A DNA stretch of 64,000 bases from NCBI GenBank assembly GCA_038231275.1, contig JBBRLQ010000028.1, forward strand, positions 44,155-108,154, written 5' to 3'. Positions 1 to 64,000 of this stretch are shown here, piece by piece (position 1 is the stretch's first letter; every line of letters begins with the position of its first letter). Both the position numbers and the translations under genes were made by a program. This stretch comes from Polyangiales bacterium. Its GTDB lineage: Bacteria; Myxococcota_A; Polyangia; Polyangiales; Polyangiaceae. A model generated the notes under the pieces. It saw only the letters and a program-made list of their open reading frames with translations, did no database searches and had not been told where the DNA came from.

Positions 1-957
1 GACGCGCCGACCGATCCCTTCGGCCCTGCAGGCATTCCAGCGAGCTCCGACAAACCGTCGGCGTGGCTCTTTCGTGCGCGACTCGGCGTGTGGCGGCGCG
101 CAGAGGTGCTCGCCGCCGGCTTCGCCGCCACCGGCGTGAACGCGCTCGCCGTCACCGCGACGCGCGTGGTCGCGACGCGCGGCGGCGCGTGGGAGGAGTT
201 GCAGCTCGACGCGAAGATCGATCTCACGCGCGTGCGCGCCATCCGCGGCGTAGGGCACGACGCGTTCTTTCTCCTCGGCGCGGCGGGGCTCGTCTTGCGC
301 GTCACGCTCGAAGGGGCGTGCGAGTTCTGGGGCCTGGAGCTCGACCCGGCAGCGCCGATCGCCGCGGCGGAGATCACGTTCTACGACGCGCTCCCCGAGG
401 GCGACGGCGCGCTCTTCGTCGGCGAAAGGCCGGGCGCAGCGGGTCCCGTCGGCATCCTCGCGCGCGGGGCGCCTCGGTCGGTGCGCATCGTCGTCCCCGG
501 CACGCCTGCCGCGCGTCTTCGGAGCATGACGCGCATCGCCGGCGGCACAGTCGTCGCGTGCGGTGACGGCAAGCTCGTCGCCTTCGAGAAGGACGCGGTC
601 GCAGGCGTCGCCGAGATCGCTCCGGGCGAGCTCAATCACATCGCGTCGAACGAGAACGGCGCGCTCGTGGTCGGCGCCGGGGCCTACGCGTTCGCGGTCG
701 GGCAGAAGCTCCACGCGCAGCTCGAAGAGGTGCAGACGACGAGCGATCTCGTCTCCCTCACCGCGTACGAGGGCGTCGGGTGGGCCGGCTCGGCGCGCGG
801 CGCGCGTATCCTCCGGCGCACGTCGCAAGGCCTCTGGACGCGACTCACCGGCAACCTCGGAACCGACGCCGGCGTCATCGCGCTCGCCGCGACCGAGCGC
901 GAGGTCCGCGCCGTCCTCGACGACGGCACGCTGGTGACCGGCACGCTCGGAATCTAG
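1..957 (+). CDS. 5'-truncated hypothetical protein, C-terminal beta-propeller-like region
   Basis: Frame is open from base 1 to TAG at 955-957. Repeated short beta-strand/Gly motifs (LVVGAG, WAGSARG, VRAVLDDGTLV). N-terminus lies outside the window. Confidence 0.6.
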   Translation, partial: DAPTDPFGPAGIPASSDKPSAWLFRARLGVWRRAEVLAAGFAATGVNALAVTATRVVATRGGAWEELQLDAKIDLTRVRAIRGVGHDAFFLLGAAGLVLRVTLEGACEFWGLELDPAAPIAAAEITFYDALPEGDGALFVGERPGAAGPVGILARGAPRSVRIVVPGTPAARLRSMTRIAGGTVVACGDGKLVAFEKDAVAGVAEIAPGELNHIASNENGALVVGAGAYAFAVGQKLHAQLEEVQTTSDLVSLTAYEGVGWAGSARGARILRRTSQGLWTRLTGNLGTDAGVIALAATEREVRAVLDDGTLVTGTLGI

Positions 958-960
958 CGC

Positions 961-2325
<1,365 letters not shown>

Positions 2326-2336
2326 TGCGGACGAGA

Positions 2337-3704
2337 CTACTCCTGAATCGTCAGCGTGAAGCATGTTCGCGCGCCCTCGCGCGCATAGACGACCTCGCCG
2401 CGGTGCGACTCGGCGACCGAGCGCGACAGGGCGAGGCCGAGGCCGGTGCCGTCGGGCTTGGTCGTGAAGAACGGCTCGAAGAGCTCGGAACGACGCGATT
2501 CGGGGACGCCTGTCCCCTCGTCGATCACACGGATCGCGGCGAGATCGCCGGTCCGCGAGAGCTCCACGAGGACGGTGCCGTCCTTGGCCGAGGCCTCGAC
2601 CGCGTTACGAAGGAGATTGTCGATCGCGCGGCCCATCGCGTCGACGTCGACCGCCGCGCGCGCGTCGCCCGTGATCTCCAACGTGACGCCGCGCTCACGC
2701 GCCCACGGCGAGAGGAGGCCGACGCGCGACGTCGCCAGCGCCGCCAGATCCGTGTCCGCGCGCTCGGCGACGCGACGACCTGCGACGACGAGCAGATCCT
2801 GCACGAAGCGATTCAGGCGCCCGACTTCGCGCGAAATGTCGCCGAGATCGCGGGCAAGGACCGGGTCGAGGCTCGCGTTCTCGAGCGCCAGATCGGCGCG
2901 CAGCTTGATCGCGGCGAGCGGATTTCGAACCTCGTGCGCCACGCCCGCGGCGACGCGCCCGAGCGCTGCGAGCCGCTCGCGAGCCGCCAGCTCGCGCGTG
3001 AGCGCCTCCTTCTGGTCCTGCGCGGCCGAGAGATCGAAGGCGAGCTGCTCGATCCCGTCGGCGATGACCGCGAGCTCACGCAACTTCGGTTTTTCGACCG
3101 TCTCGTCGAGGTTCTTCGCGACGCCGCGGAGCGACGCGCCGAGCGAGCGCGCGCCGACCTGGAACGCGCGGAGCGTGTGGAGCGACGCCGCCACGAGCAG
3201 CACGCTCACGAGCGCCAAGGCGAGGATGAGCGCGCGAAGCGGCTGCTGCGCCAGCGGCGTGCCCGCGAACGTCGCTGCCCAGACGTAGCCGCCCGACGGA
3301 AGCGCGAGGGCGCCGATGACGAGCGGTGCGCCGTCCGCCGTCGCCGCGTCGCGCACCACGACGCCGCCGCCCACCTTCGCCGCACGCGCCACCTCGGAGC
3401 GCGAAGCGATCACGACCGGGCCGAACGGCGCCGGCCCGTTCTCGTCGCCGAGCGCGTCGGTCAAGAATCCGCTCCTCAGAGCGCCGAAATCGCGTCGTCC
3501 CCGCCGCCGCGTCTCCGGCGTCGGCGCGCGCTCGAAGAGTTGAGCGAGGCGGTCCACTTCCGCGGCGACCGTCTCGTGCCCGCGCGCGATGCGCTGCTGC
3601 GTCGTCGTGGTCGCGAGGTGCAGGAGGCCCAAGATCGCACCCACCATGCCGACCGCCGCGAGCAGCGTGACGACGAGCATTCGGGTGCGAAGGGACCAGA
3701 GCAT
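2337..3704 (-). CDS. Membrane sensor histidine kinase (2 TM, HAMP-like, HisKA, HATPase)
   Basis: AHEVRNPL H-box, NLLRNA N-box, DEGTG, FEPFFTTK, GTGLGL. GAGGAG RBS precedes ATG at 3704. Confidence 0.93.
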   Translation of the reverse strand: MLWSLRTRMLVVTLLAAVGMVGAILGLLHLATTTTQQRIARGHETVAAEVDRLAQLFERAPTPETRRRGRRDFGALRSGFLTDALGDENGPAPFGPVVIASRSEVARAAKVGGGVVVRDAATADGAPLVIGALALPSGGYVWAATFAGTPLAQQPLRALILALALVSVLLVAASLHTLRAFQVGARSLGASLRGVAKNLDETVEKPKLRELAVIADGIEQLAFDLSAAQDQKEALTRELAARERLAALGRVAAGVAHEVRNPLAAIKLRADLALENASLDPVLARDLGDISREVGRLNRFVQDLLVVAGRRVAERADTDLAALATSRVGLLSPWARERGVTLEITGDARAAVDVDAMGRAIDNLLRNAVEASAKDGTVLVELSRTGDLAAIRVIDEGTGVPESRRSELFEPFFTTKPDGTGLGLALSRSVAESHRGEVVYAREGARTCFTLTIQE

Positions 3705-3778
3705 CGACTCCTCGTGCCACGAAGCAAGCCCCGTGCGCGCGAAGAGTGCGAAAAGTACCGGGCGTTTTCGCCCCGGCG

Positions 3779-3814
3779 CGTCGCGATTCCAGACGGACGT
3801 CGCGATTCGCGACG
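3779..3814. promoter_or_regulatory. Tandem palindromic upstream activator sites (candidate bEBP UAS)
   Basis: CGTCGCGATTCCAGACG (3779-3795) and the palindrome CGTCGCGA-T-TCGCGACG (3798-3814), about 80-115 bp upstream of the predicted sigma54 start site. Confidence 0.65.
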
Positions 3815-3868
3815 CGCGACGCTTCGCGTGACGTCGGACCTTGGCCCAAGTTTGGGGGTGAAACGCGG

Positions 3869-3884
3869 TGGCGCGCGACTTGCT
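3869..3884 (+). promoter_or_regulatory. Sigma54 -24/-12 promoter
   Basis: TGGCGC-GCGAC-TTGCT matches TGGCAC-N5-TTGCW with exact spacing; lies divergent from a sigma54 activator gene. Confidence 0.8.
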
Positions 3885-3896
3885 GAGGCGCGGGGA

Positions 3897-4760
3897 ATGC
3901 GTATTCCGTCGAAGCTCCGCGCGCTCGCCCAGAGCCGCCTCGCGCAGTTCTGCGTGATCGGTGCGGCCATCTTCGCGCTCGCGCCGCACGATCGCGGCCG
4001 CCGCGTCGACGTCCCGGGGGCGACCCTGGCCGCGCTCCGCTCCGCCGAGGCCCGCCGCGTCGAAGCGCCGCTCGACGATCCCAAAGCGCACGAGGTCGAG
4101 GCGCGCGCCATCGAGGACGAGATCCTCTACCGCGAGGCGCTCCGCATGTCGCTCGACAAGGGAGATCCGCTGGTCCGGCAACGCCTCATCGAGAAGCTGC
4201 TGCTCCTCGTCGAGGACATGGGCGGGGCGTCGCGCGCGCCGACCGACGCCGAGCTGCGGGCGTACTTCGAGGAGACGCGCGCCCAGTGGCGTCGCGCGTC
4301 GCGCGTGCATTTCGTCCACGTGTTCGCGGCACGAAAGGACGCGCTGCCACCGGAAGGCGTGCTCGACCCTGACGCGCGCGAGGCCCCGGCCGTCGGTGAC
4401 GCGTTCCCCTACGCGCGCGACGTGACGGCGACGCGTGACGAGATCGGCCGCCTCTACGGGGCGGACGTGGCCGATCAGCTTGAGCGGCAAGACGGCGGGT
4501 GGAGCGCACCCGTGGCGTCATCCTTCGGGTGGCATCGCGTGCGCGTCGTCGAGAGGCTCCCCGGCGCGCCGGCGCGCTTCGAAGAGGTGAAGAAGGAGAT
4601 GGAGCTCGACTTCATGCTCGCGCGTCGCGAGAAGGTGGTCGGTTCGTACCTTCGCCGCCTCGCCTCCGAGTACGACATCCGCATCGACGGCCACAAGCTC
4701 ACGGGCTTCGTCCCTACGCGTCGCGTCGCGATGCGGGTCGACCCCTCGGCGGAGGACTGA
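3897..4760 (+). CDS. PpiC/parvulin-type peptidyl-prolyl isomerase-like protein (rotamase_2 type)
   Basis: N-terminal hydrophobic anchor; EDEILYREALRMSLDKGDPLVRQRL; WSAPVASSFGWHRVRV. Confidence 0.8.
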   Translation: MRIPSKLRALAQSRLAQFCVIGAAIFALAPHDRGRRVDVPGATLAALRSAEARRVEAPLDDPKAHEVEARAIEDEILYREALRMSLDKGDPLVRQRLIEKLLLLVEDMGGASRAPTDAELRAYFEETRAQWRRASRVHFVHVFAARKDALPPEGVLDPDAREAPAVGDAFPYARDVTATRDEIGRLYGADVADQLERQDGGWSAPVASSFGWHRVRVVERLPGAPARFEEVKKEMELDFMLARREKVVGSYLRRLASEYDIRIDGHKLTGFVPTRRVAMRVDPSAED

Positions 4761-4762
4761 CC

Positions 4763-5740
4763 GTGCGTGCCTACGTTCTGAACGCGCTCTTTTTCGTGAT
4801 TGTCGTCTTCGTCGTGGCGCTGCCGCGTGCGGCGCACGCGCACGGGATGAGCACTGCGTTCCTCGAGGTGACCGAGCTGGGGCAGGGTCGAGCGCTCCTT
4901 CGGCTCACGGCGTCGACGTCGACCTCGAGCCTGGCGATCGCGCCGCCGACCGGCTGCCGCGACGAGGAGCCCGACGGCGCCGGCGTCCGTTTCGTCGCGT
5001 GCGACGGCGACCTCGAAGGACGGAGCCTCGAAGTGAAGGGCATCGGCCCGCTCGTCAGCGAAGTGGTCCTGCAAGTGACGTTCGAAGGCGGCGCCGTCGT
5101 CACGCGCGTCCTGACCGCCGACGCGCCGTCGTGGACGATCCCGCGCGCGTCTCACCGGGGCGCGCTGCTCGCCGACTACGCGCGCCTCGGCGCGGTCCAC
5201 ATCTTCGGCGGCGTCGACCACCTCTTGTTCCTCGCCGCACTCGCGCTCTCCGTGCGAAAGGTCCGCGCCGTCCTCCTCGCCGAGACCGCCTTCACCGCGT
5301 CGCACTCGCTCACGTTCACGGCGAGCGCGCTCGGGTGGGTGCACGTCTCGTCCGTGGCGGCGGAGGCGTGCATCGCACTGTCGCTCGTCCTCGTGGCGCT
5401 CGACGCGGCGAAGGCGGCGGCCGACGGGGTGCTCGTCCCGGCGCGCCGCGCCGCCGGGCTCGCGTTCGCGTTCGGGCTCGTGCACGGGCTCGGCTTCGCG
5501 GGGGGCCTCGCCGAGATCGGCCTGCCCGATCGCGCGGTGGGCTGGGCGCTCCTGGGCTTCGCGGGCGGCGTCGAGGTCGGCCAGGTGATCTTCCTCGTCG
5601 TCTTCGTCGCCGCCCTCGCCGCCGTGACGCGCGTTCGCGCGCTCTCACGTGCTCCGCTCGCCGTCGCCTACGCGGTCGGCGGCGCGGGGGCGTTCCTGGT
5701 GCTCGAGAGACTGTCGGTGTTCGTCGCTCTCTTTTCGTGA
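4763..5740 (+). CDS. HupE/UreJ family membrane protein
   Basis: Signal peptide ending AHAH; LGAVHIFGGVDHLLFL, TAFTASHSLT, FGLVHGLGFA, GVEVGQ motifs. GTG start 2 nt after the upstream stop. Confidence 0.85.
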   Translation: MRAYVLNALFFVIVVFVVALPRAAHAHGMSTAFLEVTELGQGRALLRLTASTSTSSLAIAPPTGCRDEEPDGAGVRFVACDGDLEGRSLEVKGIGPLVSEVVLQVTFEGGAVVTRVLTADAPSWTIPRASHRGALLADYARLGAVHIFGGVDHLLFLAALALSVRKVRAVLLAETAFTASHSLTFTASALGWVHVSSVAAEACIALSLVLVALDAAKAAADGVLVPARRAAGLAFAFGLVHGLGFAGGLAEIGLPDRAVGWALLGFAGGVEVGQVIFLVVFVAALAAVTRVRALSRAPLAVAYAVGGAGAFLVLERLSVFVALFS

Positions 5741-5749
5741 GGTGATTCG

Positions 5750-7618
5750 ATGAAGCGCGTCCTTTTTTTCTTGCCCGTTCCCATGATGCTCGTCCACGCC
5801 GTCGCGTGCGGCAGCTCGAACGACACGTCCTCGCCGCCGGCCGATGGAGGGCCCGACGCGACGACCGACACCGCGCCGCCGCCGCCGCCGGACGACTCCG
5901 GACCGCCCCAGGACGCCGGGGCCGACGTCGCGCCCGTCGCGTGCCCCGATCGAAATCCCCTCAAAAATGCCTACTTCGGCGACCTCCACGCGCACACCGC
6001 GTACTCGCTCGACGCGTACAGCTTCGCGACGCGCAACACGCCGTTCGACGCGTACGCGTTCGCTCGCGGCAAGACGCTTCAAGTCGCCGGCGCCTCACCG
6101 GACGGCGGCGGCCCGACGACGACGATCGAGCGCCCCCTCGATTTTCTCGCCATCACCGATCACAGCGAGTGGCTCGCCGCCGCGTATGGCTGCGGCACCG
6201 ATCTCGCCGGCACGCCGTTCGATCCGGCGAGCCCGTACGGCGCGAGCGCGACGTGCGACGAGGTCCGAGCCACCGACACGGCCACGCAAGCCAAGGTCTT
6301 CGCGACGATGGGCGTCATCACGCGCGATCTGTGCGACGGGGGCGCGTGCATCCCGGTCGTGCAATCGGCGTGGCAGAGCGAGCAGCAGGCGGCGGCGTCG
6401 GCGTACGTCCCGTGCAAGTTCACGAGCTTCGTCGCGCAGGAATGGACGCGCGGCCTCGCCGGCGCCACGCTCCACAAGAACGTCATTTTCGGCACCGACA
6501 AGGTCCCGCCGCAGCCGCTCGACTCCGTCGCGTACCCTTCGCAGGCCGATCTCTGGAATGGCCTCGAGTCGCAGTGCCAAGAGGACGCGGGCTGCGCGGT
6601 GATCACGGTGCCGCACAACTCGAACTTGAGCCGCGGCAGCGCGTTCCTCATGGCGCCCGGCCTCGAAGCGCTCTCCGCGAAGTACCAGCGCCTCGTCGAG
6701 GTCTTCCAGCACAAGGGAGGCAGCGAGTGCTTCTGGGACCCGACGACCGACGCGGGATCGCGCGAGCCGGAATGCAACTTCGAGTACCTCGGCGGCGTGA
6801 CCGAGCCGAACAATCCGGCGAGCTACGTGCGGAGCGCCCTCTACCGCGGCATCCAGGACGGCGGCGTGAACCCGTTCATGTTCGGCTTCATCGGCTCGAG
6901 CGACGATCACAACGGCACGCCCGGCAACACGCGTGAGGACACCTGGCCCGGCCACGCGGGGCGCCTCGACGACGCGCCCGAGAAGCGCCTCAACCCGCCG
7001 GCTGCCGGCGGCCTCGGAGTACGCGCCGGCCACAACCCCGGGGGCCTCGCGGTCGCGTGGGCCGAGCAGAACACGCGCGAGAGCATCTTCGCCGCGCTTC
7101 GCCGGCGCGAGACGTACGCCACGAGCGGCACTCGCATCCTCGTCCGCTTCTTCCAGACGTGGAGCGCCGCCGACCCGTGCGCCGATCCGAGCTTCCCTGC
7201 GCAGCTCGTCGCCGCCGGCGCGTCGTCGATGGGCGGTACGTTCGGCCCGGCGCCCGCCGGCGCGAGCGGCGGCCCGCGCTTCGTCACGTACGCGTGGAAG
7301 GACAAGACCGATCTGGCGCGCATCGACGTCGTGAAGCTCTCCTACGACGCCGCCGGCACGCCGCACGAGACCGTGGTGCACGACGTGATCCCCGCAGGCA
7401 TGGGCGGCGCGCGCTGCTTCGTCTGGCAGGACCCTGCGTTTTCTCCGGGACCAACCGTGTACTATGCACGCGTCCTCGAAGACCCGACGCCGCGCTGGTC
7501 GATGGGCGATTGCGCCAAAGCGCCGGGCGTCGATCCGGTCGCCTGCGCCGATGGCGGTGCCCTGAACATCACGATTCAGGAGCGCGCCTGGACCTCGCCG
7601 ATTTGGTTCGCCCCGTGA
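5750..7618 (+). CDS. DUF3604-family lipoprotein (PHP-like metallo-hydrolase fold)
   Basis: Lipobox AVAC; YFGDLHAHTAYSLDA, PLDFLAITDHSEW, VPHNSNLS, GSSDDHNGTPG, RRRETYATSGTRI, IQERAWTSPIW. Confidence 0.85.
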   Translation: MKRVLFFLPVPMMLVHAVACGSSNDTSSPPADGGPDATTDTAPPPPPDDSGPPQDAGADVAPVACPDRNPLKNAYFGDLHAHTAYSLDAYSFATRNTPFDAYAFARGKTLQVAGASPDGGGPTTTIERPLDFLAITDHSEWLAAAYGCGTDLAGTPFDPASPYGASATCDEVRATDTATQAKVFATMGVITRDLCDGGACIPVVQSAWQSEQQAAASAYVPCKFTSFVAQEWTRGLAGATLHKNVIFGTDKVPPQPLDSVAYPSQADLWNGLESQCQEDAGCAVITVPHNSNLSRGSAFLMAPGLEALSAKYQRLVEVFQHKGGSECFWDPTTDAGSREPECNFEYLGGVTEPNNPASYVRSALYRGIQDGGVNPFMFGFIGSSDDHNGTPGNTREDTWPGHAGRLDDAPEKRLNPPAAGGLGVRAGHNPGGLAVAWAEQNTRESIFAALRRRETYATSGTRILVRFFQTWSAADPCADPSFPAQLVAAGASSMGGTFGPAPAGASGGPRFVTYAWKDKTDLARIDVVKLSYDAAGTPHETVVHDVIPAGMGGARCFVWQDPAFSPGPTVYYARVLEDPTPRWSMGDCAKAPGVDPVACADGGALNITIQERAWTSPIWFAP

Positions 7619-7625
7619 TCCTGGA

Positions 7626-8834
7626 TCACGCCGCCGCGTTTGCCGCGCGCGGGACGGCGAAGCGCCGGTAGACGACCATCGCCAGCGCGAAGGCCAGACC
7701 CAGCGCCGCGTAGATCGACCACACGAGCGTCGGCTGGCGCTCGCCGACCTCCGGCAGGTACGCCGCGATGAGCCGCCCCGACGCCTGCCCGCCCACCCAC
7801 GCGCCGATCGCGAACGGCACGAAGGCCAGCCCCATGTACATCCCCGCCTTGCCGCTCGGCGCGAAGCTCGCGAGGTAGTCGTAGAACCGCGGCGAGAAGC
7901 ACATCTCCGAGAACGCGAAGATCGCCCCGCTCATGCAGGCGCCGAGCATCCCGGGCACGACGCCCATCACGAGCATCGACGCGCTTCCGAGCAGCATGCC
8001 GAGGATCATGCCGGTCACCGGGTGCAGCCCCCGCGTCGCGCGCAGCACCACGCCCTGGAAGAGCGCGATCAGCGCAGGGTTGATGAGCGTGATGAGCTCC
8101 AGGGGCGCGCTCTTGTCGATGTGGCGCGTCACGTACTTCGGGAACGTCATGTAGAACTGCTCGGCCATGAAGTAGAAGCCCGCGAAGACGACGAGCGCCA
8201 CCGCGAAGCGCGCGTTCTTGAGCGCCGTGCCATACCCCGCGAGCAGCTTCCCCATCGGCTCCGGCGTACTCTTCCCGCGCGTCGGCTCCTCGTACGCCGC
8301 CGCCGCGAGCCCGAGCGCGATCAAGCTGCCGACGACCGACGTGATGAGCACGTGCCGGATGGACACGATCACGCGCACGCCGTACGCGAGCGTCTTGCCG
8401 GTGACGCTGCCGGCGTTGATCATCCGGTAGAAGATCGCGAAGCCCTCGTCCTGCCGTCCCTCCGGCGACGTGCGCACGACGGTGCCCGTGATGACGGGCT
8501 TCATGAACCCGCCGGCGACGCCGATGCACATGAGCGCGATCGCCGCCGTCGCCGGGGCGGGGTAGAGGTAGAGCCCGCCGTACCCGATCGCGAAGAGCGA
8601 GAAGGCGATGAGCAGGCTCTTCTTGAAGTTGATGCGATCGGCGATCGCCCCGCACGGGATCGGCGCAAGCGCGCTGACGAGGCGAAAATTCCCGAGCAGC
8701 GAGCCGGTGTCCTTGTCGCCAAGGCCGACCACCTTCGACAGGTACAGGCTGAGGCCCACGTACATGCCGTAGAAGGCCAGGCGCTCGAAGAGCTCGATCG
8801 CGTTGGCGACGTAGAACGTTCGCGGGAACTTCAC
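7626..8834 (-). CDS. MFS transporter, POT/PTR-like
   Basis: ELFERLAFYG (ExxER motif), about 12 hydrophobic segments, FYxMINAGS. Confidence 0.85.
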   Translation of the reverse strand: MKFPRTFYVANAIELFERLAFYGMYVGLSLYLSKVVGLGDKDTGSLLGNFRLVSALAPIPCGAIADRINFKKSLLIAFSLFAIGYGGLYLYPAPATAAIALMCIGVAGGFMKPVITGTVVRTSPEGRQDEGFAIFYRMINAGSVTGKTLAYGVRVIVSIRHVLITSVVGSLIALGLAAAAYEEPTRGKSTPEPMGKLLAGYGTALKNARFAVALVVFAGFYFMAEQFYMTFPKYVTRHIDKSAPLELITLINPALIALFQGVVLRATRGLHPVTGMILGMLLGSASMLVMGVVPGMLGACMSGAIFAFSEMCFSPRFYDYLASFAPSGKAGMYMGLAFVPFAIGAWVGGQASGRLIAAYLPEVGERQPTLVWSIYAALGLAFALAMVVYRRFAVPRAANAAA

Positions 8835-8901
8835 GGGCGACCGAGTCTAGATCATCCCGCGGCACGATCGATTCGATCGCGCCCGCGCGTTCGGCGTTCG
8901 A

Positions 8902-9324
8902 CTACGCCGCGCGCCAGAAGACGCGATCGACGATCGCGTAGGAGATCCCTCCGGCGCCGCGCGCGACGACGTGGACGACGTAGTCGCCGACCTTTGCGTG
9001 CTGCCCGACGTCGAGCAGCCACTGCGCCGCGCGCGTCCCGATCGCGAGGAGCCCCGCGCCGAACGGTTGCCGTTGCGAGACCGCCGCCCGCACTTCGAGG
9101 CCTCCGAGCTGGTGCACCGCCGCCTGCCGCAGCTCGATGCCTACAATTACCCACACGTGCCCGCCCTCCGAGACGGTCACGGCGTCGCCGTTGCGCGTGA
9201 CCCGAACGCGGCGATCCAGGAGGTTGCCGAGCGTCACCGCGGTGGGAAGCGCGTCCCGAAGCACGCGAAGATCGGAGATCTCGTCGCTCGAGGCGCCTTC
9301 GGCACGGGGCGGGGTCAATAGCAT
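8902..9324 (-). CDS. Hypothetical protein
   Basis: 140-aa ORF with ordinary globular composition that fills the gap upstream of the MFS gene; no motif recognised. Confidence 0.45.
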   Translation of the reverse strand: MLLTPPRAEGASSDEISDLRVLRDALPTAVTLGNLLDRRVRVTRNGDAVTVSEGGHVWVIVGIELRQAAVHQLGGLEVRAAVSQRQPFGAGLLAIGTRAAQWLLDVGQHAKVGDYVVHVVARGAGGISYAIVDRVFWRAA

Positions 9325-9571
9325 TTGCTTCTCTCGGCTCGTCCTTGGAACACGCGATCGCGTCGCGTACTTCCCTGGAACACGCCAGCTGCCCCCCGGG
9401 TTGGTTGACGAAAATCCGGCGCTCGACTATCCCGAGCGGCCCCAGCGGCCATCCGTTCTGCGGCCGACGGCCTCGACCTGGACGCTTTCCCAAAAAGCGC
9501 CTCAAAGAGCGCGGATTCCCCCAATAAATTCAAAACGTAAGCGTCGCGGGCCGTGACGCACGAGGTACGAC

Positions 9572-9988
9572 GTGTCCTTTGCCTTCCAAAAAGTAGAACC
9601 GAAGGGATCTCCGGGAGTCGCGCAGCCCGACGGCGCCAGCCCGCCGAGCGGAGGCAGCTCGGCCGGCGGCGGCCTGAGCATGCTCTTCCCGCTGCTCATC
9701 ATGGTGCCCTTCCTCTTCTTGATGTTCCGGCGTCAGAAGAAGGAGCAAGCGGCGCGCTCCAGCTTGAAGAAGGGAGACACCGTCGTCTCGCAGAGCGGCC
9801 TCGTCGGCGAGCTCATGGAGATGGACGAGAAGCTCGCGAAGGTGAAGATCGCCCCCGGCACCACCGTCCGCATGCTCGTCACCTCGATCTCGCCCATGGT
9901 CACCGAGGCCGACAAGAAGGCCGCCGACGCCGCCAACAAAGACCTGAAAGACCTGAAGGACGCGAAGGTCGCTGCGGAGAAGAAATAG
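9572..9988 (+). CDS. yajC: Preprotein translocase subunit YajC
   Basis: One TM followed by RRQKKEQ..SSLKKGDTVVSQSGLVG; immediately upstream of secD. Confidence 0.92.
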   Translation: MSFAFQKVEPKGSPGVAQPDGASPPSGGSSAGGGLSMLFPLLIMVPFLFLMFRRQKKEQAARSSLKKGDTVVSQSGLVGELMEMDEKLAKVKIAPGTTVRMLVTSISPMVTEADKKAADAANKDLKDLKDAKVAAEKK

Positions 9989-12046
9989 ATGCCTGCCTCG
10001 CGGCGCAACGCGCTCGTGCTCGCTCTGGGCGCGATCGTGTGCGGATTCCTCTTTTACAAGGCCGACTCGTTCTGGGGCGTCATCACCTGCGGCCTCGTCA
10101 GCCTCTGGGCGGCCATCGGCGCGCTGCCCGTCATGGACGGCGGCTGGCGCTTCAAGACCGGCCTCGCCATGGTCACGCTCATCGGCGGCTCCATCATCTT
10201 GTGGCCCACCATCGAGTCGATGAGCGGCGGCCGCGCGAAGTGCCCGGCCTACTTCAAGGACAACATCAAGTTCGGCATCGTCAAAGGCCTGGATCTCCAG
10301 GGCGGTATGCGCCTCGTTTACACGGTGGAGGTCGAGGAGGCGATCCGCGACAAGCGTGACCGCTTCGCCGACGAGATGCGGCAAGAGCTCGCCATCTCGT
10401 ACAAGTTCCACTCGGGCGACGGCGTCATCACGCGCGACGCCGCCAACAAGCTAGAGGAGAAGGTCCACGTCTCCCTCCCGGAGTCGGCGGTCATCAAGGT
10501 CAAGTTCACCGACCCGGCCGACATCGCCAAGATCGACGATCGCTTCAACAAGAAGTTCGGCACCGAGATGGCGCAGCAGCGCTCGGCGACGCCCGGCGAG
10601 GTCTCGTTCAAGATCCGCGGCGAGGTCGAGACCCAGATCCGCGAGCGCGCCGTCGCGCAGGCGAAGGACACGGTCAGCAAGCGCGTCGACGAGATGGGCC
10701 TCCGCGAGGCGAGCGTCACGATCCGCGACGAGGACATCATCATCGAGGTCCCCGGTCAGGATCAGAAGGCGTTCGACGACATCAAGGAGATCATCCGCAA
10801 GACCGCCCGCCTCGAGTTCAAGATGGTGGACGACGAGGGCGCGGGGAAGTTCTTCAACATCCCCGAGAGCCAGGTGACCGCCGTCGAGAAGGAAGGCATC
10901 TCGATCTTTTTCGAGCAGGCTCCCAACGGCCCCGGAAAATCGGTCGAGAAGGCCTACTACGCCATCATCAACCGCCGAAACGACGACAAGGGAAACTTCA
11001 CCGAGTCGCTCACCGACACGCTGAAGCGCTTCAAGGCGTGGACCGCCACGCTGAACGTGTCCGACGATCACCAGATCGGGTACGCGATCCGCACCGAGAA
11101 TACGACCGACGACGTCACGGGCGCCGTCGAGACGAAAGAGGTCGGCTGGCGCACGTACTACCTCTTCTCGCGCGCCGAGGTGACGGGCGACTACATCACC
11201 GACGCCATGGTCTCCCAGGACACCAACCAAGGCATGGGCGGCTACTACGTCGGCATCACGTTCAGCCCGGCCGGCGCCGATCGCTTCGAGGAGATCACCG
11301 GCGCGAACATCCAAAAGCGCTTCGCGATCATCTTGGACGACACGATCGACTCGGCGCCCGTCATCAAGTCGAAGATCGCCGGCGGCCGCGCGAGCATCAC
11401 GCTCGGCGCGGGCGATCCGGAGACGCAGCTCGCCAACGCACGGAAGCTCGAGCTCGTGCTCCGCTCCGGCGCGCTGCCTGCGCCGATCACGCCGTCGAAC
11501 GAGTCGATGATCGGCCCGAGCCTCGGCAAGGACGCGATTCAGCAGGCCGTGAAGGGCATGCTCGTCGGCAGCTCGCTCGTCCTCGCGTTCATGATGTTCT
11601 ACTACCGGAAGAGCGGGATCGTCGCGGACCTGGCGGTCCTCTTCAACCTGTTCCTCCAGATGGCGATCCTCGCGTCGTTCTCGGCGACGATGACCGTCCC
11701 GGGAATCGCCGGCCTCGCGCTGACGCTCGGCATGAGCGTCGACGTGAACGTGCTCATCAACGAGCGCATTCGTGAGGAGCTCCGCGCCGGCCGCAGCATC
11801 CGCGCCGCCGTCGACGCCGGGTACGACAAGGCGTTCTCGTCGATCTTGGACGGCCACGTCACCGTCTTCATCTCGGGCCTCATCCTCGCGCAGTACGGCT
11901 CGGGCCCGGTCAAGGGCTTCGCAGTGACGCTGATCGTCGGCATCATCTGCAGCCTCTTCACCGGTGTATTCTGCACACGCCTCGTCTTCGAGTGGTGGGT
12001 GCGTCACGCGAAGGTCAAGCGCCTCTCGGTCGGAGCGGAGTTTTAG
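9989..12046 (+). CDS. secD: Protein translocase subunit SecD
   Basis: GLDLQGG, LRSGALPAP, IGPSLGKDAI, GMSVDVNVLINERIREE, VKGFAVTL. Confidence 0.97.
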   Translation: MPASRRNALVLALGAIVCGFLFYKADSFWGVITCGLVSLWAAIGALPVMDGGWRFKTGLAMVTLIGGSIILWPTIESMSGGRAKCPAYFKDNIKFGIVKGLDLQGGMRLVYTVEVEEAIRDKRDRFADEMRQELAISYKFHSGDGVITRDAANKLEEKVHVSLPESAVIKVKFTDPADIAKIDDRFNKKFGTEMAQQRSATPGEVSFKIRGEVETQIRERAVAQAKDTVSKRVDEMGLREASVTIRDEDIIIEVPGQDQKAFDDIKEIIRKTARLEFKMVDDEGAGKFFNIPESQVTAVEKEGISIFFEQAPNGPGKSVEKAYYAIINRRNDDKGNFTESLTDTLKRFKAWTATLNVSDDHQIGYAIRTENTTDDVTGAVETKEVGWRTYYLFSRAEVTGDYITDAMVSQDTNQGMGGYYVGITFSPAGADRFEEITGANIQKRFAIILDDTIDSAPVIKSKIAGGRASITLGAGDPETQLANARKLELVLRSGALPAPITPSNESMIGPSLGKDAIQQAVKGMLVGSSLVLAFMMFYYRKSGIVADLAVLFNLFLQMAILASFSATMTVPGIAGLALTLGMSVDVNVLINERIREELRAGRSIRAAVDAGYDKAFSSILDGHVTVFISGLILAQYGSGPVKGFAVTLIVGIICSLFTGVFCTRLVFEWWVRHAKVKRLSVGAEF

Positions 12047-12048
12047 TC

Positions 12049-13299
12049 ATGGAGTTGTTCAAGCCAGGTCGGCAGTTCGACTTCATGGCGCAGCGGTGGT
12101 TCTGGATCCCGCTGTCCCTCGCCCTCGTCGCCATCTCCACCGCGTTCTCGTTCTGGCCGGAGACGGTGTGGCCGTACGGCCCCAACTACGGGACCGACTT
12201 CCGCGGCGGGACCGAGATCGAGGTCGCGTTCGCCAAGCCCTTGAGCTTCGAGGGGCAAGAGGGAGCTGCCGCGCTCCGCCGCGCCGTCGAGGCGAGCGGG
12301 TTCTCGACGCCGGATGTCGTGCAGGTCGGCGACAACGCGAAGAACCAGTTCCTCGTCCGCGTGCAGGACGTCAGCGTCATCGCCGAGAGCGCGAAGGACT
12401 TGGTCAAGAAGGCGCTGTGCCTCACCACCGACTCCAAGGCGCCCGTGGGCGACGAGGCGGCGTGCCCGGTTCGCGCGCGCGCGACCGAGGTGAAGTTCAG
12501 CGCCGGCGGCGACAAGGTGGCGACGCGCTACGACTCCGATCCCGATCTCGAGAAGGTGAAGGCGCAGCTCCAGTCGGTGCCCGGCGTCCGCCTGCGCGCC
12601 AGCCCCACCAACCCCCAGGTCACCAACCAGCGCGACCATCGCGTCGAGATCCAGCTCGAGAGCAAGGGCGACCAGCTCTTGAACTCGCTCCGCAGCAAGC
12701 TCGGCGACGCCGTCCCCGACCACGCGCTCCGCGTGGAGTGGGTCGGCCCCAAAGCGGGAAAGCAGCTCCGCGACAGCGCACGAAACTCGGTCGCCATCGC
12801 GATCGTCTTCATCATGCTCTACCTCGCGTTCCGCTTCGACCTGCGGTTCGCGCCCGGCGTCGTCATCGCGTGCATCCACGACGCGATGGTGGTCATCGGC
12901 ATGTTCATCGTCCTCCACAAGGAGATCACGCTGAGCACCATCGCCGTCGTCCTCACGATCGTCGGCTATTCGATGAACGACACCGTCGTCATCTACGACC
13001 GAATCCGCGAGAACCTCGGCAAGCACCGCGGCAAGACGTTCGCGCAGATCATCAACATGAGCGTCAGCGAGACTCTCTCGCGCACCATCCTGACCTCAGG
13101 CGCGACGATGCTGTCGGTCCTCGCGTTCTTCATCTGGGGAACCGGCGTCATCAAGGACTTCGCGCTCGGCATGGTCATCGGCATCGTGGCCGGCACCTAC
13201 TCGAGCATCTACGTGGCCGCGCCGCTCACCGAGTGGATCGACAAGAAGATGTCGAGGACGAGCGACGTGAAGAAGAGGCTCGAATCCCCAAAAGGCTGA
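12049..13299 (+). CDS. secF: Protein translocase subunit SecF
   Basis: GTDFRGGTEI, VGPKAGKQL, HD, GYSMNDTVVIYDRIRE, TLSRTILTS, GTYSSIYVA. Confidence 0.97.
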   Translation: MELFKPGRQFDFMAQRWFWIPLSLALVAISTAFSFWPETVWPYGPNYGTDFRGGTEIEVAFAKPLSFEGQEGAAALRRAVEASGFSTPDVVQVGDNAKNQFLVRVQDVSVIAESAKDLVKKALCLTTDSKAPVGDEAACPVRARATEVKFSAGGDKVATRYDSDPDLEKVKAQLQSVPGVRLRASPTNPQVTNQRDHRVEIQLESKGDQLLNSLRSKLGDAVPDHALRVEWVGPKAGKQLRDSARNSVAIAIVFIMLYLAFRFDLRFAPGVVIACIHDAMVVIGMFIVLHKEITLSTIAVVLTIVGYSMNDTVVIYDRIRENLGKHRGKTFAQIINMSVSETLSRTILTSGATMLSVLAFFIWGTGVIKDFALGMVIGIVAGTYSSIYVAAPLTEWIDKKMSRTSDVKKRLESPKG

Positions 13300-13300
13300 C

Positions 13301-13318
13301 GCCGCGCCTCGGCGCGGC
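13301..13318 (+). terminator. GC-rich hairpin after secF (possible terminator)
   Basis: GCCGCGCC-TC-GGCGCGGC directly after the stop; no U-tract. Confidence 0.35.
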
Positions 13319-13401
13319 ACCCTGAGAGCCTCTCTGCTGCTTGCACGTCGATCTCATCCGTTGTAGACCCCGGGCGCCCCGAAGGGGACTGGGGGTCTGC
13401 C

Positions 13402-13698
13402 ATGAGTATCCGTACGTCTGCCTCGCTGGTCGCGCTCGTTCTGCTCGGTGCCACCGCGTCGTTCGCGGCTACGCAGCGCCGCGTCGCGGGGATCATCACG
13501 CACGTCGAGGCGGCGAAGCTGTCCATCACGCCGATGCACGCCAAGACCGCCGTGACGGGGCGCCTGGTGCCTGGCAGGACCGTGGTGCTCGTCGATGGCC
13601 ACTCGGCGCAGATTGCAGACCTGAAGGTCGCGTGCGACGCGAAAGCGGAGCTCGGCCTCGACGACGCCTGGATCTCGGTACGCGCCGACTCGCAGTGA
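13402..13698 (+). CDS. Small secreted hypothetical protein (possibly OB-fold-like)
   Basis: Signal peptide (ASFA); beta-rich mature part GIITHVE...VDGHSAQIADLKV. Confidence 0.55.
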   Translation: MSIRTSASLVALVLLGATASFAATQRRVAGIITHVEAAKLSITPMHAKTAVTGRLVPGRTVVLVDGHSAQIADLKVACDAKAELGLDDAWISVRADSQ

Positions 13699-13717
13699 TA
13701 ACCTCCGACGCGGTGGG

Positions 13718-14527
13718 ATGAAGCACGAGCACGTCAAGACGCCCAAGGGTGAGGTGCTCATCTCCTTCCGGGGAGTGAAGAAGTCGTTCGGGCCCAAGGT
13801 CATCTACACCGACCTGAACCTCGACATCCGCCGCGGTGAGACGACGACCATCCTCGGAGCGTCGGGCAGCGGCAAGAGCGTCATGCTCAAGATGCTCATC
13901 GGTCTCCTCACGGTCGACGCAGGAGAGATCATCTTCGACGGCGCGGACGTGTCGAAATACGACGAGCACCAGATGATCGACGTTCGCCGTCGCGTCGCGT
14001 ACCTGTTCCAGGGCGCCGCGCTCTTCGACTCGCTCGACGTCGGCGAGAACGTCGCGTACGGCCTGCGCGAGCAGTACTGGAACACGATGACCGACGCCGA
14101 GATCCGCGCGCGCGTGTCGCAGTCACTCGGGCTCGTGGGACTGCCGGGCATCGAGCAGATGCGCCCCAGCGATCTCTCCGGAGGCATGAAGAAGCGCGTC
14201 GGCCTCGCGCGCACGCTCGCGCTTCAGCCCGAGGTGCTCCTCTACGACGAGCCGACCACCGGTCTCGATCCGATCAACACGGCGCGCATCAACCACCTCA
14301 TCAACGGCATCAAGCGCGCCCTGGGCCTCACCAGCATCGTCGTCACGCACGACATGGGTACCGCGTTCACCGTCTCCGACCGCCTCGCGATGATCGGCCG
14401 CGGGCGCGTGCTGATGAGCGCGCCCAAGGACGAGTTCAAGAGCACGCAAGACAAGTACGTCCGCGACTTCATCGACGGCCATGCGCCGGAAACCGAGGAC
14501 GTCGACTCGCTGCTCTCCACGTCGTGA
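13718..14527 (+). CDS. mlaF: ABC transporter ATP-binding protein, MlaF/Mkl family
   Basis: GASGSGKS; FQGAALFDSL; PSDLSGGMKKRVGLAR; YDEPTTGLDP; VTHD. Confidence 0.88.
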   Translation: MKHEHVKTPKGEVLISFRGVKKSFGPKVIYTDLNLDIRRGETTTILGASGSGKSVMLKMLIGLLTVDAGEIIFDGADVSKYDEHQMIDVRRRVAYLFQGAALFDSLDVGENVAYGLREQYWNTMTDAEIRARVSQSLGLVGLPGIEQMRPSDLSGGMKKRVGLARTLALQPEVLLYDEPTTGLDPINTARINHLINGIKRALGLTSIVVTHDMGTAFTVSDRLAMIGRGRVLMSAPKDEFKSTQDKYVRDFIDGHAPETEDVDSLLSTS

Positions 14528-14548
14528 GCCATTTTCGCGCGCGCCTCA

Positions 14549-14576
14549 CGCCGCGCTGGAATGCGCGGCGGTTTTC
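14549..14576 (+). terminator. Probable intrinsic terminator after mlaF
   Basis: CGCCGCGC-TGGAAT-GCGCGGCG stem-loop followed by GTTTTC. Confidence 0.5.
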
Positions 14577-14591
14577 AGGTCAAAAGGAGAG

Positions 14592-15563
14592 ATGAGCCTT
14601 TCTTCGTACAAGCCCCGGGTCGCCGCGGCGTCGGTCGCGTGGCTCGCGTGTGGCCTCGCGGTCGCGTGCTCGTCGAGCTCGTCCACGGACACGCCGGGCG
14701 CCGACGCGTCGGTCCCGCCGCACGACGCGACGACCGGCGCCGACACGAACGCGCCCGCCGACCAGGCCGCGCCTGACGCGGGCGGGGGCGACGACGCATC
14801 GGACGGTGCGGCGACGGCGAACCCCGCGCACGTTGGGTTTTTCTCGTTCAAGCAGTTCGAGGCCCCGCGGTGGGATTTCGGCGGAGGCTTCGTCTCGAAC
14901 GAACCGACGCCGCCGCCGAACCCCTACTACACCTGCACCACGTCGACGGCGGGCGAATGCACGCTCTCGATCTGCACGCCCATCGACGGCGGTCCACCAC
15001 CACCTCCTCCTCCGCTCCTCGTCTTGGTGAACCCGGGCGACATCACCGTCACCGGTGGCACCATCCCGGCAGGGACCAAGCTGGCGGCGGTGGACGGCGG
15101 CGGCAACGGGAGCTCGGTGGGCGCCGCAGGCGTCGTGGTCGTCAACGGGGACGTGATCCGCGTGTCGGCGCCTGGCAGCGCGGATGTTCCCGCTTTCGCG
15201 CTCTCGATCGTCGCGAACCCGACGTACACCGTCACGAACCCCGCCTGCGACGCGGGGACCTGCCCTGGTGTCGACCGCACGAAAGACTACGTCTTCACCT
15301 GGACGGGCCTCGCCCAGGGCACGCTGCAGGTCGCGTTCGCCTACGTGAACGGGCCACCGCTCGACCGCATCGTCTGCAATTTCCCGGGGGCGGCGGGGCA
15401 GGGGACCATTCCGTCTTCGCTGCTCACGCAGTTCCCCGGCACCGCGGGCATCCAGCTCGAGGCGGTCTCGAAGAACGTGACCCGCGCGGTGGTCGGCGAC
15501 TACGGCACGACGATCGACTTCACCGGCAACTACTTCGACAGGGTCTTGCCGATCGTCAACTGA
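14592..15563 (+). CDS. Hypothetical lipoprotein with DAG/Pro-rich linker
   Basis: AAGGAGAG RBS; lipobox AVAC-SSSSS; Cys pairs and a poly-Pro tract. Confidence 0.75.
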   Translation: MSLSSYKPRVAAASVAWLACGLAVACSSSSSTDTPGADASVPPHDATTGADTNAPADQAAPDAGGGDDASDGAATANPAHVGFFSFKQFEAPRWDFGGGFVSNEPTPPPNPYYTCTTSTAGECTLSICTPIDGGPPPPPPPLLVLVNPGDITVTGGTIPAGTKLAAVDGGGNGSSVGAAGVVVVNGDVIRVSAPGSADVPAFALSIVANPTYTVTNPACDAGTCPGVDRTKDYVFTWTGLAQGTLQVAFAYVNGPPLDRIVCNFPGAAGQGTIPSSLLTQFPGTAGIQLEAVSKNVTRAVVGDYGTTIDFTGNYFDRVLPIVN

Positions 15564-18500
15564 CGACGTCGATCCCGCAGACCTCGGCGATTGGGCGACC
15601 GGTGCGGATCGCCCGTTTGAGCTGCGCGTAACGCCAATAGGTGTAAATTACAGGTATGAGCTCGAGCGTCAGAAACGCGCTCGAGAGGAGCCCGCCCACC
15701 ATCGGCGCGGCGATGCGCTTCATCACGTCGGAGCCGCTGCCGGTCGCCCACAAGAGCGGCACGAGGCCGATGAGCATGGTGCCCACCGTCATCAGCTTCG
15801 GGCGAACGCGGAGGACGGTGCCCTCGGTGTGGGCGTGGAGGATGTCGTCGAGCGTCGCGAGCTTGCCGGCGCGCACGCGTCGCGCGAACGCGTGGTCGAT
15901 GTACACGATCATGACCACGCCGGTCTGCGCCGCGAGGCCGACCAGCGCGATGACGCCGACCATCACCGCCGTCGAGATGCGGTAGTCGAGGAGGTAGAGG
16001 AGCCACACGCTCCCCACGAGCGCGAACGGGATCGACAGGAAGACGATGAGGACCTCCGTGAGCTTCTTGAACTGCAGGTAGAGGAGCAAGGCGACGCCCG
16101 CCAAGGTCAGCGGGATCAGGATCTTCATCCGGGCGCGCATTCCCTCGAGGAGCTCGTACTGCCCGGTCCACGCGAGGTGCATTCCCGTGCCGACCGTGAC
16201 CTCTCCGCGCGCGCGCGCCGCGTCGACCGCCGCTTTGGCCCCCTCGACGTAACCGCCGAGATCGCGCGATGGATCGACGTCGACGTACACGTACCCCACG
16301 AGGAGCCCGGCTTCGTCGCGCAGCATCGGCGGGCCCTCCACGATCGCCACGTCCGCGAGCTCTCCCAGCGGCAACGCGCGCCCGGCTTGCCGCAGCGGCA
16401 CGAGCACCCGCCTCAGTTGCTCGGGGCTCGCGCGGAAATCCTCCTTGTAGCGGACGTTGACGGTGAACCGGCGGCGCCCCTCGACGGTCGTGGTGACGGG
16501 CTCGCCGCCGATCGCCTGCTCCACGATGGCGTTCACGTCGTCGACGGTCAGCCCGTACCGTGCGAGCGCGTCGCGACGCGGCGTGACGTCGACGTAGCTC
16601 CCGCCGAGCGACCGCTCGTACAGCACGCTGCGTGTGCCGGGCACCGCCCGCAGCGCGGCCTCCAGCTCGCGCCCCGTCTTCTCGATCGCGGGCAAATCCG
16701 GCCCGAGCACCTTGATCCCGACCGGGGTGCGCACGCCCGTGGTCAGCATGTCTACGCGCGTCTTGATCGGCATCGTCCATGCGTTCGTCCACCCGGGCAG
16801 ATCGAGGTGCGCGTTCATCTTCTGCACGAGCTCGTCCCACGTCTCCGGCTGCTCCTCCGGCCAGAGCGCGCCGAGCGGGCGTTTCATCCACGACGGCGCC
16901 CACCCCGAGTACCAGCGATCGTGGTGCACGCGCGGCCACTCCTCCGGCGGCTTCAGCGCGACGATCGTCTCGACCATCGAGAGCGGCGCGGGATCGGTCG
17001 GCGACTCCGCGCGCCCCGCCTTGCCGAACACGCTCTTCACCTCGGGCAACGACGCGAGCAGACGATCTTGCCGCTCCAGCTGACGCTTCGCCTCTTCGAT
17101 CGAGATGTTGGGGAGGGTCGTCGGCATGTAGAGCACGTCGCCCTCGTTGAGGGGCGGCATGAACTCGCTCCCGAGCTTCAGGAGCGGCGGGATCGCCGAG
17201 AGCAGCGCGAAGACACCGATGAGCAGCGTCGTCCACGGTCGACGGAGCGCGACGTACACGAAGGGGCGATACACCGACACGATCGCGCGCGACACCGGAT
17301 GGTCGGCCTCGCGGCGAATCTTCCCGCGGAGGAGCGCGTCGCGCAGGGCCGGCGCGAGCGTGATGCTGAGGATCGCCGCGCCGAGCATCACGAACGTCTT
17401 CGTGTACGCAAGCGGCTTGAAGAGGCGGCCAGCCTGCCCGTTCAGGCCGAAAATAGGCACGAAGGAGATCGCGATGATGAGGAGCGAGAAGAAGATCGCC
17501 GGCGTCACCTCGCGCGCGGCGTCGTGGAGGAGCTTCGAGCGCGCGGCGGGCGAGATGTCCTTCGGCGCGTCCTCGAGCTTCTTGTGGCAGGCCTCGATCA
17601 TCACGATCTCGGCGTCGACGGTGGCGCCGATCGCGATCGCGATGCCGCCGAGGCTCATGATCGTGGCGGGGATCCCGAGCAGGTACATCGGGATGAACGA
17701 GAAGAGGACGGCGAGGGGCAACGTCACGATGGGGAGGAGCGCGCTCCGGACGTGCAAGAGGAAGAGGAGGATGACGAGGGCGACGACGATCATCTCCTCG
17801 CCGAGGGCACGCCGCAGCGTCGAGATGGCGCGCTCGATCAGGTTCGAGCGATCGTAAGCCGTCGCGATCTCGACGCCGGGCGGCAGCGACGCCTGGAGCT
17901 CGGCGAGCCTCGTCTTCACGCGCCCGATGACGTCGAGCGCGTTCTCGCCGTAGCGCGCGATGACGATGGCCCCGACCGTCTCGCCCGCGCCGTTCCAGTC
18001 TGCGACGCCGCGCCGGATCTCACCGCCGACTTGCACCGTCCCCACGTCGGCGACCGTCACCGGAGTCCCACCTGGCGCCGCACGAAGCGCGACCTTGCCG
18101 ACGTCGGTGACCCCCTGGAGGTACGCGCGGCCGCGGACCACGTACTCGCGCCCGCTCATTTCGAGGAGGCGCCCGCCCACTTCGCCGTTCGATTTGCGGA
18201 TGGCGTCGGCGACGTCGGCGACGGTCATGCCGTACGCGCGCATCTTCTCGGGATCCAAGGTGACCTGGTACTGCCGCTCGTAGCCGCCAACGCTGGCGAC
18301 CTCCGCGACGCCGGGGACGCTCTCGAGGGCGTAGCGGAGGGTGAAGTCCTGGATGGCGCGGAGCTCGCCGAGATCGTGCTTGCCGGACCGGTCGACGAGC
18401 GCGTACTCGAAGACCCAGCCGATGCCAGTCGCGTCGGGGCCGAGGACCGGGGACGCTGCGGGAGGCAATTTTGCCTTGATGCCGCTCAAGTACTCGAGGA

Positions 18501-18828
18501 CGCGCGAGCGCGCCCAGTACACGTCGGTGCCCTCCTCGAAGAGCACGTAGACGAAGCTCATCCCGAACATCGACGTGCCGCGCACCGCGGTCACCTTGGG
18601 CGCGGCGAGGAGGGCGCTCGCGATCGGGTAGGTGACCTGGTCCTCCACGATCGTCGGTGACTGGCCCTTCAGCTCGGTGAAGACGATGACCTGGGCGTCC
18701 GACAGATCGGGGATCGCGTCGAGGGTCACGCTCCGCATCGCGTTGACGCCGAAGAGGACGAGCACGCCGTACGCGAGGAAGACGAGGCCGCGGTGCTTGG
18801 CGGACAAGGAGAGAATGCGTTCGATCAT
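15556..18828 (-). CDS. cusA: Heavy-metal efflux RND permease, CusA type
   Basis: DAIPDLSDAQVIV, LGPDATGIGWVFEYAL, MSLGGIAIAIGATVDAEIVMIE, WTMPIKTRVDMLTTG, RVRPKLMT. Start overlaps the cusB stop (ATGA). Confidence 0.95.
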   Translation of the reverse strand: MIERILSLSAKHRGLVFLAYGVLVLFGVNAMRSVTLDAIPDLSDAQVIVFTELKGQSPTIVEDQVTYPIASALLAAPKVTAVRGTSMFGMSFVYVLFEEGTDVYWARSRVLEYLSGIKAKLPPAASPVLGPDATGIGWVFEYALVDRSGKHDLGELRAIQDFTLRYALESVPGVAEVASVGGYERQYQVTLDPEKMRAYGMTVADVADAIRKSNGEVGGRLLEMSGREYVVRGRAYLQGVTDVGKVALRAAPGGTPVTVADVGTVQVGGEIRRGVADWNGAGETVGAIVIARYGENALDVIGRVKTRLAELQASLPPGVEIATAYDRSNLIERAISTLRRALGEEMIVVALVILLFLLHVRSALLPIVTLPLAVLFSFIPMYLLGIPATIMSLGGIAIAIGATVDAEIVMIEACHKKLEDAPKDISPAARSKLLHDAAREVTPAIFFSLLIIAISFVPIFGLNGQAGRLFKPLAYTKTFVMLGAAILSITLAPALRDALLRGKIRREADHPVSRAIVSVYRPFVYVALRRPWTTLLIGVFALLSAIPPLLKLGSEFMPPLNEGDVLYMPTTLPNISIEEAKRQLERQDRLLASLPEVKSVFGKAGRAESPTDPAPLSMVETIVALKPPEEWPRVHHDRWYSGWAPSWMKRPLGALWPEEQPETWDELVQKMNAHLDLPGWTNAWTMPIKTRVDMLTTGVRTPVGIKVLGPDLPAIEKTGRELEAALRAVPGTRSVLYERSLGGSYVDVTPRRDALARYGLTVDDVNAIVEQAIGGEPVTTTVEGRRRFTVNVRYKEDFRASPEQLRRVLVPLRQAGRALPLGELADVAIVEGPPMLRDEAGLLVGYVYVDVDPSRDLGGYVEGAKAAVDAARARGEVTVGTGMHLAWTGQYELLEGMRARMKILIPLTLAGVALLLYLQFKKLTEVLIVFLSIPFALVGSVWLLYLLDYRISTAVMVGVIALVGLAAQTGVVMIVYIDHAFARRVRAGKLATLDDILHAHTEGTVLRVRPKLMTVGTMLIGLVPLLWATGSGSDVMKRIAAPMVGGLLSSAFLTLELIPVIYTYWRYAQLKRAIRTGRPIAEVCGIDVVS

Positions 18829-20138
18829 CGCGCCGCGCCGATGGCCGCGCGCAAGCGGCTCTCCGAGTCGATGAGGAACGTCGCGCCGGACACGACACGC
18901 TCCCCCGCGGCGAGGCCGGACTCGATGACGGTGTCGTCGCCGTGTGCGCCGCCGAGCGTGACCGCGCGCGGAACGTAGCGGCCCTCGGCTTCCACGACGA
19001 AGAGGTACGCCGCGGTCCCGGTGTCGACGATGGCGTCGCGCGGAACGGTGATGACGTCGCGCGCGGCGGTCTCCAGCAGGGCGACGCCGTACTCCCCGGG
19101 GCGCAGCGCGTGACGAGCGTTCTTGACCTGCATGCGGACGCGGGTGGTGCGCGCCTCGGCGTCGAGGACGGGATAGACGAGATCGACGGTCGTGGCGACG
19201 GCGTCCTCTGCGCGGCCATTCGGCGTAAATTTGCCGGCGAGGCCGGTCTTCACGAGCTTCATGTCCCGCTGGAAGACATCGGCGACCACGTACACCCGCG
19301 ACAGGTCGACGAGCTCGTAGAGCACCATCTCGGGCGTGACGTACGAGCCGAGGACGACGCCCTTCTTCGCCACGTAGCCCCCTTGCGGCGCGGTGACGGG
19401 GATGGCGCGCATGGCCTGGCCGGACGCGAGCACTTGGTCGACGTCCTTGGCCGCCATGCCGAGCAGCTCCAGCTTGCTGCGCGCACGGTCCGACGCGCGC
19501 GCGCCGGCGTCGCCCTCCCACGTGCGCGTGGCGAGGAGCTCGGCCTCGGCCTGGAAGATCTCGGGGCTGTAGAGGAGAAAGAGCGTCTGCCCGCGGCCGA
19601 CCGTCACGCCGAGCTGCGCGGCGTCGATGCGCTCGACGAAGCCCGACGCGCGGACGTGCACCTCGGCGACGGACTGATCCGCCGGCGCGATCGACGCGGT
19701 GACGCGGAGCGGCTCGCCGGACTTCTCGGCGCGGGCCAGCGCGGTGCGTACGCCGATCGCTTGAACGCGATCGAGCGGGAGGTCCACCGTCGTCGTGCCG
19801 GGAGGCAGCCCCGCCGCGTCTCCCTGCGCATCGGCGGCGCCTGCGTCCGCCGAGCCACCTGCGCGGGCCGACGTGATCGGCTCGAGCGCCATGTGGCAGA
19901 TCGGGCACTCGCCGGGCTCGTCCGAGACGACCTGCGGGTGCATCGGACATTGGTATTTCCAGACGTGCGCGTGCCCCGCCGCGCTGGAGGAAGGGTGCTG
20001 CGCCTGCGCGAGGGTGAGGAGGCTGCCTACGGCGAGGAGCGCGGCGAGCGCGAGGATGATCCATCGCACCACGGCCATCACGCGCACGCCTCGCGGCGGC
20101 GGCTCGGCGCCTTCGGGCATCGGATGCTCATCGGACAT
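18825..20138 (-). CDS. cusB: RND periplasmic adaptor with heavy-metal-binding domain, CusB type
   Basis: YQCPMHPQVVSDEPGECPICHMAL; YSPEI; FLIDSESRL. Confidence 0.92.
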   Translation of the reverse strand: MSDEHPMPEGAEPPPRGVRVMAVVRWIILALAALLAVGSLLTLAQAQHPSSSAAGHAHVWKYQCPMHPQVVSDEPGECPICHMALEPITSARAGGSADAGAADAQGDAAGLPPGTTTVDLPLDRVQAIGVRTALARAEKSGEPLRVTASIAPADQSVAEVHVRASGFVERIDAAQLGVTVGRGQTLFLLYSPEIFQAEAELLATRTWEGDAGARASDRARSKLELLGMAAKDVDQVLASGQAMRAIPVTAPQGGYVAKKGVVLGSYVTPEMVLYELVDLSRVYVVADVFQRDMKLVKTGLAGKFTPNGRAEDAVATTVDLVYPVLDAEARTTRVRMQVKNARHALRPGEYGVALLETAARDVITVPRDAIVDTGTAAYLFVVEAEGRYVPRAVTLGGAHGDDTVIESGLAAGERVVSGATFLIDSESRLRAAIGAAR

Positions 20139-21465
20139 GGTCGCCTCCGCTCGTCGTAGTGCTGGTGAGGGGGACGCGTGGAATCGCCAGGCCTGCCGCC
20201 GCGTCGAGATCGGCGAGCGCGTGGTCGAGGGTCGCGCGCGCGGCGACGATCTCGAGATCGACGTCCACGACGCCGCGCTCCGCCACGAGGGCGACGGACA
20301 TCTCGGTGCGCGCGCTCTCGTAGCCGGTCCACGCGACGTCGAAGGCGCGCTTCACCGCGGGCTTGGCGCGCGAGGCAAGGGCGTCGAGGCGCCGGGCCGC
20401 GCTGCGGGTGGCGGCCTCGGCGGTGGCCACGTCGACGTCGATGGCGAGTTGCTGCCCGAGCGACTCGTCGGTCGCCGCCTCCAGCTTCTCGCGTTCGACG
20501 TCACGACGCGCTCCGGCGGCACCCCAGAGCCACGGCAGCGTCATCTGTGCGTTGACGCCGTAGCCATGCGCCGGCATCGGCCCGACCGGCGCGAAGTACA
20601 GCGCCGCCACCTTGAACGACGGCCACGTCGCCTCGCGATCCGCCGCAGCGTGCTCGCGCGACTGCGCTTCGCGCGCCGCGTTAGCGCCACGAAGCTCGGG
20701 TCGCGTCGCGCGCGCTTTCGCGAGGAGCGTCGCGGCGTCCCACGCGGGGACCTCCGGGGCGCCCACCACCGGCGGGCCGAGCGGCGCCCCGAGATCGCGA
20801 CCGAGGAGCGCGTTGATGCGCGCGCGCGCCGCCTGCTCGCGCGCCGCGTCGGTCTCCACGTCGGCATGAACGCGTGCGATCTCCGCCTCGAGCTGCGCGA
20901 CCTCCACCAGAGACCCGCCCGCCGCCTGCCGCGCCTCGGCGACCTGGAGCATGCGCGCGTCGACGTCACGGTGCGCCAGGTGAATGGCGTGCCGGGCGGT
21001 CGCTTCTGCGTAGTCGGCGAAGACGTGCTCGGCGTCGCGCGTAACGAGGCGCGCCCGATCGTCGGCCATCGCCTCGCCCTCGCGTGAGAGCGCGACCTTC
21101 GCGGCCTCACGCTCTCCCCGCGCTCCCGGCGACGGAAATTCCTGTTCGACGCCGAACATCGCCATCTGCGCGTCGCCGATCGCGTACGGCCGCGCCAGCG
21201 GTACCTGCCAGACCTGCACCATCGCGCTCGGGGGCGGCAGGCGCGACACGGCGTCCCCTTCGCGCGCCATCGCGCGTGCTCGCCCCTTGGCGGCACGGAT
21301 CCCAGGGCTCCGCGCGACGGCGGCGCGCACGAGCGCGGGCCGTTCGACTCCTGCGCCGAACGATCCATCGGCGGAGGGGCTCTCGGATGCGTGTAGAGTG
21401 CATGCGTACGCAGCGATGGCGCACGCGAGCGCGCCCGCGCGGCGCGCACGAAGGTTCGTGGACAT
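20128..21465 (-). CDS. TolC/CusC-family outer membrane efflux protein
   Basis: Signal peptide, helical OEP-like repeats (RPEL, LPWLW, GYESA); first gene of the RND trio. Confidence 0.85.
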   Translation of the reverse strand: MSTNLRARRAGALACAIAAYACTLHASESPSADGSFGAGVERPALVRAAVARSPGIRAAKGRARAMAREGDAVSRLPPPSAMVQVWQVPLARPYAIGDAQMAMFGVEQEFPSPGARGEREAAKVALSREGEAMADDRARLVTRDAEHVFADYAEATARHAIHLAHRDVDARMLQVAEARQAAGGSLVEVAQLEAEIARVHADVETDAAREQAARARINALLGRDLGAPLGPPVVGAPEVPAWDAATLLAKARATRPELRGANAAREAQSREHAAADREATWPSFKVAALYFAPVGPMPAHGYGVNAQMTLPWLWGAAGARRDVEREKLEAATDESLGQQLAIDVDVATAEAATRSAARRLDALASRAKPAVKRAFDVAWTGYESARTEMSVALVAERGVVDVDLEIVAARATLDHALADLDAAAGLAIPRVPLTSTTTSGGDHVR

Positions 21466-21560
21466 GACGGCTTCTCCCGACGAGACGTGGACCGGCCGCG
21501 CGCAACGCGCGGCGACCAAGGCAGGCCAAAGGCGAGGTGCCTGGGCCTGCCCCTACCGCC

Positions 21561-22013
21561 TCAAATCAAGAAGACGCCGTGGAGGGCACACCGCTCCGGT
21601 GCCGTCGGTGGTGGCGATTCGATTGCGCCTCCGGCGATCGTGCGTCGCGGTGCCGGGGCGAGCGCCGCCGGTGCCGTCGTTACACGAGGGAGTACCGCGA
21701 GGAGTGGCGCCGCACGGACGGTCTCAGGCGCGCGCGCCGTCGCATCGGGGAGGCGCGCGAGGGCGAGCCCTTCGCAGCATTGGTCCTGATCGTCGAGCCG
21801 AGCCGAATCGGCGCCCGCCCCGTCGTCGTCCCCGTCCTGATGATCGCTGGCGCAGCACGGCCGTTCTGCGAGGCTCCCCATCGCCGCGCAGAAGAAGACG
21901 CGCGCGCCCGATCGAAATGCGCCGCAGACCAGCGCCGTCGCGACCACGCACGCCGCGAGGGCAGGCCACAGCCTGCGCGCGGAGCGGAGCCATCGAGGCG
22001 CACGACGGAGCAT
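21561..22013 (-). CDS. Cys-rich small exported protein upstream of the cus operon (DUF2946/CutF-like candidate)
   Basis: N-terminal hydrophobic helix; CAAM..PCC..H..QCC; Pro-rich C-terminus ESPPPTAPERCALHGVFLI. Confidence 0.6.
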   Translation of the reverse strand: MLRRAPRWLRSARRLWPALAACVVATALVCGAFRSGARVFFCAAMGSLAERPCCASDHQDGDDDGAGADSARLDDQDQCCEGLALARLPDATARAPETVRAAPLLAVLPRVTTAPAALAPAPRRTIAGGAIESPPPTAPERCALHGVFLI

Positions 22014-22349
22014 GCCCCTAGCGTAGCACTACTGCGAGAGATCCCGTTCCTGCCGACAGTTGGTTTCGATCGAGCTGCGGCAGCGGGACGACCGGGGAGC
22101 CCGGCGCCACGTTCGCTCGGGTCAGCATGATCGCATGGCGTATCGGCGCCTCCCGCCGCGCACCGCGGCCCTGCGCCGGCCACGCCGGGTCGTCCCGCTG
22201 CCGCGGTTCGGCAGCACCCTCATTTGAGCCTCGGACGTCGATGTCTCGCAGTAGTGCTAGGCGCGCACCGAGGTCGCGCAATGTGTGCTTCGTCCGCGAC
22301 GCTCGACCGCGCCCCGATGCTGGTACGCTCTCCGGCTAGAGAACGCCCC

Positions 22350-23483
22350 ATGGGAAAACAGCTTCGCGTCGGCATCTTCGTCCTCGTCGGTATCGTGCTC
22401 ATGGGGGCGGTCATCTTCGTCATCGGCGACAACCGCCAGATCTGGTCGCGCAAGGTCACCTACCGCGGCGACTTCGCGGACGTCGCGGGTCTCAAGGCCG
22501 GCGCGCCCGTTCGAATGGGCGGCGTCGACATCGGCGCCGTCACCGCCGTCGAGCACGGCGATCAGGTCTCCGACCCGAAGATCCACGTTCAAATCTCCGT
22601 CGTTCGCACCGAGGGCCGGCGCATCCGCGTCGAGACGATCGCGCGCATCGTCAACAAGGGCCTCCTCGGCGACAAGATGGTGGAGCTCAGCGTCGTCGAC
22701 GGCAAAAGCCCCGAGCTCGATCCCTCCCAGGCGATGAAGACCGAGGAGCCGCTCGACTTCGGTAAGTACATCGCGAAGTTCGAGAGCATCGCGCAGAAGA
22801 CCGAGAAGGTCGTCGAGAACGCCGAGCGCGCGACGAGCGCCCTCTCCAATCCCGAGTTCACCGACGACGTCCGGGGCAGCATGAAATCGCTGCGCGCGAT
22901 CCTCGACGGCATCGCCCAGAACGACGGCGCCGCCCATCGCTTCATCTTCGACCCCGAGGAGGGAAAGAAGATCGATCGCACGCTCACGAACCTCGAGAAC
23001 GCGACGTCCAACCTGAACGCGACGCTCGCCGACGTGCGCGCCGTGACCACCCAGATCAAGAGCGGCAATGGCCTCGCGCACGCCGTTGTCTACGACGCCG
23101 ACATGACGAACGACGCGGCCGGCGCGATCAAGGAGGTCCACGGCGATCTCGTCGCGATCCGCCAGGGCAACGGCCTCATCCACTCGCTCGTCTACGGCGA
23201 CAGCGAGACGCAGCACATGATGGGCAACGTGAACGCCATCAGCGACGACCTGCGGGTCGTCGTCGCCAACATGCGCGCGGGGAAGGGCACGCTCGGCGCG
23301 CTCCTCGTCGATCCCAGCGTGTACGAGGACATCAAGGCGATCGTCGGCAACGTGGATCGCAACCAGGTCCTGCGCGCGCTCGTTCGTTATTCCATCAAGG
23401 CTGACGAGCAGAGGCCCGGCGCCAAGGTGGACGTGCCGCCCCCGCCGCCGCGCCCTGCTATTGCGCCGCCGCCACCGAAGTGA
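22350..23483 (+). CDS. mlaD: MlaD/MCE family protein
   Basis: RVGIFVLVG TM; FADVAGLKAGAPVRMGGVDIGAV; GLLGDKMVEL; long helical tail with GKGTLGALLVDPSVY. Confidence 0.88.
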   Translation: MGKQLRVGIFVLVGIVLMGAVIFVIGDNRQIWSRKVTYRGDFADVAGLKAGAPVRMGGVDIGAVTAVEHGDQVSDPKIHVQISVVRTEGRRIRVETIARIVNKGLLGDKMVELSVVDGKSPELDPSQAMKTEEPLDFGKYIAKFESIAQKTEKVVENAERATSALSNPEFTDDVRGSMKSLRAILDGIAQNDGAAHRFIFDPEEGKKIDRTLTNLENATSNLNATLADVRAVTTQIKSGNGLAHAVVYDADMTNDAAGAIKEVHGDLVAIRQGNGLIHSLVYGDSETQHMMGNVNAISDDLRVVVANMRAGKGTLGALLVDPSVYEDIKAIVGNVDRNQVLRALVRYSIKADEQRPGAKVDVPPPPPRPAIAPPPPK

Positions 23484-24042
23484 CGTGACCGCCGGCAGGC
23501 GCCGGGTTCTTCCACCACTTCTCCGTCGAGCCTTGGCGATCGACGGTCAGGCGCAGCAAATCGATCTCGAGGACGGCGAAGAAGCCCTGCGCCGACGGAC
23601 TTCCCGCGAGGTTCAGGAATTCTGCGCCGACGCCGAGCTGGAAGCCCCATGGCGCGCCACCGGTGAGGACGGCCTGGAGCGGCAGGCGACCGTAGTCGCC
23701 GTACTTCCAGAAGCGGCCGACGACGCCGGCGTCGAACGCCAGGCCCCACTCGCCGCGCGCGAAGCCGCCGGTCGCGATGCGCGGGCTCACGCTGATGTCC
23801 GTCCCCAACGTGAAGTGCGTGAGCATGCGGAAGACACCGCCGACCACGAAGCGGTTCAGCGGGGACGAGCCGACGCCGACCGTGCCGGTGAAGGCGGTGG
23901 CGCGATCGTTCGAGGTAGTGACCGAGTTCTTCTCGAAGCCGTAGCCACCGCCGAGGGCGAGCCAGCTCGTCACGTCGGCGCGCGCGGGCGCGGCCAATAG
24001 GAGCAGGCCGGCGGTCAGGGTCGGAACGAGGGCGCGTCGCAC
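23458..24042 (-). CDS. Secreted or outer-membrane hypothetical protein
   Basis: GTG start; signal peptide ending ARA; amphipathic beta strands. Confidence 0.65.
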   Translation of the reverse strand: MRRALVPTLTAGLLLLAAPARADVTSWLALGGGYGFEKNSVTTSNDRATAFTGTVGVGSSPLNRFVVGGVFRMLTHFTLGTDISVSPRIATGGFARGEWGLAFDAGVVGRFWKYGDYGRLPLQAVLTGGAPWGFQLGVGAEFLNLAGSPSAQGFFAVLEIDLLRLTVDRQGSTEKWWKNPAPAGGHVTSVAAAQ

Positions 24043-24062
24043 GCCTTGCCGATTACCATGGT

Positions 24063-24758
24063 TCAGCCCGTCTTGGCGAGCAGGCTGGCGGCGGGTGCGC
24101 TGGCGGCGGACCGGCGCGCGGCGACCTGCGCGGCGACGATGCGGACGACCTCGCGATCGAAGAGGAGCGAGTTGTGGCTGCGGCCGGCGAGCACGACGAC
24201 CTCCCCGTGGTGGAACGCGCCGCTCTCTTGCGGCACGACGAGGTGATCCTCCCCGGCGATGATCGACGTGTGTGGCACGCGATCGGCGTAGGGGCTCACG
24301 CGGAGGCGCGCCAGTGTCGCGCTCTCCTCGTGGAGATCGCGACCCACGAAGAACGGGAGCTTGCGCGCGAGCGGCGCGCCGCGGAAGGGGCTCGCCATCG
24401 AGATCGTCTGCGTCACGCGCGCGTGGCCCCCGAGCTCCTGCACGTACCAGCGCGCGACGATGCCGCCGAGGCTGTGCCCGACGATGTGGACGCGCGATGT
24501 GATCGGGATGCGATCCACGACGCGCGCGAGCTTCCGCGCGATCGTCCGCACGGACTGCCCCGGCGCGTGCGTGAACGACGCGACGTGCGCGCCTGTCTCG
24601 CGCTCGATCCGCGCGCGCATCGGCCGAAATGCCCCGGCACTCGCGAAGAAGCCGTGGATGAGCACCACGACGTCGTCGCCGGCGCCCGCGTCGGGCACCA
24701 CCGGCGAGAGATCGCGCGGCCAGAGCACCGCCTGGCGCAGCGTCGAAATCGTCTCCAT
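24063..24758 (-). CDS. Alpha/beta hydrolase (lipase/esterase)
   Basis: LIHGF oxyanion motif, GHSLGG nucleophile elbow, D and SHN catalytic residues. Confidence 0.88.
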   Translation of the reverse strand: METISTLRQAVLWPRDLSPVVPDAGAGDDVVVLIHGFFASAGAFRPMRARIERETGAHVASFTHAPGQSVRTIARKLARVVDRIPITSRVHIVGHSLGGIVARWYVQELGGHARVTQTISMASPFRGAPLARKLPFFVGRDLHEESATLARLRVSPYADRVPHTSIIAGEDHLVVPQESGAFHHGEVVVLAGRSHNSLLFDREVVRIVAAQVAARRSAASAPAASLLAKTG

Positions 24759-24876
24759 CCCCCATATTCGACCGCGAAGGGCGCTCTGGCCCAGCTTGGG
24801 GAGAAGGGGCATCGCCCCAACTCGTTGCATCTTTCGTGCACGCGAGGCGAGTTTTCGGCAGTAGAAGAGGTGCGGA

Positions 24877-25317
24877 ATGGAGCCCGTCCCCTTCACCCTC
24901 GCCCGCGTCGTTCAGGACGACGACATCGACATGCTCGGGCACGCGAGCAACATCGCGATAGTAAGGTGGATTCAGGACGTCGCCGTCGCGCATTCGGAGG
25001 CGGTCGGGCTGGGGTTCGAGGCGTACGCGCGGCTCGGCGCGGTCTTCGTCATTCGACGCAACGAGATCGACTACCTGCGTCCGCTCTTACGCGGTGACGA
25101 GCTGCAGGTGCGTACGTGGATTTCCAACGTGGCCGCCGCGAAGTGCCAGCGCGCGACGGAGATCCGGAAGGCGGATCTCGTCTGCGCGCGCTCGCTCACG
25201 ACCTGGGGCTTCGTGGACGCGCGCAGCGGAAGGCCCACCCGTATCGCCGACGAAATACGCGAGGCGTTCGGCTACTCGCGCCGCGAGCGCGGTCCGTCGC
25301 CGGTGACCCAGACGTGA
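24877..25317 (+). CDS. Acyl-CoA thioesterase (4HBT hot-dog fold)
   Basis: DIDMLGHASN, IDYLRPL, GRPTRI. Confidence 0.88.
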   Translation: MEPVPFTLARVVQDDDIDMLGHASNIAIVRWIQDVAVAHSEAVGLGFEAYARLGAVFVIRRNEIDYLRPLLRGDELQVRTWISNVAAAKCQRATEIRKADLVCARSLTTWGFVDARSGRPTRIADEIREAFGYSRRERGPSPVTQT

Positions 25318-27284
25318 AAGTCGCGCGCTTCGCCGCCTGACGCGCGCAGCGTGATCGTGTCGCCGGCCGCGATGCCGTCGTGAAGCACGGCGCGCAGCAT
25401 CGCCCATGCACCCGGCGCCGTCGGAACGGGTACGGTCTCCGCGCGCGAGGGCGAGCCGCCGCCGTGTGACGCTTCGACGACGAGTCGCGAGGTCGCGTCG
25501 GTGACGCGAACGAGGAGGGTCGCGGGTCGCGCGCCGCCCCTCACGACGAAGCGCTCGGCGCGCCCCTCGGGCAAGATGCGTCCGGCGTCGAACACGCCAC
25601 CGCGCACGTCGAGGACCGTCCAGCCGCCGTCGGGCGCCGGCGACGCGTACGCGTGGGCCTCCTCGCTGATCACGTCGGCGACGTCGAGCTCGTCCACCAC
25701 GTCGGCGACGTCGACATCTTCCGCGTCGAGCGCGCTCCAGTCCGCCGTGTAGATCCCTTTCGTGGTGCCGCCGCAGATGACGTTGTCGTCGATCGTGACG
25801 CGACCGATCTCGTGGCCGAAGCGCGAGGTGATCGCTCCGAACCAGTTCGGATAGAGCGCGAGCAGCGTAGGTCGCTGCGCCGGCGGAAGCCGCTGGAGCA
25901 GCTCCACGGTCGCGGCCTCGCCATGCGTTGCCGCCCGCGCGAAGGGCACGGCGTGAAATCCGCCCAGACCGAGCGCATCGATCGCGTGGCGTTGCGAGAC
26001 GTAGGGGATTGCGCCGGCGTCGCCAACGAGGACCACCGCGCTTGCCGGTGCGTCGCGCGCAAGGAGCCGCCCCACCGCGACCTGCTGGTCGTGCACGTTC
26101 CGCGAGGCGCGGCGAAAGTGGTCTGCCTGCCCGGCGATCTGCGGCGCAGCCAGGACCACAGCGAGGACTCCCGCCGCGGCCGAGAAGATACGCAAACGTC
26201 GCGCGCGCGCGATGGCCGCCACCCCGAGCGAGGACGCGACGACCAGGAGCGCGAGCGCGGGCGCGTAGTACCGAAAATTCTGGAAGCGCGCCGCGCCGTT
26301 CCACGAGACGAGGAGCGCCCATAGGATCGCGCCCGCGAGGCACGCTGCCGAGAGGCCGCGCGTCCGTCGAGACGCGAGCCCGGCGAGGGCGAGCGACGGC
26401 AGGACCATCCAGAGGCGCGGCCAGGGCGAGAGCTGCGCTTCGAGGACGCGGAGATGAAAGCTCGCGAGGTTGACGACGAGCTCGCGCGCGCGGGCGACGT
26501 CGGAGAGGTACGGATTGCGTGAAAGCAGCTTGAGGATCGCGCCTGCGCTCATCGCGTCGCCGGTGAAGACGCGGTTGGTCGCGAGGACGCACGCCGTCAC
26601 GAGCGCGCCAGGAAGACCGACGCGCGCGAGGGAAGCGAGGGCCGACCGCGCCCCAGCGCGTCGCGCGACGAGCACCCCGAACGTGGCCACCAGGACGACC
26701 GCCTCCGGCCTCGTCGCCACGAGCACCGCTCCCCACGCGCCGCACGCCCATTGCGCGCGCGCGCGGGTCAAAGGCGGCGCTTCCCTCGCGCGCTTCACGG
26801 CGACGAGCGCGCGCCCGAGGACGCCGCCGAAGAGCGCCACCTCCATCCCGCTGAGCCAGGCCCAATCGAGCGAGCCCACCGCGACCACCAGCGCGCTCGC
26901 GATCCACGCGACCCACCACGGCGACGGCCGCACGAGCTCGCGTACGGAACGCATCAGGACCACGAGCGAGGCGAGCGCCACGATCGCGGCCCACGCGCCG
27001 AGCCACAGACCGCGAAAGCCAATCAGGTAACCGATCGCGAGCACGAACGGATAGAGCGGCGACGTCTCGCCCGACGAGAACCCTTGCCCCGCGATCCACT
27101 CGAACGGGTGCCCGCTCGCCGTCGCGCGGGCGAAGTCGTAGTGGATGAACACGTCGTCGAGCGGCGCCGGCCAATCGCCTCCCGTGGCGACGAGCGCCGG
27201 CGCCCAGAAGGCGCACCCAACCACCACGGCGAGCGCCGCCGAGAACAGAAGGTGGAGCCGGTCCTCCCGGCGGCCGTGCGGCAT
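25272..27284 (-). CDS. Polytopic membrane protein, GT-C glycosyltransferase-like
   Basis: TM then LDDVFIHYDFAR..G..SSGETSPLY; SGMEVALF; TRPE; NFRYYAP; DAGAIPY..IDALGL. Confidence 0.7.
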   Translation of the reverse strand: MPHGRREDRLHLLFSAALAVVVGCAFWAPALVATGGDWPAPLDDVFIHYDFARATASGHPFEWIAGQGFSSGETSPLYPFVLAIGYLIGFRGLWLGAWAAIVALASLVVLMRSVRELVRPSPWWVAWIASALVVAVGSLDWAWLSGMEVALFGGVLGRALVAVKRAREAPPLTRARAQWACGAWGAVLVATRPEAVVLVATFGVLVARRAGARSALASLARVGLPGALVTACVLATNRVFTGDAMSAGAILKLLSRNPYLSDVARARELVVNLASFHLRVLEAQLSPWPRLWMVLPSLALAGLASRRTRGLSAACLAGAILWALLVSWNGAARFQNFRYYAPALALLVVASSLGVAAIARARRLRIFSAAAGVLAVVLAAPQIAGQADHFRRASRNVHDQQVAVGRLLARDAPASAVVLVGDAGAIPYVSQRHAIDALGLGGFHAVPFARAATHGEAATVELLQRLPPAQRPTLLALYPNWFGAITSRFGHEIGRVTIDDNVICGGTTKGIYTADWSALDAEDVDVADVVDELDVADVISEEAHAYASPAPDGGWTVLDVRGGVFDAGRILPEGRAERFVVRGGARPATLLVRVTDATSRLVVEASHGGGSPSRAETVPVPTAPGAWAMLRAVLHDGIAAGDTITLRASGGEARDFHVWVTGDGPRSRRE

Positions 27285-27314
27285 CGTGTGGTAAGAGTAC
27301 CGCCGGACCCCGCC

Positions 27315-27839
27315 ATGACGAAGTACGCCCCGCCCGAAGACGCCCACGACCACGCGCACTGGGACGCCGTCGAAGAAGCGACGGAGATGCTGCACGAGGA
27401 GCGCTTCCACGAGGCGCTGGTCTTCCTGCGCGACGTCATCAAGGCCGACGCGAAGAACCCGTACGCGTATTTTTTCCTGGGCGTCGCGCTCTTCGAGAGC
27501 GGCGAGCTCGAGGCGTCGCGTGACGCGTACCGCGCGGCCCTGGCGGTCGCTCCGGCGCACCTCGGCGCGCGCATCGCGCTCTCGCACGTGCTCCGTCAGC
27601 TCGGCGATCTGCGCGAGGCGATCAAAGAGGGCACGCAGGCGCTCAGCCACGCGCCCGGCGACGGTGACGCGCTCTACGCCGTCGGTATGGCGTACTTCGC
27701 GCGCGGCGACAACGCGGCCGCCCGAAAGTACCTGACCGCGTTCCTCGACGCGCGCCCGGAGTTCGAAATCGCCACCGAGGTGAAGGGCATGCTCGGCTCG
27801 ATGGGCAACGAGCGCCAGGACGAGGACGAGTCGAACTGA
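27315..27839 (+). CDS. Tetratricopeptide repeat protein
   Basis: TPR motifs (AYFFLGVALFESGELEASRDAYRAAL, ALYAVGMAY). Confidence 0.85.
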   Translation: MTKYAPPEDAHDHAHWDAVEEATEMLHEERFHEALVFLRDVIKADAKNPYAYFFLGVALFESGELEASRDAYRAALAVAPAHLGARIALSHVLRQLGDLREAIKEGTQALSHAPGDGDALYAVGMAYFARGDNAAARKYLTAFLDARPEFEIATEVKGMLGSMGNERQDEDESN

Positions 27840-27845
27840 AGCGTC

Positions 27846-27895
27846 GCGCTCGTAACTGGTCACTCGTAACGGATCACTCGTACCGGGTCACTCGT
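27846..27895. repeat. 14-bp tandem repeat (about 4 units) containing the marR stop codon
   Basis: TCACTCGT at 27860, 27874 and 27888, plus degenerate GCGCTCGT at 27846. Confidence 0.8.
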
Positions 27896-28310
27896 CGCTG
27901 ATCTTCGTCAAGAGGCGGAGCAGCTCCTGGCGTTCGCGCGTCGTGAGCCGCGAGAAGCTCGCCGCCTCGGTCGCCTCCAGCGCCGTCTCGATGGCGCGCC
28001 GCCGCTTGGTGTCGAACGGCGCCGGCTCCACGCGGACCGCGCGCCCGTCCTTCGGATCTTCGACGCGCCGGACGAGCCCGGCCTTGTGCATTCGATCGAT
28101 CGCGCCGGTCAACGTCCCGCTGCTGAGCGACAGCACCCGTTGGAGCTCGCCGATCTTCAACGGCCCTTCGATCCACAAAATCAAGAGGATGTGGGCTTGC
28201 TCCGCCGAGAGCTCGAAGGGGAGAAGCGCCCGGCTGCTCGCGCGGTTCACCTGACGGAAGGCTCGCACCAGCGCGTAGCCGAGCGAGCTCTTGATCCGAT
28301 CATCTTGCAT
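27888..28310 (-). CDS. MarR family transcriptional regulator
   Basis: LSAEQAHIL..L, TLTGAIDRMHKAGLVRRVEDPKDGRAVRV winged helix. Confidence 0.93.
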   Translation of the reverse strand: MQDDRIKSSLGYALVRAFRQVNRASSRALLPFELSAEQAHILLILWIEGPLKIGELQRVLSLSSGTLTGAIDRMHKAGLVRRVEDPKDGRAVRVEPAPFDTKRRRAIETALEATEAASFSRLTTRERQELLRLLTKISDE

Positions 28311-28330
28311 ACGAGATATTTATCTCGTAT
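28309..28330. promoter_or_regulatory. Candidate MarR operator (perfect inverted repeat)
   Basis: ATACGAGATA-TT-TATCTCGTAT fills most of the 28-bp gap between divergent marR and Rieske genes and touches the marR start codon. Confidence 0.8.
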
Positions 28331-28338
28331 ACGAACGA

Positions 28339-29490
28339 ATGTCCATGAATCATCCCGCCCACCTCGCGCTCGTGAAGTCGCTGCTCCGGCGGGTCGAGGC
28401 GGTCACGGCTCCCGCGGTGCTCGTCGGGGAGGTGCCGGCGTGGCACTACACGTCGCACGCGCGGTTCGAGGAGGAGCGCGCTGGGCTCTTCGCGCGCGTG
28501 CCCACGGTGGTCGCGCACGAGAGCGAGCTCGCGGAGGTCGGCGCGTGCATGACGGTCGACGTCGCCGGCGTTCCGCTCCTCGTCGTGCGCGGCGCGGATG
28601 GCCAGGTGCGCGCGTTCCGCAACGCCTGCCGTCATCGTTCCACCCGCCTCGTCACCCTCGACGATGCGCCGTGCCGAAAGAAGGCAATCGTGTGCCCGTA
28701 CCACGGGTGGACCTACGATCTCGAAGGAGCGCGAATCCACGCGCCGCGCGAAGAGTCGTTCGGAGGCGCCGACGCCGCCCGCAAGGCGCTCGTTCCAGCG
28801 TTCGCGGCGGTGCGCCACGGCCTCGTGTGGGCCAGCCTCGTGCCGTTCGACGTCGCCGCGCACCTCTCCTCGATCGACGACGAGCTCGCGTCGATGGCGC
28901 CGCCTGGCGCGGTCCTCTACCGCCGCGTCACGCGCGAGGTGAAGGGCAACTGGAAGCTCATCGTCGACGCCTTCCTCGACGGCTACCACATCCGCCATTT
29001 GCACCGCGACACGGTCTACCGCTTCTTCGTCGATGGGCTGTCGCAGGCCGAGCCCGCAGGCGATCACATCCGCGCGGCGACCGGGCGGCGCACCCTCTTG
29101 GAGGCACGCGGGACGCGCCTCGAGGACGCCGATCTCCGTCTCCTGGCGACGCCGAGCTACGTCGTCTTTCCGAGCACGGTGCTCATCCTCCACCCCGACT
29201 ACACCAGCGTCCTCACGATGACGCCGGAGGCCGCGGACCGAACGCGCTTCGTCCACATGATGCTGATCCCGCCAGGCTCACACACCGACGCCGAAGAGAA
29301 GCACTGGGCGAAGAGCTTCTCGCTCATCGACGAGGGGGTCTTCCTCCGCGAGGATCTGGCGACGGTCGAGGCCATGCAGCGAGGGCTCGCCGCGGGCGCC
29401 AACGACACGCTCCTCTTCGGCGACCTCGAGCAAGCGTCGCTGTGGTTCCACGAGAGCGTTGCGAAGACGCTCGCGTTAGCGCTCCGCTAG
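28339..29490 (+). CDS. Rieske non-heme iron oxygenase alpha subunit
   Basis: CRH...CPYHGW Rieske ligands; NWK..DAFLDGYHIRHLH mononuclear Fe site; EDL..E.MQRGL. Start at 28339 or 28345. Confidence 0.92.
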   Translation: MSMNHPAHLALVKSLLRRVEAVTAPAVLVGEVPAWHYTSHARFEEERAGLFARVPTVVAHESELAEVGACMTVDVAGVPLLVVRGADGQVRAFRNACRHRSTRLVTLDDAPCRKKAIVCPYHGWTYDLEGARIHAPREESFGGADAARKALVPAFAAVRHGLVWASLVPFDVAAHLSSIDDELASMAPPGAVLYRRVTREVKGNWKLIVDAFLDGYHIRHLHRDTVYRFFVDGLSQAEPAGDHIRAATGRRTLLEARGTRLEDADLRLLATPSYVVFPSTVLILHPDYTSVLTMTPEAADRTRFVHMMLIPPGSHTDAEEKHWAKSFSLIDEGVFLREDLATVEAMQRGLAAGANDTLLFGDLEQASLWFHESVAKTLALALR

Positions 29491-30101
29491 GGCGCGCCGT
29501 CGCAGTTTTCGAAGCGGAACTCCGCGGTGCCGCCGCACGTGCGGTTCTGGCCGCCGAATACGGCGTTGGGACAGTCGATCTGCGCCCAAATCGCGCCGCC
29601 CTTAACGCCCATCTCGGAGCGCGGGAAGCTGATCGTGCAGTCGTCCTGTCGGAACGTCCCCGTGTCCCCGCGCGCGAAGATGCCCTGGATGCCCGTGATC
29701 GGGCCACCCTGCGTGATCGGCGTGCTCACCGTGTTGACGGTGAAGCTGCCCTGGCCGTCCTGCGTGACCGAGACGTGCACTTCGTAGTTTGGCCCGTTCT
29801 GCAGCACGCTGCAGGCCGTGATGTGAACCGCCTGCCCCTGCCACGAGTCGCCGTCGTTGACGACCGTGCTGTTCTGCCCGGGGATCTTGGCGTTCCCGAG
29901 GACGCCGATGTTCACCCACGGCTGCTGCGAGCCGAGCTGGCACTGCGCCTGCGGGTGATCGGCCGTGTTGCCGAGGTTCGACGTCAACGCGACGTGCGCG
30001 GTCGGGTTGGTCTTGTCCCCGCAGCCCGGCACCGCCAGGACCCCCGCGGAGACGGCGACCGTGGCAGCGAGCGTGGAAAGGAAGGTACGGCTCGTGGTCA
30101 T
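29487..30101 (-). CDS. Hypothetical lipoprotein
   Basis: GAGGAGG RBS; lipobox VPGC; Cys pairs; C-terminal FRFENC. Confidence 0.75.
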   Translation of the reverse strand: MTTSRTFLSTLAATVAVSAGVLAVPGCGDKTNPTAHVALTSNLGNTADHPQAQCQLGSQQPWVNIGVLGNAKIPGQNSTVVNDGDSWQGQAVHITACSVLQNGPNYEVHVSVTQDGQGSFTVNTVSTPITQGGPITGIQGIFARGDTGTFRQDDCTISFPRSEMGVKGGAIWAQIDCPNAVFGGQNRTCGGTAEFRFENCDGAP

Positions 30102-30124
30102 CAGGGCCTCCTCGTACAACGATA

Positions 30125-31297
30125 TCACGCGTTCTTGGCGGCCGCGAAACCTCGGTCAAGATCGCCGCGCAGATCCCCGAGATCCTCGATGCCGATCGAC
30201 AGGCGGATGAGGCCGTCGCCGATGCCGAGCGCCCTTCGAGCGTCGGCCGGGAGGCTCGCGTGGGTCATGATCGCGGGGTGCTCGGCGAGCGACTCGACGC
30301 CGCCAAGGCTCTCCGCGCACGCGAAGATCTGGAGCGCCTTCAAGAACGCCGCCGACGCGCCGAGACCCCCCTTCAGTTCGAAGCTGATCATGCCTCCGGG
30401 CCCCTTCATTTGGCGCTCGGCGAGGGCGTGCCCTTTGTGCGACGTGAGGCCCGGATACAAGACACGCTCCACTTGCGCGTGCCCTTCGAGCCACGACGCG
30501 ATCGAGGTCGCGCTCTCGACGTGGCGCTTCATGCGCACCGCGAGGGTCTTGAGGCCGCGGAGGACCATGTAGCAGTCGAAGGGGCTCGGCACCGCGCCGA
30601 CCGACTTCTGGAGGAAGTGCAGGCGCTCGGCGAGCTCCGCGTCCGACGTCATGATCGCGCCGCCGACGACGTCGGAGTGGCCGTTCAGGTACTTGGTCAC
30701 CGAATGGACCGCCATCGTCGCGCCGAGCGCGAGCGGCAGCTGCAGGATCGGCGTCGCGAACGTGTTGTCGACGGCGAGCCACGCGCCGTGCTTCTTCGCG
30801 ATGTCGGCGATCGCCGCGATGTCGAAGATCTTGAGCATCGGGTTGCTCGGCGTCTCCATCCACACCAGTTTGGTGTTGGGCCGCAGCGCCTCTTTCACCT
30901 TTGCCGGATCGCTCATGTCGAGGAACGTCGCCTCGACGCCGAACTGCTTCATCACCTTGTCGAAGATGCGGAAGGTGCCGCCGTACACGTCGTCGCCGAC
31001 GAGCACGTGGTCGCCGCTCTTCAAGAGGAGGAGCACCGCCGTCGTCGCCGCGCAGCCGCTGCCGAACGCGATCGCGTGCGTTCCGCCCTCGATCGAGGCG
31101 TAGCAGCCCTCGAGCGCGTCGCGCGTGGGGTTGCCGGCGCGCGAGTAGTCGAAGCCCTTGTGTCCGCCGGGGCCGTCCTGCGCGAACGTGCTCGACAGGA
31201 CGATCGGCGTCATCACGGCGCCGTGGACGGGATCGGGGGACTGCCCGCCGTGGATGCAGAGCGTGTCGATGTGGGCGCGGTCGTGCGAAGAGGTCAT
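30125..31297 (-). CDS. Cystathionine gamma-lyase/gamma-synthase (Cys/Met PLP enzyme)
   Basis: YSRAGNPT, DDVYGGT, ETPSNP, VDNTF, HSVTKYLNGHSDV (PLP lysine), AESLGGVESL. Confidence 0.95.
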   Translation of the reverse strand: MTSSHDRAHIDTLCIHGGQSPDPVHGAVMTPIVLSSTFAQDGPGGHKGFDYSRAGNPTRDALEGCYASIEGGTHAIAFGSGCAATTAVLLLLKSGDHVLVGDDVYGGTFRIFDKVMKQFGVEATFLDMSDPAKVKEALRPNTKLVWMETPSNPMLKIFDIAAIADIAKKHGAWLAVDNTFATPILQLPLALGATMAVHSVTKYLNGHSDVVGGAIMTSDAELAERLHFLQKSVGAVPSPFDCYMVLRGLKTLAVRMKRHVESATSIASWLEGHAQVERVLYPGLTSHKGHALAERQMKGPGGMISFELKGGLGASAAFLKALQIFACAESLGGVESLAEHPAIMTHASLPADARRALGIGDGLIRLSIGIEDLGDLRGDLDRGFAAAKNA

Positions 31298-31314
31298 CGT
31301 GCCTTGTCTTACCA

Positions 31315-32070
31315 TCAGGGGCCGCCCTCGACGAGGAGGCGCGTGACCTCGCGGGCGCTCGCGGGACGTTCGCTGGCGTCGAAGGCAATGCACGCCTCGA
31401 GCGCCGCCGCCGTCGCTGCCGGGAGAGGCGCGGCAGCCCGCTTCGCCCAGGACGCGAGCGGTGTCTCGGCGGCCTCGGCGATCGCGGCCGCCAGCGAGGG
31501 CGCGCCGCGCGGAGCCACCCCCGAGGCGACGTGGAGGAGCGACGCGGCGAGCGCGAAGAGGTCGGCGCGCGCGTCGAACGGCTCTGCCCGCGCGATCTCC
31601 GGCGCCGCATACAGAATCGTGCCTCGAAACGCGCCGCCCGTCGGCGTCGGCCAATGCCGGCCGGTCGCGAGACCGAAGTCGAGCAGCGCCGCGGATGCAC
31701 CATCGGCCGCGACCGCCACGTTCGCGGGGCTCACGTCGCCGTGGACGATCGCGAGAGAGCCCTCGCCGTCGCCCGCCTCGTGGACCGCGGCGAGCGCGGC
31801 GAAGGACGCCTGCGCCGCGCGCGCCACCCACGCCGGATCAGGCAATGTATCCAAATGTGTGTAGAGCGTCGGCCACGCGACTTCGGTCATCTGCAGCCAG
31901 GGGCCCGATGCGTCCTCTCCAGAGGCGAGAAGACGAGGGGCTCCTCGTCCCGCGAGCGCGTCTAGGATCGCGATTTCCGCGCGCCACTGGCGCATCGCGT
32001 CTCGATCGCCGCGCAGGCGCTCGTTGAGACGCTTGATGAACCCTGGTCCCGCGGGCGCGATCTCGGTCAC
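31315..32070 (-). CDS. Ser/Thr protein kinase-like protein with a short N-lobe
   Basis: FIKRL, E of helix C, HGDVSPAN, DFG, GTILYAAPE, DLFAL. An in-frame TAG at 32074-32076 blocks N-terminal extension. Confidence 0.8.
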   Translation of the reverse strand: MTEIAPAGPGFIKRLNERLRGDRDAMRQWRAEIAILDALAGRGAPRLLASGEDASGPWLQMTEVAWPTLYTHLDTLPDPAWVARAAQASFAALAAVHEAGDGEGSLAIVHGDVSPANVAVAADGASAALLDFGLATGRHWPTPTGGAFRGTILYAAPEIARAEPFDARADLFALAASLLHVASGVAPRGAPSLAAAIAEAAETPLASWAKRAAAPLPAATAAALEACIAFDASERPASAREVTRLLVEGGP

Positions 32071-32079
32071 GTGCTAAGA

Positions 32080-33306
32080 ATGCCCCCTTCGAGGTCCGTC
32101 TTGCCGAAAAGTCGCCTGTCCGTCGTCGCCTTGCTCTCTGCCGCCGCCGTCGTGGCGGCTGCCGCGTGCGGTGGCTCCTCCTCCCACGATCTGATCGGTC
32201 CGGACGGCGACGCTGGCTCCAGCGGTACGTCCGGCGCGAGCGGGACGAGCGGCACGTCCGGGACGAGTGGCACGAGCGGGACGAGCGGCACGAGCGGGAC
32301 CAGCGGGACGAGCGGGACCAGCGGCACGAGCGGGTCGAGTGGATCGAGCGGATCGAGCGGATCGAGCGGCAGCTCCGGCTCCACCGGCACGCTCCCCGAC
32401 GGCGGCGCGATCGCCTACACGTCGGCGGTGAAGATCATCGTCGAGCCGTCGGACAACGGCCAGGCGCTCCTCGATGCGATCAACGCCGCGAAGACGAGCG
32501 TGCACGTCACGATGTACCTGCTCACGTTCAACGGCCCGGTCTACAAGGCGCTCATCGCCGCCAAGAGCAAGGTCGAGGTGAAGGTCGTCCTCAACCAGAA
32601 TTTCCCGGGCGGTCAAGGGAGCAACGTCTCCACCTACAACGGCCTCAAGGCCGCCGGGGTCAACGTCGTATGGGCGCCGTCGGTCTACACGTTCACCCAC
32701 GAAAAATGCGTGATCCTCGACACCGCGACGGCTTGGATCATGACGATGAACGCGACGGACTCGTCGGCGTCGCAGAACCGCGAGTACCTCGCCGTCGACA
32801 CCGACGCCGACGACGTGAAGTACGCGGAGCAGATCTTCGAAGAAGACTTCACGGGCGCCGCCGCCAACGTGAGCGGCAAGCTCGTCCTTGCGCCGATCAA
32901 CGCCAAGGCCCGCATCTACGCGCTGCTCAAGTCGGCCACCACGAGCATCGACCTCGAGGGCGAAGAGTTCAGCGACATTGATCTCACCAACATCATCGCC
33001 GCCAAGGCCGACGCCGGCGTCGCGGTGCGCGTGGTCCTCGCCGACAACACGCCGACGCCGTCGCAGCAGACCTCCGTGACGACGCTGAAGGCGCACAAGA
33101 TCACCGTCAAGTCGATGTCGAACCCGTACGTCCACGCCAAGGCGATCGTCGTCGACGGCGTGCACGCCTACGTCGGCTCGGAGAACTTCACGAGCGGCTC
33201 GATGACCGGCAACCGCGAGCTCGGCGTGCTGTTCGACACGGCCGCGGAGGTCGCAAAGGTCACGACTACGATCGCGGCGGATTTCGCCGCAGGAACGGCG
33301 CTCTAA
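32080..33306 (+). CDS. Phospholipase D-family lipoprotein
   Basis: Lipobox AAAC; (SGT)n linker; two HKD motifs HEKCVILD and [16 protein letters not shown]. Confidence 0.9.
32215..32390 (+). repeat. Coding low-complexity repeat (SGT)n(SGS)n
   Basis: 9-bp units such as AGCGGGACG, AGCGGCACG and AGCGGATCG inside the PLD linker. Confidence 0.85.
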
Positions 33307-33343
33307 CCTTAGGGCACGGCGAATACGATATAGGTTCGTCCCT

Positions 33344-34855
33344 ATGTCCGACGAAATCACGCAAGCGCGGACCGAAGCGCGGCTCGCGAAGGGATTCCGA
33401 GACGTCGAAGCGGCTGAAATTCGCCGACACGACGCGATGATCGCCACGATCCGTTCGGTCTACGAGCGCTACGGCTTCGAGCCGCTCGAGACGCCGGCCT
33501 TCGAGTACACCGACGCGCTCGGAAAATTTCTGCCCGATCAGGATCGCCCGAACGCCGGCGTCTTCTCCGTGCAAGACGACGACGAGGCGTGGATGAGCCT
33601 GCGTTACGATCTCACGGCGCCGCTCGCGAGGTACGTTGCGCAGAACTACGAACGGCTCCCCAAGCCGTATCGCCGCTACGCGACCGGCCCGGTGTTTCGG
33701 AACGAGAAACCGGGCCCCAGCCGTTTCCGTCAGTTCGTTCAGTTCGACGCGGACACCGTCGGGACCGAGAACCTCGCGGCCGACGCCGAGCTCTGCATGC
33801 TCGCCGCCGACACGTTCGAGGCGCTGGGAATTCGGCGCGGCGACTACATCGTAAAGCTGAACCACCGGAAGCTCCTCGACGGCGTCCTCGAAGCGATCGG
33901 CGTCACCGCAGCGTCCGACGCCGACGGCAGCAAGCGACTCGCAGTGCTTCGCGCGATCGACAAGCTCGACCGACTCGGCAACGCCGGTGTGCTTGCGCTC
34001 TTGGGGCCTGGCAGAAAAGACGAGTCGGGCGACTTCACGAAAGGCGCCGGGCTCGACGCCGCCGCGACGGACGTGGTCATGCGCTTCGTCGGCGCGACTG
34101 CCGCAAACGAGGAGACGGCCCTGTCCACTGTCGAAGCGCTCGTGGCGTCGTCCGAAATCGGGCGCGCGGCGGTCGCCGATCTCCGGCAGCTCGACGCGCT
34201 CCTCAAGGGGGCAGGGTACGGCGCGGACCGCATTCGCTTCGACTCGACGGTCGTGCGCGGGCTCGAGTACTACACGGGGCCCGTCTTCGAGGCGGAGCTC
34301 ACCTTCGAGATCAAAGGGGACGACGGAGCGCCCGTTCGCTTCGGGGCCGTCGGCGGAGGCGGGCGCTACGACGATCTCGTCGCGCGATTTCTCGGCCAGA
34401 AGGTACCCGCCACAGGCTTCTCGGTGGGCGTGTCGCGTCTTCAGGCGGCGCTTGCCCATCTGAAACAAGACGACGCCGGCGCGACGCTCGGTCCAGTGGT
34501 CGTCCTCGTCATGGACCGCGCGGAGCTGCCGCGGTACCAGGCGATCGTGCAGACCCTCCGGCACGCGGGCATTCGCGCGGAGATGTACCTAGGCACGTCG
34601 GGAATGAAGCCGCAGATGAAGTACGCCGACCGGCGCAATAGCCCGTGCGTCGTCATCCAGGGATCGAACGAGCGCGCGAACGGCGAGATTCAGCTGAAGG
34701 ATCTCATCGAGGGGGCCAAAGCCGCCGCGTCGATCAAGGACAACAAGGCGTGGAAAGAAGCACGCCCCGCCCAAGTGACGATCAAAGAAGCGGACCTCGT
34801 CGACGAAGTCCGCCGTCTGCTCGCGCGGCACGACCCTCCAGCCGAGCATCCTTGA
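33344..34855 (+). CDS. hisS: Histidyl-tRNA synthetase, alphaproteobacterial-like type
   Basis: [22 protein letters not shown] (HisA), [20 protein letters not shown] (motif 2), VRGLEYYTG (HisB), [17 protein letters not shown] (motif 3), QMKYADRR anticodon-binding domain. Confidence 0.97.
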
Positions 34856-34876
34856 ACGATGAACGTCGAAGCGACT

Positions 34877-34953
34877 TGGTACCAGCTCTCGGGGTCGAAC
34901 CGAGGACCTCTAGATCCACAATCTAGCGCTCTAACCAACTGAGCTAAGCCGGC
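34877..34953 (-). tRNA. tRNA-His(GUG), CCA encoded, no encoded G-1, G1:U72, A73
   Basis: GCCGGCT TA GCTC AGTTGGTTA GAGC G CTAGA TTGTGGA TCTAG AGGTC CTCGG TTCGACC CCGAG AGCTGGT A CCA forms a full cloverleaf of 77 nt. The base 5' of G1 is C. Confidence 0.97.
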
Positions 34954-35076
34954 GTACAGAAACGGTTCCTCTCAGAAACCGCGACAATTCGCTTCCTAGC
35001 ATAAGACCGACGAGCGGTCGACGCAATCTGTCGCTAGGCCGATCTGCCCGGGACGGAGGGGCGTAGACGCTGCAAG

Positions 35077-35682
35077 GTGGCAGTCCCGACCGGCGCGCAG
35101 AAGGACGAGGACAAGGACGACAAGGATCCCTGCGCGACCTGCGACGCCGACAAGAAGGCCAAGAAGAAAAAGGAGCGAGACGCCAAGGTCGCCAAGATGA
35201 CGGCCAAGCTCGATCCCCAGCTGAAGGCGGACGTCGAGAAGTCGCCGGAGCTGCAGAAGGATCTCGCCGAGCTCAATGACAAGGGCTGGACCGTGCGCGA
35301 GGATCCGAGCTTGAAGCCGCCGACGGCAGGCGTCACGAACTCCGCGACCAAAGAGATCACGCTCGCCTCTGGAAGCGACACCGGCACGCTCGCCCACGAA
35401 GTGCAGCACGCCCTGAACAGCGAATCGGGTCAGTATCAGCCGCCGCAGATCGGCTCGATGAGCCGAAGCGACTTCGTGAGCGCGGCGACGCAAGCGTCGG
35501 TGCAGGACGAGCGGTCGGCCTTCGGGAATCAGAACCTCGTGAGGAGCGAGATCTTGGCCAACGGCGGCCGCGACATCGGCCCCGTCCGGAGCTTCGGGTC
35601 GCTCTACCAGGACGCGTACACGAGCTACTACACGAACGCCTACGGCAAGTACTACGATACGTATGCGCCGGGAGGGAGGTGA
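35077..35682 (+). CDS. HEXXH zincin-like protein, candidate toxin/effector
   Basis: ITL....TLAHEVQHALN with a downstream DERSAF Glu; charged N-terminus with CxxC. Start uncertain. Confidence 0.6.
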   Translation: MAVPTGAQKDEDKDDKDPCATCDADKKAKKKKERDAKVAKMTAKLDPQLKADVEKSPELQKDLAELNDKGWTVREDPSLKPPTAGVTNSATKEITLASGSDTGTLAHEVQHALNSESGQYQPPQIGSMSRSDFVSAATQASVQDERSAFGNQNLVRSEILANGGRDIGPVRSFGSLYQDAYTSYYTNAYGKYYDTYAPGGR

Positions 35683-36134
35683 CGCCGATGAGCCACTGGA
35701 TCACCTCCCTCGTCGAGCACGTCGTACGGCAGCGGATGCCCCCAAAGAGCGGAGGCCTCTGGACCGGGCTCGGCGTTCCCGTCGTTCGCACCGAGACGAG
35801 CGGAGACATGGAGTACTTCCAGGGCGCCCTCGACGCCGGCCCCTTCACGAAAGCGGAGCTCCGGGTGAACCGCGCGACCGGCTTCGCGCTGCTCGTCCTC
35901 GCGCCACGCGACGACGCGCCCATCCGAGAAGCGGATCTCGCGCTCGACGCTTACGGGCCCAGTCGGGTCGAGATCACGCCGGACATTTCCCCCGAGGGGG
36001 CGACCACGCTCGTCTTCGAAGTGAACGGGGTCACGGTCCGCTTCCAGCTGACGACCGACGGTCGTGTGCTCCGCGTCATGAGCTTCACGTGGCCGGCGCG
36101 CGCGCTCCATTCGGTTCCGCACGATCGCCACTGA
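35679..36134 (+). CDS. Hypothetical protein, candidate immunity partner
   Basis: GGGAGGGAG RBS; GTGA overlap with the HEXXH gene stop. Confidence 0.55.
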   Translation: MTPMSHWITSLVEHVVRQRMPPKSGGLWTGLGVPVVRTETSGDMEYFQGALDAGPFTKAELRVNRATGFALLVLAPRDDAPIREADLALDAYGPSRVEITPDISPEGATTLVFEVNGVTVRFQLTTDGRVLRVMSFTWPARALHSVPHDRH

Positions 36135-36182
36135 CCGAAGAATCGACCGCGTCCGTTGTCGGGCGTGGTGCGTAGCTTCGAC

Positions 36183-36776
36183 ATGGATCATCGGTTCCCC
36201 GTCTCGAGCACCCCGCCTTGGGCCCGCCATCCTCGTGGCGGCCTGACGTTCGCCCCTCCGAGCGGGTGGCTCGATCGGACGGTCGTCGCGTACACGAGCC
36301 CGGCCGAGTCCACGAAGCCGCTCGCGCCGAGCATCGTGATTACGCGCGAGCCGGTTCGTCCCGGCGACACGCTGCGACTTCACGGGAACCGGCAGCTGAT
36401 GGAGCTCGAGGCGCAGCTCGAGCACTTCGACCTCGTGGAGTCGCGCGAGGCCGAGCTCGGTGGTTTCCCGGCCCTCTTCTATCGCTACACCTGGGTGAGC
36501 CACGTCGGGGCGCTCGAGCAGACGATGACCTTGGCGCTCTCGATGCACGACGGCGATTCGGTGATGACTACGGTGACGACGACCGCCGCGCGCGGGGACG
36601 CACGTGACGCCGACGCCGCGTTCGCAGGCATGCTCGCGACGATGCGCTTCGACGATCCGGGCTCGCCCGAGCCCGCGCGGATCTCGACCATCGTGCCGGC
36701 ACCGGCGGCCGTCGCCTCGATGGCGGACCTTCCCAGTTTTCCCATGCCCGGCGTCGGCCGCGGCGCCCGTCGCTGA
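36183..36776 (+). CDS. DcrB/DUF1795 (Eag-type) T6SS effector chaperone
   Basis: PSGWLDRTVVAY..SIVITRE..QL..L...LEHFDL..YTW pattern; directly upstream of a prePAAR effector. Confidence 0.75.
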   Translation: MDHRFPVSSTPPWARHPRGGLTFAPPSGWLDRTVVAYTSPAESTKPLAPSIVITREPVRPGDTLRLHGNRQLMELEAQLEHFDLVESREAELGGFPALFYRYTWVSHVGALEQTMTLALSMHDGDSVMTTVTTTAARGDARDADAAFAGMLATMRFDDPGSPEPARISTIVPAPAAVASMADLPSFPMPGVGRGARR

Positions 36777-36785
36777 GGCCCGGCC

Positions 36786-38441
36786 GTGAGCGTCACCCTC
36801 GCCGCCCGCATCGGCGACCAAGTCGGGAGCCATTCGGGCGCGCTCGCCGGGCTCTTGACGGGGATCGCCGTCGGCCTCGCGATCGGGGTCGCGATCGCCG
36901 TGACCATCGGCACGGGCGGCCTCGCCGGTCCCGCGCTCATCGGCGCGTACATGGCGATGGCCGGCGGCGCCGTGAGCCTGGGCGCCGTCGGGGGCATGGC
37001 CGGCGCAAAGTTTGGCGGCACGTTCAAGAAGGCCAGCCCATGCGGCGCCATCTCGACGGGCTCATCGAACGTCTTCATCGAGGGCGAGAGGGCCGCGCGC
37101 CGGGGCGTCGACACCGCCAAGCACGGCGCGAAGAAGATCGCGCAAGGGAGCTCCGCCGTCTTCGTGAACGGGTACATGCTCGCGCGCGACCAGGACGGCG
37201 TGGAGTGCGGCGGCAAGATCGTCAGCCACTGCATCAACGTCTGGATCGGCGGCGGAAGGGGCGGCGAAGAGGTCAGCGAGCTCCCCGGATGGGCGAAATG
37301 GCTCCCGGCGATCGCCTTGGCGGGCGGCGCGGTCGCGTTGGTCGGAGGCGTACTCGCGGCAGGTGTCGTCGCGACCGGCGTCATGTTCGGCGCGTCGATG
37401 GTGGGCGGCGCCGTCGGCAAGGCGGTGCTGGGCGCTGCGGGCCGCGGCATCGACGCGCTCGGCGGACGAACCGACGGGCGATGGGCGAGCTTACTGGGAA
37501 CGGTCGGCGAGGTGGGCGGGGGCCTCTTCGGCGGCGTGAAGAGCGCACGCGTCGCGACGCGCGCGGCCGAGTGGGCCGGCGATCTCTTCCCCGCGATGAA
37601 CCAGCCGCTCCTCACGCGAGGCGCGGGCGTGCCGAGCCCGGCGGATCTCTTGACCAGACCGATCGCCGAGCTTTCGCCGAGAGAGCTCGCGGAGAGCCCC
37701 GCCGAGCAGGCTCGCCTCTTTCGCGGCGCCCAGGACGCGCGCGATCGCATGCAGGCGGTGGCGGACGGGGTTCGCGAGAAGCTCGGCCTGCCCGAGACCA
37801 CGCCGTCTGGCCGGCCCACCGCGGAGTCGATGCTCAAGCGCGACGGCGAGGCGGAGTTCTTGCGTGGCGTCGAGGAGAAGTGCGCGCGGAAGGGCTATGA
37901 GCGCATCGGACAGATGGACGACATGGTCCGCGGACGATTCAACGCGCCGGACCGCGCCGCGGTCGAGCAGATCGTGGGCGAGCTCCGCGCGTCGGGCTAC
38001 GAGGTGAAGGAGGTGGTCGGTCCGCGCGTGAGCGATGGCGTCGAAAGCTACTCGCGCTACCACGTCGTCCTCCGCGACGCGGAGACCGGCCTCACCCACG
38101 AATGGCAAGTCGGCACCGACGCGACCACCAGCCTCTACGAGGACCAGGGCATTCGCATCCCCGACTCCCTCGCCGCCGCGCGCGACGCCGCCGGCAAGCA
38201 CTTCAACGACGATTTGCACGACGTTTATTACGATCTGTTCAAGTCGGTGAACCAGCAGAACCCGGACATGGGGCAGCGTTACGGGCTGGGCGACTTCATC
38301 GGCCAGGTCGAGGGGGCTGCGCCGCGCGCCGGCCAGGGCGAGGCCGTCGACGTTGCGGGAATGCACGAGCGCGCCTCGGACATCCTGGCGCGCATGGACG
38401 CGGAGCAAGGTTCACAATGGATCCTCGGGTTCTTCCATTGA
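36786..38441 (+). CDS. prePAAR-TMD-PAAR-TMD effector with a C-terminal RelA/SpoT-like nucleotidyltransferase toxin domain
   Basis: AARIGDQVGSH prePAAR; two Gly/Ala hydrophobic regions; GSSNVFIEGERAAR..GSSAVFVNG..AR..D.VECGGKI PAAR; LKR..EKCARKGY..DDMVRGRF..YSRYHVVL..EWQVGT. Confidence 0.8.
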   Translation: MSVTLAARIGDQVGSHSGALAGLLTGIAVGLAIGVAIAVTIGTGGLAGPALIGAYMAMAGGAVSLGAVGGMAGAKFGGTFKKASPCGAISTGSSNVFIEGERAARRGVDTAKHGAKKIAQGSSAVFVNGYMLARDQDGVECGGKIVSHCINVWIGGGRGGEEVSELPGWAKWLPAIALAGGAVALVGGVLAAGVVATGVMFGASMVGGAVGKAVLGAAGRGIDALGGRTDGRWASLLGTVGEVGGGLFGGVKSARVATRAAEWAGDLFPAMNQPLLTRGAGVPSPADLLTRPIAELSPRELAESPAEQARLFRGAQDARDRMQAVADGVREKLGLPETTPSGRPTAESMLKRDGEAEFLRGVEEKCARKGYERIGQMDDMVRGRFNAPDRAAVEQIVGELRASGYEVKEVVGPRVSDGVESYSRYHVVLRDAETGLTHEWQVGTDATTSLYEDQGIRIPDSLAAARDAAGKHFNDDLHDVYYDLFKSVNQQNPDMGQRYGLGDFIGQVEGAAPRAGQGEAVDVAGMHERASDILARMDAEQGSQWILGFFH

Positions 38442-38485
38442 GTGCAGCGAAGCGCAGCGGAGCGAAACGACTCCTGGCGGAGAGG

Positions 38486-38740
38486 ATGGGCACGAAGATG
38501 AGCTACCGAGTCTTGCAGAACGACCGCACCGCGGCCCTCGAGCGTGATTGCCCCGAATGCGGAACGAAGATGAAGGGAACGGGAGACCTCTACTGGAACA
38601 ACGCCGGCTGGTTCGTGGCGTTCTACTGCCCGCAGCACCGCGAGGTCTTTCCGACGTGGGCGCCGGAGTATGCGCATCTCGTCGACGAGCTCACGCGCGG
38701 CGTCGACCCGCAGACGCTCCCTACGAGGGGCGGCGGCTGA
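38486..38740 (+). CDS. Small Zn-ribbon protein, candidate immunity
   Basis: CPEC...CPQH; immediately downstream of the effector. Start at 38486 or 38498. Confidence 0.6.
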   Translation: MGTKMSYRVLQNDRTAALERDCPECGTKMKGTGDLYWNNAGWFVAFYCPQHREVFPTWAPEYAHLVDELTRGVDPQTLPTRGGG

Positions 38741-38753
38741 AGACGACGCTCCT

Positions 38754-40097
38754 TTACCGCGGCGGCGGCGGGGGAGGCAATTGGCCGACGCAGACGCCGA
38801 CTTCCAGGAGGACGTAGAGGAGCGCCTTCTCTTGCGCGAGGAGGCCTGACGCGCTGTCGCCCTCGCAGTGGTAGCTGCTGAAGAGGACGCGGCCGCACTT
38901 CTGCTCGAAGCTGACGGTGGCGGGGAGGATTTGTCCGCCGATGTCGGAGGTCATCCAGACCTTGGGCGTGATCGTGACCGGCTTGCCGTCGGGATCGACG
39001 CCGGGCTGCGCGTGGACGCTGGCGATGCGCGACCAGCTCGCCTTGAGCTCGATGTCGTTCTCGCCGATCGCCTTCATCCAGCTGGAGAGGCCCGGGTCTT
39101 CGGCTTTGCCCGGCGTGTCTTCGGCACCCGCGCGGCATGCGGTGCCGAGGCCGTCCGACGTCTTGGTCAGCGGGTTCATCACGTAGTCGTACCAAGTGAT
39201 AAACCCCGGCCACGTCTGGCGAACGGCCTCGTAGGAGTAGTCGGTGACGTAGAGCTTGCCGCCGCTCTGCACGTAGGTGTCGAGCGCCTTCTTCTCGCCG
39301 TCGGTCGGCGTGCCGCACACGTTGCCTTGATCGGTCTGCTGGTAGCCCATCGCTGCGCAGGGCATGAGCGTGATGTGGTAGCCGGCGAGCTCGGCGGCGC
39401 TCTGCATGAGATCCATTCCGCTCTTTCCGGTCTTGATGCCGGGCCCGCTGCTCGGAAGCGGAGGAGGAGGATCGCCGTAGCGGTAGAAGTCCTGGATGCC
39501 GAGCTTGTTCATCGAGACTTCGATGTGATCGAAGCCGCCGAGGACCAGCGCGATCTTGGGGATCGTGTCGCCGGCGGGCGCGTCGGTCTTGCCGGGCAAT
39601 CGCGTGAAGGTCGCCTGCACGGGCTGATCGCCGGTCGTGACGTCGAGCTGTCTGACGCGCCGGAACTGCCCTTTTTGAACGACGAGGTACTGCTTGCCGG
39701 TCGTGTACGCGCCGAGATCGAACGTGCCGTCCGCCTTCGAATACGCGTACGGCTGGAGCGCCGTGAGGTGGACGCACGTGTCGCAATACGCGCCCGGGGG
39801 GATCGTCTCGGGCGGATCGTTCGTGAGGTAGACGAGCGCACTACTGATCGGGATCGTGCCCTCGGGGGCGACGACCTTGCCGTGGAGCCAGCCCACTGCG
39901 TTCGGGCGCGGCGTCGCGCTGGCGTCGTGCGACGTGTCGAACGTGCCGCCCTCGCCGCCGCTGCTCCCGCTGCTGCCCGGCCCGCCGCTTCCGGTGGCGT
40001 TCGGATCGAACCCCTTCTTCGACGACCCGCACGCGACGAGCGACGCAGCGGTGAGGAGTCCGAGCGCGGCCATCGACACGATCACGTTTCTCAGCAT
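38754..40097 (-). CDS. Lipoprotein with carboxypeptidase-regulatory-like beta-sandwich and C-terminal alpha/beta domain
   Basis: Lipobox LVAC; GKVVAPEGTIPISSALVY; ADGTFDL; QKGQFRR; GRVLFSSYH. Confidence 0.75.
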   Translation of the reverse strand: MLRNVIVSMAALGLLTAASLVACGSSKKGFDPNATGSGGPGSSGSSGGEGGTFDTSHDASATPRPNAVGWLHGKVVAPEGTIPISSALVYLTNDPPETIPPGAYCDTCVHLTALQPYAYSKADGTFDLGAYTTGKQYLVVQKGQFRRVRQLDVTTGDQPVQATFTRLPGKTDAPAGDTIPKIALVLGGFDHIEVSMNKLGIQDFYRYGDPPPPLPSSGPGIKTGKSGMDLMQSAAELAGYHITLMPCAAMGYQQTDQGNVCGTPTDGEKKALDTYVQSGGKLYVTDYSYEAVRQTWPGFITWYDYVMNPLTKTSDGLGTACRAGAEDTPGKAEDPGLSSWMKAIGENDIELKASWSRIASVHAQPGVDPDGKPVTITPKVWMTSDIGGQILPATVSFEQKCGRVLFSSYHCEGDSASGLLAQEKALLYVLLEVGVCVGQLPPPPPPR

Positions 40098-40228
40098 GGG
40101 CCCCGATATGCACCCCGGATCTCGTGCGCGCCAAGCCCGTCCGTCACGCGCGACGTGCGAGAGACGAGGTGTCGCGCGAGGGAGACACGCGCGTCCGCTC
40201 TCGACGGATGCAATCCACTCGCGACGGA

Positions 40229-40249
40229 CGGAATCGGAATCGGAGTCGG
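40229..40249. repeat. Short hexamer repeat (CGGART)n after the HDAC stop
   Basis: CGGAAT CGGAAT CGGAGT CGG. Confidence 0.5.
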
Positions 40250-41290
40250 TTACCCGAGCTTGTGTCCGGCCTTCGCCGCCCACCGTGCGGCCTTGGCGAG
40301 ATCGGGCGCGTCGACGTCGCGCGGGATGTCCTCTGCGTCGCCGAGCACGAGGCCGCGCAGCGCGGAGCCGAGGCCCGACTCGAGCGACGGCAGATCGTAG
40401 CCGCCCTCGAGCACGAGCAGCGCGCGCCCTTTCGCGTGCTTGTCGGCAATCGCGCCGAGCGCGCGCGCCATCCATCCGAACGCGTCGTCGCTCACGTCCA
40501 TCTGCGCGAGCGGATCGCGCTCCGCCGGATCGAAGCCCGCGCTGATCAGCACGAGCTCCGGCGCGAACTCGTCGAGCACCGGCAGGAGCACTCGCTCGAA
40601 CGCGCCGCGGTAAATCGCGTCGCCGCCTCCGGCCGACAGCGGCACGTTCACCGTCGCGCCGCGCCCGTCGCCTTCGCCGATCTCGTTCACCGCGCCGCTG
40701 CCCGGATAGAACGGGTACTGGTGCGTCGACGCGTAGAGGACGGCCGGGTCGGAGTAGAACATCTCCTGCGTCCCGTTGCCGTGATGGACGTCCCAGTCGA
40801 TCACGGCGACCCGTGAGATGCCGCGTGCGCGCGCGTGGGCGGCGGCGATCGCGACGTTGTTGAGCAGACAGAACCCCATAGCCTGTCCCGGACGCGCGTG
40901 GTGCCCGGGTGGTCGCACCAGCGCGAGCCCTCTCGTCGCGCGCCCCTCGAGGAGCGCGTCGACGAGCGAGATGACGCCGCCGGCCGCGAGCCGCGCCGCC
41001 GCCACGCTCCCGGGGACGACGTACGTGTCCGGGTCGAGGTAGGACTCCTGACCCCGCAGCGCCTCGAGCTGCGTCGTGTACGCCGCGTCGTGCACCCGCG
41101 CGATCTCGTCGGCCGTCGCCTCGCGCGCTGGGACCCGCTGCCACGCCACCTTTGGCTCGAGCGCCGCCGCCGCCGCGCGCGCCGCCACGAGCCGCTCCGG
41201 CCGCTCCGGGTGGTACGCGACCGGCGCGTGAAGATCGAAACGCGCGTCATCCAAGAGGAGCGCGGCGCTTTTCTCGTGCGGTTCGGGCAT
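40250..41290 (-). CDS. Histone deacetylase family amidohydrolase
   Basis: HPERPER, RPPGHHA, GFCLLNN, DWDVHHGNGTQ, SAGFD, LEGGY. Confidence 0.95.
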   Translation of the reverse strand: MPEPHEKSAALLLDDARFDLHAPVAYHPERPERLVAARAAAAALEPKVAWQRVPAREATADEIARVHDAAYTTQLEALRGQESYLDPDTYVVPGSVAAARLAAGGVISLVDALLEGRATRGLALVRPPGHHARPGQAMGFCLLNNVAIAAAHARARGISRVAVIDWDVHHGNGTQEMFYSDPAVLYASTHQYPFYPGSGAVNEIGEGDGRGATVNVPLSAGGGDAIYRGAFERVLLPVLDEFAPELVLISAGFDPAERDPLAQMDVSDDAFGWMARALGAIADKHAKGRALLVLEGGYDLPSLESGLGSALRGLVLGDAEDIPRDVDAPDLAKAARWAAKAGHKLG

Positions 41291-41499
41291 GTCGAGGAAA
41301 TTCAGACCAAAAAAACCAGAAGAAAGGCCAAAAAATGGCGCGGCGCGAAAATGAACGGACCCCGGCGAAGGGTTGCCGCATGGCGAGCACGGATGATAGC
41401 GTCTTTGCCGATCCGTGGCGTGGCTCCAAAGAGCGCGAACACGGAGCCCGTGCAAGTGGGCACCGTGCCTGCTTGCCACCGCTGGGGAGGCGGGGAGCC

Positions 41500-42924
41500 G
41501 TGCGAAATAAGATCATCGCCGTCAACGCCGTCATCGTCATCATCCTCGGGCTGCTCTCTTTCGTCATCGTGAAGAGCACGCTGGCTGCGTCCGCGGGCAA
41601 CCCCGCGCAGCTGAGCGCCCTCGCGAAGCACGACGCCCAGGGGGCCGCCGCGCGGTTCCAGCTGGACGGCCTCCGCGTCGAACGCTTCTTGGCCGGCAAG
41701 GCGAACGAAGCGGCCACGCTCGACGCCATCAACAAGAGCACCCCCAACGCCCGCGGCGAAGCGGCGACGGCGCTCTGCGACCAGATCATGAGCGTCGCGA
41801 AGGGCCAGTTCGAAGGCGCCGTCCCGTCCCTCGTCACGCTCGTCGACGCGAACGGCAAGATCGTCGGCCGAAACGGCTCCACGATGGGCCGCGGCGAAGA
41901 TCTCGCGGCGGCGTATCCGGGCCTCAAGGACGCCCTCTCCAAGAGCAAGAGCGGCAGCGACGTCTGGTCGAACAAAGACCGCAACGATCAGTACCTCGCC
42001 TCGTACGTCCCCATCGTGGACGGCGGGCAGGTCAAGGGCGCGCTCATCATGGGCACCACCTTGAACGACGAGCTCGCCCGCGTGAGCGACGCGACCACGG
42101 GCCGCCCGCTCGTCCTCGTCGTCTCCGTGAAGGACGATCTCGTCATCGCCGCGCACTCCGCGAACGCCGAGCCGCTCACCGACGCGGTCACCAAGATCAA
42201 GGGCGACATCAAGGGCGCGATCACGAGCGGCCACACCGCCGCTGCATCGAGCGACGGCCTGCCTCTCGGTGCCGCGCCCCTCGAGTCGCTCGGCGACGGC
42301 AAGCGCGGCGCGATCCTCGCTGCAGCGCCGACCTCGCTCATCCCCGACGCAGGCGCGATCGCCTACCCGATCCTCGGCGTGATGGGACTCGGTCTCGTCC
42401 TCGTCATCATCGGCGGCTGGCTCCTCGGCAACTACATCCAGGGCCCGATCGCGACGCTCGAAGAGGGCCTCCTCACGATCTTGAACGGCCAGACCGACAA
42501 GCGCTTCGAGCTCGATCACGCGGAGCTCGGCGGCCTCGCGTTCCGCATCGATCAGCTCCTGAACCAGCTCATGGGCATCGAGGAGGACACGACCGACGAC
42601 GACGGCCGTCCCTCCACCGCGCCCACCGCGGCGAACTTCGCGGCCGCGATGGGCGTCGATCGCAGCGGCGGTGACGTCGATCCCGCGGCGGTCCAGGCGC
42701 TCGCCAGCGAGCCCGCGCAGGCTTACTACGGCCGCATCTACCGCGAGTACATCTCGGCGAAGCAGGCCATCGGCGAGGCGACCGACCACATCACCGAGCA
42801 GGCCTTCCACCAGAAGATCCAGGGCATGGAGAACGAGGCGAGCGCCAAGTTCGGCAAGCCCGTGCGCTACAAGGTTCAGCCCCAGGGGAAGGAAGTCGTC
42901 CTCCTGGCGATTCCACTCGGGTGA
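41500..42924 (+). CDS. Membrane protein with Cache-like periplasmic domain, HAMP-like region and MXAN_5187-like C-terminal domain
   Basis: Two TMs flank a periplasmic region; C-terminal IYREYISAKQAIGE..ITEQAF..K..VRYKV pattern. Family name recalled, not searched. Confidence 0.65.
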   Translation: MRNKIIAVNAVIVIILGLLSFVIVKSTLAASAGNPAQLSALAKHDAQGAAARFQLDGLRVERFLAGKANEAATLDAINKSTPNARGEAATALCDQIMSVAKGQFEGAVPSLVTLVDANGKIVGRNGSTMGRGEDLAAAYPGLKDALSKSKSGSDVWSNKDRNDQYLASYVPIVDGGQVKGALIMGTTLNDELARVSDATTGRPLVLVVSVKDDLVIAAHSANAEPLTDAVTKIKGDIKGAITSGHTAAASSDGLPLGAAPLESLGDGKRGAILAAAPTSLIPDAGAIAYPILGVMGLGLVLVIIGGWLLGNYIQGPIATLEEGLLTILNGQTDKRFELDHAELGGLAFRIDQLLNQLMGIEEDTTDDDGRPSTAPTAANFAAAMGVDRSGGDVDPAAVQALASEPAQAYYGRIYREYISAKQAIGEATDHITEQAFHQKIQGMENEASAKFGKPVRYKVQPQGKEVVLLAIPLG

Positions 42925-43004
42925 AGACGCGCGGGCGCTCGGTCCACGAGGACTAGCGCCCCGCCGCCGAGTGGTTAGAAGGTTGGGACCGATTGGAGCG
43001 ACGC

Positions 43005-43763
43005 ATGGGTTTGTTCGACTTGTTCAGAGGTAAGGGGGACAAGAAGACCGAAGGGGCCGAAAAACGCGGGAAATCGAACCCCGCCGACAAATGGGCCCAG
43101 GCCGCGGGGGACAAGCGCGCCCAGAACTACGATCGCCAAGAGGCCATCCAGGCCTTGGCCGACATGAAATCGCCGGAGGCGGCCGCCGCGCTCCTGAAGC
43201 GCTTCACGTTCAACCTCGATCCTTCGATCACCGATCAAGAGGAGAAGGACGTCGCCTTCCACGGCATCCTCGCGGCGGGGCAGGACGCCATCGCTCCGAT
43301 TCGCACGTTCGCGGCCAAGGCCGACAGCGTCGCCATGGCGATGAAGCTCATGAAGGAGCTCCTCGAAGAAGAGGCGTTCGTCGACGAGCTCATCTTGTGG
43401 CTCGAGCGCTGGGACACCGAATACTCCAAGTTCATCGATCCGAAGATCCAGCTTCTGGTGGCGCTCGGCGATCACAAGAGCCCCAAGATCCGCGAGGCGG
43501 TGGAGCCGTTCCTCACCGACGTGAACGAGACCGCCCGATACCACGCGGTGGTCACGACGCTGTCGCAGGAGGACGGTGCGTGCCTCGAGGCGCTCCTCAC
43601 GACCCTCGCAGACGAAGAGAGCTTCCGGGTGAAGAACAAGATCTGCGACGGGATCGCCCTGCGCGGGTGGCTCGTGCCCGCCGACGAGAGGGATCGCGTT
43701 CGGAAGTCGCTGCCGCCGGATTACGTCATCGACGCGAATGGGAAGCTCACGTCGCGGGCGTGA
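43005..43763 (+). CDS. HEAT-repeat protein
   Basis: MGLFDLF start; helical repeats RQEAIQAL, DVNETARYHAV, EESFRVK. Confidence 0.75.
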   Translation: MGLFDLFRGKGDKKTEGAEKRGKSNPADKWAQAAGDKRAQNYDRQEAIQALADMKSPEAAAALLKRFTFNLDPSITDQEEKDVAFHGILAAGQDAIAPIRTFAAKADSVAMAMKLMKELLEEEAFVDELILWLERWDTEYSKFIDPKIQLLVALGDHKSPKIREAVEPFLTDVNETARYHAVVTTLSQEDGACLEALLTTLADEESFRVKNKICDGIALRGWLVPADERDRVRKSLPPDYVIDANGKLTSRA

Positions 43764-43862
43764 GCGTGGAGCGCGCGCTTCCTCACGCACGCGAGCACGG
43801 CGGCCAGTCCGATCACGTGGCGCCTCCGCCGGCGTGCCCGCCCGAGCGGACCGAAGAACTGA

Positions 43863-44687
43863 TCAGTTGCTGACTTGCGGCTTCGGGAAGGAGAAGCCGA
43901 CCGACAGCGAGATCATCTGGTTGAACTTGAACGTTCGATCGTTGCTGTCGATCTTGCGATCGGGGAACTTGCCATTGTTGCCGCCGCCCTGCTGATCGAA
44001 ACCGGCGCGGTTCCACGAGAACGGAAGCGCCCGGTACTCGACGCCGATCGAAACGAGATCGCCCGTGTAGAAGTTCAGCCCGAGGCCGAACGTCGGCGCG
44101 ATCGCGGTACGGGACGCGAGCGCGAAGGACGCCGGGTCCGAGCACTTGCCGTCTCCGCAATCCCCGCGCTCCTGAAGGCCGATGAACGCAAGGCCGGCGT
44201 GCAGGTACAGGTCGGTGTCGAGGAACACCTTCTGGAAGATGGCGAGCTTGCCGCGAAACGGGGCGAACTGCAGCTGCGGCGCCGCGACCCATTGCATTTT
44301 TGCCGTCTGATCAGGGAACGACTTGCCCACGTTCGTCGCCGTTCGCGAGTTGCGCGGCGCGGTCTGATCGATTTGATCGGTCAGGTCGGTCGTCGTGTTG
44401 ATGACGCCGTACGCGCCCCACACGCCGACGCTGATCCAGTCCTTGATGTTGTACTGCAGGCGCGCGCCCGTGAGGATCGTGCGGCGGTACTCGTCGAGGA
44501 GCGAGAAGGAGAGCGACGGCGCGACCTCGAAGCGGCCTTCGCGGTACTGACGGAGCTTGCGCACGGCGGGGGCGCCGGCGAGCGGTCCGGTCAGCTGGAT
44601 TTCTTGTGCCTGCGCGGGCGCCGCGGTGAAGACGCCACCCAACGCCACGGCGACGCCGACGAGTACCGATGTTGCGAGCCTTCGCAT
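43863..44687 (-). CDS. Outer-membrane beta-barrel protein (myxobacterial GltA/GltB-like)
   Basis: GGAGG-like RBS region; signal peptide AQA; GRFEVAP.SFSLLDEY; PFRGKLAIF; terminal SVGFSFP. Confidence 0.75.
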   Translation of the reverse strand: MRRLATSVLVGVAVALGGVFTAAPAQAQEIQLTGPLAGAPAVRKLRQYREGRFEVAPSLSFSLLDEYRRTILTGARLQYNIKDWISVGVWGAYGVINTTTDLTDQIDQTAPRNSRTATNVGKSFPDQTAKMQWVAAPQLQFAPFRGKLAIFQKVFLDTDLYLHAGLAFIGLQERGDCGDGKCSDPASFALASRTAIAPTFGLGLNFYTGDLVSIGVEYRALPFSWNRAGFDQQGGGNNGKFPDRKIDSNDRTFKFNQMISLSVGFSFPKPQVSN

Positions 44688-44737
44688 CGTGGAGGTCCTC
44701 TTGTCTTGACCGCACTTCAGCGGCTGAAGATGCGCCG

Positions 44738-45730
44738 TCATTTGGGCAACCGGTACTCCCAGCTGAACGGCAAGAAGATGCTGACGCCGAGCTGAGCTTG
44801 AATGTCGTTGGTGATGCGGTGCTCGCCGTACCAAGTGCCCTCGTCCTGCTGCTGCTGCTGCGTCGGGGCGACGGTCAGGTTCTCGAGGTGCTCGTTGTAG
44901 ATGTAGTCGCGGACCTCGAGGTTCACGGCGAGCCAGCGCGTGATGAAGATACGCAAGCCCACGCCGACGTTGAAGTCGAGGAACGGCTTGTACTTGAACG
45001 CGCGGTTGTCGGGATCGATGACCGGGATCGGGCGCGAGAAGAGCGCGCCGAGACCGCCGGTGAGGTACGCGTCGTACTGGAAGATGAACTCGCCGAAGCC
45101 GGCGAACTTTCCGTACACGGGGACGTACGTGAAGTTCAGGTTGCCGGTGAGCAGGTACTCGTTGATCGGCACGCCGATGCGCGCCGCGCGGCGGTTCTGG
45201 AAGTTGAAGTCGCTGTCGACGTTGAGGCCGCCGTAGTAGGTGCCGTTGACGCCGATCGCGAGGACGTTGGAGATGTAGTAGTTCGCCGCGAGGCCCGGGC
45301 CCGGGTGGCTGACGAACTGATCGTTCAAGCTGAACGACCAGTACGGCGACAGCTCGATGCGGTGGTAGCGCAGCGCGTAGATCTGGGGGACCGCGTAGAT
45401 CTCGGCGTTCAGCTTCTTGCCGGCTGCGGCCTTGATGTCCTCCTGCTTTGGGCAGGCGGAGGGATCGATCTCGCAGATGCCTCCCGTCGGAGCGCCTGTC
45501 GAGCCTGGGACGTCGGTCCCGCCTGGCGTCGCGCCCGGCGTCCCGGCCGGCGGATTCGCCGGGGGTTCGTCGAGCTCGATTTCCTGCGCGCCTCCCGCAG
45601 GGGCCGCGGGTGCAACCGGCGGCGGCGGCGGTTTGCCCCCGCCCTTGGGCTTCTTCGGTTGCGCGAACGCAACCGCAGGCAGCAACAGACACGCTGCTGT
45701 CATAGAGAGCCACCTTCGAGCCTGCTTCAT
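44738..45730 (-). CDS. Outer-membrane beta-barrel protein with Pro-rich N-terminus (GltA/GltB-like paralog)
   Basis: Signal peptide AFA; RIELSP.SFSLNDQF; PVYGKFA; LEVRDYIY; GVSIFLP. Confidence 0.75.
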   Translation of the reverse strand: MKQARRWLSMTAACLLLPAVAFAQPKKPKGGGKPPPPPVAPAAPAGGAQEIELDEPPANPPAGTPGATPGGTDVPGSTGAPTGGICEIDPSACPKQEDIKAAAGKKLNAEIYAVPQIYALRYHRIELSPYWSFSLNDQFVSHPGPGLAANYYISNVLAIGVNGTYYGGLNVDSDFNFQNRRAARIGVPINEYLLTGNLNFTYVPVYGKFAGFGEFIFQYDAYLTGGLGALFSRPIPVIDPDNRAFKYKPFLDFNVGVGLRIFITRWLAVNLEVRDYIYNEHLENLTVAPTQQQQQDEGTWYGEHRITNDIQAQLGVSIFLPFSWEYRLPK

Positions 45731-46027
45731 CGCAACCCCTTCTGGCACACCGTCATGTGAGCACTTCTGGAGCAAGAGCCGGCCGGCCTTCCAAATGAGT
45801 CGGTCGAGGTTTCGTCGCGTCCGGTCGCTCGTGCGATCGGGTCGCGCCGGGAAGGTCGGGTACTGCGGGGTACTACGCGGGTAACTACAAACCCCAGGAA
45901 CAATTGGGAAATCAGGCTATCGACGCAAGCGCGCGCGACTATATCACGCACGCAATTTCCCAATCAATTCCTTTCGAAAGCACGCATTTTGCCGTCGGGC
46001 ATCGTGCGGCATGAGCGCGGGAGCCGC

Positions 46028-47257
<1,230 letters not shown>

Positions 47258-47336
47258 TCCCGCTTTTGCTCCGGCCCCGCGCACTTAGGCGGCGTGCGAC
47301 TATAGGAAGTGCGTAGACCCTGCGTCAATGACCGCA

Positions 47337-47375
47337 ATCAAGACGCATCAAGACGCATCAAGACGCATCAAGACG
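47337..47375. repeat. 10-bp tandem repeat ATCAAGACGC x about 4, containing the stop codon of the 47368-49290 gene
   Basis: Units start at 47337, 47347, 47357 and 47367. Confidence 0.9.
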
Positions 47376-49290
47376 GTCGGGGGACCTTCGGAGGGGCTTT
47401 TTCGAGGGGGAGGGTGCTCCGCGGGTCGAACCCGGTCGCGCCGAGGCCGCGGACGGTGGCGCCGCTGCCGGGCGCCTCGCTGGGTCGGGGGCTGCTGGGA
47501 GGCTCCTCTTCTGGAGGGACGTCGCGCACCGTGAGCCCTGGATCGCCGTGCGGGGGGACACCGACGGGCGCGAGCCGATCGACCTCGGCCTCGACGCGCG
47601 CATCCACGTCGCCGCCGGCGTAGGCGGCCTTCTCGACCGCGTCGGCCCATTTCGCCATCGCGAAATCGTTGCCGGCGGCGCGCCGGACGTGGCCGGGGGT
47701 CGGCTCGGGGTGCGTGTCGTAAGGGCGGCCGCGGCGCTTCGCCCAGGCGACGAGGCGCTCGAGGAGGCGTCGCTTGCGGAGGACGAGCGCGATCTGGAGC
47801 TCCCCGCACGGAGGCAGCGGCTGGCGGAGCTCGGCGTGGAGCGGCCCGTCGACCACGAGCTCGTCGAAGCCCTCTCCGCCCCCTTCGGCGCGGAGCTCGA
47901 AGCGGCCCGCCTCGTTGACGAACGAGCTCGCCGTCACCTGGGCGCGCTCGAAGCCAGGCCGCTCGATGCGCACCCGCGCGCCGCGGATCGGCACGGCGTC
48001 GTGCGCGTCGATGACCCTTCCTGACCAGCCCGCGCGGCTATCGCGGGTCGGTCGGAGCACCTCGACGCGCGCCTCGCCGAGGATCGCCGCCTTGGGAGGC
48101 ATCGTGCTCTTCGGCGTGAGGGGCTTCGGTTTGATGCGCCCGAGCACGAGCCAGAGCACGACGGCCAGGCCCGCCACGACGAGCGGCGCCTGCCTCCACG
48201 GGCTCGGCCCTTTGACGCGCACGCGCACGATCGCGTCTTCCCCGGGGATGAGCCACGGCGCGCTCGGCAAGTAGCGAATGCGCACTTCGGCGTCGGTCTC
48301 TTCGCGCGGGCCCCCGAACGTCACGACGAGCGCCGCCTTTCCGTTCTCCAGCGGCGCCGCTCCGACGACCGCGTCACCGATTCGCGCCTCGACGCTCCCG
48401 GTCGGGGCGAGGCCGCCCTTGGTCGATGCGGCGATCGGGAGCGATATCCCCTCCTCGGGCGCGACCGGTATCCTCAGGTCGTCGGGCGCCTGGAGCACCA
48501 CCCGCGCCTGCCGTTCGATGGGTGCACTATGCACGCTCTTCGTCAAATCGACGTTTCCGTTGAAGGTCACACGCAGCTCGCCGCGCCCCGCCGGCCCCAA
48601 GCGCTCGCTCGCCACGTTGAGCTTCAGTACACCGGCGGAGTTGGTCGCGCCGGCGCCCAAGGGATCGCCTCTCTCGTTCGTCAAGAAGAGGGGCAGGGAC
48701 GCGCCGGCGTGGGTCGTCTGGTTCTCCTGGTACGACGCCAGGATCTGCACGGTGAGCTGCGCCTTGTCGAGCGAGACGACGCGCGGCTCCGGGTCGAAGC
48801 GCAGAGTGATCGACTGGCGACCTGTGTCGACGGGCAGATCCAGCTTGGCTCCTTCGAGCAGCGTCGTTCCACCCCACGCGATCGTCGCGACGTACTTGTC
48901 GCGTGGCACGGTGACGCGTACGCAGAACCGCCCGGCTTCGTCGGTGAGGAGGACGACCGGACCACCCGCGTTCTGCGGCCTTGGATCGTTCGCATCGTGG
49001 AAGCCGGCGGCGCAGCTCCGCGCGGTCTGTCCGTCCTCGGAGAACGACACGATCTGTCGTGGGTCGGCCTCTCGCGCCAGCGTCAGTGCGACGTTCTCGC
49101 CGGCCAGCGCCTGCCCTCCATCGTCGGCGAGCGCGCCGCTGAGGACGAGATCCCCCGCGTCGCGCGCCGCTTGTGCGTCGATGCGCGCGGAGCCGCGCAC
49201 GTGGATCCGCGGTCCTGCGGCGACGTCGGCCGCCACCGCGAGCGTCGCCGACATGGCGAGGACGGCGAGAAGGTGCGAGTGCGGGGCCAC
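47368..49290 (-). CDS. Secreted/membrane hypothetical protein with Ig-like beta-sandwiches, a TM and a cytoplasmic tail
   Basis: Signal peptide; TDEAGRF and TNSAG motifs; TM LVVAGLAVVLWLVLG; GRVIDAHDAVPIRGARV. Confidence 0.7.
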   Translation of the reverse strand: MAPHSHLLAVLAMSATLAVAADVAAGPRIHVRGSARIDAQAARDAGDLVLSGALADDGGQALAGENVALTLAREADPRQIVSFSEDGQTARSCAAGFHDANDPRPQNAGGPVVLLTDEAGRFCVRVTVPRDKYVATIAWGGTTLLEGAKLDLPVDTGRQSITLRFDPEPRVVSLDKAQLTVQILASYQENQTTHAGASLPLFLTNERGDPLGAGATNSAGVLKLNVASERLGPAGRGELRVTFNGNVDLTKSVHSAPIERQARVVLQAPDDLRIPVAPEEGISLPIAASTKGGLAPTGSVEARIGDAVVGAAPLENGKAALVVTFGGPREETDAEVRIRYLPSAPWLIPGEDAIVRVRVKGPSPWRQAPLVVAGLAVVLWLVLGRIKPKPLTPKSTMPPKAAILGEARVEVLRPTRDSRAGWSGRVIDAHDAVPIRGARVRIERPGFERAQVTASSFVNEAGRFELRAEGGGEGFDELVVDGPLHAELRQPLPPCGELQIALVLRKRRLLERLVAWAKRRGRPYDTHPEPTPGHVRRAAGNDFAMAKWADAVEKAAYAGGDVDARVEAEVDRLAPVGVPPHGDPGLTVRDVPPEEEPPSSPRPSEAPGSGATVRGLGATGFDPRSTLPLEKAPPKVPRPS

Positions 49291-49408
49291 GCGTCGAGTC
49301 TACTGGATGTGCGTACACGTGAGGAGCGCGAGGACTCGAGGCCCGATTGAAATCCGATCGAAGGGAGCCGTTCAAGAGGGTGGCGTGCGTGATAACTTGA
49401 AGAGGATC

Positions 49409-50251
49409 ATGGCGAGCCCGTCACGACGGACTTGGACGCTCGTCTTGGCGATGGTCGTCGCCCTCGTGACGTCGCCGGCGTCGGCCGACAGCCGCACCGA
49501 CTTTCTCATCGGACGATTGGCGTCCGACGACTTCCGCGTGCGCACCAACGCGGCGCTGGCGCTCGGCGCGACGAACGACGACGCGGCGGTCCAACCTCTG
49601 TGCGGCGTGCTCGACGACGCGAGCGAGGTCGTACGCCAAGCGAGCGCCGTCGCGCTGAAGCGCCTGATGAAGCCGGCGAGCGTCGGATGCCTGAAGACGC
49701 ACCTCGACTCGGAAAAGAACGACTCGGTGAAGCTCCAGCTCTCGCGCGCGATCGAGGCCATCGAGGCCGCGGGCGGCGCTACGACGACCGATGATCCAGG
49801 GGGCTCCGCCGATACGCCCAAGCAGAACTCCGGCGCGAAGTACTACGTGTCCGTCGCGCCGATCTCGAACAGCTCGGCGCGCCCGCAAGCGGACGTCGAG
49901 CGCATCGTCGGCGCCGCGGTTCGCTCGAAGCTCGACGCCCTCGGCCAGTACCAGGTGGCACCCGGGAAGGAGACGCCGGAGGCGGCGCGCGCGCTGATGC
50001 AGAAGCGCAAAATGAAGGGCTTTCACCTCACCATCGCGGTCGACAAGCTCGACTACGGCCAAGATGGGCTCAAGGTTACGTTGCGACTCGTCATCTTCAA
50101 CTACCCCAGCAAGGCCATGCAGGGGATGCTCAATTCCTCGAAATTGATGCCCGGCGCGCGGCCGGGCGACAAGTCGGCCGAGGACCAGCTGCTCGCGGCG
50201 GCGGCGTCTTCCGCCATCGACACCTTCGCGCAAAACGCGGCCAATTTTTAG
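49409..50251 (+). CDS. Secreted HEAT-repeat protein
   Basis: GAGG RBS; signal peptide ASA; DDFRVRTNAALALG, DASEVVRQASAVAL. Confidence 0.8.
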   Translation: MASPSRRTWTLVLAMVVALVTSPASADSRTDFLIGRLASDDFRVRTNAALALGATNDDAAVQPLCGVLDDASEVVRQASAVALKRLMKPASVGCLKTHLDSEKNDSVKLQLSRAIEAIEAAGGATTTDDPGGSADTPKQNSGAKYYVSVAPISNSSARPQADVERIVGAAVRSKLDALGQYQVAPGKETPEAARALMQKRKMKGFHLTIAVDKLDYGQDGLKVTLRLVIFNYPSKAMQGMLNSSKLMPGARPGDKSAEDQLLAAAASSAIDTFAQNAANF

Positions 50252-50285
50252 CGCACCTTCCGCAATTCAACGAGGATGTGACCCC

Positions 50286-51002
50286 ATGACCACCTCTGCC
50301 CCTTCGGCGCCCGCGACACCGGGGCCCGTGAAATACAAGCGGAGCGTCAAGAACTACCTCATCGACTCGCGCTTCCAGCTCAAATACACGGCGATGATCA
50401 TCGGGGTCGCGCTCGTCATCAGCGCGGTCATGGGCACGTTCCTTTATCGGACGAGCCAGGACGTCGTTCGCGAGAGCCAGCTCGTCGTCGAGGAGAGCAA
50501 GAAGGTCTCCGACGTCGTGAAGATGAACATCGCCAAGGACCCGGTCTACAGCGACAACCCCGAGCTCGCGACGGCGTTCTCGTCCGGCGCCACCGAGTCG
50601 GACAAGAAGATCGAAGAGCAGCAGCGCCGCGTCATGCAGCAGCAACAGACGATGATCTACGCGCTCGTCGGCGGCCTCGCGGCGATGGTCGTCCTCATCG
50701 GCCTCCTCGGCATCTACTTCACGCACAAGGTCGCCGGCCCCATCTACAAGATGAAGCTGCTCCTCAAGCAGGTCGGCGACGGCAAGCTCACGTTCCACGG
50801 CAAGCTCCGCAAGGGCGACGAGCTGCAGGACTTCTTCGAGACGTTCTCCGCGATGGTGGAGCAGCTCCGCGAGCGGCAGGCCAAGGAGGTCGCCGAGCTC
50901 TCCGAGGCGATCGACGGCGCGCGCAAGGCGGGCGCGGCGGAGGAGGAGATCGCGAAGGTCATGCACGTCCGCGACGAGATGAAGAAGGCGCTCGAAGCCT
51001 GA
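50286..51002 (+). CDS. Two-TM HAMP-domain protein without an output domain
   Basis: KRSVKNYLIDSRFQLKY; THKVAGPIYKM..LRKGDELQDF. Confidence 0.8.
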   Translation: MTTSAPSAPATPGPVKYKRSVKNYLIDSRFQLKYTAMIIGVALVISAVMGTFLYRTSQDVVRESQLVVEESKKVSDVVKMNIAKDPVYSDNPELATAFSSGATESDKKIEEQQRRVMQQQQTMIYALVGGLAAMVVLIGLLGIYFTHKVAGPIYKMKLLLKQVGDGKLTFHGKLRKGDELQDFFETFSAMVEQLRERQAKEVAELSEAIDGARKAGAAEEEIAKVMHVRDEMKKALEA

Positions 51003-51006
51003 CGCG

Positions 51007-51831
51007 TCAGAACGAAACCAGGGCCGGGGCGAGCTGCGCGCGGCGCGCGGGGTCGCTGCCGTCCCGACCGAGCCAGAGCACGCCGGCGGCGGCGAGGGCC
51101 ACGACGCCGACGGCGAGCGTAACCCCCGACACGACGAACCGCGTCTTCACGGACGTGGCGTCCGATGCCGCGCATGTCCGGTGTGCGGCGCAGGGTGCGG
51201 CTTCGAGCGCCGACAGATCGGAGTCGGCGCCGAATCCAACGATGGCCGACGTCGACAGCGCGATCACGCCGACGCCCGCCAGCGCGATCGACGCCCACGG
51301 GAGAGAGCGCGAGGAGCCCGCCGGGGCCGGGGTCGTCGGAGGCCCCGGCGGGAGAGCCGGGGGAGGCGGCTCGCCGAGCTGAACGGAAACGGGGCGGTTC
51401 TTTTCTGCCGAGCGCAGCACGACGCGCACCTCGGCGTGCCGCGACCCCGCATCGAACGCGATCACGTGCGGTCCGGGGTCGAGCGGGATGGGCATCCCGC
51501 CGAGCCTGCTGGCGACGACCTTCCCGTCGACGGAGAGGCGCACCTCGTCGAGGTCCGCGCCGGCTGCGTCGCGTGCGCCGGCGACGACCGTTGGCACCAT
51601 CGCGTCTACCTCGGCGAGCCACTTTGCGCACTGCGATTTGACGACGGCCGGACACGCCTCGCTCCCGCACGTCAGGAACTGGGCGCGCGCTGCGAGGAGC
51701 TGGCCCTGGTCGCGCGAGACCTGGCCCCCTTCGGAGCTGCTGAGGCACTCGGTCAGATTCGGATCGGCACGCGCGATCGAGTAGGGAGCCGCCCCGAGCA
51801 AGAAGGCGAGGAGCGCCAGGCGGAGCCGCAC
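51007..51831 (-). CDS. Secreted/membrane hypothetical protein (PEGA-like), typical kinase-adjacent gene
   Basis: Signal peptide ARA; Cys-rich helical region; VDG..PIPLDPGPHVI; C-terminal hydrophobic segments. Confidence 0.7.
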   Translation of the reverse strand: MRLRLALLAFLLGAAPYSIARADPNLTECLSSSEGGQVSRDQGQLLAARAQFLTCGSEACPAVVKSQCAKWLAEVDAMVPTVVAGARDAAGADLDEVRLSVDGKVVASRLGGMPIPLDPGPHVIAFDAGSRHAEVRVVLRSAEKNRPVSVQLGEPPPPALPPGPPTTPAPAGSSRSLPWASIALAGVGVIALSTSAIVGFGADSDLSALEAAPCAAHRTCAASDATSVKTRFVVSGVTLAVGVVALAAAGVLWLGRDGSDPARRAQLAPALVSF

Positions 51832-51898
51832 ATCCCGATCCTACGGCGCGTCGGCAAGGACCACCATGCTGGAGCGCGCGATACGTGCCCGAAATTCC

Positions 51899-53257
51899 TC
51901 AGAAGCACTCCCGCTTCCAGACGACATGGCCCGCCGAGTCGACGAAATAGGCGGGGCTGCACCCTGGGCGCCGTGCGCTGCCGGGAGACGGCGGTCGTGG
52001 AGTGCGAGGCCGAGGGCGTCGCGTCACCGGGGCGCCGCTCGGCGTCGAAGGGGGGTCGACCGGGTCCGCCGCTTTTGGGTCGGGAGACTCGTCGTCGTGG
52101 GCGGACGGCGCCTCGGGCGACGCGGCGATGGGATCCACGGCGGCTGCGCGGCGAGCGAGCGTCGGGACGGCGAACGCGATCGCGGCGATCGCGAGCGCGC
52201 ACGCGCCGACCCAGAAGAGGCGGCGCCCCAAGGGTCGCGGGGGCTCCGGCGTCGCCCGCGTGGCACGAACGGGGAAAGGAAGGACGATCGGCTTCACGAT
52301 CGTCGCGTCGCTCTCGATCGCGCTCACCTCCGCACGTCGTCGCTCTTGCAGATCGCCCACCACGCCCGCCACCCACTGCGCCACTTCGCTCTGGCGCGCC
52401 CGCGGCTCGGCGTCGTCCAGCGCGCGTCCCATCTCGATCGCGCTCGCGAACCGCGCGCCGGGGTCCCGCTCCAGCGCACGCATCACCACCTCGTCGAGCG
52501 GGCCGGACACCGCCGCGCCTCTCCGGCTCGGGCGATCGACGCGCGTAGCGAGGACCGCCGCGAGCGTCTCGCCCCGCGTCTTCCCTTCGAAGAGCCGGGC
52601 GCCGGTGAGCATCTCCCACAGCCAGATGCCGACCGAGAAGATGTCCGAGCGTCGACTCGTCTCCCCGTGCACTTGCTCGGGGGCCATGTACGCGAGCGTT
52701 CCGCGGAGGCCGCCGGGCTCGGTCGTGTGCGCACGCCCGCGCGCCTTCGCGACGCCGAAGTCGAGCACGCGCGCGATGCCATGCTCGTCGACGAGGACGT
52801 TGTTCGGCGACAGATCGCGGTGCACGAGCTCGAGCGGCTGACCGTTCGCGTCGCGCGCCTCGTGCGCGGCGTGCAGGCCTTGGAGGACGTCGCACACGAT
52901 CGCCGCGGCCACGGGCGGAGGCACGACTTCCCCGCGCTCCTTGGCGCGCGCGAGCACCTGCGCCAGCGAATCGCCCGCGACGTAATCCATGACGAGCATG
53001 AGCTCCTCGTCGCTGACGAGGACGTCGAGGATTTGCACGACGTTTGGATGCCTCACGCGTGCCGCCATCCGAGCCTCGTCGGCGAGCATGTCCCGAGCCT
53101 CGCGGTCGTCGGCGAGGTCCGAGCGAACGCGCTTGATGGCGACGATCCGCCCGAAGCCGGTTGGGCTGGCCAACCTCCCGTAGTGCACCGTAGCCATTCC
53201 GCCCGACGCGATCTCCCCATGGAGGACGTACCGAGACGTTGGCACCACCGTGGACAT
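51899..53257 (-). CDS. Membrane Ser/Thr protein kinase
   Basis: IASGGMATV, VAIK, HPNVV, HRDLSPNN, DFG, GTLAYMAPE; TM; C-terminal CSPAYFVD..KREC. Confidence 0.95.
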   Translation of the reverse strand: MSTVVPTSRYVLHGEIASGGMATVHYGRLASPTGFGRIVAIKRVRSDLADDREARDMLADEARMAARVRHPNVVQILDVLVSDEELMLVMDYVAGDSLAQVLARAKERGEVVPPPVAAAIVCDVLQGLHAAHEARDANGQPLELVHRDLSPNNVLVDEHGIARVLDFGVAKARGRAHTTEPGGLRGTLAYMAPEQVHGETSRRSDIFSVGIWLWEMLTGARLFEGKTRGETLAAVLATRVDRPSRRGAAVSGPLDEVVMRALERDPGARFASAIEMGRALDDAEPRARQSEVAQWVAGVVGDLQERRRAEVSAIESDATIVKPIVLPFPVRATRATPEPPRPLGRRLFWVGACALAIAAIAFAVPTLARRAAAVDPIAASPEAPSAHDDESPDPKAADPVDPPSTPSGAPVTRRPRPRTPRPPSPGSARRPGCSPAYFVDSAGHVVWKRECF

Positions 53258-53328
53258 CTCGAGGAAGGATAGCGCGGTGTCCCCCGCCGGGCGCGCGCGG
53301 CGCGCGGGCGAAGGTCCGCGTCCCTGGA

Positions 53329-54990
53329 TTAGGGGACCATCCAGATGCGGGAGTACTCCGTGAGGAGTGAGTACGCACGGCCGCGCGAGGCCTGGCTCGG
53401 GCTCACCCAGTCGGTCCCCCAGTCGTAGAGCGTGCCGTCTTTGAGCCAGTCGCCGCCCGCCACGAGCGTGGTCCGCCCGCTGCGTTCGAAGATCTGGCGG
53501 CCGTCGATCTCGAGCTTCACGTAGCCGTTCGCGAGCGACGAGACCAGCGTGAGGCGGATCGTGAGGGGCCTTCCCACGAAGTCCGCGTGGGCCGCGATGT
53601 CGTAGGTCTTCCCGTGCGCGCAGGTCGCGACGTCGGTGACCTCCGGGCTCATGCAATCGTAGAAGAGGAGGCGGTCGTCGTTCGTGTTGAACGCGAACGA
53701 CGGCACCGTGCCGTTGTCCATGTGGACTTGGAACATCACGGTCACGATCCCGGCAGAAGGCCATGCCGAAGGGATCATGCCGCGCCACTCGAGGACGTAC
53801 TTCTGGCCATCTCGGAAGTTGTAGTCGATCGAGTATTCGGACCGGTCGTAGCCGTCCCCCTGCCAGTTGCGTCCGTCGGCGATCGTCGTCTCGAGGTAGT
53901 GGACGCCGTTCCGCGTCACGACCGCGGTCCCCTCTTCCTCGCTTCGCGTCAGCCAGATGTGAGTGCCCACGCCATCCCAGTCGTCTTGAACTCCGGGGCC
54001 CGAGCCCGCCGTGCGCGCGTCGATCGCGGCGGCCTCCTTGGCCCAGTCCGACGACGCGATCACCGTCGCGCCGGCCGGAGGCACGGGGCCGGGCGAGCCG
54101 CCGCCCGCGTCAGCGCCACCGCCCGCATCGGTACCGCCGCCTGCGTCGCCGCCGCCGCTGGAGCTGTCGGTCGAGAAGCGCTGCTCCGCGACGTCGCCGC
54201 AACCCCACTGTTGGACGAGTGCGCCGCTCTGGGAGGTGGCGCCTTGGATGTCGAAGCACTTGCCGGAGATGGCGGCTTTGAAGCCTCGCCGTCCATTGCC
54301 ATAGGGGACGGGGACGAAGCGCTGGTCGTCGGAGCCGTCGCACGAAAAAATCTGGAGGAGATCGCCGTCGGCGACGGAGCCGTGCGGGAGATCGACGCAG
54401 AAGGACGTGCCGCCGACGCGCAGCTCCGTGCCAGCCGCGTTCATGCTCTCCAGGAAGCGCAGGGCGCTCGCGCCGCAGCTGGCCTGCAGGATGTGCGTCC
54501 CGTTGGCGATGGCGCCGGCCGCGGCGAGGCACAGACCGGAGACGTCGGGGCGCAACGTCTCTCCGCTCGCGGGTGGCGGAGGAGGCTCCGGAGGAGGCGA
54601 CGACCCTCCATCGACGGTGACGGGCACGGTTGCGTTGGCGACGGCGCCCGTGTCGATGCGCGTGGCGGTCGCGGTGACGGTGGCGGCCCCGCGGGCCCTG
54701 GCGGTGACCGTGCCGTCGGCGGCGACCGCGGCGACTGCGGCGTCGGAGCTCGCCCACATCAGCGTATAGAGCCCCGCAAAAGGTTGTCCGTTCGCGCCGA
54801 CGGGCGACGCGTGGAGCGTCACGCTCTCGCCGACTGCCATCGCGAGCATCCCGCCGCCGAGGCTCAGCGCGAAGTCCGAGCTCTCGCCGGTCTTCGTTTG
54901 GTCCGTCGTCGCTTTGCACGAGGGCGCCGCGTGCAGGGCGAGCACGACGGCGACGGACGCGAGGCGGACGTGTCGGTTGCGAGACGGCAT
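53329..54990 (-). CDS. Lipoprotein: Ig-like (Big_2) + Pro linker + ricin-B lectin + beta-jelly-roll polysaccharide lyase-like domain
   Basis: AAAGGAG RBS; WASSDAAVAAV..G.V.A; GKCFDI..LVQQWGC; DRSE, FQVH, LKDG.LY. Confidence 0.75.
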   Translation of the reverse strand: MPSRNRHVRLASVAVVLALHAAPSCKATTDQTKTGESSDFALSLGGGMLAMAVGESVTLHASPVGANGQPFAGLYTLMWASSDAAVAAVAADGTVTARARGAATVTATATRIDTGAVANATVPVTVDGGSSPPPEPPPPPASGETLRPDVSGLCLAAAGAIANGTHILQASCGASALRFLESMNAAGTELRVGGTSFCVDLPHGSVADGDLLQIFSCDGSDDQRFVPVPYGNGRRGFKAAISGKCFDIQGATSQSGALVQQWGCGDVAEQRFSTDSSSGGGDAGGGTDAGGGADAGGGSPGPVPPAGATVIASSDWAKEAAAIDARTAGSGPGVQDDWDGVGTHIWLTRSEEEGTAVVTRNGVHYLETTIADGRNWQGDGYDRSEYSIDYNFRDGQKYVLEWRGMIPSAWPSAGIVTVMFQVHMDNGTVPSFAFNTNDDRLLFYDCMSPEVTDVATCAHGKTYDIAAHADFVGRPLTIRLTLVSSLANGYVKLEIDGRQIFERSGRTTLVAGGDWLKDGTLYDWGTDWVSPSQASRGRAYSLLTEYSRIWMVP

Positions 54991-55037
54991 GGATCGACTC
55001 CTTTGGATCGCGACGCGCGCGGAGTTTCTCGAAAAAA

Positions 55038-55514
55038 TCAGAGCGCTTCCCTCGCGGCGCCGCGCCTGGCGGTGGATGACCAGACGCCGCTGCGGGAGAG
55101 GTCGGCCGGGTCGCCCTCCACGTGTGCCGCGACCAGCACGTCGTCGATCGCCGCCTCCAGATCCTGGACACCGAAGGGCTTGATGAGGACGCGCCCTTCG
55201 AAGGCTTCGAGTGCGTCGTGATCGCGGCGCGCGTGGCGCGAGGTGACGAGGACGACTTGCCTCGAGAGCTTCGGAGCGAGCCGCGCGATGGCGTCGAGGG
55301 CCTCGAGGCCGCCTTCGAGAGCCTTCATGTCCAGGAGAAGGACGTCGAACGATCGCGCCGCGATCGCCGCGAGGGCCTCGCCGCCGGTCTTCACGGCGAC
55401 GACGGTGTACGCGCGGCGATCGACGCGTGCCGCGATGGTCCCATTCGGATCGACGACCAACACGGTCGGGGCGACGTATGCGGGCTTCCTGGTGACGGCT
55501 GCGTTCGAGCTCAT
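55038..55514 (-). CDS. Stand-alone, atypical receiver-domain protein
   Basis: VLVVDP, FDVLLLDM, VLVTS, LIKPF; helix 1 looks shortened. Confidence 0.7.
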   Translation of the reverse strand: MSSNAAVTRKPAYVAPTVLVVDPNGTIAARVDRRAYTVVAVKTGGEALAAIAARSFDVLLLDMKALEGGLEALDAIARLAPKLSRQVVLVTSRHARRDHDALEAFEGRVLIKPFGVQDLEAAIDDVLVAAHVEGDPADLSRSGVWSSTARRGAAREAL

Positions 55515-55535
55515 CGTCTATTCCTCTCCTTCGTA

Positions 55536-55568
55536 CCGACTCCGGCTCCGACTCCGACTCCGACTCCG
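55536..55568. repeat. Hexamer tandem repeat (CCGACT)n
   Basis: CCGACT CCGGCT CCGACT CCGACT CCGACT CCG, intergenic. Confidence 0.8.
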
Positions 55569-55570
55569 CG

Positions 55571-56929
55571 TCAGGGAGGGGTCAGGAAGTAGCAGTAGTC
55601 ACCGTCAGGGTTCCCGCTCGCCGTGGACGACGCCAGGACGGGGTCCTGATCGTTACCGTTGCGCACGTAGCCGCACGCCAGGTTGTTCGTCGCGGTGGTT
55701 TCGTAGAACTTGTGCGCGACATTTCCGACGCCGAGCTTGATGCCGTTGCCGTCGCCGGTGAGCGATTTGCCGGTGGTCTTGCCGTTGTCGTGGGCGACGC
55801 TGAAATAGAAGTAGGCCTGGCCGCCGTTCCACATGTCGAATCCGTCATCGCCGTTCCGGTACGAGTGCACGTCGATGTACGAGTTGTCGTGCGCGCCGAA
55901 GTTGTTGTCCAAACCGTCGGCGTTTCCACCGTGATCGTTCGGCGCTCCGATCACGTTCCACGTGTCGAACACCTCGGCGCTGACCACGCAGTTGTTCGCG
56001 GCGCCACCGCTGACGTAGATGCCGGTGCTGCCGTCGGTGTTGGCGTAGAAGCCCGTGCGCCGCACCGAGATGCGGTGCATCAGCGTGCCGTTCGCGTAGC
56101 CGGTGCTCGGGTGGAACGCGAGGACGCCGAAGGTCACTGCGCCGTCGATGATGACGTTGGAGACCGTCGCGCCTTCGCCGACTTGCACGCCGCGGTCGGC
56201 GTTCTTTGCGTCGAACAGGATGGTCTGTCCGGCGATGCCGACGAGCTTCTTGCCCGTGGGGACGTTGATGGGGGCGGTCAGGGTGTACGTGCCGCCCGCC
56301 ACGAAGACGACGTCGTTGTTCGCGAGGGCGGCGTTGATGTCGTCGCCGGGCCGCACCGTCGTGCCGCCCGACGTGGGGATCGCGGCGACGCGCGCCTGGC
56401 AGTCGTTCGTGTCGCCGAACGCCGCACGCTGCGCGTTGATGGCCCCCCACATCGCGTCGGTCACGCCCGTGTACTCGACGCCCGACGGCGGAGGAGGAGG
56501 AGGGGGTGGCGGCGGCGGCGGAGGTGGTGGCGGGGGCGGGGGCGAGCCGCCGCCGACCGTCACAGGTACGGAGGCGTTGGCGACCGCGCCAGTGTCGATG
56601 CGCGTGGCGGTGGCGGTCACGGTGGCGGAGCCGGCGGCGTTCGCGGTCACCGTGCCGTCCGCCGCGACGCCGACGACCGCCGTGTTCGACGACGCCCACG
56701 CGAGCGTGTAGAGCCCCGCGAACGGAGCGCCGTTCGATCCAATCGGCGCGGCATGCAATGCCACGGTCTCGCCGACGGCCATCGCGAGCGCGCCGCCCCC
56801 TAGGCTCAGCGCGAAGTCGGAGCTCGTACCGATGCGCGCATCGGTGGACGACGTCGAGCACGCGACGGTCGACGGCAGAACGGCGGCGGCGATCAGGCAA
56901 GCGAGACGGAGCGCGCGGACAGTACGCAT
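55571..56929 (-). CDS. Lipoprotein: Ig-like (Big_2) + poly-Pro + right-handed beta-helix, PL9 (PelL-like) lyase
   Basis: Lipobox TVAC; GGNADG, NGDDGFDMW, GDGNGIKLG PL9-type motifs. Confidence 0.8.
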   Translation of the reverse strand: MRTVRALRLACLIAAAVLPSTVACSTSSTDARIGTSSDFALSLGGGALAMAVGETVALHAAPIGSNGAPFAGLYTLAWASSNTAVVGVAADGTVTANAAGSATVTATATRIDTGAVANASVPVTVGGGSPPPPPPPPPPPPPPPPPPPSGVEYTGVTDAMWGAINAQRAAFGDTNDCQARVAAIPTSGGTTVRPGDDINAALANNDVVFVAGGTYTLTAPINVPTGKKLVGIAGQTILFDAKNADRGVQVGEGATVSNVIIDGAVTFGVLAFHPSTGYANGTLMHRISVRRTGFYANTDGSTGIYVSGGAANNCVVSAEVFDTWNVIGAPNDHGGNADGLDNNFGAHDNSYIDVHSYRNGDDGFDMWNGGQAYFYFSVAHDNGKTTGKSLTGDGNGIKLGVGNVAHKFYETTATNNLACGYVRNGNDQDPVLASSTASGNPDGDYCYFLTPP

Positions 56930-56963
56930 GGTGGCGGGTTCCCTTCCGTGGTGACAACACGTT

Positions 56964-56979
56964 TGCAGTCCGCGTGCCG
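56964..56979 (-). promoter_or_regulatory. Sigma54 -24/-12 promoter for the PL9 operon
   Basis: Minus strand CGGCAC-GCGGA-CTGCA; GG and GC at canonical spacing, 35 bp before the ATG. Confidence 0.65.
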
Positions 56980-57110
56980 GGCCAGGTGGTGCACCGATCC
57001 TCGGGAAACTCGACGTTTCCAGGCCATCGGGCCCGCCGTCCCGCGAGCCTGATGTCCCGCGTCGGGACGGTCGTCCCGCGAGGCCCGACGTCAACGGGCT
57101 CGGCGTCTTC

Positions 57111-57872
57111 TCAAAGCGCGCAGCAGCGGAAGCCCGCGTTCGACTGTCGCTGTTGCCGCGTCGATGGCTTACAGCTCGCGCCCGTCGTCAGGTAATAGCC
57201 CCCGAAGACGTCGCAGACCGTGTCGAGCGTTCCGCCGTTCGGCGGGTCGTCGCATGTCCCTGTCCACTCGTCGGTATTTCCCACGAGGTCAAAGAGTCCG
57301 CGGAACGCCCCCTCGCAGCTCGCGTGGCTGCCCGACGGCCACGTGGCGTCGAGGCCCTGCTCGGCGCCGTTGCACGCCGATCCGGCGAACGCGTCGCCGT
57401 AAGGCCATTGATGCGCGCCGCCCAAGGTGCACGCGAACGTCAGCTCCGCCGTCGTGCACAGGCGCTTGCCCGCATACGCGCAGAACGCGTACGCGTCGCA
57501 CCAGCCGGGGAAGTCGACGGGGTTCGGATCCGAGATCAAGGCGCTCGCGTCTCGGAACGTCGTGGCGCACCCGGAAGGGAGCAACGCGAGAGATCGGGGC
57601 GTCCACGCGTTGTACTGGGCGGCGGTCACCTCGGTCGCATCCATGCAGAACGGCGCGGGCGCGGGCACGGCGACGAGCAGAGGACCCGCCTTCGAAACGG
57701 GGCATGCGAAGGCCCCATCGATCCCCGCGTCGCCGTTCGGCGTGGCGTCTCCACCCTCGACGAGGCCGCCGTCGTCGGAGCCGCCGGTCAGATCGGGCAC
57801 GGCGCGCAGGAAGCAGCCGGCGACGATCGCCGCGCCCACGAGCGCGAAGAAGATCGGCCGTGTGCGACGCAC
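57111..57872 (-). CDS. FGE-sulfatase (SUMF1/EgtB/PvdO-like) domain lipoprotein
   Basis: Lipobox VAGC; MDATEVT, WCDAYAFC..GKRLCT.AE, WPYG, DLVGNTDEW, GFRCC. Confidence 0.88.
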   Translation of the reverse strand: MRRTRPIFFALVGAAIVAGCFLRAVPDLTGGSDDGGLVEGGDATPNGDAGIDGAFACPVSKAGPLLVAVPAPAPFCMDATEVTAAQYNAWTPRSLALLPSGCATTFRDASALISDPNPVDFPGWCDAYAFCAYAGKRLCTTAELTFACTLGGAHQWPYGDAFAGSACNGAEQGLDATWPSGSHASCEGAFRGLFDLVGNTDEWTGTCDDPPNGGTLDTVCDVFGGYYLTTGASCKPSTRQQRQSNAGFRCCAL

Positions 57873-57913
57873 GTGCTCACCCTACCACGAACCGAGACCG
57901 CTCCACGGCGGCG

Positions 57914-59263
57914 TCAGAGCGCGTGCTTGCGGAGCAGGCGCCGGACGTACGTGGGATCGAGGCCGGCGGCGGTCGCGATGGCCGGCACGTCGCGCCCGAG
58001 ACGCTCGATCATCCCGCCGAGGTACGCGCGTTCGAGCTCGTCGCTGTACCGATCCTTCAAGACCTTGAAGGGCACGTCGAGCGGCACGGCGCCGAGCGCG
58101 GTCGGGCCGAGGCTCGGGAGGCCGGCCGGCGGCGGCAGGCGCGACGCGTTCGGAGCCTCCTCGCCGCGGGTGAGGGCCCACGCGCTCGCGGTGCCGACCG
58201 CGACGACGCGATCGACGAACGAACGGAGCTCGCGCACGTTGCCCGTCCACGGATGGCCCACGAGCTCCGCCATCACGCTCGGGTCGATCGCGATGTCGGG
58301 CCGGCGCGCCAGGAAATGCGCCAAAAGGCCGGGGATGTCCTCGCGCCGCGCCCGCAACGGCGGCACGAACACGGGGAGCACGGCGAGGCGGAAGTAGAGA
58401 TCCTCGCGGAAGGTCCCGGCCGCCACCATCGCTTGCAGATCGCGGTGCGTCGCTGCGATGAGCCGCACGTCGACGCGCCGGCGTTCCGTCTCGCCGATGC
58501 GACGAACGGTGAGCGACTCGACGACGCGGAGGAGCTTTGGCTGCATCGAGAGCGGAAGCTCCCCGATCTCGTCGAGGAAGACGGTGCCACCCTCGGCCGC
58601 TTCGAAGGCGCCCGAGCGAGCGGTGGCGGCGCCGGTGAACGCGCCTCGCGAATGGCCGAAGAGCTCGCTCTCCAGCAATGTCTCGGGGAGCGCGGCGCAG
58701 TCGACGACGACGAAAGGGCGCTCGCTCCGATTCGAGCCCTCGTGGATCGCCTCGGCCACGAGCTCCTTGCCGGTGCCGGTCTCGCCATGTACGAGGACGG
58801 GCGAGCTCGTTGCGGCGTACTGCGCGAGCCGCACGAAGAGCTCCCTCATCGTCTCGGAGACGCCATAGAGGGGGCCGTAATGATCCTCGGGCCAGAGCGG
58901 AACGTTCCGCGCTTGCGATGGCAGCGTGACTTGGAGCTGCGTGTTGCCGAGGACGAACGGCTTGCCGAGCAGAACCCGAGCGCATTGGACGAGCACGCCG
59001 GCGATGAACGTGCCGTTGCTGCTGCCCAGGTCCCGGATCCACACGCCGTCGTTCCGCACCTCGAGCTCGGCGTGCAGGCGAGAGATGGCGCGATCGACAA
59101 TGACGGCGCCCACGTGCTCCGAAGAGCCGAGCGTCACGCGCCCGTCGATCTCGACCGCGTGCGTCCCGCGCGCGTCACGCCACTCGAGCAGGGGCCGCCG
59201 CCTTGTCGTCGTGAGGTTGAGGTCCAGCCTCGGCTGCACGTCGGTGGAAGCGTCGTCCGACAT
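57914..59263 (-). CDS. FHA-domain sigma54 enhancer-binding protein
   Basis: [15 protein letters not shown] (FHA); [32 protein letters not shown]-terminal HTH. Confidence 0.93.
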
Positions 59264-59362
59264 CGAAGGCTGACACTACCAGAAGGAAGACCGCCGTCCC
59301 GAAAGGGACGCGGGTCCCGCGCCTGGCAGGCCCGCGGCGCGATCTCCCCAGGACTTCCGCGC

Positions 59363-59378
59363 GGGCACGGGCGTTGCT
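59363..59378 (+). promoter_or_regulatory. Sigma54 -24/-12 promoter
   Basis: GGGCAC-GGGCG-TTGCT, followed by an AGGAGG RBS and ATG at 59406. Confidence 0.8.
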
Positions 59379-59405
59379 CAACGAAGGTCAGCCTAGGAGG
59401 CCACC

Positions 59406-61622
59406 ATGATTCGTCGCGCGCGCCACGTCGGTTTGGTTTCGGTCCTCGTGATGGCGTCATGCCTTCATGGCGTGGCGTGCACCTCCAGTGGCGAGGACAC
59501 GTCGCCCGCGTCGAGCGGCGCGCTGTCGTTGAGCATCGGAAGCGGCACGCTATCGCTGGCGGTGGGAGAGACCGTGGCCTTGCTCGCCGCACCCGTCTCG
59601 CCGGACGGCAGCTCCTTCACCGGCCTCTACACCCTCGAGTGGGCCAGCGCGGGCGCGTCGGTCGCGACGGTGACGCAGGCTGGCGTGGTCGTGGCCGTCG
59701 GCACGGGCACCACCAAGGTGACTGCGAAGGCGACGCGCATCGACACCGGGGCGTCGGCGACGGCGAGCGTCGACGTCGTCGTTGGTGGAGGATCGCCTCC
59801 GCCTCCTCCGCCGCCTCCTCCTCCTCCGTCCGGTGAGCAGCTTCGCGTCGACGTCTCGTCTCTCTGCTTGACGGCGGCGGCCGCGATCCAGAACGGCACG
59901 CGCATGATGCAATCGGACTGCGGCAACTCCGCGCTCGGCTTCACGGAATCGGCGGACGCGAGCGGCACCGAGCTTCGCGTGGCCGGCACGTCCTTCTGCG
60001 TCGATCTGCCGCAGGGGTCCGCCAACAACGGCGATCTTCTCCAGCTCCTCGCGTGCGACGGCTCACTTCATCAGCGCTTCTCGCCGATCCCCTACGCGAG
60101 CGGTCGTCGAGGCTTCAAGTCGGCGACGACGGGCAAGTGTCTGGACATCGTCGGCGCGACCACCGCCAAGGGGGCGCTCGTCCAACAATGGAGCTGTGGA
60201 GACACCGCGGAGCAGCGCTTCTCGACGGACGGCTCCAGCGGCGGCGGGGACGGCGGGCCCCCGAGCGGAGGCCCCAACGTCTCCGCGACGTTCACGCCCG
60301 ACACGACCACCGATTTTCCGAACCCCGAGCGCGGCTTCCACTACATCGCCGACTTGCCCTCCTCGGGTTGGGAGCAGTCGCTCCAGATCATCAAGGGGGA
60401 CGGGCTCCGCCTGGTGTTCGCCAGTTTGAACCTCCGCGACTACCGGACGCAGCCGATCGCGTCGAGCTTCCTCGCCGCGATCCAACAAGGCCTCGACGCC
60501 GCGCGGCGCTACGGCCTCAAGGTCGTCCTCGCCCCGATGTACGACTCGGTCGGCGCCGCCGACAACGACACGACGATCGACTGGGTGAAGGTGCACACCG
60601 GTCAGCTCAAGCCGCTCTGCGCGGCCAACGCCGACGTGATCGCCTACGTCCAGGCTGGTTTCGTCGGCATGTGGGGGGAGTGGCACGACTCCAGCTCGGG
60701 GCTCGATCTCAAGGACAACATGCGCGCCGTTCGCAACCTCGTCATGGACATGGTGCCGTCGCCCATCCCCGTTCAGTTCCCGAAAATCTGGGCGCTCCAG
60801 GAAGAGTGGTACCCGACCGTGCTTGGTCCGGGCGTGGCGTTCGACGGCTCGCCGCAGTCGCGCGCCGGCTTCAACAACATGTGCTTCATGGCAGGCAAGA
60901 ACGACTCGTACTACTTCCCCGGCCCGTGGAACCTGCTCGATCACCTCATCACCAAGTCCGAGGCAGAGGAGCGCGCCTACGCCGCCGCGCTCACCGAGTA
61001 CGCCGCCTTCGGCGGTGAGACGTGCGACAACCACCCGAGCGAAGAGCGTCTGTCGTGCTCGGGGAGCACCGACGGTGCGGGCAACCCGGGCGGCATCCTC
61101 GCCGAAGGCCCGCGGTACCACCTCGCGTACCTGAACCGGGGCTACTTCGACGGCTACATGAACACGTGGATCAACGAAGGGTGCTTCGACACCGTCTCGC
61201 GATCGATGGGCTACCGCTTCCAGCTCGACGCGGTGACGCACCAGAGCACGGCGCAGCCGGGTCAGACGGTCGACGTCGACGTGGCGATGCGCGACGTCGG
61301 CTGGTCGCGCATCTTCTCGGCGCGGAAGATGATGGTCACTCTCGTCAACGGGAACACCTCCATCACTGCAGAGAGCGTCGTCGATCTCCGCCAGCTCCCC
61401 TCGCAGGCGGCGAGCTCGAGCCACGTGCTCGCGCACGTATCCATCCCGGTGGGGACCGCGCCAGGGACCTATGCCGTCCACCTGTCGATGCCGGACGTCT
61501 ATCCCAGGACGGCGGGCGTCGCCGACTACGCGATTCGCCCCGCCAACGCGAACGCCGGGGGCCAGTCGTGGGACCCGAGCGCCGCGCGCTTCACGACAGG
61601 CACTTCGGTCACCGTGCAGTGA
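59406..61622 (+). CDS. Lipoprotein: Ig-like (Big_2) + poly-Pro + ricin-B lectin + DUF4874/DUF4832 glycoside-hydrolase-like domain
   Basis: Lipobox GVAC; GKCLDI..VQQWSC; FPNPERGF, GFVGMWGEWH, GGETC, MGYRF. Confidence 0.78.
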   Translation: MIRRARHVGLVSVLVMASCLHGVACTSSGEDTSPASSGALSLSIGSGTLSLAVGETVALLAAPVSPDGSSFTGLYTLEWASAGASVATVTQAGVVVAVGTGTTKVTAKATRIDTGASATASVDVVVGGGSPPPPPPPPPPPSGEQLRVDVSSLCLTAAAAIQNGTRMMQSDCGNSALGFTESADASGTELRVAGTSFCVDLPQGSANNGDLLQLLACDGSLHQRFSPIPYASGRRGFKSATTGKCLDIVGATTAKGALVQQWSCGDTAEQRFSTDGSSGGGDGGPPSGGPNVSATFTPDTTTDFPNPERGFHYIADLPSSGWEQSLQIIKGDGLRLVFASLNLRDYRTQPIASSFLAAIQQGLDAARRYGLKVVLAPMYDSVGAADNDTTIDWVKVHTGQLKPLCAANADVIAYVQAGFVGMWGEWHDSSSGLDLKDNMRAVRNLVMDMVPSPIPVQFPKIWALQEEWYPTVLGPGVAFDGSPQSRAGFNNMCFMAGKNDSYYFPGPWNLLDHLITKSEAEERAYAAALTEYAAFGGETCDNHPSEERLSCSGSTDGAGNPGGILAEGPRYHLAYLNRGYFDGYMNTWINEGCFDTVSRSMGYRFQLDAVTHQSTAQPGQTVDVDVAMRDVGWSRIFSARKMMVTLVNGNTSITAESVVDLRQLPSQAASSSHVLAHVSIPVGTAPGTYAVHLSMPDVYPRTAGVADYAIRPANANAGGQSWDPSAARFTTGTSVTVQ

Positions 61623-61632
61623 TCGCCGGCGC

Positions 61633-62853
61633 CTACTCCGCCGCCGCAAGCTCGGGCGCGCGCCGCGCCGCCGGATCGTCGGCCGCGAAGACGGTGCAGA
61701 AGATCACGAACGCTGCCCAGAGCGCGGCGAGATGGAGCAGCATCGGCGCGCCACCGAAGGCGCCGTAGATCAGGCTCGACACCGGCGGCCCGAGCAGCAT
61801 CCCCGCCGCGTAGAAGAAGTTGTAGACGCCGTTGGCGCGCGCGAGATCGGCCGGCGGCGTCACGATCCCCTGGAGCGCGAGGCTCACCGGCGAAATCGAC
61901 GCGAGCGTCGCGCCGGCGACGAAGACCGCCACGCACATCGGCGGGTACGATCGGAGCAGCGTGAAGCTGCAGATCATCGCGAGGCCGATCGCCGCGAGGA
62001 CACGCATTACGCGCAAGTGCCCAAGGCGATCGCCGACGCGCCCGGCGACGTTGGAGAAGAGGAGCATCCCTCCCGCGAAGAACGCCGGCACGAGGATCGT
62101 CTGCTCCTTGGTGATGCCCTTGGCCTCGACCAGGTAGAGCGGCAAGAAGAGGACGACCGAAGCCTGGAAGTAGCCGTACGCGAACGTGGCGAAGCAGGAG
62201 GTCTTGATGCGCGAGACGATCGCCCGCGCGCGCGGGGAGACCGGAGGTGCCCCAGCGTCGACGGTGGCGGCGGCCTCCGGCGGATCGCGATCGAGGCGGA
62301 GGAACACGACGATCGCGGCGGCCACGGCGAGCGCGCTCGATGCCACGAACGCGCGCTCGATCGACGACGCCGCGACGACGAGCTTCGCCGCGATGGGGCC
62401 GAGCACGTAGCCAACCGCGATCGCCATCGCGTAGAGGCTCGTCACCAGCGCCTTCTGCGAACGCTCGGCGCGCCGGAGGAGCACCGTCTCGCACGCCACC
62501 CACACGAAGACCGACGACGCGCCGTCGACGAACCGCGCGCCGGCGATCGCTGCGTACGAGGTGAGGTACGGGAACGCCGCCGCGCACGCCGCGTACACGA
62601 GGAGGCTCACCGCGAGCAGCGTCTTGGCAGAGAATCGCCGCAGGAGCGCGCCCGCCGGGAGCGAGAACGTGATGATCCCGCCCGCGAACCAGGCCGCGAA
62701 CGAGCCGATCTCCGGCTTCGAGAAGCCGCGCGCGTCGAGGTGGAGCGCGAGGAGCGACACGTAGACGCCGTACGCGACGCCGACGAGGAAGATGGTGGCG
62801 TAGACGACCCAGATGTTCCGGTCGCGGATGCGCATCCCCGCGCCGAGGCCCAT
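61633..62853 (-). CDS. MFS transporter
   Basis: About 12 TMs; GRVGDRLGHLR motif A; ARFVDG. Start at 62853 or 62835. Confidence 0.88.
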   Translation of the reverse strand: MGLGAGMRIRDRNIWVVYATIFLVGVAYGVYVSLLALHLDARGFSKPEIGSFAAWFAGGIITFSLPAGALLRRFSAKTLLAVSLLVYAACAAAFPYLTSYAAIAGARFVDGASSVFVWVACETVLLRRAERSQKALVTSLYAMAIAVGYVLGPIAAKLVVAASSIERAFVASSALAVAAAIVVFLRLDRDPPEAAATVDAGAPPVSPRARAIVSRIKTSCFATFAYGYFQASVVLFLPLYLVEAKGITKEQTILVPAFFAGGMLLFSNVAGRVGDRLGHLRVMRVLAAIGLAMICSFTLLRSYPPMCVAVFVAGATLASISPVSLALQGIVTPPADLARANGVYNFFYAAGMLLGPPVSSLIYGAFGGAPMLLHLAALWAAFVIFCTVFAADDPAARRAPELAAAE

Positions 62854-62855
62854 CG

Positions 62856-63080
62856 TCAGCACCCGGCCACGCAGCGCGCGTTGTCGTCTCCACAGCGTGA
62901 CTCGCAGCTGTTTTGGTACGTCTGCTTCACGGACAAACAGCTCGATTGGCACGCGCTCTCTTGCGCCGTGCACGAGCGCTCGCACGGCGACTGCCCGGGC
63001 GCGTCGGCGCCTCCTCCCGGCGCGCCGCCGCACGCGATGGAGAGGGCCACGACGATCGCGAGCACGAAGGCGTTGCGCAT
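62856..63080 (-). CDS. Small Cys-rich lipoprotein (4x CxxxC)
   Basis: Lipobox SIAC; CERSC-x6-CQSSC-x10-CESRC-x6-CVAGC. Confidence 0.7.
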   Translation of the reverse strand: MRNAFVLAIVVALSIACGGAPGGGADAPGQSPCERSCTAQESACQSSCLSVKQTYQNSCESRCGDDNARCVAGC

Positions 63081-63098
63081 GCGGCGCAATCTAGCCTT

Positions 63099-63920
63099 TC
63101 AAAGCCCGGTGCGGAAGCGAGCCCCGAGCGTGACCCACCCGTGGAGGGACGTTGCCGAGTCCGAGCCCGTATAGTGGCCGCCCGAGAGCTCCACGTAGGG
63201 TCCGACGCCGAGGTACGGCAGCGGTTTGTAATCGAGGCCCGCGAGGACGCTCGCCTCGAGCCCGTGGAGGCTGCCCGCGGAGTTGTCGGTGCTCGTGGCG
63301 TCGGACGTCGTCAAGCTGATGAGATCGTAGCCGAGCGCGACGCCGGCCCACGGCGTGAGCTGCTTGTCGGGCATGAAGTGGTAGTGCGCCGCGGCGCCGA
63401 AGCGCCATTGGCTCGCGTTGCAGATGACGGTGGCGTCGCCGCAGATGGAGGAGGCGTCGTTCCCGTTCGTCGCGAAGCCATACGAGACGTAGGCGCCGAG
63501 GTAGAGCTTGCGACTGAGAAAGTAGCCGGCCTCGATGCCGACCGGCACCGAGCTGGAGATGGCGTCGGAGAGCGCTCCTGCCTTCGCGTTGCCGAAGGGT
63601 GCGGCGTAGCCGAGCCGGAGTCCTGCGGAGAATCCGACCTCGGACGGCTCGCTGGGCGCGTCCGCCCGGTTGGCGTCGTCCGCGCCCGCGTCGATCGCCT
63701 CGGCGGCGGCCTCGCTCGGCGCGGCGTCCTCGACGACAACGCCCGCGTCGACCGTACCGATCGGCGCTTGCGCGTCTTCGGTTCCGACGACGTCGTTGCC
63801 CGCATCGCTTTGTGCGTCCGGCGAGTCGCCAGCGCCCAACGTCGCGGGCCCCGCGAACGCCGCGAGCGCGAGCGTTAGCGTCGCGACTGCGATGAAGAGG
63901 GAGAGTGTGACGTTCCGCAC
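63099..63920 (-). CDS. Outer-membrane beta-barrel protein (OmpA-like membrane domain)
   Basis: Signal peptide AFA; acidic linker; amphipathic strands GLRLGY..PWAGVALGY..HGWVTLGARF. Confidence 0.8.
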   Translation of the reverse strand: MRNVTLSLFIAVATLTLALAAFAGPATLGAGDSPDAQSDAGNDVVGTEDAQAPIGTVDAGVVVEDAAPSEAAAEAIDAGADDANRADAPSEPSEVGFSAGLRLGYAAPFGNAKAGALSDAISSSVPVGIEAGYFLSRKLYLGAYVSYGFATNGNDASSICGDATVICNASQWRFGAAAHYHFMPDKQLTPWAGVALGYDLISLTTSDATSTDNSAGSLHGLEASVLAGLDYKPLPYLGVGPYVELSGGHYTGSDSATSLHGWVTLGARFRTGL

Positions 63921-63933
63921 GGCCGCGCAGCCT

Positions 63934-63967
63934 AGAGCAACCGTTCCTGAGATGGAACGGTTGCTCT
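63934..63967. other. Perfect 14-bp inverted repeat upstream of the OMP gene
   Basis: AGAGCAACCGTTCC-TGAGAT-GGAACGGTTGCTCT. Confidence 0.75.
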
Positions 63968-64000
63968 CTTCTCCTAGTGGGTCGCTTCGGTCGCCTGGGC

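What the first reader, a model, noticed from the sequence alone, without database searches (positions are those of the whole stretch)
33344..34953. Matched HisRS / G-1-less tRNA-His pair (alphaproteobacterial-type identity system) in a myxobacterium-like genome
Seen in sequence: the tRNA-His gene has C, not G, at position -1, a G1:U72 wobble pair and discriminator A73. It lies tail-to-tail with hisS, 21 bp apart. The HisRS motif-2 loop reads [13 protein letters not shown], whereas E. coli has RHERPQKGRYRQF, so Gly replaces the Gln118 that covaries with C73. Established: nearly all bacterial tRNA-His use an encoded G-1:C73 pair. The known exception is an alphaproteobacterial clade (Rhizobiales, Rhodobacterales, Caulobacterales and relatives) whose tRNA-His lacks G-1, has U72/A73 and is charged by a divergent HisRS. 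From memory, this protein resembles that type along its length ([35 protein letters not shown]). Inference: synthetase and cognate tRNA were co-transferred as a two-gene module, extending loss of a near-universal tRNA feature to another phylum. It may form a naturally orthogonal His pair.
Basis: partly seen in the sequence, partly recalled or inferred. Interest (0 to 1): 0.9.

Follow-up and report, generated by a model that had tools for sequence, protein, structure and literature searches.

The report
Borrowed histidine tRNA–synthetase pair in myxobacteria
A myxobacterium has replaced its own histidine tRNA and charging enzyme with a linked two-gene pair taken from Hyphomicrobium-like alphaproteobacteria, so it too lacks the extra 5' G found on nearly all histidine tRNAs.

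Summary
hisS (33344-34855, +) lies tail-to-tail, 21 nt from a tRNA-His(GUG) gene (34877-34953, -). The tRNA has C at -1, G1:U72, A73 and a 9-nt D-loop. The HisRS has Gly where E. coli has Gln118, plus the alphaproteobacterial insertions.

Both genes come from Hyphomicrobiaceae-like Alphaproteobacteria:
- The HisRS is about 70% identical to theirs and nests inside their clade. It is at most 38% identical to HisRS of non-cassette relatives in the family and order.
- The tRNA differs from two Hyphomicrobiaceae tRNA-His genes at four positions, which form two compensatory pairs.

The host contig and genome are myxobacterial (Polyangiaceae-labelled relatives). The genome has no second hisS, no second tRNA-His and no Thg1. 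It keeps a 37-codon stump of its native hisS in the ancestral slot on another contig.

The same linked pair occurs in 6 of 383 genomes of the family (4 of 89 genera). Its similarity across these genomes far exceeds that of housekeeping genes. One carrier's two congeners still have the native pair. The cassette has therefore also moved between myxobacteria.

The system itself is known (Caulobacter-type delta-G-1 pair). The phylum, the physical linkage and the documented displacement are new in print as far as my searches reach. Earlier unchecked notes of this scan report similar linked pairs on other DNA, in other phyla.

The parts
33344..34855 (+). hisS: delta-G-1-type (alphaproteobacterial RRCH-type) histidyl-tRNA synthetase, 503 aa. 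Gly124 sits in the motif 2 loop. An 18-aa insertion lies at about residues 464-481 of the anticodon-binding domain.
   Evidence: TIGR00442 373 bits; alignment; about 70% identical to Hyphomicrobiaceae HisRS and nested among them
34856..34876 (.). 21-nt spacer between the hisS stop codon and the 3' end of the convergent tRNA gene
   Evidence: The spacer varies among carriers; G048 has about 870 nt here, including a HicA-like ORF.
34877..34953 (-). tRNA-His(GUG) without encoded G-1: G1:U72, C3:G70, A73, U20a (9-nt D-loop), G37, encoded CCA
   Evidence: The body (positions 1-73) is identical in all carriers examined. BLAST identity to two Hyphomicrobiaceae tRNA-His genes is 93-94%.
34954..34954 (-). 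Position -1 of the tRNA gene: C, where canonical bacteria encode G. It cannot pair with A73.
   Evidence: It is C in G000, G001 and G002, and T in G048, G059, G187 and L194.
34998..35026 (-). Candidate promoter of the tRNA gene (TTGCGT, 17 nt, TATGCT), ending 45 nt upstream of G1. Weak and unverified.
   Evidence: Seen in the alignment of upstream regions and conserved in the three genomes of the genus. It falls below the threshold of the consensus scan, which reported no promoter.

Best explanation
The two genes are a working, self-sufficient histidine-identity cassette of the delta-G-1 type. That type is known from the Rhizobiales/Rhodobacterales/Caulobacterales clade of Alphaproteobacteria.

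Origin and replacement. The cassette was acquired horizontally from a Hyphomicrobiaceae-like donor by a myxobacterial lineage. It then displaced the native G-1:C73 tRNA-His and its HisRS, which were deleted afterwards.

How it works (inferred from the Caulobacter crescentus pair). With no G at -1 and no -1:73 pair, RNase P cuts at the normal +1 site, so the mature tRNA starts at G1. The HisRS lacks the Gln that reads G-1:C73 and carries an extra loop in its anticodon-binding domain. It picks out the tRNA by the GUG anticodon, U72 and A73, helped by the 9-nt D-loop.

Why linkage matters. Neither HisRS type charges the other type's tRNA well. Only the enzyme and its tRNA together can take over, so physical linkage makes the pair transferable as a unit. 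Inside this myxobacterial family the linked pair has moved again between distant genera, each time followed by loss of the native genes.
For: SHOWN

(1) Identity features of the tRNA and the enzyme.

(2) Donor of the enzyme.
- Best named relatives are Hyphomicrobium and Hyphomicrobiaceae at about 66-72% identity.
- In maximum-likelihood trees of 93 and 44 rows, the six myxobacterial sequences form one clade (SH-aLRT 98 and 100).
- That clade nests within Hyphomicrobiaceae rows (97-98), inside the sampled alphaproteobacterial clade (99).
- HisRS of the 38 non-congeneric relatives in the family and order is at most 38% identical.

(3) Donor of the tRNA.
- It is 93-94% identical over 82-84 nt to tRNA-His of the two Hyphomicrobiaceae genomes whose HisRS are among the nearest named ones (G043, G041).
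- It is 88-90% identical to three other alphaproteobacterial genomes.
- The four differences from G043 and G041 are two compensatory stem pairs (sequences printed, read by eye).
- All 16 of 16 relatives in which I located a tRNA-His have G-1 and C73 (G1:C72 in 15) and a D-loop shorter than 9 nt.

(4) Host.
- FtsY, 11 kb away on the same 108-kb contig, has its best named hits in Polyangiaceae.
- PurA and HisZ follow the family relationships.

(5) Replacement in the window's genome.
- One hisS above cut-off.
- One real tRNA-His. The second ARAGORN call is spurious.
- No Thg1 domains.
- C29:31765-31878 holds the first ~37 codons of a native-type hisS, 63-66% identical to four relatives (51% to a fifth, G015), between the same neighbours that flank the intact hisS in relatives G015 and G003. 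About 1.2 kb of the gene is missing.

(6) The other five carriers also have one hisS (the foreign type), no Thg1 (PF04446) and no native-type tRNA-His hit (checked in four of them and in G000; G002 not searched).

(7) Spread within the family.
- The pair is in 6 of 383 genomes and 4 of 89 genera.
- HisRS of G048 and G187 is 94% identical, while their PurA is 62% and HisZ 43-46% identical.
- G048's congeners G047 and G049 (PurA 86-89% to G048) have a native hisS (448-450 bits) and a canonical tRNA-His.
- The backbone of G048's cassette contig matches G047 and G049, while its hisS matches G187 at 90% nt.
- G048 keeps a 108-nt stump of native hisS, and its native tRNA-His slot is cleanly deleted.

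(8) Linkage: in 6 of 6 carrier genomes and in metagenome contig L194, the tRNA gene lies tail-to-tail after hisS.

FROM THE LITERATURE (PMC3064791, main text read)
- C. crescentus HisRS charges its G-1-less tRNA fully.
- Adding G-1 lowers efficiency 5-fold, U72C 91-fold and anticodon changes 91-1000-fold.
- E. coli tRNA-His is a 250-fold poorer substrate.
- The pair is orthogonal in an E. coli background.
Against: - No biochemical or RNA data exist for this organism. The mature 5' end and the charging rules are inferred from a HisRS about 55% identical (the Caulobacteraceae row) and from C. crescentus data.
- No sampled alphaproteobacterial locus has hisS and tRNA-His adjacent. This holds for 0 of 75 genome loci (one 86-nt ARAGORN call with anticodon ATG in L109 was not followed up) and 0 of 69 alpha-like metagenome loci. 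How the linked form arose is therefore unknown.
- All carriers are metagenome-assembled genomes (83-99% complete), so absence of native genes is not proof.
- Logan contigs of the probable source run break inside the tRNA gene (34924/34925). No single independent contig spans hisS, the tRNA and the downstream DNA.
- The trees are 'quick' searches with SH-aLRT support only. The alphaproteobacterial rows were chosen by similarity to the query.
- The group tested in the AU test was named after the tree had been seen.
Confidence: 0.88

Rival explanations
1. The two genes arrived separately, in two transfers from alphaproteobacteria, and were brought side by side only later inside a myxobacterium. 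In this reading the 'module' is a secondary product, not the vehicle of the first transfer.
For: The genes are unlinked in every sampled alphaproteobacterial locus. In the two nearest donor-like genomes, tRNA-His lies on a different contig from hisS.
Against: A foreign HisRS without its tRNA, or the tRNA without its enzyme, should be nearly useless, given the 250-fold and about 100-fold discrimination reported in PMC3064791. Both genes point to the same narrow donor group. All seven myxobacterial copies are already linked in the same convergent order.
Confidence: 0.1
2. There was one ancient acquisition in the common ancestor of the four carrier genera, followed by vertical descent. The patchy distribution then reflects later reversions or binning errors, not transfer between myxobacteria.
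For: The six myxobacterial HisRS form one clade. The tRNA body is identical in all of them.
Against: - HisRS identity between carrier genera (83-94%) far exceeds PurA identity (55-69%) and HisZ identity (43-60%).
- G048's congeners keep the native hisS in the syntenic slot where G048 has a stump.
- The deletion scars differ between lineages: an N-terminal stump in G000/G001/G002, a motif 2 stump in G048, and no stump detected in G059 or G187.
Confidence: 0.05
3. The tRNA still ends up with G-1, added after transcription, and the enzyme needs it.
For: Some myxobacteria (Myxococcus xanthus) have Thg1-like proteins with guanylyltransferase activity (PMC3245924, passages read). Eukaryotic Thg1 adds G-1 opposite A73.
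Against: No match to Thg1 (PF04446) was found in any of the six carrier genomes, and no match to Thg1C (PF14413) in the window's genome. The HisRS lacks the Gln that reads G-1:C73 and belongs to the type for which added G-1 lowers efficiency (PMC3064791).
Confidence: 0.03
4. Artefact: the segment is an assembly chimera, or a contig of an alphaproteobacterium that was wrongly binned.
For: All genomes are MAGs. Logan unitigs break inside the tRNA gene, where depth jumps because many organisms share those words.
Against: - The cassette sits mid-contig in a 108-kb contig with myxobacterial neighbours.
- Flanks are shared with G001 at 79-85% nt.
- Zero-mismatch Logan contigs bridge PLD to hisS and hisS into the tRNA, at an even depth of 7-10.
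- A contig from another study (X2) bridges hisS to the tRNA in a relative.
- Without this gene the six genomes would have no hisS at all.
- Native hisS stumps exist.
Confidence: 0.02

Closest known systems
Delta-G-1 HisRS/tRNA-His pair of the alphaproteobacterial RRCH clade (Caulobacter crescentus pair characterised by Yuan et al. 2011, PMC3064791; described by Wang et al. 2007 and Ardell & Andersson 2006, both known to me only through citations and recall, since neither paper is held)
   Same: - tRNA: no encoded G-1, G1:U72, C3:G70, A73, U20a, G37.
- Enzyme: Gly in place of Gln118 and the same insertions, including the one in the anticodon-binding domain.
- About 70% protein identity to Hyphomicrobiaceae HisRS, and 93-94% tRNA identity over 82-84 nt.
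   Different: - The host is a myxobacterium, not an alphaproteobacterium.
- The two genes are physically linked tail-to-tail, whereas they were unlinked in all 75 alphaproteobacterial genome loci examined.
- Here the pair is a recent immigrant that displaced a native canonical pair, of which stumps remain.
- It has moved again between genera.
Canonical bacterial histidine identity (encoded G-1:C73, aberrant RNase P cleavage, HisRS with Gln118; E. coli, T. thermophilus 4RDX)
   Same: Same amino acid, same GUG anticodon, same class IIa fold and domain order.
   Different: The window has no G-1, no C73, and Gly for Gln118. It is 26-30% identical to the E. coli-type HisRS of its own relatives over the matched parts.
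Co-transferred synthetase/tRNA sets such as the pylT-pylS cassette, or the archaeal-type TyrRS/TrpRS with matching tRNAs in CPR bacteria (PMC5370408, passages read)
   Same: The enzyme and its cognate tRNA cross lineage borders together because the identity rules differ from the recipient's.
   Different: Those cases add a new coding capacity or sit in reduced genomes. Here an essential, pre-existing pair is replaced one-for-one in a large free-living genome, and the deletion scars are visible.
G-1-independent HisRS of Trypanosoma brucei and Acanthamoeba castellanii (PMC4338351, PMC3561963; abstracts seen in listings only)
   Same: tRNA-His without G-1, no Thg1, and a non-canonical HisRS.
   Different: Eukaryotic and independently evolved, not homologous as a cassette. 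Not compared by sequence here.

Membership tests
Delta-G-1 (RRCH-type) tRNA-His/HisRS identity system | tRNA-His gene without G at position -1 | tested here: met
   C at 34954. It is C or T in all seven myxobacterial copies.
Delta-G-1 (RRCH-type) tRNA-His/HisRS identity system | Discriminator A73, with G1:U72 and C3:G70 in the acceptor stem | tested here: met
   Read. These are the features listed in PMC3064791, Results and Figure 1 legend.
Delta-G-1 (RRCH-type) tRNA-His/HisRS identity system | Nine-nucleotide D-loop with U20a; anticodon GUG followed by G37 | tested here: met
   The D-loop is AGUUGGUUA and the anticodon loop UUGUGGA. Native relatives have 7- or 8-nt D-loops.
Delta-G-1 (RRCH-type) tRNA-His/HisRS identity system | HisRS motif 2 loop with Gly in place of the Gln (E. 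coli Gln118) that covaries with C73 | tested here: met
   Gly124 aligns with E. coli Gln118. All five other alpha-type rows have Gly; three native myxobacterial rows have Gln. Covariation is stated in PMC3937112 (Figure S1 legend) and PMC9976931 (passages).
Delta-G-1 (RRCH-type) tRNA-His/HisRS identity system | Characteristic insertions, including one in the anticodon-binding domain | tested here: met
   An 18-aa insertion at about residues 464-481, plus insertions in the insertion domain. These are shared with the Hyphomicrobium, Phyllobacterium and Caulobacteraceae rows and absent from E. coli and native myxobacterial rows.
Delta-G-1 (RRCH-type) tRNA-His/HisRS identity system | HisRS groups phylogenetically with the clade's enzymes | tested here: met
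   Nested in Hyphomicrobiaceae, inside the sampled alphaproteobacterial clade.
Delta-G-1 (RRCH-type) tRNA-His/HisRS identity system | Mature tRNA starts at +1 and is charged without G-1; anticodon and U72 are the major determinants | not testable with these tools
   No RNA run holds the locus. Inferred from C. crescentus kinetics (PMC3064791).
Canonical bacterial G-1:C73 histidine identity | Encoded G-1 pairing with C73, and HisRS with Gln118 | tested here: not met
   C-1, A73 and Gly124. Only a 37-codon stump of such a hisS remains, on contig C29.
Thg1-dependent G-1 addition | A Thg1 or Thg1-like gene in the genome | tested here: not met
   PF04446: 0 of 6 carrier genomes. PF14413: 0 of 1 (own genome, 94% complete). 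The control rings in Methanosarcina acetivorans.
HisZ (ATP phosphoribosyltransferase regulatory subunit), considered for the second hisS-like gene on C4 | HisRS-like catalytic core without an anticodon-binding domain, below the hisS cut-off | tested here: met
   381 aa; only Pfam tRNA-synt_His; TIGR00442 157 bits (cut-off 286.75); directly upstream of a gene I read as purA from its sequence. I did not scan it against NCBIfam HisZ models.

The most novel reading that the evidence does not exclude
The delta-G-1 HisRS/tRNA-His pair is not an alphaproteobacterial peculiarity. It is a self-sufficient, mobile 'identity cassette'. In its physically linked form it invades unrelated bacteria, coexists briefly with the canonical pair because the two are mutually orthogonal, and then replaces it.

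The myxobacterial family here shows the process caught in the act: repeated entry, different deletion scars, and congeners in both states. Other Myxococcota families carry deeper-branching linked pairs that fall outside the sampled alphaproteobacterial clade. The alphaproteobacterial clade may therefore itself be one recipient among many.
Probability: 0.35. Interest if true: 0.85.

Novelty: new member of a known kind. Interest (0 to 1): 0.7.

Why it matters
G-1 on tRNA-His is one of the most conserved identity marks in biology. [quoted passage not shown]

This locus shows that the alternative rule set can be transplanted whole into another phylum. There it can take over translation of all His codons in a 9-Mb genome. 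The takeover leaves datable scars: stumps of the native hisS and an emptied tRNA slot.

That makes an old question directly testable with natural material, namely how an essential synthetase/tRNA pair can be exchanged without a lethal intermediate. Sister species with the old and the new pair (G047 and G049 versus G048) are available for comparison.

It also gives synthetic biology a compact 1.6-kb orthogonal His pair that nature has already proven portable across phyla.

Tried and rejected
- Second tRNA-His: ARAGORN's 93-nt call on C1:499951-500043 has a poor cloverleaf and no Rfam tRNA match at E up to 10. Rejected.
- Second hisS: the hisS-like gene on C4 has no anticodon-binding domain, scores 157 bits and sits next to purA. 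Read as hisZ.
- PLD-like gene upstream as part of the cassette: the window's PLD matches only the two congeners. It gave no hit in G048, G059, G187 or any alphaproteobacterial locus. Rejected.
- Mobile-element genes beside the cassette: Pfam showed no integrase or transposase in the flanks of G000, G048, G059 or G187. It showed only a PAAR/DcrB island (G000) and a HicA ORF (G048).
- Composition: no sharp GC break. hisS GC3 is 0.83, against 0.81-0.97 for the other called genes of the window.
- Consensus scan: no sigma-70-like promoter at its threshold. The terminator-like hits lie inside hisS and are not above shuffles.
- Rfam YrlA hit at E 0.57: chance.
- Expression: no RNA holder listed.
- Read continuity: Logan contigs do not bridge 34924/34925 inside the tRNA gene.
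- Taxonomy of the nearest non-myxobacterial relatives (P0012-P0020, 73-77% identical): the cluster look-up gave no organism names. The metagenome scan did not recover their contigs, so I could not see whether they carry a linked tRNA.
- Wang et al. 2007 and Ardell & Andersson 2006 are not held.
- Literature searches for a non-alphaproteobacterial bacterial case found none. The library lacks most subscription journals.
Full report
WHAT IS THERE

The window is G000:C28:44155-108154, part of a 108,154-nt contig. The assembly is 9.28 Mb in 164 contigs, 94% complete with 3.3% contamination.

ARAGORN finds a single tRNA in the window, tRNA-His(GUG), at 34877-34953 on the minus strand. Rfam's tRNA model gives 66.7 bits.

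Read directly, the tRNA gene has these features:
- the base before G1 is C (34954);
- the acceptor stem is G1:U72, C2:G71, C3:G70, G4:U69, G5:C68, C6:G67, U7:A66;
- the discriminator is A73, and CCA is encoded;
- the D-loop has nine bases, including U20a;
- the anticodon loop is UUGUGGA, so G37 follows GUG.

hisS is a 503-aa frame at 33344-34855 on the plus strand. It scores 373 bits on TIGR00442 (cut-off 286.75) and has Pfam tRNA-synt_His plus HGTP_anticodon. Its stop codon ends 21 nt before the tRNA's 3' end, so the genes converge.

The window protein was aligned with E. coli K-12 HisRS, three native myxobacterial HisRS and five alphaproteobacterial-type HisRS. Window Gly124 stands where E. 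coli has Gln118. The window shares with the alphaproteobacterial rows two insertions in the insertion domain, a short one after motif 3's approach, and an 18-aa insertion at about residues 464-481 of the anticodon-binding domain.

WHERE THE TWO GENES COME FROM

The enzyme. Among 5.8 billion proteins, the best matches at 85-94% are unnamed or labelled Myxococcaceae/Myxococcales. Unnamed metagenome proteins follow at 71-77%, and then a long series of Hyphomicrobium/Hyphomicrobiaceae/Alphaproteobacteria HisRS at about 66-72%.

In the species-representative genome collection, the 80 best loci are five Myxococcales/Polyangiaceae/'delta proteobacterium' MAGs (85-94%) and 75 alphaproteobacterial records (55-72%). 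By contrast, in 40 relatives of the window's genome only the two congeners have this protein (95% and 93%). The other 38 reach at most 38%.

I built a maximum-likelihood tree of 93 rows. Twenty-six loci were dropped: eight fragments, four HisZ-like, and fourteen near-duplicate Phyllobacterium. A second tree had 44 rows. Both give the same picture:
- the six myxobacterial sequences form one clade (SH-aLRT 98 and 100);
- their sister is an unnamed metagenome protein;
- together they sit inside a Hyphomicrobiaceae group (97-98);
- that group lies inside the sampled Hyphomicrobiales/Caulobacteraceae clade (99);
- the whole is separated by very long branches from the ordinary HisRS of same-family myxobacteria.

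The tRNA. It tells the same story. BLAST finds 93-94% identity over 82-84 nt to tRNA-His of G043 and G041. These are the Hyphomicrobiaceae genomes whose HisRS (L071, L066) are among the nearest named ones. Identity to three other alphaproteobacterial genomes is 88-90%.

In the sequences printed, the window differs from G043 and G041 at four positions, which form two compensatory pairs (31:39 and 52:62). This count is by eye.

In relatives, the best hits to the window's tRNA are at most 83% over at most 60 nt, and many are other tRNAs. Wherever I located a tRNA-His in a relative (16 of 16 genomes), it has G at -1 and C73 (G1:C72 in 15 of them) and a 7- or 8-nt D-loop. Enzyme and tRNA thus trace independently to the same narrow donor group.

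THE HOST IS A MYXOBACTERIUM AND THE LOCUS IS REAL

FtsY, 11 kb from hisS on the same contig, has a 91% match on the same 77-kb contig that carries G001's cassette. Its named matches are Polyangiaceae.

The neighbours are ordinary genes: a PLD-like lipoprotein, a PLP-dependent Cys/Met enzyme, MarR, a Rieske oxygenase and MlaD. None is an integrase or transposase. There is no sharp GC break.

G001 shares the flanks at 79-85% nt.

Logan contigs of the probable source run match without mismatch from 32725 to 33498 (PLD into hisS). They also match from 33469 to 34924 (hisS into the tRNA) and from 34925 onward. Depth is an even 7-10. They break inside the tRNA gene, where shared words raise depth about 70-fold. 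A contig from a different study bridges hisS to the tRNA in a relative.

Contamination by an alphaproteobacterium or a chimera is therefore very unlikely.

THE NATIVE PAIR IS GONE, AND ITS REMAINS ARE VISIBLE

In the window's genome:
- only one hisS passes the TIGR00442 cut-off;
- the 157-bit gene on C4 lacks an anticodon-binding domain and sits upstream of purA, so I read it as hisZ;
- ARAGORN finds one credible tRNA-His among 86 tRNA calls, and the second call is spurious;
- neither Thg1 domain is found.

tblastn with five native-type myxobacterial HisRS finds a 35-38-residue match to their N-termini, 63-66% identical for four of them and 51% for G015, at C29:31765-31878. The DNA on both sides is syntenic with the genes that flank the intact hisS in G015 and G003. 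There the interval is about 1.3-1.5 kb; in G000 it is about 0.3 kb.

G001 and G002 share this scar at 80-82% nt over the whole stretch. In G059 and G187 the same interval is about 0.4 and 0.75 kb, with no stump detected.

The other five carriers likewise have one hisS of the foreign type, one hisZ-like gene and no Thg1 (PF04446); a native-type tRNA-His query, run on G000, G001, G048, G059 and G187 but not G002, found no native-type match.

THE CASSETTE HAS ALSO MOVED BETWEEN MYXOBACTERIA

Of 383 genomes of the family, 6 hold this HisRS, in 4 of 89 genera. All six, plus one metagenome contig (L194), have the tRNA tail-to-tail behind hisS, with an identical tRNA body.

Pairwise identities are discordant:

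| Pair | HisRS | PurA | HisZ |
|---|---|---|---|
| G048 vs G187 | 94% | 62% | 43-46% |
| G000 vs G048 | 85% | 62% | 47-48% |
| G000 vs G001 (congeners) | 94% | 87% | 80-81% |

G048's congeners G047 and G049 (PurA 86-89% to G048) carry a native hisS (448-450 bits) and a canonical tRNA-His.

G048's 15-kb cassette contig matches G047 and G049 at 70-81% nt over positions 4159-15293. Its hisS matches G187 at 90% nt.

In G048 the native hisS slot retains a 108-nt piece of the motif 2 region (77% identical to G049's gene). The native tRNA-His slot has intact flanks, but the tRNA and about 250 nt around it are missing.

So G048 acquired the cassette after splitting from its congeners, from a source close to G187's copy. 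The scars differ between lineages, which argues for separate replacement events. The homologous block shared between genera runs only from about codon 9 of hisS to about 6 nt beyond the tRNA's 5' end. That makes the cassette about 1.6 kb.

HOW IT MOST LIKELY WORKS

Shown here: the gene-level identity set, the enzyme's matching residues, the absence of any alternative His system, and the history of the locus.

Inferred from established work on the Caulobacter crescentus pair (PMC3064791, main text read):
- with A73 and no pairing partner at -1, RNase P cleaves at +1;
- the enzyme does not need G-1, and adding it lowers kcat/Km 5-fold;
- the enzyme depends on the anticodon (91-1000-fold losses) and on U72 (91-fold), with A73 and U20a as minor elements;
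- it rejects a canonical tRNA-His (250-fold).

Canonical HisRS in turn needs G-1:C73. This mutual orthogonality explains two things. A lone gene would be useless to a recipient. A linked pair can enter, coexist with the native pair, and then make it dispensable. I did not find a genome holding both pairs.

A weak promoter-like element (TTGCGT, 17 nt, TATGCT; 35026-34998, minus strand) is conserved upstream of the tRNA within the genus. It falls below the scan's threshold.

WHAT REMAINS OPEN

No sampled alphaproteobacterial locus has the genes adjacent. This holds for 0 of 75 genome loci, some with short flanks, where one odd 86-nt ARAGORN call in L109 was not followed up. It also holds for 0 of 69 alpha-like metagenome loci. 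Whether the donor already had the linked form is unknown.

The contigs of the 71-77% intermediate proteins could not be retrieved. No RNA data exist.

COMPARISON WITH WHAT IS KNOWN, AND NOVELTY

The system is the published delta-G-1 pair, and every sequence-level defining feature is met. The papers I could read confine it to one alphaproteobacterial clade:
[quoted passage not shown] - PMC9976931, a 2023 review, mentions only alpha-Proteobacteria and protists.

Five full-text searches found no bacterial case outside that clade. The two founding papers are not held.

Earlier unchecked notes of this scan report linked G-1-less tRNA-His/hisS pairs in an Ignavibacteria-like genome, in another non-alphaproteobacterial genome, and in a CPR bacterium. 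The scan has therefore seen the phenomenon before on other DNA.

I partly tested that lead inside this phylum. In a sample of 401 Myxococcota genomes, five more, from four other families, have a 50-56% identical HisRS of this type. Four of the five have a tRNA-His next to it:
- two (G417, G405) have T at -1, G1:U72 and A73, directly upstream of hisS;
- two (G497, G506) have an encoded G at -1 together with G1:C72 and A73.

These HisRS branch outside the sampled alphaproteobacterial clade. A tree forcing all Myxococcota sequences together is rejected (AU p = 3.3e-5; the group was named after the tree had been seen).

VERDICT

This is a real, well-supported case of cross-phylum replacement of an essential synthetase/tRNA pair by a linked cassette of a known alternative type. 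It is a new member of a known kind. The evolutionary record is unusually clear, and congeneric 'before' and 'after' genomes are available.

Noticed in passing
G000 contig C29:31765-31878 (outside the window; locus L270 2266-2379, minus strand): A 37-codon N-terminal stump of the native, canonical-type hisS lies in its ancestral slot between conserved neighbours. G001 and G002 share the same scar.
   Followed up: yes
window 35030-40250: A 5.2-kb block is absent from the congener G001. It begins 76 nt upstream of the tRNA-His gene and holds a DcrB-domain ORF (36156-36776), a PAAR-domain protein (36786-38441) and small ORFs of no known family. It looks like a polymorphic-toxin island inserted beside the tRNA gene.
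   Followed up: partly
L171 (G048:C6) 2650-3520; ORF 2804-3046, minus strand: In G048 about 870 nt, including a HicA-toxin-like ORF, separate hisS from the tRNA-His gene. A roughly 100-nt element just beyond the tRNA (3658-3764) is repeated on at least six contigs of congener G049.
   Followed up: partly
L257 (G417), L259 (G405), L260 (G497), L261 (G506), L258 (G418): Other Myxococcota families carry a 50-56% identical delta-G-1-type HisRS that branches outside the sampled alphaproteobacterial clade. Four of the five have a tRNA-His next to hisS. G417 and G405 have T at -1, G1:U72 and A73. G497 and G506 have the odd mix of an encoded G at -1, G1:C72 and A73.
   Followed up: partly
L009-L015 (G017, G013, G016, G036, G026, G030, G027): Seven relatives have a third HisRS type, 31-38% identical to the window's and related to the type of PDB 6nhi, 3net and human cytoplasmic HisRS. 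They nevertheless keep a canonical G-1:C73 tRNA-His, not linked to hisS within 1.5 kb.
   Followed up: partly
window 32071-33306: The PLD-like lipoprotein upstream of hisS has a long run of Gly-Thr/Ser-Ser triplets, which Pfam scores as collagen-like repeats. A PLD-like gene also precedes hisS in G048, but the two are not detectably related, so the shared position looks coincidental.
   Followed up: yes
window 34789-34814, minus strand: An 11-bp hairpin followed by a T-rich tail lies inside the 3' end of hisS, about 63 nt downstream of the convergent tRNA gene. It could terminate tRNA transcription, but it is coding sequence conserved among carriers, and such hits are not above shuffles.
   Followed up: no

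Follow-up and report, generated by a model that had tools for sequence, protein, structure and literature searches.

The RelA/SpoT-homologue (RSH) synthetase domain, or toxSYNTH domain, takes pyrophosphate from ATP and adds it to the 3'-OH of its acceptor. RelQ/SAS1 and RelP/SAS2, which carry such a domain, are housekeeping enzymes; they form tetramers in the cytoplasm and produce (p)ppGpp. Among alarmone-synthetase toxins delivered by a type VI secretion system (T6SS), we know of one characterized example, Tas1/Apk1, in addition to a survey that appeared in 2025. The survey of exported alarmone synthetases (EAS) reported RSH synthetase domains fused to Rhs/PAAR (15 sequences), DUF4157/eCIS (7 sequences), LXG, XopAD, MuF and Sec signals, and stated that some EAS are toxic although (p)ppGpp is their sole product (Ahmad et al., mBio 2025; PMC12691689). 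The concept of exported RSH synthetase toxins is already in print (PMC12691689). Neutralization of toxSAS enzymes has been reported to follow their substrate: occlusion of the acceptor site goes with (pp)pApp-making toxSAS, and a pZFD block of the donor site goes with tRNA-targeting toxSAS (PMC11782079).

The locus described here lies in a 64,000-nucleotide stretch of a Polyangiales bacterium contig (the window, to which all coordinates refer); the host is a soil-type bacterium. With a probability of roughly 80%, the locus is an antibacterial T6SS cassette of three genes, coding for a chaperone, an injected toxin and an antidote, and is built like Tas1/Apk1 of Pseudomonas. Support for reading it as an Eag-chaperoned prePAAR/PAAR effector, whose toxin domain is divergent and of RelA/SpoT type, together with an immunity protein that would bind rather than hydrolyse, comes from profile searches, the predicted fold, the context of the family and a complex prediction run with controls. 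All features named in the original prediction, which was made from the DNA letters, were recovered at their positions with three small corrections.

Chaperone, effector and secretion context

The first gene (36183..36776, + strand) codes for an Eag-type chaperone. Residues 22-142 of its product match Pfam PF08786 (DcrB, formerly DUF1795) at an E-value of 1.4e-15, scoring 58 bits where the cut-off is 27.2, which bears out the DUF1795-like gene originally read ahead of the effector. A TTG at 36156, upstream of 36183, is an alternative start. In the related locus L007 this gene is likewise found at that position (PF08786, E 4.5e-15). The effector gene (36786..38441, +), delimited from the ORF list and from Pfam PAAR and prePAAR_I matches, begins with GTG 9 nt past the chaperone stop codon, has a GC3 of 0.89 and codes for 551 amino acids. 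Its homologue in L007 (P0007, 567 aa) is 90% identical.

A prePAAR-like motif, AARIGDQVGSH, was found by regular expression at effector residues 6-16 (36801..36833, +). The canonical motif is given as AARxxDxxxH (PMC7773334); this exact pattern is absent from the effector in a regular-expression search, and the form AARxxDxxxxH, with one residue more between Asp and His, is present as originally written. Against Pfam prePAAR_I (PF25799) the effector scored 23.7 bits (E 6e-5), just below the cut-off of 25, and P0007 scored 25.1 bits. The PAAR domain occupies residues 82-147 (37029..37226, +; PF05488, E 5.8e-13), and NF033420 also matched over it (E 3.3e-11), under its own cut-off. Two hydrophobic, putatively transmembrane regions surround this domain in Kyte-Doolittle plots. 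Region 1 (residues 15-69; 36828..36992, +) peaks at 2.45 in a 19-residue window, with a single charged residue within residues 17-75, and region 2 (residues 168-217; 37287..37436, +) peaks at 2.23. The order TMD1, PAAR, TMD2 proposed at the outset is thus the one found.

Two TMD regions around PAAR in a small protein without an Rhs cage make up the layout of class II prePAAR effectors, the Tse6/Tne2/Tas1 type (PMC7773334), and the 551-residue effector has this layout, with no Pfam match to an Rhs/YD domain. Class II effectors are also defined by an adjacent Eag gene and a T6SS in the genome, and both are present here. The class II motif GxxxxGxxLxGxxxD was not found after the second TMD region, relaxed spacing included. 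T6SS core genes and vgrG, which the original prediction had suggested looking for elsewhere in the genome, were found there by profile searches: TssC/VipB (E 3.4e-129) and 9 Phage_GPD (VgrG-type) matches, together with 8 DcrB and 3 PAAR matches. None of the vgrG or T6SS core genes lies inside the cassette; TssC and the VgrG-type genes are on other contigs.

By analogy with effectors of the Tse6/Tas1 type, the DcrB/DUF1795 (Eag) chaperone would shield the two hydrophobic regions in the cytoplasm of the producer, and the prePAAR and PAAR parts would seat the effector on the VgrG spike. After firing, the transmembrane regions may help the C-terminal domain into the cytoplasm of the target cell. 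The locus adds a Tas1-like delivery architecture, with a motif longer by one residue, from beyond the Proteobacteria, the group on which the definition of prePAAR was based.

The C-terminal toxin domain

The C-terminal 233 residues of the effector (P0001, effector residues 319-551; 37740..38438, +) are shown by their predicted fold and conserved residues to be a divergent RSH synthetase (toxSYNTH) domain; residue numbers below are those of P0001. The domain has no Pfam match of its own, does not match RelA_SpoT (PF04607) even at E<=10, and found nothing in the PDB in a single-sequence phmmer search, so that its RSH membership rests on profile and fold. Among 30 homologues of the domain, 12 match PF04607 at E<=1e-3, and three exceed its cut-off of 27 bits (P0009 with 37.5, P0027 with 32.1 and P0015 with 29.6). 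RelA_SpoT is found in 23% of the members of the nearest Atlas cluster. When the A1 family profile was searched against the PDB, it matched YjbM/RelQ (5f2v, 5ded, 5dec) at E 3.3e-5 to 3.8e-5, 2be3 at 4.1e-5, 3l9d at 8.8e-5 and RelP (6fgk) at 0.066. The profile aligns motifs syn2, syn3 and syn4 to DIAGLR, GYRSYH and EIQIRT of RelQ at E 3.3e-5, which places the motifs far beyond chance.

The AlphaFold2 model of P0001 (pLDDT 96.4, pTM 0.90) was compared with solved structures by two methods. Foldseek gave 15 matches at E<=0.001, and all of the matches listed at E<=1e-3 were RSH synthetases, with SAS1 5ded_H (1.9e-4) as the best; Tas1 6ox6_A was at 1.0e-3 and CapRel 7ztb at 1.4e-3. VIA placed RSH synthetases at Z 9.5-12.2, among them SAS1 5ded_G (Z 12.2, rmsd 3.2, 148 residues aligned), CapRel 7ztb_B (Z 11.1, rmsd 5.2, 166 aligned) and Tas1 6ox6_A (Z 10.7, rmsd 3.5, 155 aligned); the first non-RSH fold classes followed at Z <=8.2. 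Comparison with RelQ and Tas1, put forward originally as a check of the fold, thus returned the RSH synthetase fold.

The four RSH motifs that had been read in order in this domain are real. In RSH synthetases, syn2 is a Mg-binding Asp, syn3 the G-loop Tyr..His, syn4 Glu-x-Gln and syn5 His...Tyr, next to a basic beta1/helix. Over 51 family sequences the most conserved columns are the catalytic Asp, Glu-x-Gln, the G-loop Tyr/His and an H...Y pair. DDMVRGRF holds the catalytic-type D61 (37920-37922, +), R64 and R66; YSRYH holds Y104, R106 and H108 (G-loop Y104..H108, 38049-38063, +); and EWQVGT holds E121, Q123 and G125 (E121-x-Q123, 38100-38108, +). R106, E121 and Q123 are invariant; conservation is 90% or higher at D61, R64, R66, Y104, H108, H160 and Y164, and G125 also reaches at least 90%. 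The family is marked by Gly in place of the syn4 Arg and Arg in place of the syn3 Ser, the latter motif being YSRYH in P0001 and YPRYH in the family. The domain ends in aromatic-aromatic-His, which is nearly invariant in the family and for which we know of no counterpart among RSH enzymes.

Two points of the original prediction need qualifying here. The fifth synthetase motif, unlisted there, is present at H160..Y164 (38217-38231, +), as HDVYYD in P0001 and HDIEYD in the family consensus. The R-to-G change in EWQVGT had been taken to suggest altered substrate specificity; the established (p)ppApp synthetase Tas1 lacks the same Arg (EIQVNS; supplementary file 4, PMC12691689), and the change taken alone does not point to unusual specificity. 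Substrate specificity is not readable from the toxin sequence.

The family comprises 130 representatives at E<=1e-3, of which 128 carry the toxin domain, and in 99 of these no more than 15 aa separate the end of the domain from the C-terminus. The 30 scanned homologues include carriers with PAAR (2) and eCIS_core/DUF4157 (5), and also with ADP-ribosyltransferase, calpain and Big domains. The domain is sometimes present in 2-4 tandem copies; of 40 related genomes, only 1 had it. The family behaves as a polymorphic toxin.

The candidate immunity protein

Directly downstream of the effector is a gene for an 80-residue candidate immunity protein (38498..38740, +), assigned from its synteny and predicted binding. 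The small ORF proposed originally is real, but its start at 38486 was not retained; the likely start is the ATG at 38498 (MSYRVL...), where homologues and the database's own copy also begin, and GGAGAGG is found 12 nt upstream of it. The Zn ribbon was likewise accepted in part. This protein has the ligand pattern C18-x2-C21 ... C44-x2-H47, but across the family the pattern is only partly conserved, with CxxC missing in 4 of 13 aligned members and H, D, E or C at the fourth ligand position. The protein has no Pfam match and lacks a YXXY motif. Its family is rare and unannotated (27 proteins in 5.8 billion clusters); two database entries are automatically named 'phage FluMu protein Com'. The AlphaFold2 model (pLDDT 93) had no fold match above Z 4.6, with the Zn ribbons of NrdR and Rpb9 as weak matches at Z of about 3. 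Tis1 (6ox6 chain B), CapRel and ATfaRel2 were not among these matches, from which small proteins are easily missed.

Of 2673 ORFs from 20 distant loci searched with a family HMM, the only matches were ORFs that directly follow the toxin domain on the same strand; 13 of the 20 loci, in several phyla, gave a match. The matches included sequences left out of HMM building, namely L022 (3.8e-9), L018 (4.2e-4) and, in L017, where the gene is in tandem triplicate, the two additional copies. Tandem multiplication is typical of immunity genes. In the other seven loci, two of which end at a contig edge, no homologue was detectable, and no HD hydrolase-type gene was found downstream.

The predicted complex of toxin domain and 80-residue protein reached an ipSAE of 0.77, compared with 0.01 for the best of three controls; this mark is reached by 116 of 157 solved complexes and by 2 of 215 mismatched pairs. 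The runs agree in at least 89% of contacts, with a partner pLDDT of 87. No solved complex of like kind exists, as the immunity protein has no PDB relative. The predicted interface on the toxin comprises residues 88-98, 100-101, 103-104 and 107-108, residues not named here being merely uncertain; the named contacts leave out K33/R34, K47-K51, D61-R66 and E121/Q123. In the model, the protein would pair a beta-strand with the beta3/G-loop hairpin of the toxin (residues 88-108, which hold Y104 and H108). Docking on this acceptor-binding side would block entry of substrate rather than hydrolyse product. Protection of the producer is thus indicated by conserved synteny, which is observed, and by binding of the toxin, which is predicted. 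Both support the new binding-type immunity family suggested in the original prediction.

It is very improbable that the ORF codes instead for, e.g., a regulator or adaptor and that something else protects the producer, such as an alarmone hydrolase encoded on the chromosome. The seven loci without a detectable homologue and the automatic 'Com' names would fit that explanation. Its strict same-strand, immediately downstream position in several phyla, the triplication in L017, the strong predicted binding with clean controls and the lack of HD hydrolase-type genes downstream in the loci without a homologue all argue against it.

Acceptor and comparison with known systems

From its fold and conserved residues, the toxin domain would pyrophosphorylate an acceptor 3'-OH using ATP. 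The acceptor is, on a modest balance of the evidence, a purine nucleotide, in which case the toxin would act by overproduction of (p)ppApp and/or (p)ppGpp and by draining ATP. P0001 is acidic (pI 4.9, net charge -13; family median pI 6.8), which fits a nucleotide acceptor slightly better than tRNA. The motif signatures are mixed. The Apk signature at syn3 has been described as GxN in place of SxH (PMC12226406); GxN is absent from P0001, which keeps the His (YSRYH) as in guanosine-type RSH enzymes (x-R-x-H), and syn4 lacks Arg as in Tas1. Swapping motifs was reported not to convert substrate specificity (PMC12226406).

The same cassette and fold could also serve a tRNA 3'-CCA pyrophosphokinase like FaRel2, CapRel and PhRel2, which would stop translation with no toxic alarmone. 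CapRel 7ztb_B is within 1-1.5 Z units of the best match and effectively tied with it, and a small Zn-finger-like beta protein from a family in which some members have lost Cys ligands recalls the pseudo-Zn-finger antitoxins described in PMC11782079; strand pairing is also the binding mode described for ATfaRel2. The predicted interface, however, is beta3 and the G-loop on the acceptor side, not beta1 and the donor site, the immunity protein lacks YXXY, and the low pI speaks weakly against a tRNA ligand; this explanation is rather unlikely. Far less credible still is an RSH/nucleotidyltransferase fold with other chemistry (e.g., nucleotidyl transfer or a non-purine acceptor), or a catalytically dead domain acting by binding. 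The diverged motifs (DMVRGR for DxxGxR, YxRYH for YxSxH, EWQVGT for EIQIRT), the aromatic-aromatic-His ending and Pol-beta-type nucleotidyltransferases at Z of about 7 could be taken in its favour. Nevertheless, all residue classes for RSH pyrophosphotransfer are kept, and in the family they are the part conserved most strongly (D61, R64/R66, Y104, H108, E121, Q123, H160, Y164), RSH synthetases score about 4 Z units above other nucleotidyltransferases, and a conserved gene dedicated to immunity implies that the activity is harmful.

More tentatively, the HEWQ[VI]GT family may be a separate, uncharacterized clade of secreted RSH pyrophosphokinases on T6SS PAAR, eCIS and other vehicles, with an acceptor perhaps unlike the exclusive ATP/ADP of Tas1. 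It could then be the first case of a T6SS effector killing through excess (p)ppGpp, or its acceptor could be a new one; the off-switch would be an immunity protein of new fold, with a Zn ribbon that has partly degenerated and that plugs the G-loop on the acceptor side. Such a plug, if real, would break the published pairing of Zn-finger-like neutralizer, donor-site block and tRNA-targeting toxSAS, and the predicted binding mode of this conserved, unannotated family would test the proposed rule that ties toxSAS substrate to the site of neutralization. With 233 + 80 aa the pair is small; it is confidently folded in silico and directly testable in E. coli.

The best profile (E 3.3e-5) and fold (Z 12.2) matches are RelQ/SAS1 and RelP/SAS2 (PDB 5DED, 5DEC, 5F2V, 6EWZ, 6FGK), with syn2, syn3 and syn4 aligning motif for motif. 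In contrast to these enzymes, the domain here is carried at the C-terminus of a secreted polymorphic toxin that comes with an immunity gene of its own, and the domain's C-terminal helical part, ending in aromatic-aromatic-His, differs. FaRel2-ATfaRel2 and CapRel share the RSH toxSYNTH fold (CapRel, Z 11.1) and a small Zn-finger-like neutralizer that binds by beta-sheet extension, as predicted here. Their neutralizers are described as blocking the ATP donor site via YXXY, whereas here the predicted contact is the acceptor-side G-loop; they are also intracellular toxin-antitoxin or defence modules, not secreted effectors.

As in the EAS survey, the toxin family is found on PAAR and eCIS_core carriers. 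It is a sequence-distinct toxSYNTH clade missing from the survey files by motif search. HEWQ, EWQVGT, EWQIGT, YPRYH, RGRFN and HDIEYD gave no match in the six supplementary files of PMC12691689, and WQIG and WQVG gave none in sequence file 5, the one file searched for them; each of the two sequence files contains EIQIRT 218 times, and only two distant look-alikes (DVVRGRI...FELQIGS) were seen. The available parts of the survey describe no Zn-ribbon-like immunity family (PMC12691689).

The closest system is Tas1/Apk1-Tis1 of P. aeruginosa PA14 (PDB 6OX6), which likewise combines an Eag chaperone, a prePAAR/PAAR effector that has hydrophobic regions, a C-terminal toxin of RSH fold (predicted here, Z 10.7 over 155 residues) and a small binding-type immunity gene directly downstream, binding being predicted here. 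Arg of EIQIRT is absent in both, and action on the acceptor side, predicted here, has been reported for Tis1 (PMC11782079). The two differ as follows: 6ox6 is absent from the family-profile and phmmer searches at E<=10, syn2 and syn3 are DLARNT and GYSGVN in Tas1 and DMVRGR and YSRYH here, and the Zn-ribbon-like beta protein showed no detected similarity to Tis1, small proteins being easily missed. The pair is thus of a kind already known, the Tas1-style T6SS pyrophosphokinase toxin and immunity protein, in which the toxin clade is distinct and the immunity family is new.

Organization and surroundings of the cassette

The cassette comprises the last three of five co-directional plus-strand genes (GC3 0.86–0.89), which lie between a histidyl-tRNA synthetase gene (33344–34855; PF13393, E 1.5e-45) with its adjoining tRNA-His gene (34877–34953, minus strand) and a block of minus-strand genes. 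The GC content of the window around the locus is about 66–74%, and the source genome consists of 9.28 Mb on 164 contigs. The first gene of the cassette (36183–36776, plus strand) encodes an Eag-type chaperone matching DcrB/DUF1795 (PF08786, E 1.4e-15), the family to which Eag chaperones belong. The effector gene (36786–38441, plus strand) starts 9 nt past the chaperone stop codon and encodes 551 amino acids. It is followed by the small immunity candidate (38498–38740, plus strand), a protein of 80 amino acids with C18-x2-C21 and C44-x2-H47. The original prediction was confirmed in its inventory of a chaperone, a prePAAR/PAAR effector, RelA/SpoT homologue (RSH) motifs and a small ORF. It had placed the start of that ORF at 38486; the start is now set at 38498 because the homologues and the database copy begin at MSYRVL and a GGAGAGG sequence lies 12 nt upstream.

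The effector carries a prePAAR-like motif, AARIGDQVGSH (residues 6–16), a first hydrophobic region (residues 15–69), a PAAR domain (residues 82–147, E 5.8e-13) and a second hydrophobic region (residues 168–217). Its match to the Pfam prePAAR_I model falls just under the cut-off (23.7 versus 25 bits). The prePAAR motif has been described as AARxxDxxxH, with Tas1 named among its matches (PMC7773334, eLife 2020); the present effector has one extra residue between Asp and His. In the same study, class I prePAAR effectors are described as large Rhs proteins that have a single transmembrane region, and class II effectors as proteins of about 450 amino acids that combine two such regions with a GxxxxGxxLxGxxxD motif; an Eag chaperone is needed in either class (PMC7773334). 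The present effector resembles class II in being small, in having a hydrophobic region on either side of its PAAR domain and in the adjacent Eag gene, but it lacks the Gly-rich motif. The T6SS core genes and vgrG to be sought elsewhere in the genome were found on other contigs, where TssC/VipB (E 3.4e-129) and nine Phage_GPD (VgrG-type) matches were detected; the genome also has eight DcrB and three PAAR matches. Judging by these matches, the source genome can support T6SS delivery. All T6SS core genes lie on other contigs, and this is therefore an orphan effector cassette.

Immediately upstream of the Eag gene are a gene (35077–35682, plus strand) whose Lys-rich product of 201 amino acids contains HEVQH, an HExxH motif, and a gene for a 151-amino-acid protein (35679–36134, plus strand), which overlaps the stop of the former by 4 nt. 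Neither product had a match in Pfam, NCBIfam, PHROGs, PADLOC or PDB. Both genes are kept beside the cassette in the closest related locus, L007, whose effector is 90% identical and which comes from a Myxococcales MAG of the same genus; the HExxH protein is 61% and the 151-amino-acid protein 70% identical, but the strand of the HExxH gene is reversed in L007. The two genes may form a second toxin–immunity pair or may be accessory genes of the cassette. The left flank of L007 (1–1085) differs from that in the window, reading like a putative sugar kinase rather than histidyl-tRNA synthetase and tRNA-His. The different flanks suggest a mobile island, possibly associated with a tRNA gene. The toxin domain occurs once in the source genome, and only one of 40 related genomes searched, from the same genus, was found to have it; this distribution, together with the changed flank in L007, fits a mobile cassette. 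Further upstream, an unrelated gene (32071–33306, plus strand) codes for a PLD-like protein (PLDc_2, E 7.5e-40) that is predicted to be secreted and whose long (SGT)n low-complexity linker also triggers the Collagen model.

The toxin domain and its family

As a single sequence, the 233-amino-acid C-terminal domain of the effector (residues 319–551; residue numbers below are those of the domain) had no relevant Pfam match at E ≤ 10, with only PSD2 at 0.035, and gave nothing useful against NCBIfam, PHROGs and PADLOC; a phmmer search of PDB sequences gave an unrelated best match (E 0.65). When 1.84 billion representatives were searched exhaustively with phmmer, 130 relatives appeared at E ≤ 1e-3, 104 of them at E ≤ 1e-10. 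Twelve of the 30 relatives scanned matched Pfam RelA_SpoT at E ≤ 1e-3, three of them above the 27-bit cut-off. The profile of a 51-sequence alignment matched Bacillus subtilis YjbM/RelQ (5f2v, 5ded and 5dec; 3.3e-5 to 3.8e-5), as well as 2be3, 3l9d and RelP; Tas1 was not found by this profile in PDB at E ≤ 10. In the alignment with RelQ, the family motifs mdDivRGR, GYPRyH and EwQiGt correspond to MQDIAGLR, GYRSYH and EIQIRT respectively. R106, E121 and Q123 are invariant among the 51 sequences, and conservation reaches at least 90% at D61, R64, R66, P95, Y104, H108, G125, H160 and Y164. The fifth synthetase motif, thought to be absent, is present as H160…Y164, so that all five are there.

The AlphaFold2 model of the domain (pLDDT 96.4, pTM 0.90) has a predicted RSH fold. 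All Foldseek matches listed at E ≤ 1e-3 were RSH synthetases, including SAS1, RelP and Tas1 (6ox6), followed by CapRel (7ztb, 1.4e-3) and an exported synthetase (8vx3, 2.3e-3). VIA-align scored SAS1 highest (Z 12.2, rmsd 3.2, 148 aligned residues), then the long Rel enzymes (Z 11–12), CapRel (Z 11.1) and Tas1 (Z 10.7), with other nucleotidyltransferase-like folds at Z 8.2 or below. The original assignment of the domain to the RSH synthetases is thus correct, on the grounds of the profile matches, the aligned motifs and the fold scores.

The domain has the behaviour of a polymorphic-toxin module. In 99 of the 128 representatives that carry it, its end lies no more than 15 residues from the C-terminus, usually with an aromatic-aromatic-His ending. 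The endings of these 99 copies include FFH (19), FYH (14), FLH, LLH and WYH (four each), and the effector itself (38430–38438) shares the aromatic/hydrophobic-aromatic-His with which members of the family nearly always stop exactly. Conservation of this last His hints that the free C-terminus may have a function. Among the 30 proteins scanned, two carry PAAR and five eCIS_core/DUF4157, and further carriers have ADP-ribosyltransferase, calpain protease or Ig-like domains. It is unusual for a single polypeptide to carry a complete catalytic toxin domain several times over. Six giant relatives of 2396–7141 amino acids (P0009, P0010, P0013, P0017, P0031 and P0034) contain two to four complete tandem copies; P0009 has four, each with E of about 1e-54 to 1e-57, together with an N-terminal eCIS_core.

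The immunity family and the predicted complex

ORFs downstream of the toxin domain were translated in 20 related loci, labelled in database records as Myxococcales, Solirubrobacter, Acidobacteriota, Nitrosospira, Anaerolineae and Polyangiaceae, among others. A protein of 75–106 amino acids with the pattern C-x2-C...TG...W..[EA][FY].C recurs right after the toxin stop codon. An HMM built from 13 of these small proteins was run over 2673 six-frame ORFs of at least 40 amino acids (20 loci plus the window) and matched in 13 of the 20 loci and in the window, only in ORFs directly downstream and on the same strand. Matches outside the build set were found in L022 (3.8e-9), in L018 (4.2e-4; the N-terminus of a 223-amino-acid protein) and in two more tandem copies in L017. 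In this last locus, from a Polyangiaceae MAG, three tandem paralogues (4620–5541, plus strand; E 7.6e-23, 9.2e-20 and 1.2e-18) follow the toxin gene in what looks like an immunity-gene array. Two of the seven loci with no HMM match stop at a contig edge, and L019 and L024 have Cys-pair proteins similar by eye. In the other three the genes are different: L012 has a HerA-like ATPase, and those of the rest belong to no family. No hydrolase-type (HD/SAH) immunity gene was found downstream in the loci lacking the small protein; the downstream proteins of L019, L024 and L025 had no family. L018 (5516–6187), L019 (7578–8240) and L024 (5777–6286) encode proteins of 169–223 amino acids in which an immunity-like CxxC...CxxC module is joined to a further domain that fits no known family; the toxin domain in these three loci is internal and not C-terminal.

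A word-based search found two close homologues of the immunity protein, and the wider family came from synteny and profile searches. The profile search of 5.8 billion clusters yielded 27 proteins, none with a Pfam domain and all named hypothetical except for two that were automatically labelled 'phage FluMu protein Com'. Apart from W38 and C44, no position is invariant in 13 aligned members; the first Cys pair is missing in four of the 13, and at the fourth ligand position H, D, E and C occur. The proposed Zn ribbon accordingly stands as a Cys/His pattern in the present protein, for which zinc binding is plausible from the sequence, and falls as a constant of the family. The AlphaFold2 model (pLDDT 93) had no Foldseek match in PDB at E ≤ 1e-3. 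The best VIA match over 48,161 chains was the DsbG N-terminal domain (Z 4.6), and the PDB VIA search gave the same result. Tis1, ATfaRel2 and the CapRel pZFD were absent from the fold matches, although a search with so small a model does not exclude them. The family carries no annotation, and no structural relative of it was detected.

The toxin domain and the immunity protein, each with its own alignment, were predicted as a complex with ipSAE of 0.77, 0.78 and 0.77 in three runs, versus 0.00–0.01 in three controls; among reference pairs, 116 of 157 solved complexes and two of 215 mismatched pairs attain the ipSAE mark. Contact agreement between runs was at least 89%, and the partner pLDDT was 87. 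Since the immunity protein has no solved relative, this score is unlikely to reflect memory of a known complex. As a prediction, the model supports binding of the immunity protein to the toxin domain, in line with the binding-type immunity originally proposed. In the confident contacts, immunity strand 49–53 pairs with toxin strand 92–94, and toxin residues 88–98, 100–101, 103–104 and 107–108 are engaged. This zone is the beta3/G-loop hairpin that carries Y104 and H108 (syn3), the part of RSH enzymes in which the acceptor base is held. The donor-site residues K33/R34, K47–K51, D61–R66 and E121/Q123 are all absent from the confident predicted contacts.

Acceptor specificity and relation to known systems

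Enzymes of the RSH superfamily transfer pyrophosphate from ATP to a 3'-OH, and any activity other than alarmone synthesis or tRNA pyrophosphorylation is very improbable for the present domain. The acceptor signals are mixed. Toxic small alarmone synthetases (toxSAS) that make (pp)pApp, among them Tas1 and FaRel, are reported to be neutralized by occlusion of the acceptor site, while in the tRNA-targeting FaRel2, CapRel, PhRel and PhRel2 a pseudo-Zn-finger blocks the ATP donor site through YXXY and beta1 pairing (PMC11782079, Nat Chem Biol 2024). The neutralizer of the cassette is Zn-finger-like, as in the tRNA-targeting enzymes; it has no YXXY, and the prediction places it on the acceptor side, as in those with nucleotide acceptors. 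The toxin domain is acidic (pI 4.9, net charge -13; family median pI 6.8), which may be a weak hint at a nucleotide acceptor rather than tRNA. Pyrophosphorylation of tRNA is considered unlikely, and the toxin is read as a nucleotide alarmone synthetase with A, G or both as acceptor, at a probability of roughly 0.55–0.6.

In syn3, GxN has been associated with adenosine kinases and SxH with guanosine, and published motif swaps did not suffice to convert specificity (PMC12226406, FEBS Open Bio 2025); the synthetase motifs thus do not tell A from G as the acceptor. The toxin family keeps the His (YxRYH), in contrast to the GxN of the adenosine kinases. The R-to-G change in EWQVGT (syn4), once taken to indicate altered specificity, was rejected as such a mark because Tas1 also lacks that Arg. 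Exported synthetases that make only (p)ppGpp are reported to be toxic as well (PMC12691689, mBio 2025). As a whole, the original interpretation was supported; it was corrected on where the immunity gene starts, on the syn5 motif, on how much R-to-G weighs and on the Zn site.

The cassette is of a kind already represented by Tas1/Apk1, a T6SS effector that synthesizes (p)ppApp and is paired with an immunity protein of the binding type. In a survey of exported alarmone synthetases, RSH domains were recorded on Rhs/PAAR (15 sequences), DUF4157 (seven) and other export modules (PMC12691689). HEWQ, EWQVGT, EWQIGT, YPRYH, RGRFN and HDIEYD had no match in any of the survey's six supplementary files, a result that bears only on those files; for WQIG and WQVG the search covered sequence file 5 alone and gave no match there. 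Each sequence file contains EIQIRT 218 times, and two distant look-alikes of the toxin family are present in the supplementary files. In the literature searched on toxSAS, PAAR and zinc-ribbon immunity, no description of the toxin–immunity family was found, which is not proof of absence. Compared with Tas1/Apk1 and the surveyed exported synthetases, the cassette differs in its toxin clade, its immunity family and its variant prePAAR, which is situated in a Myxococcales-type host.
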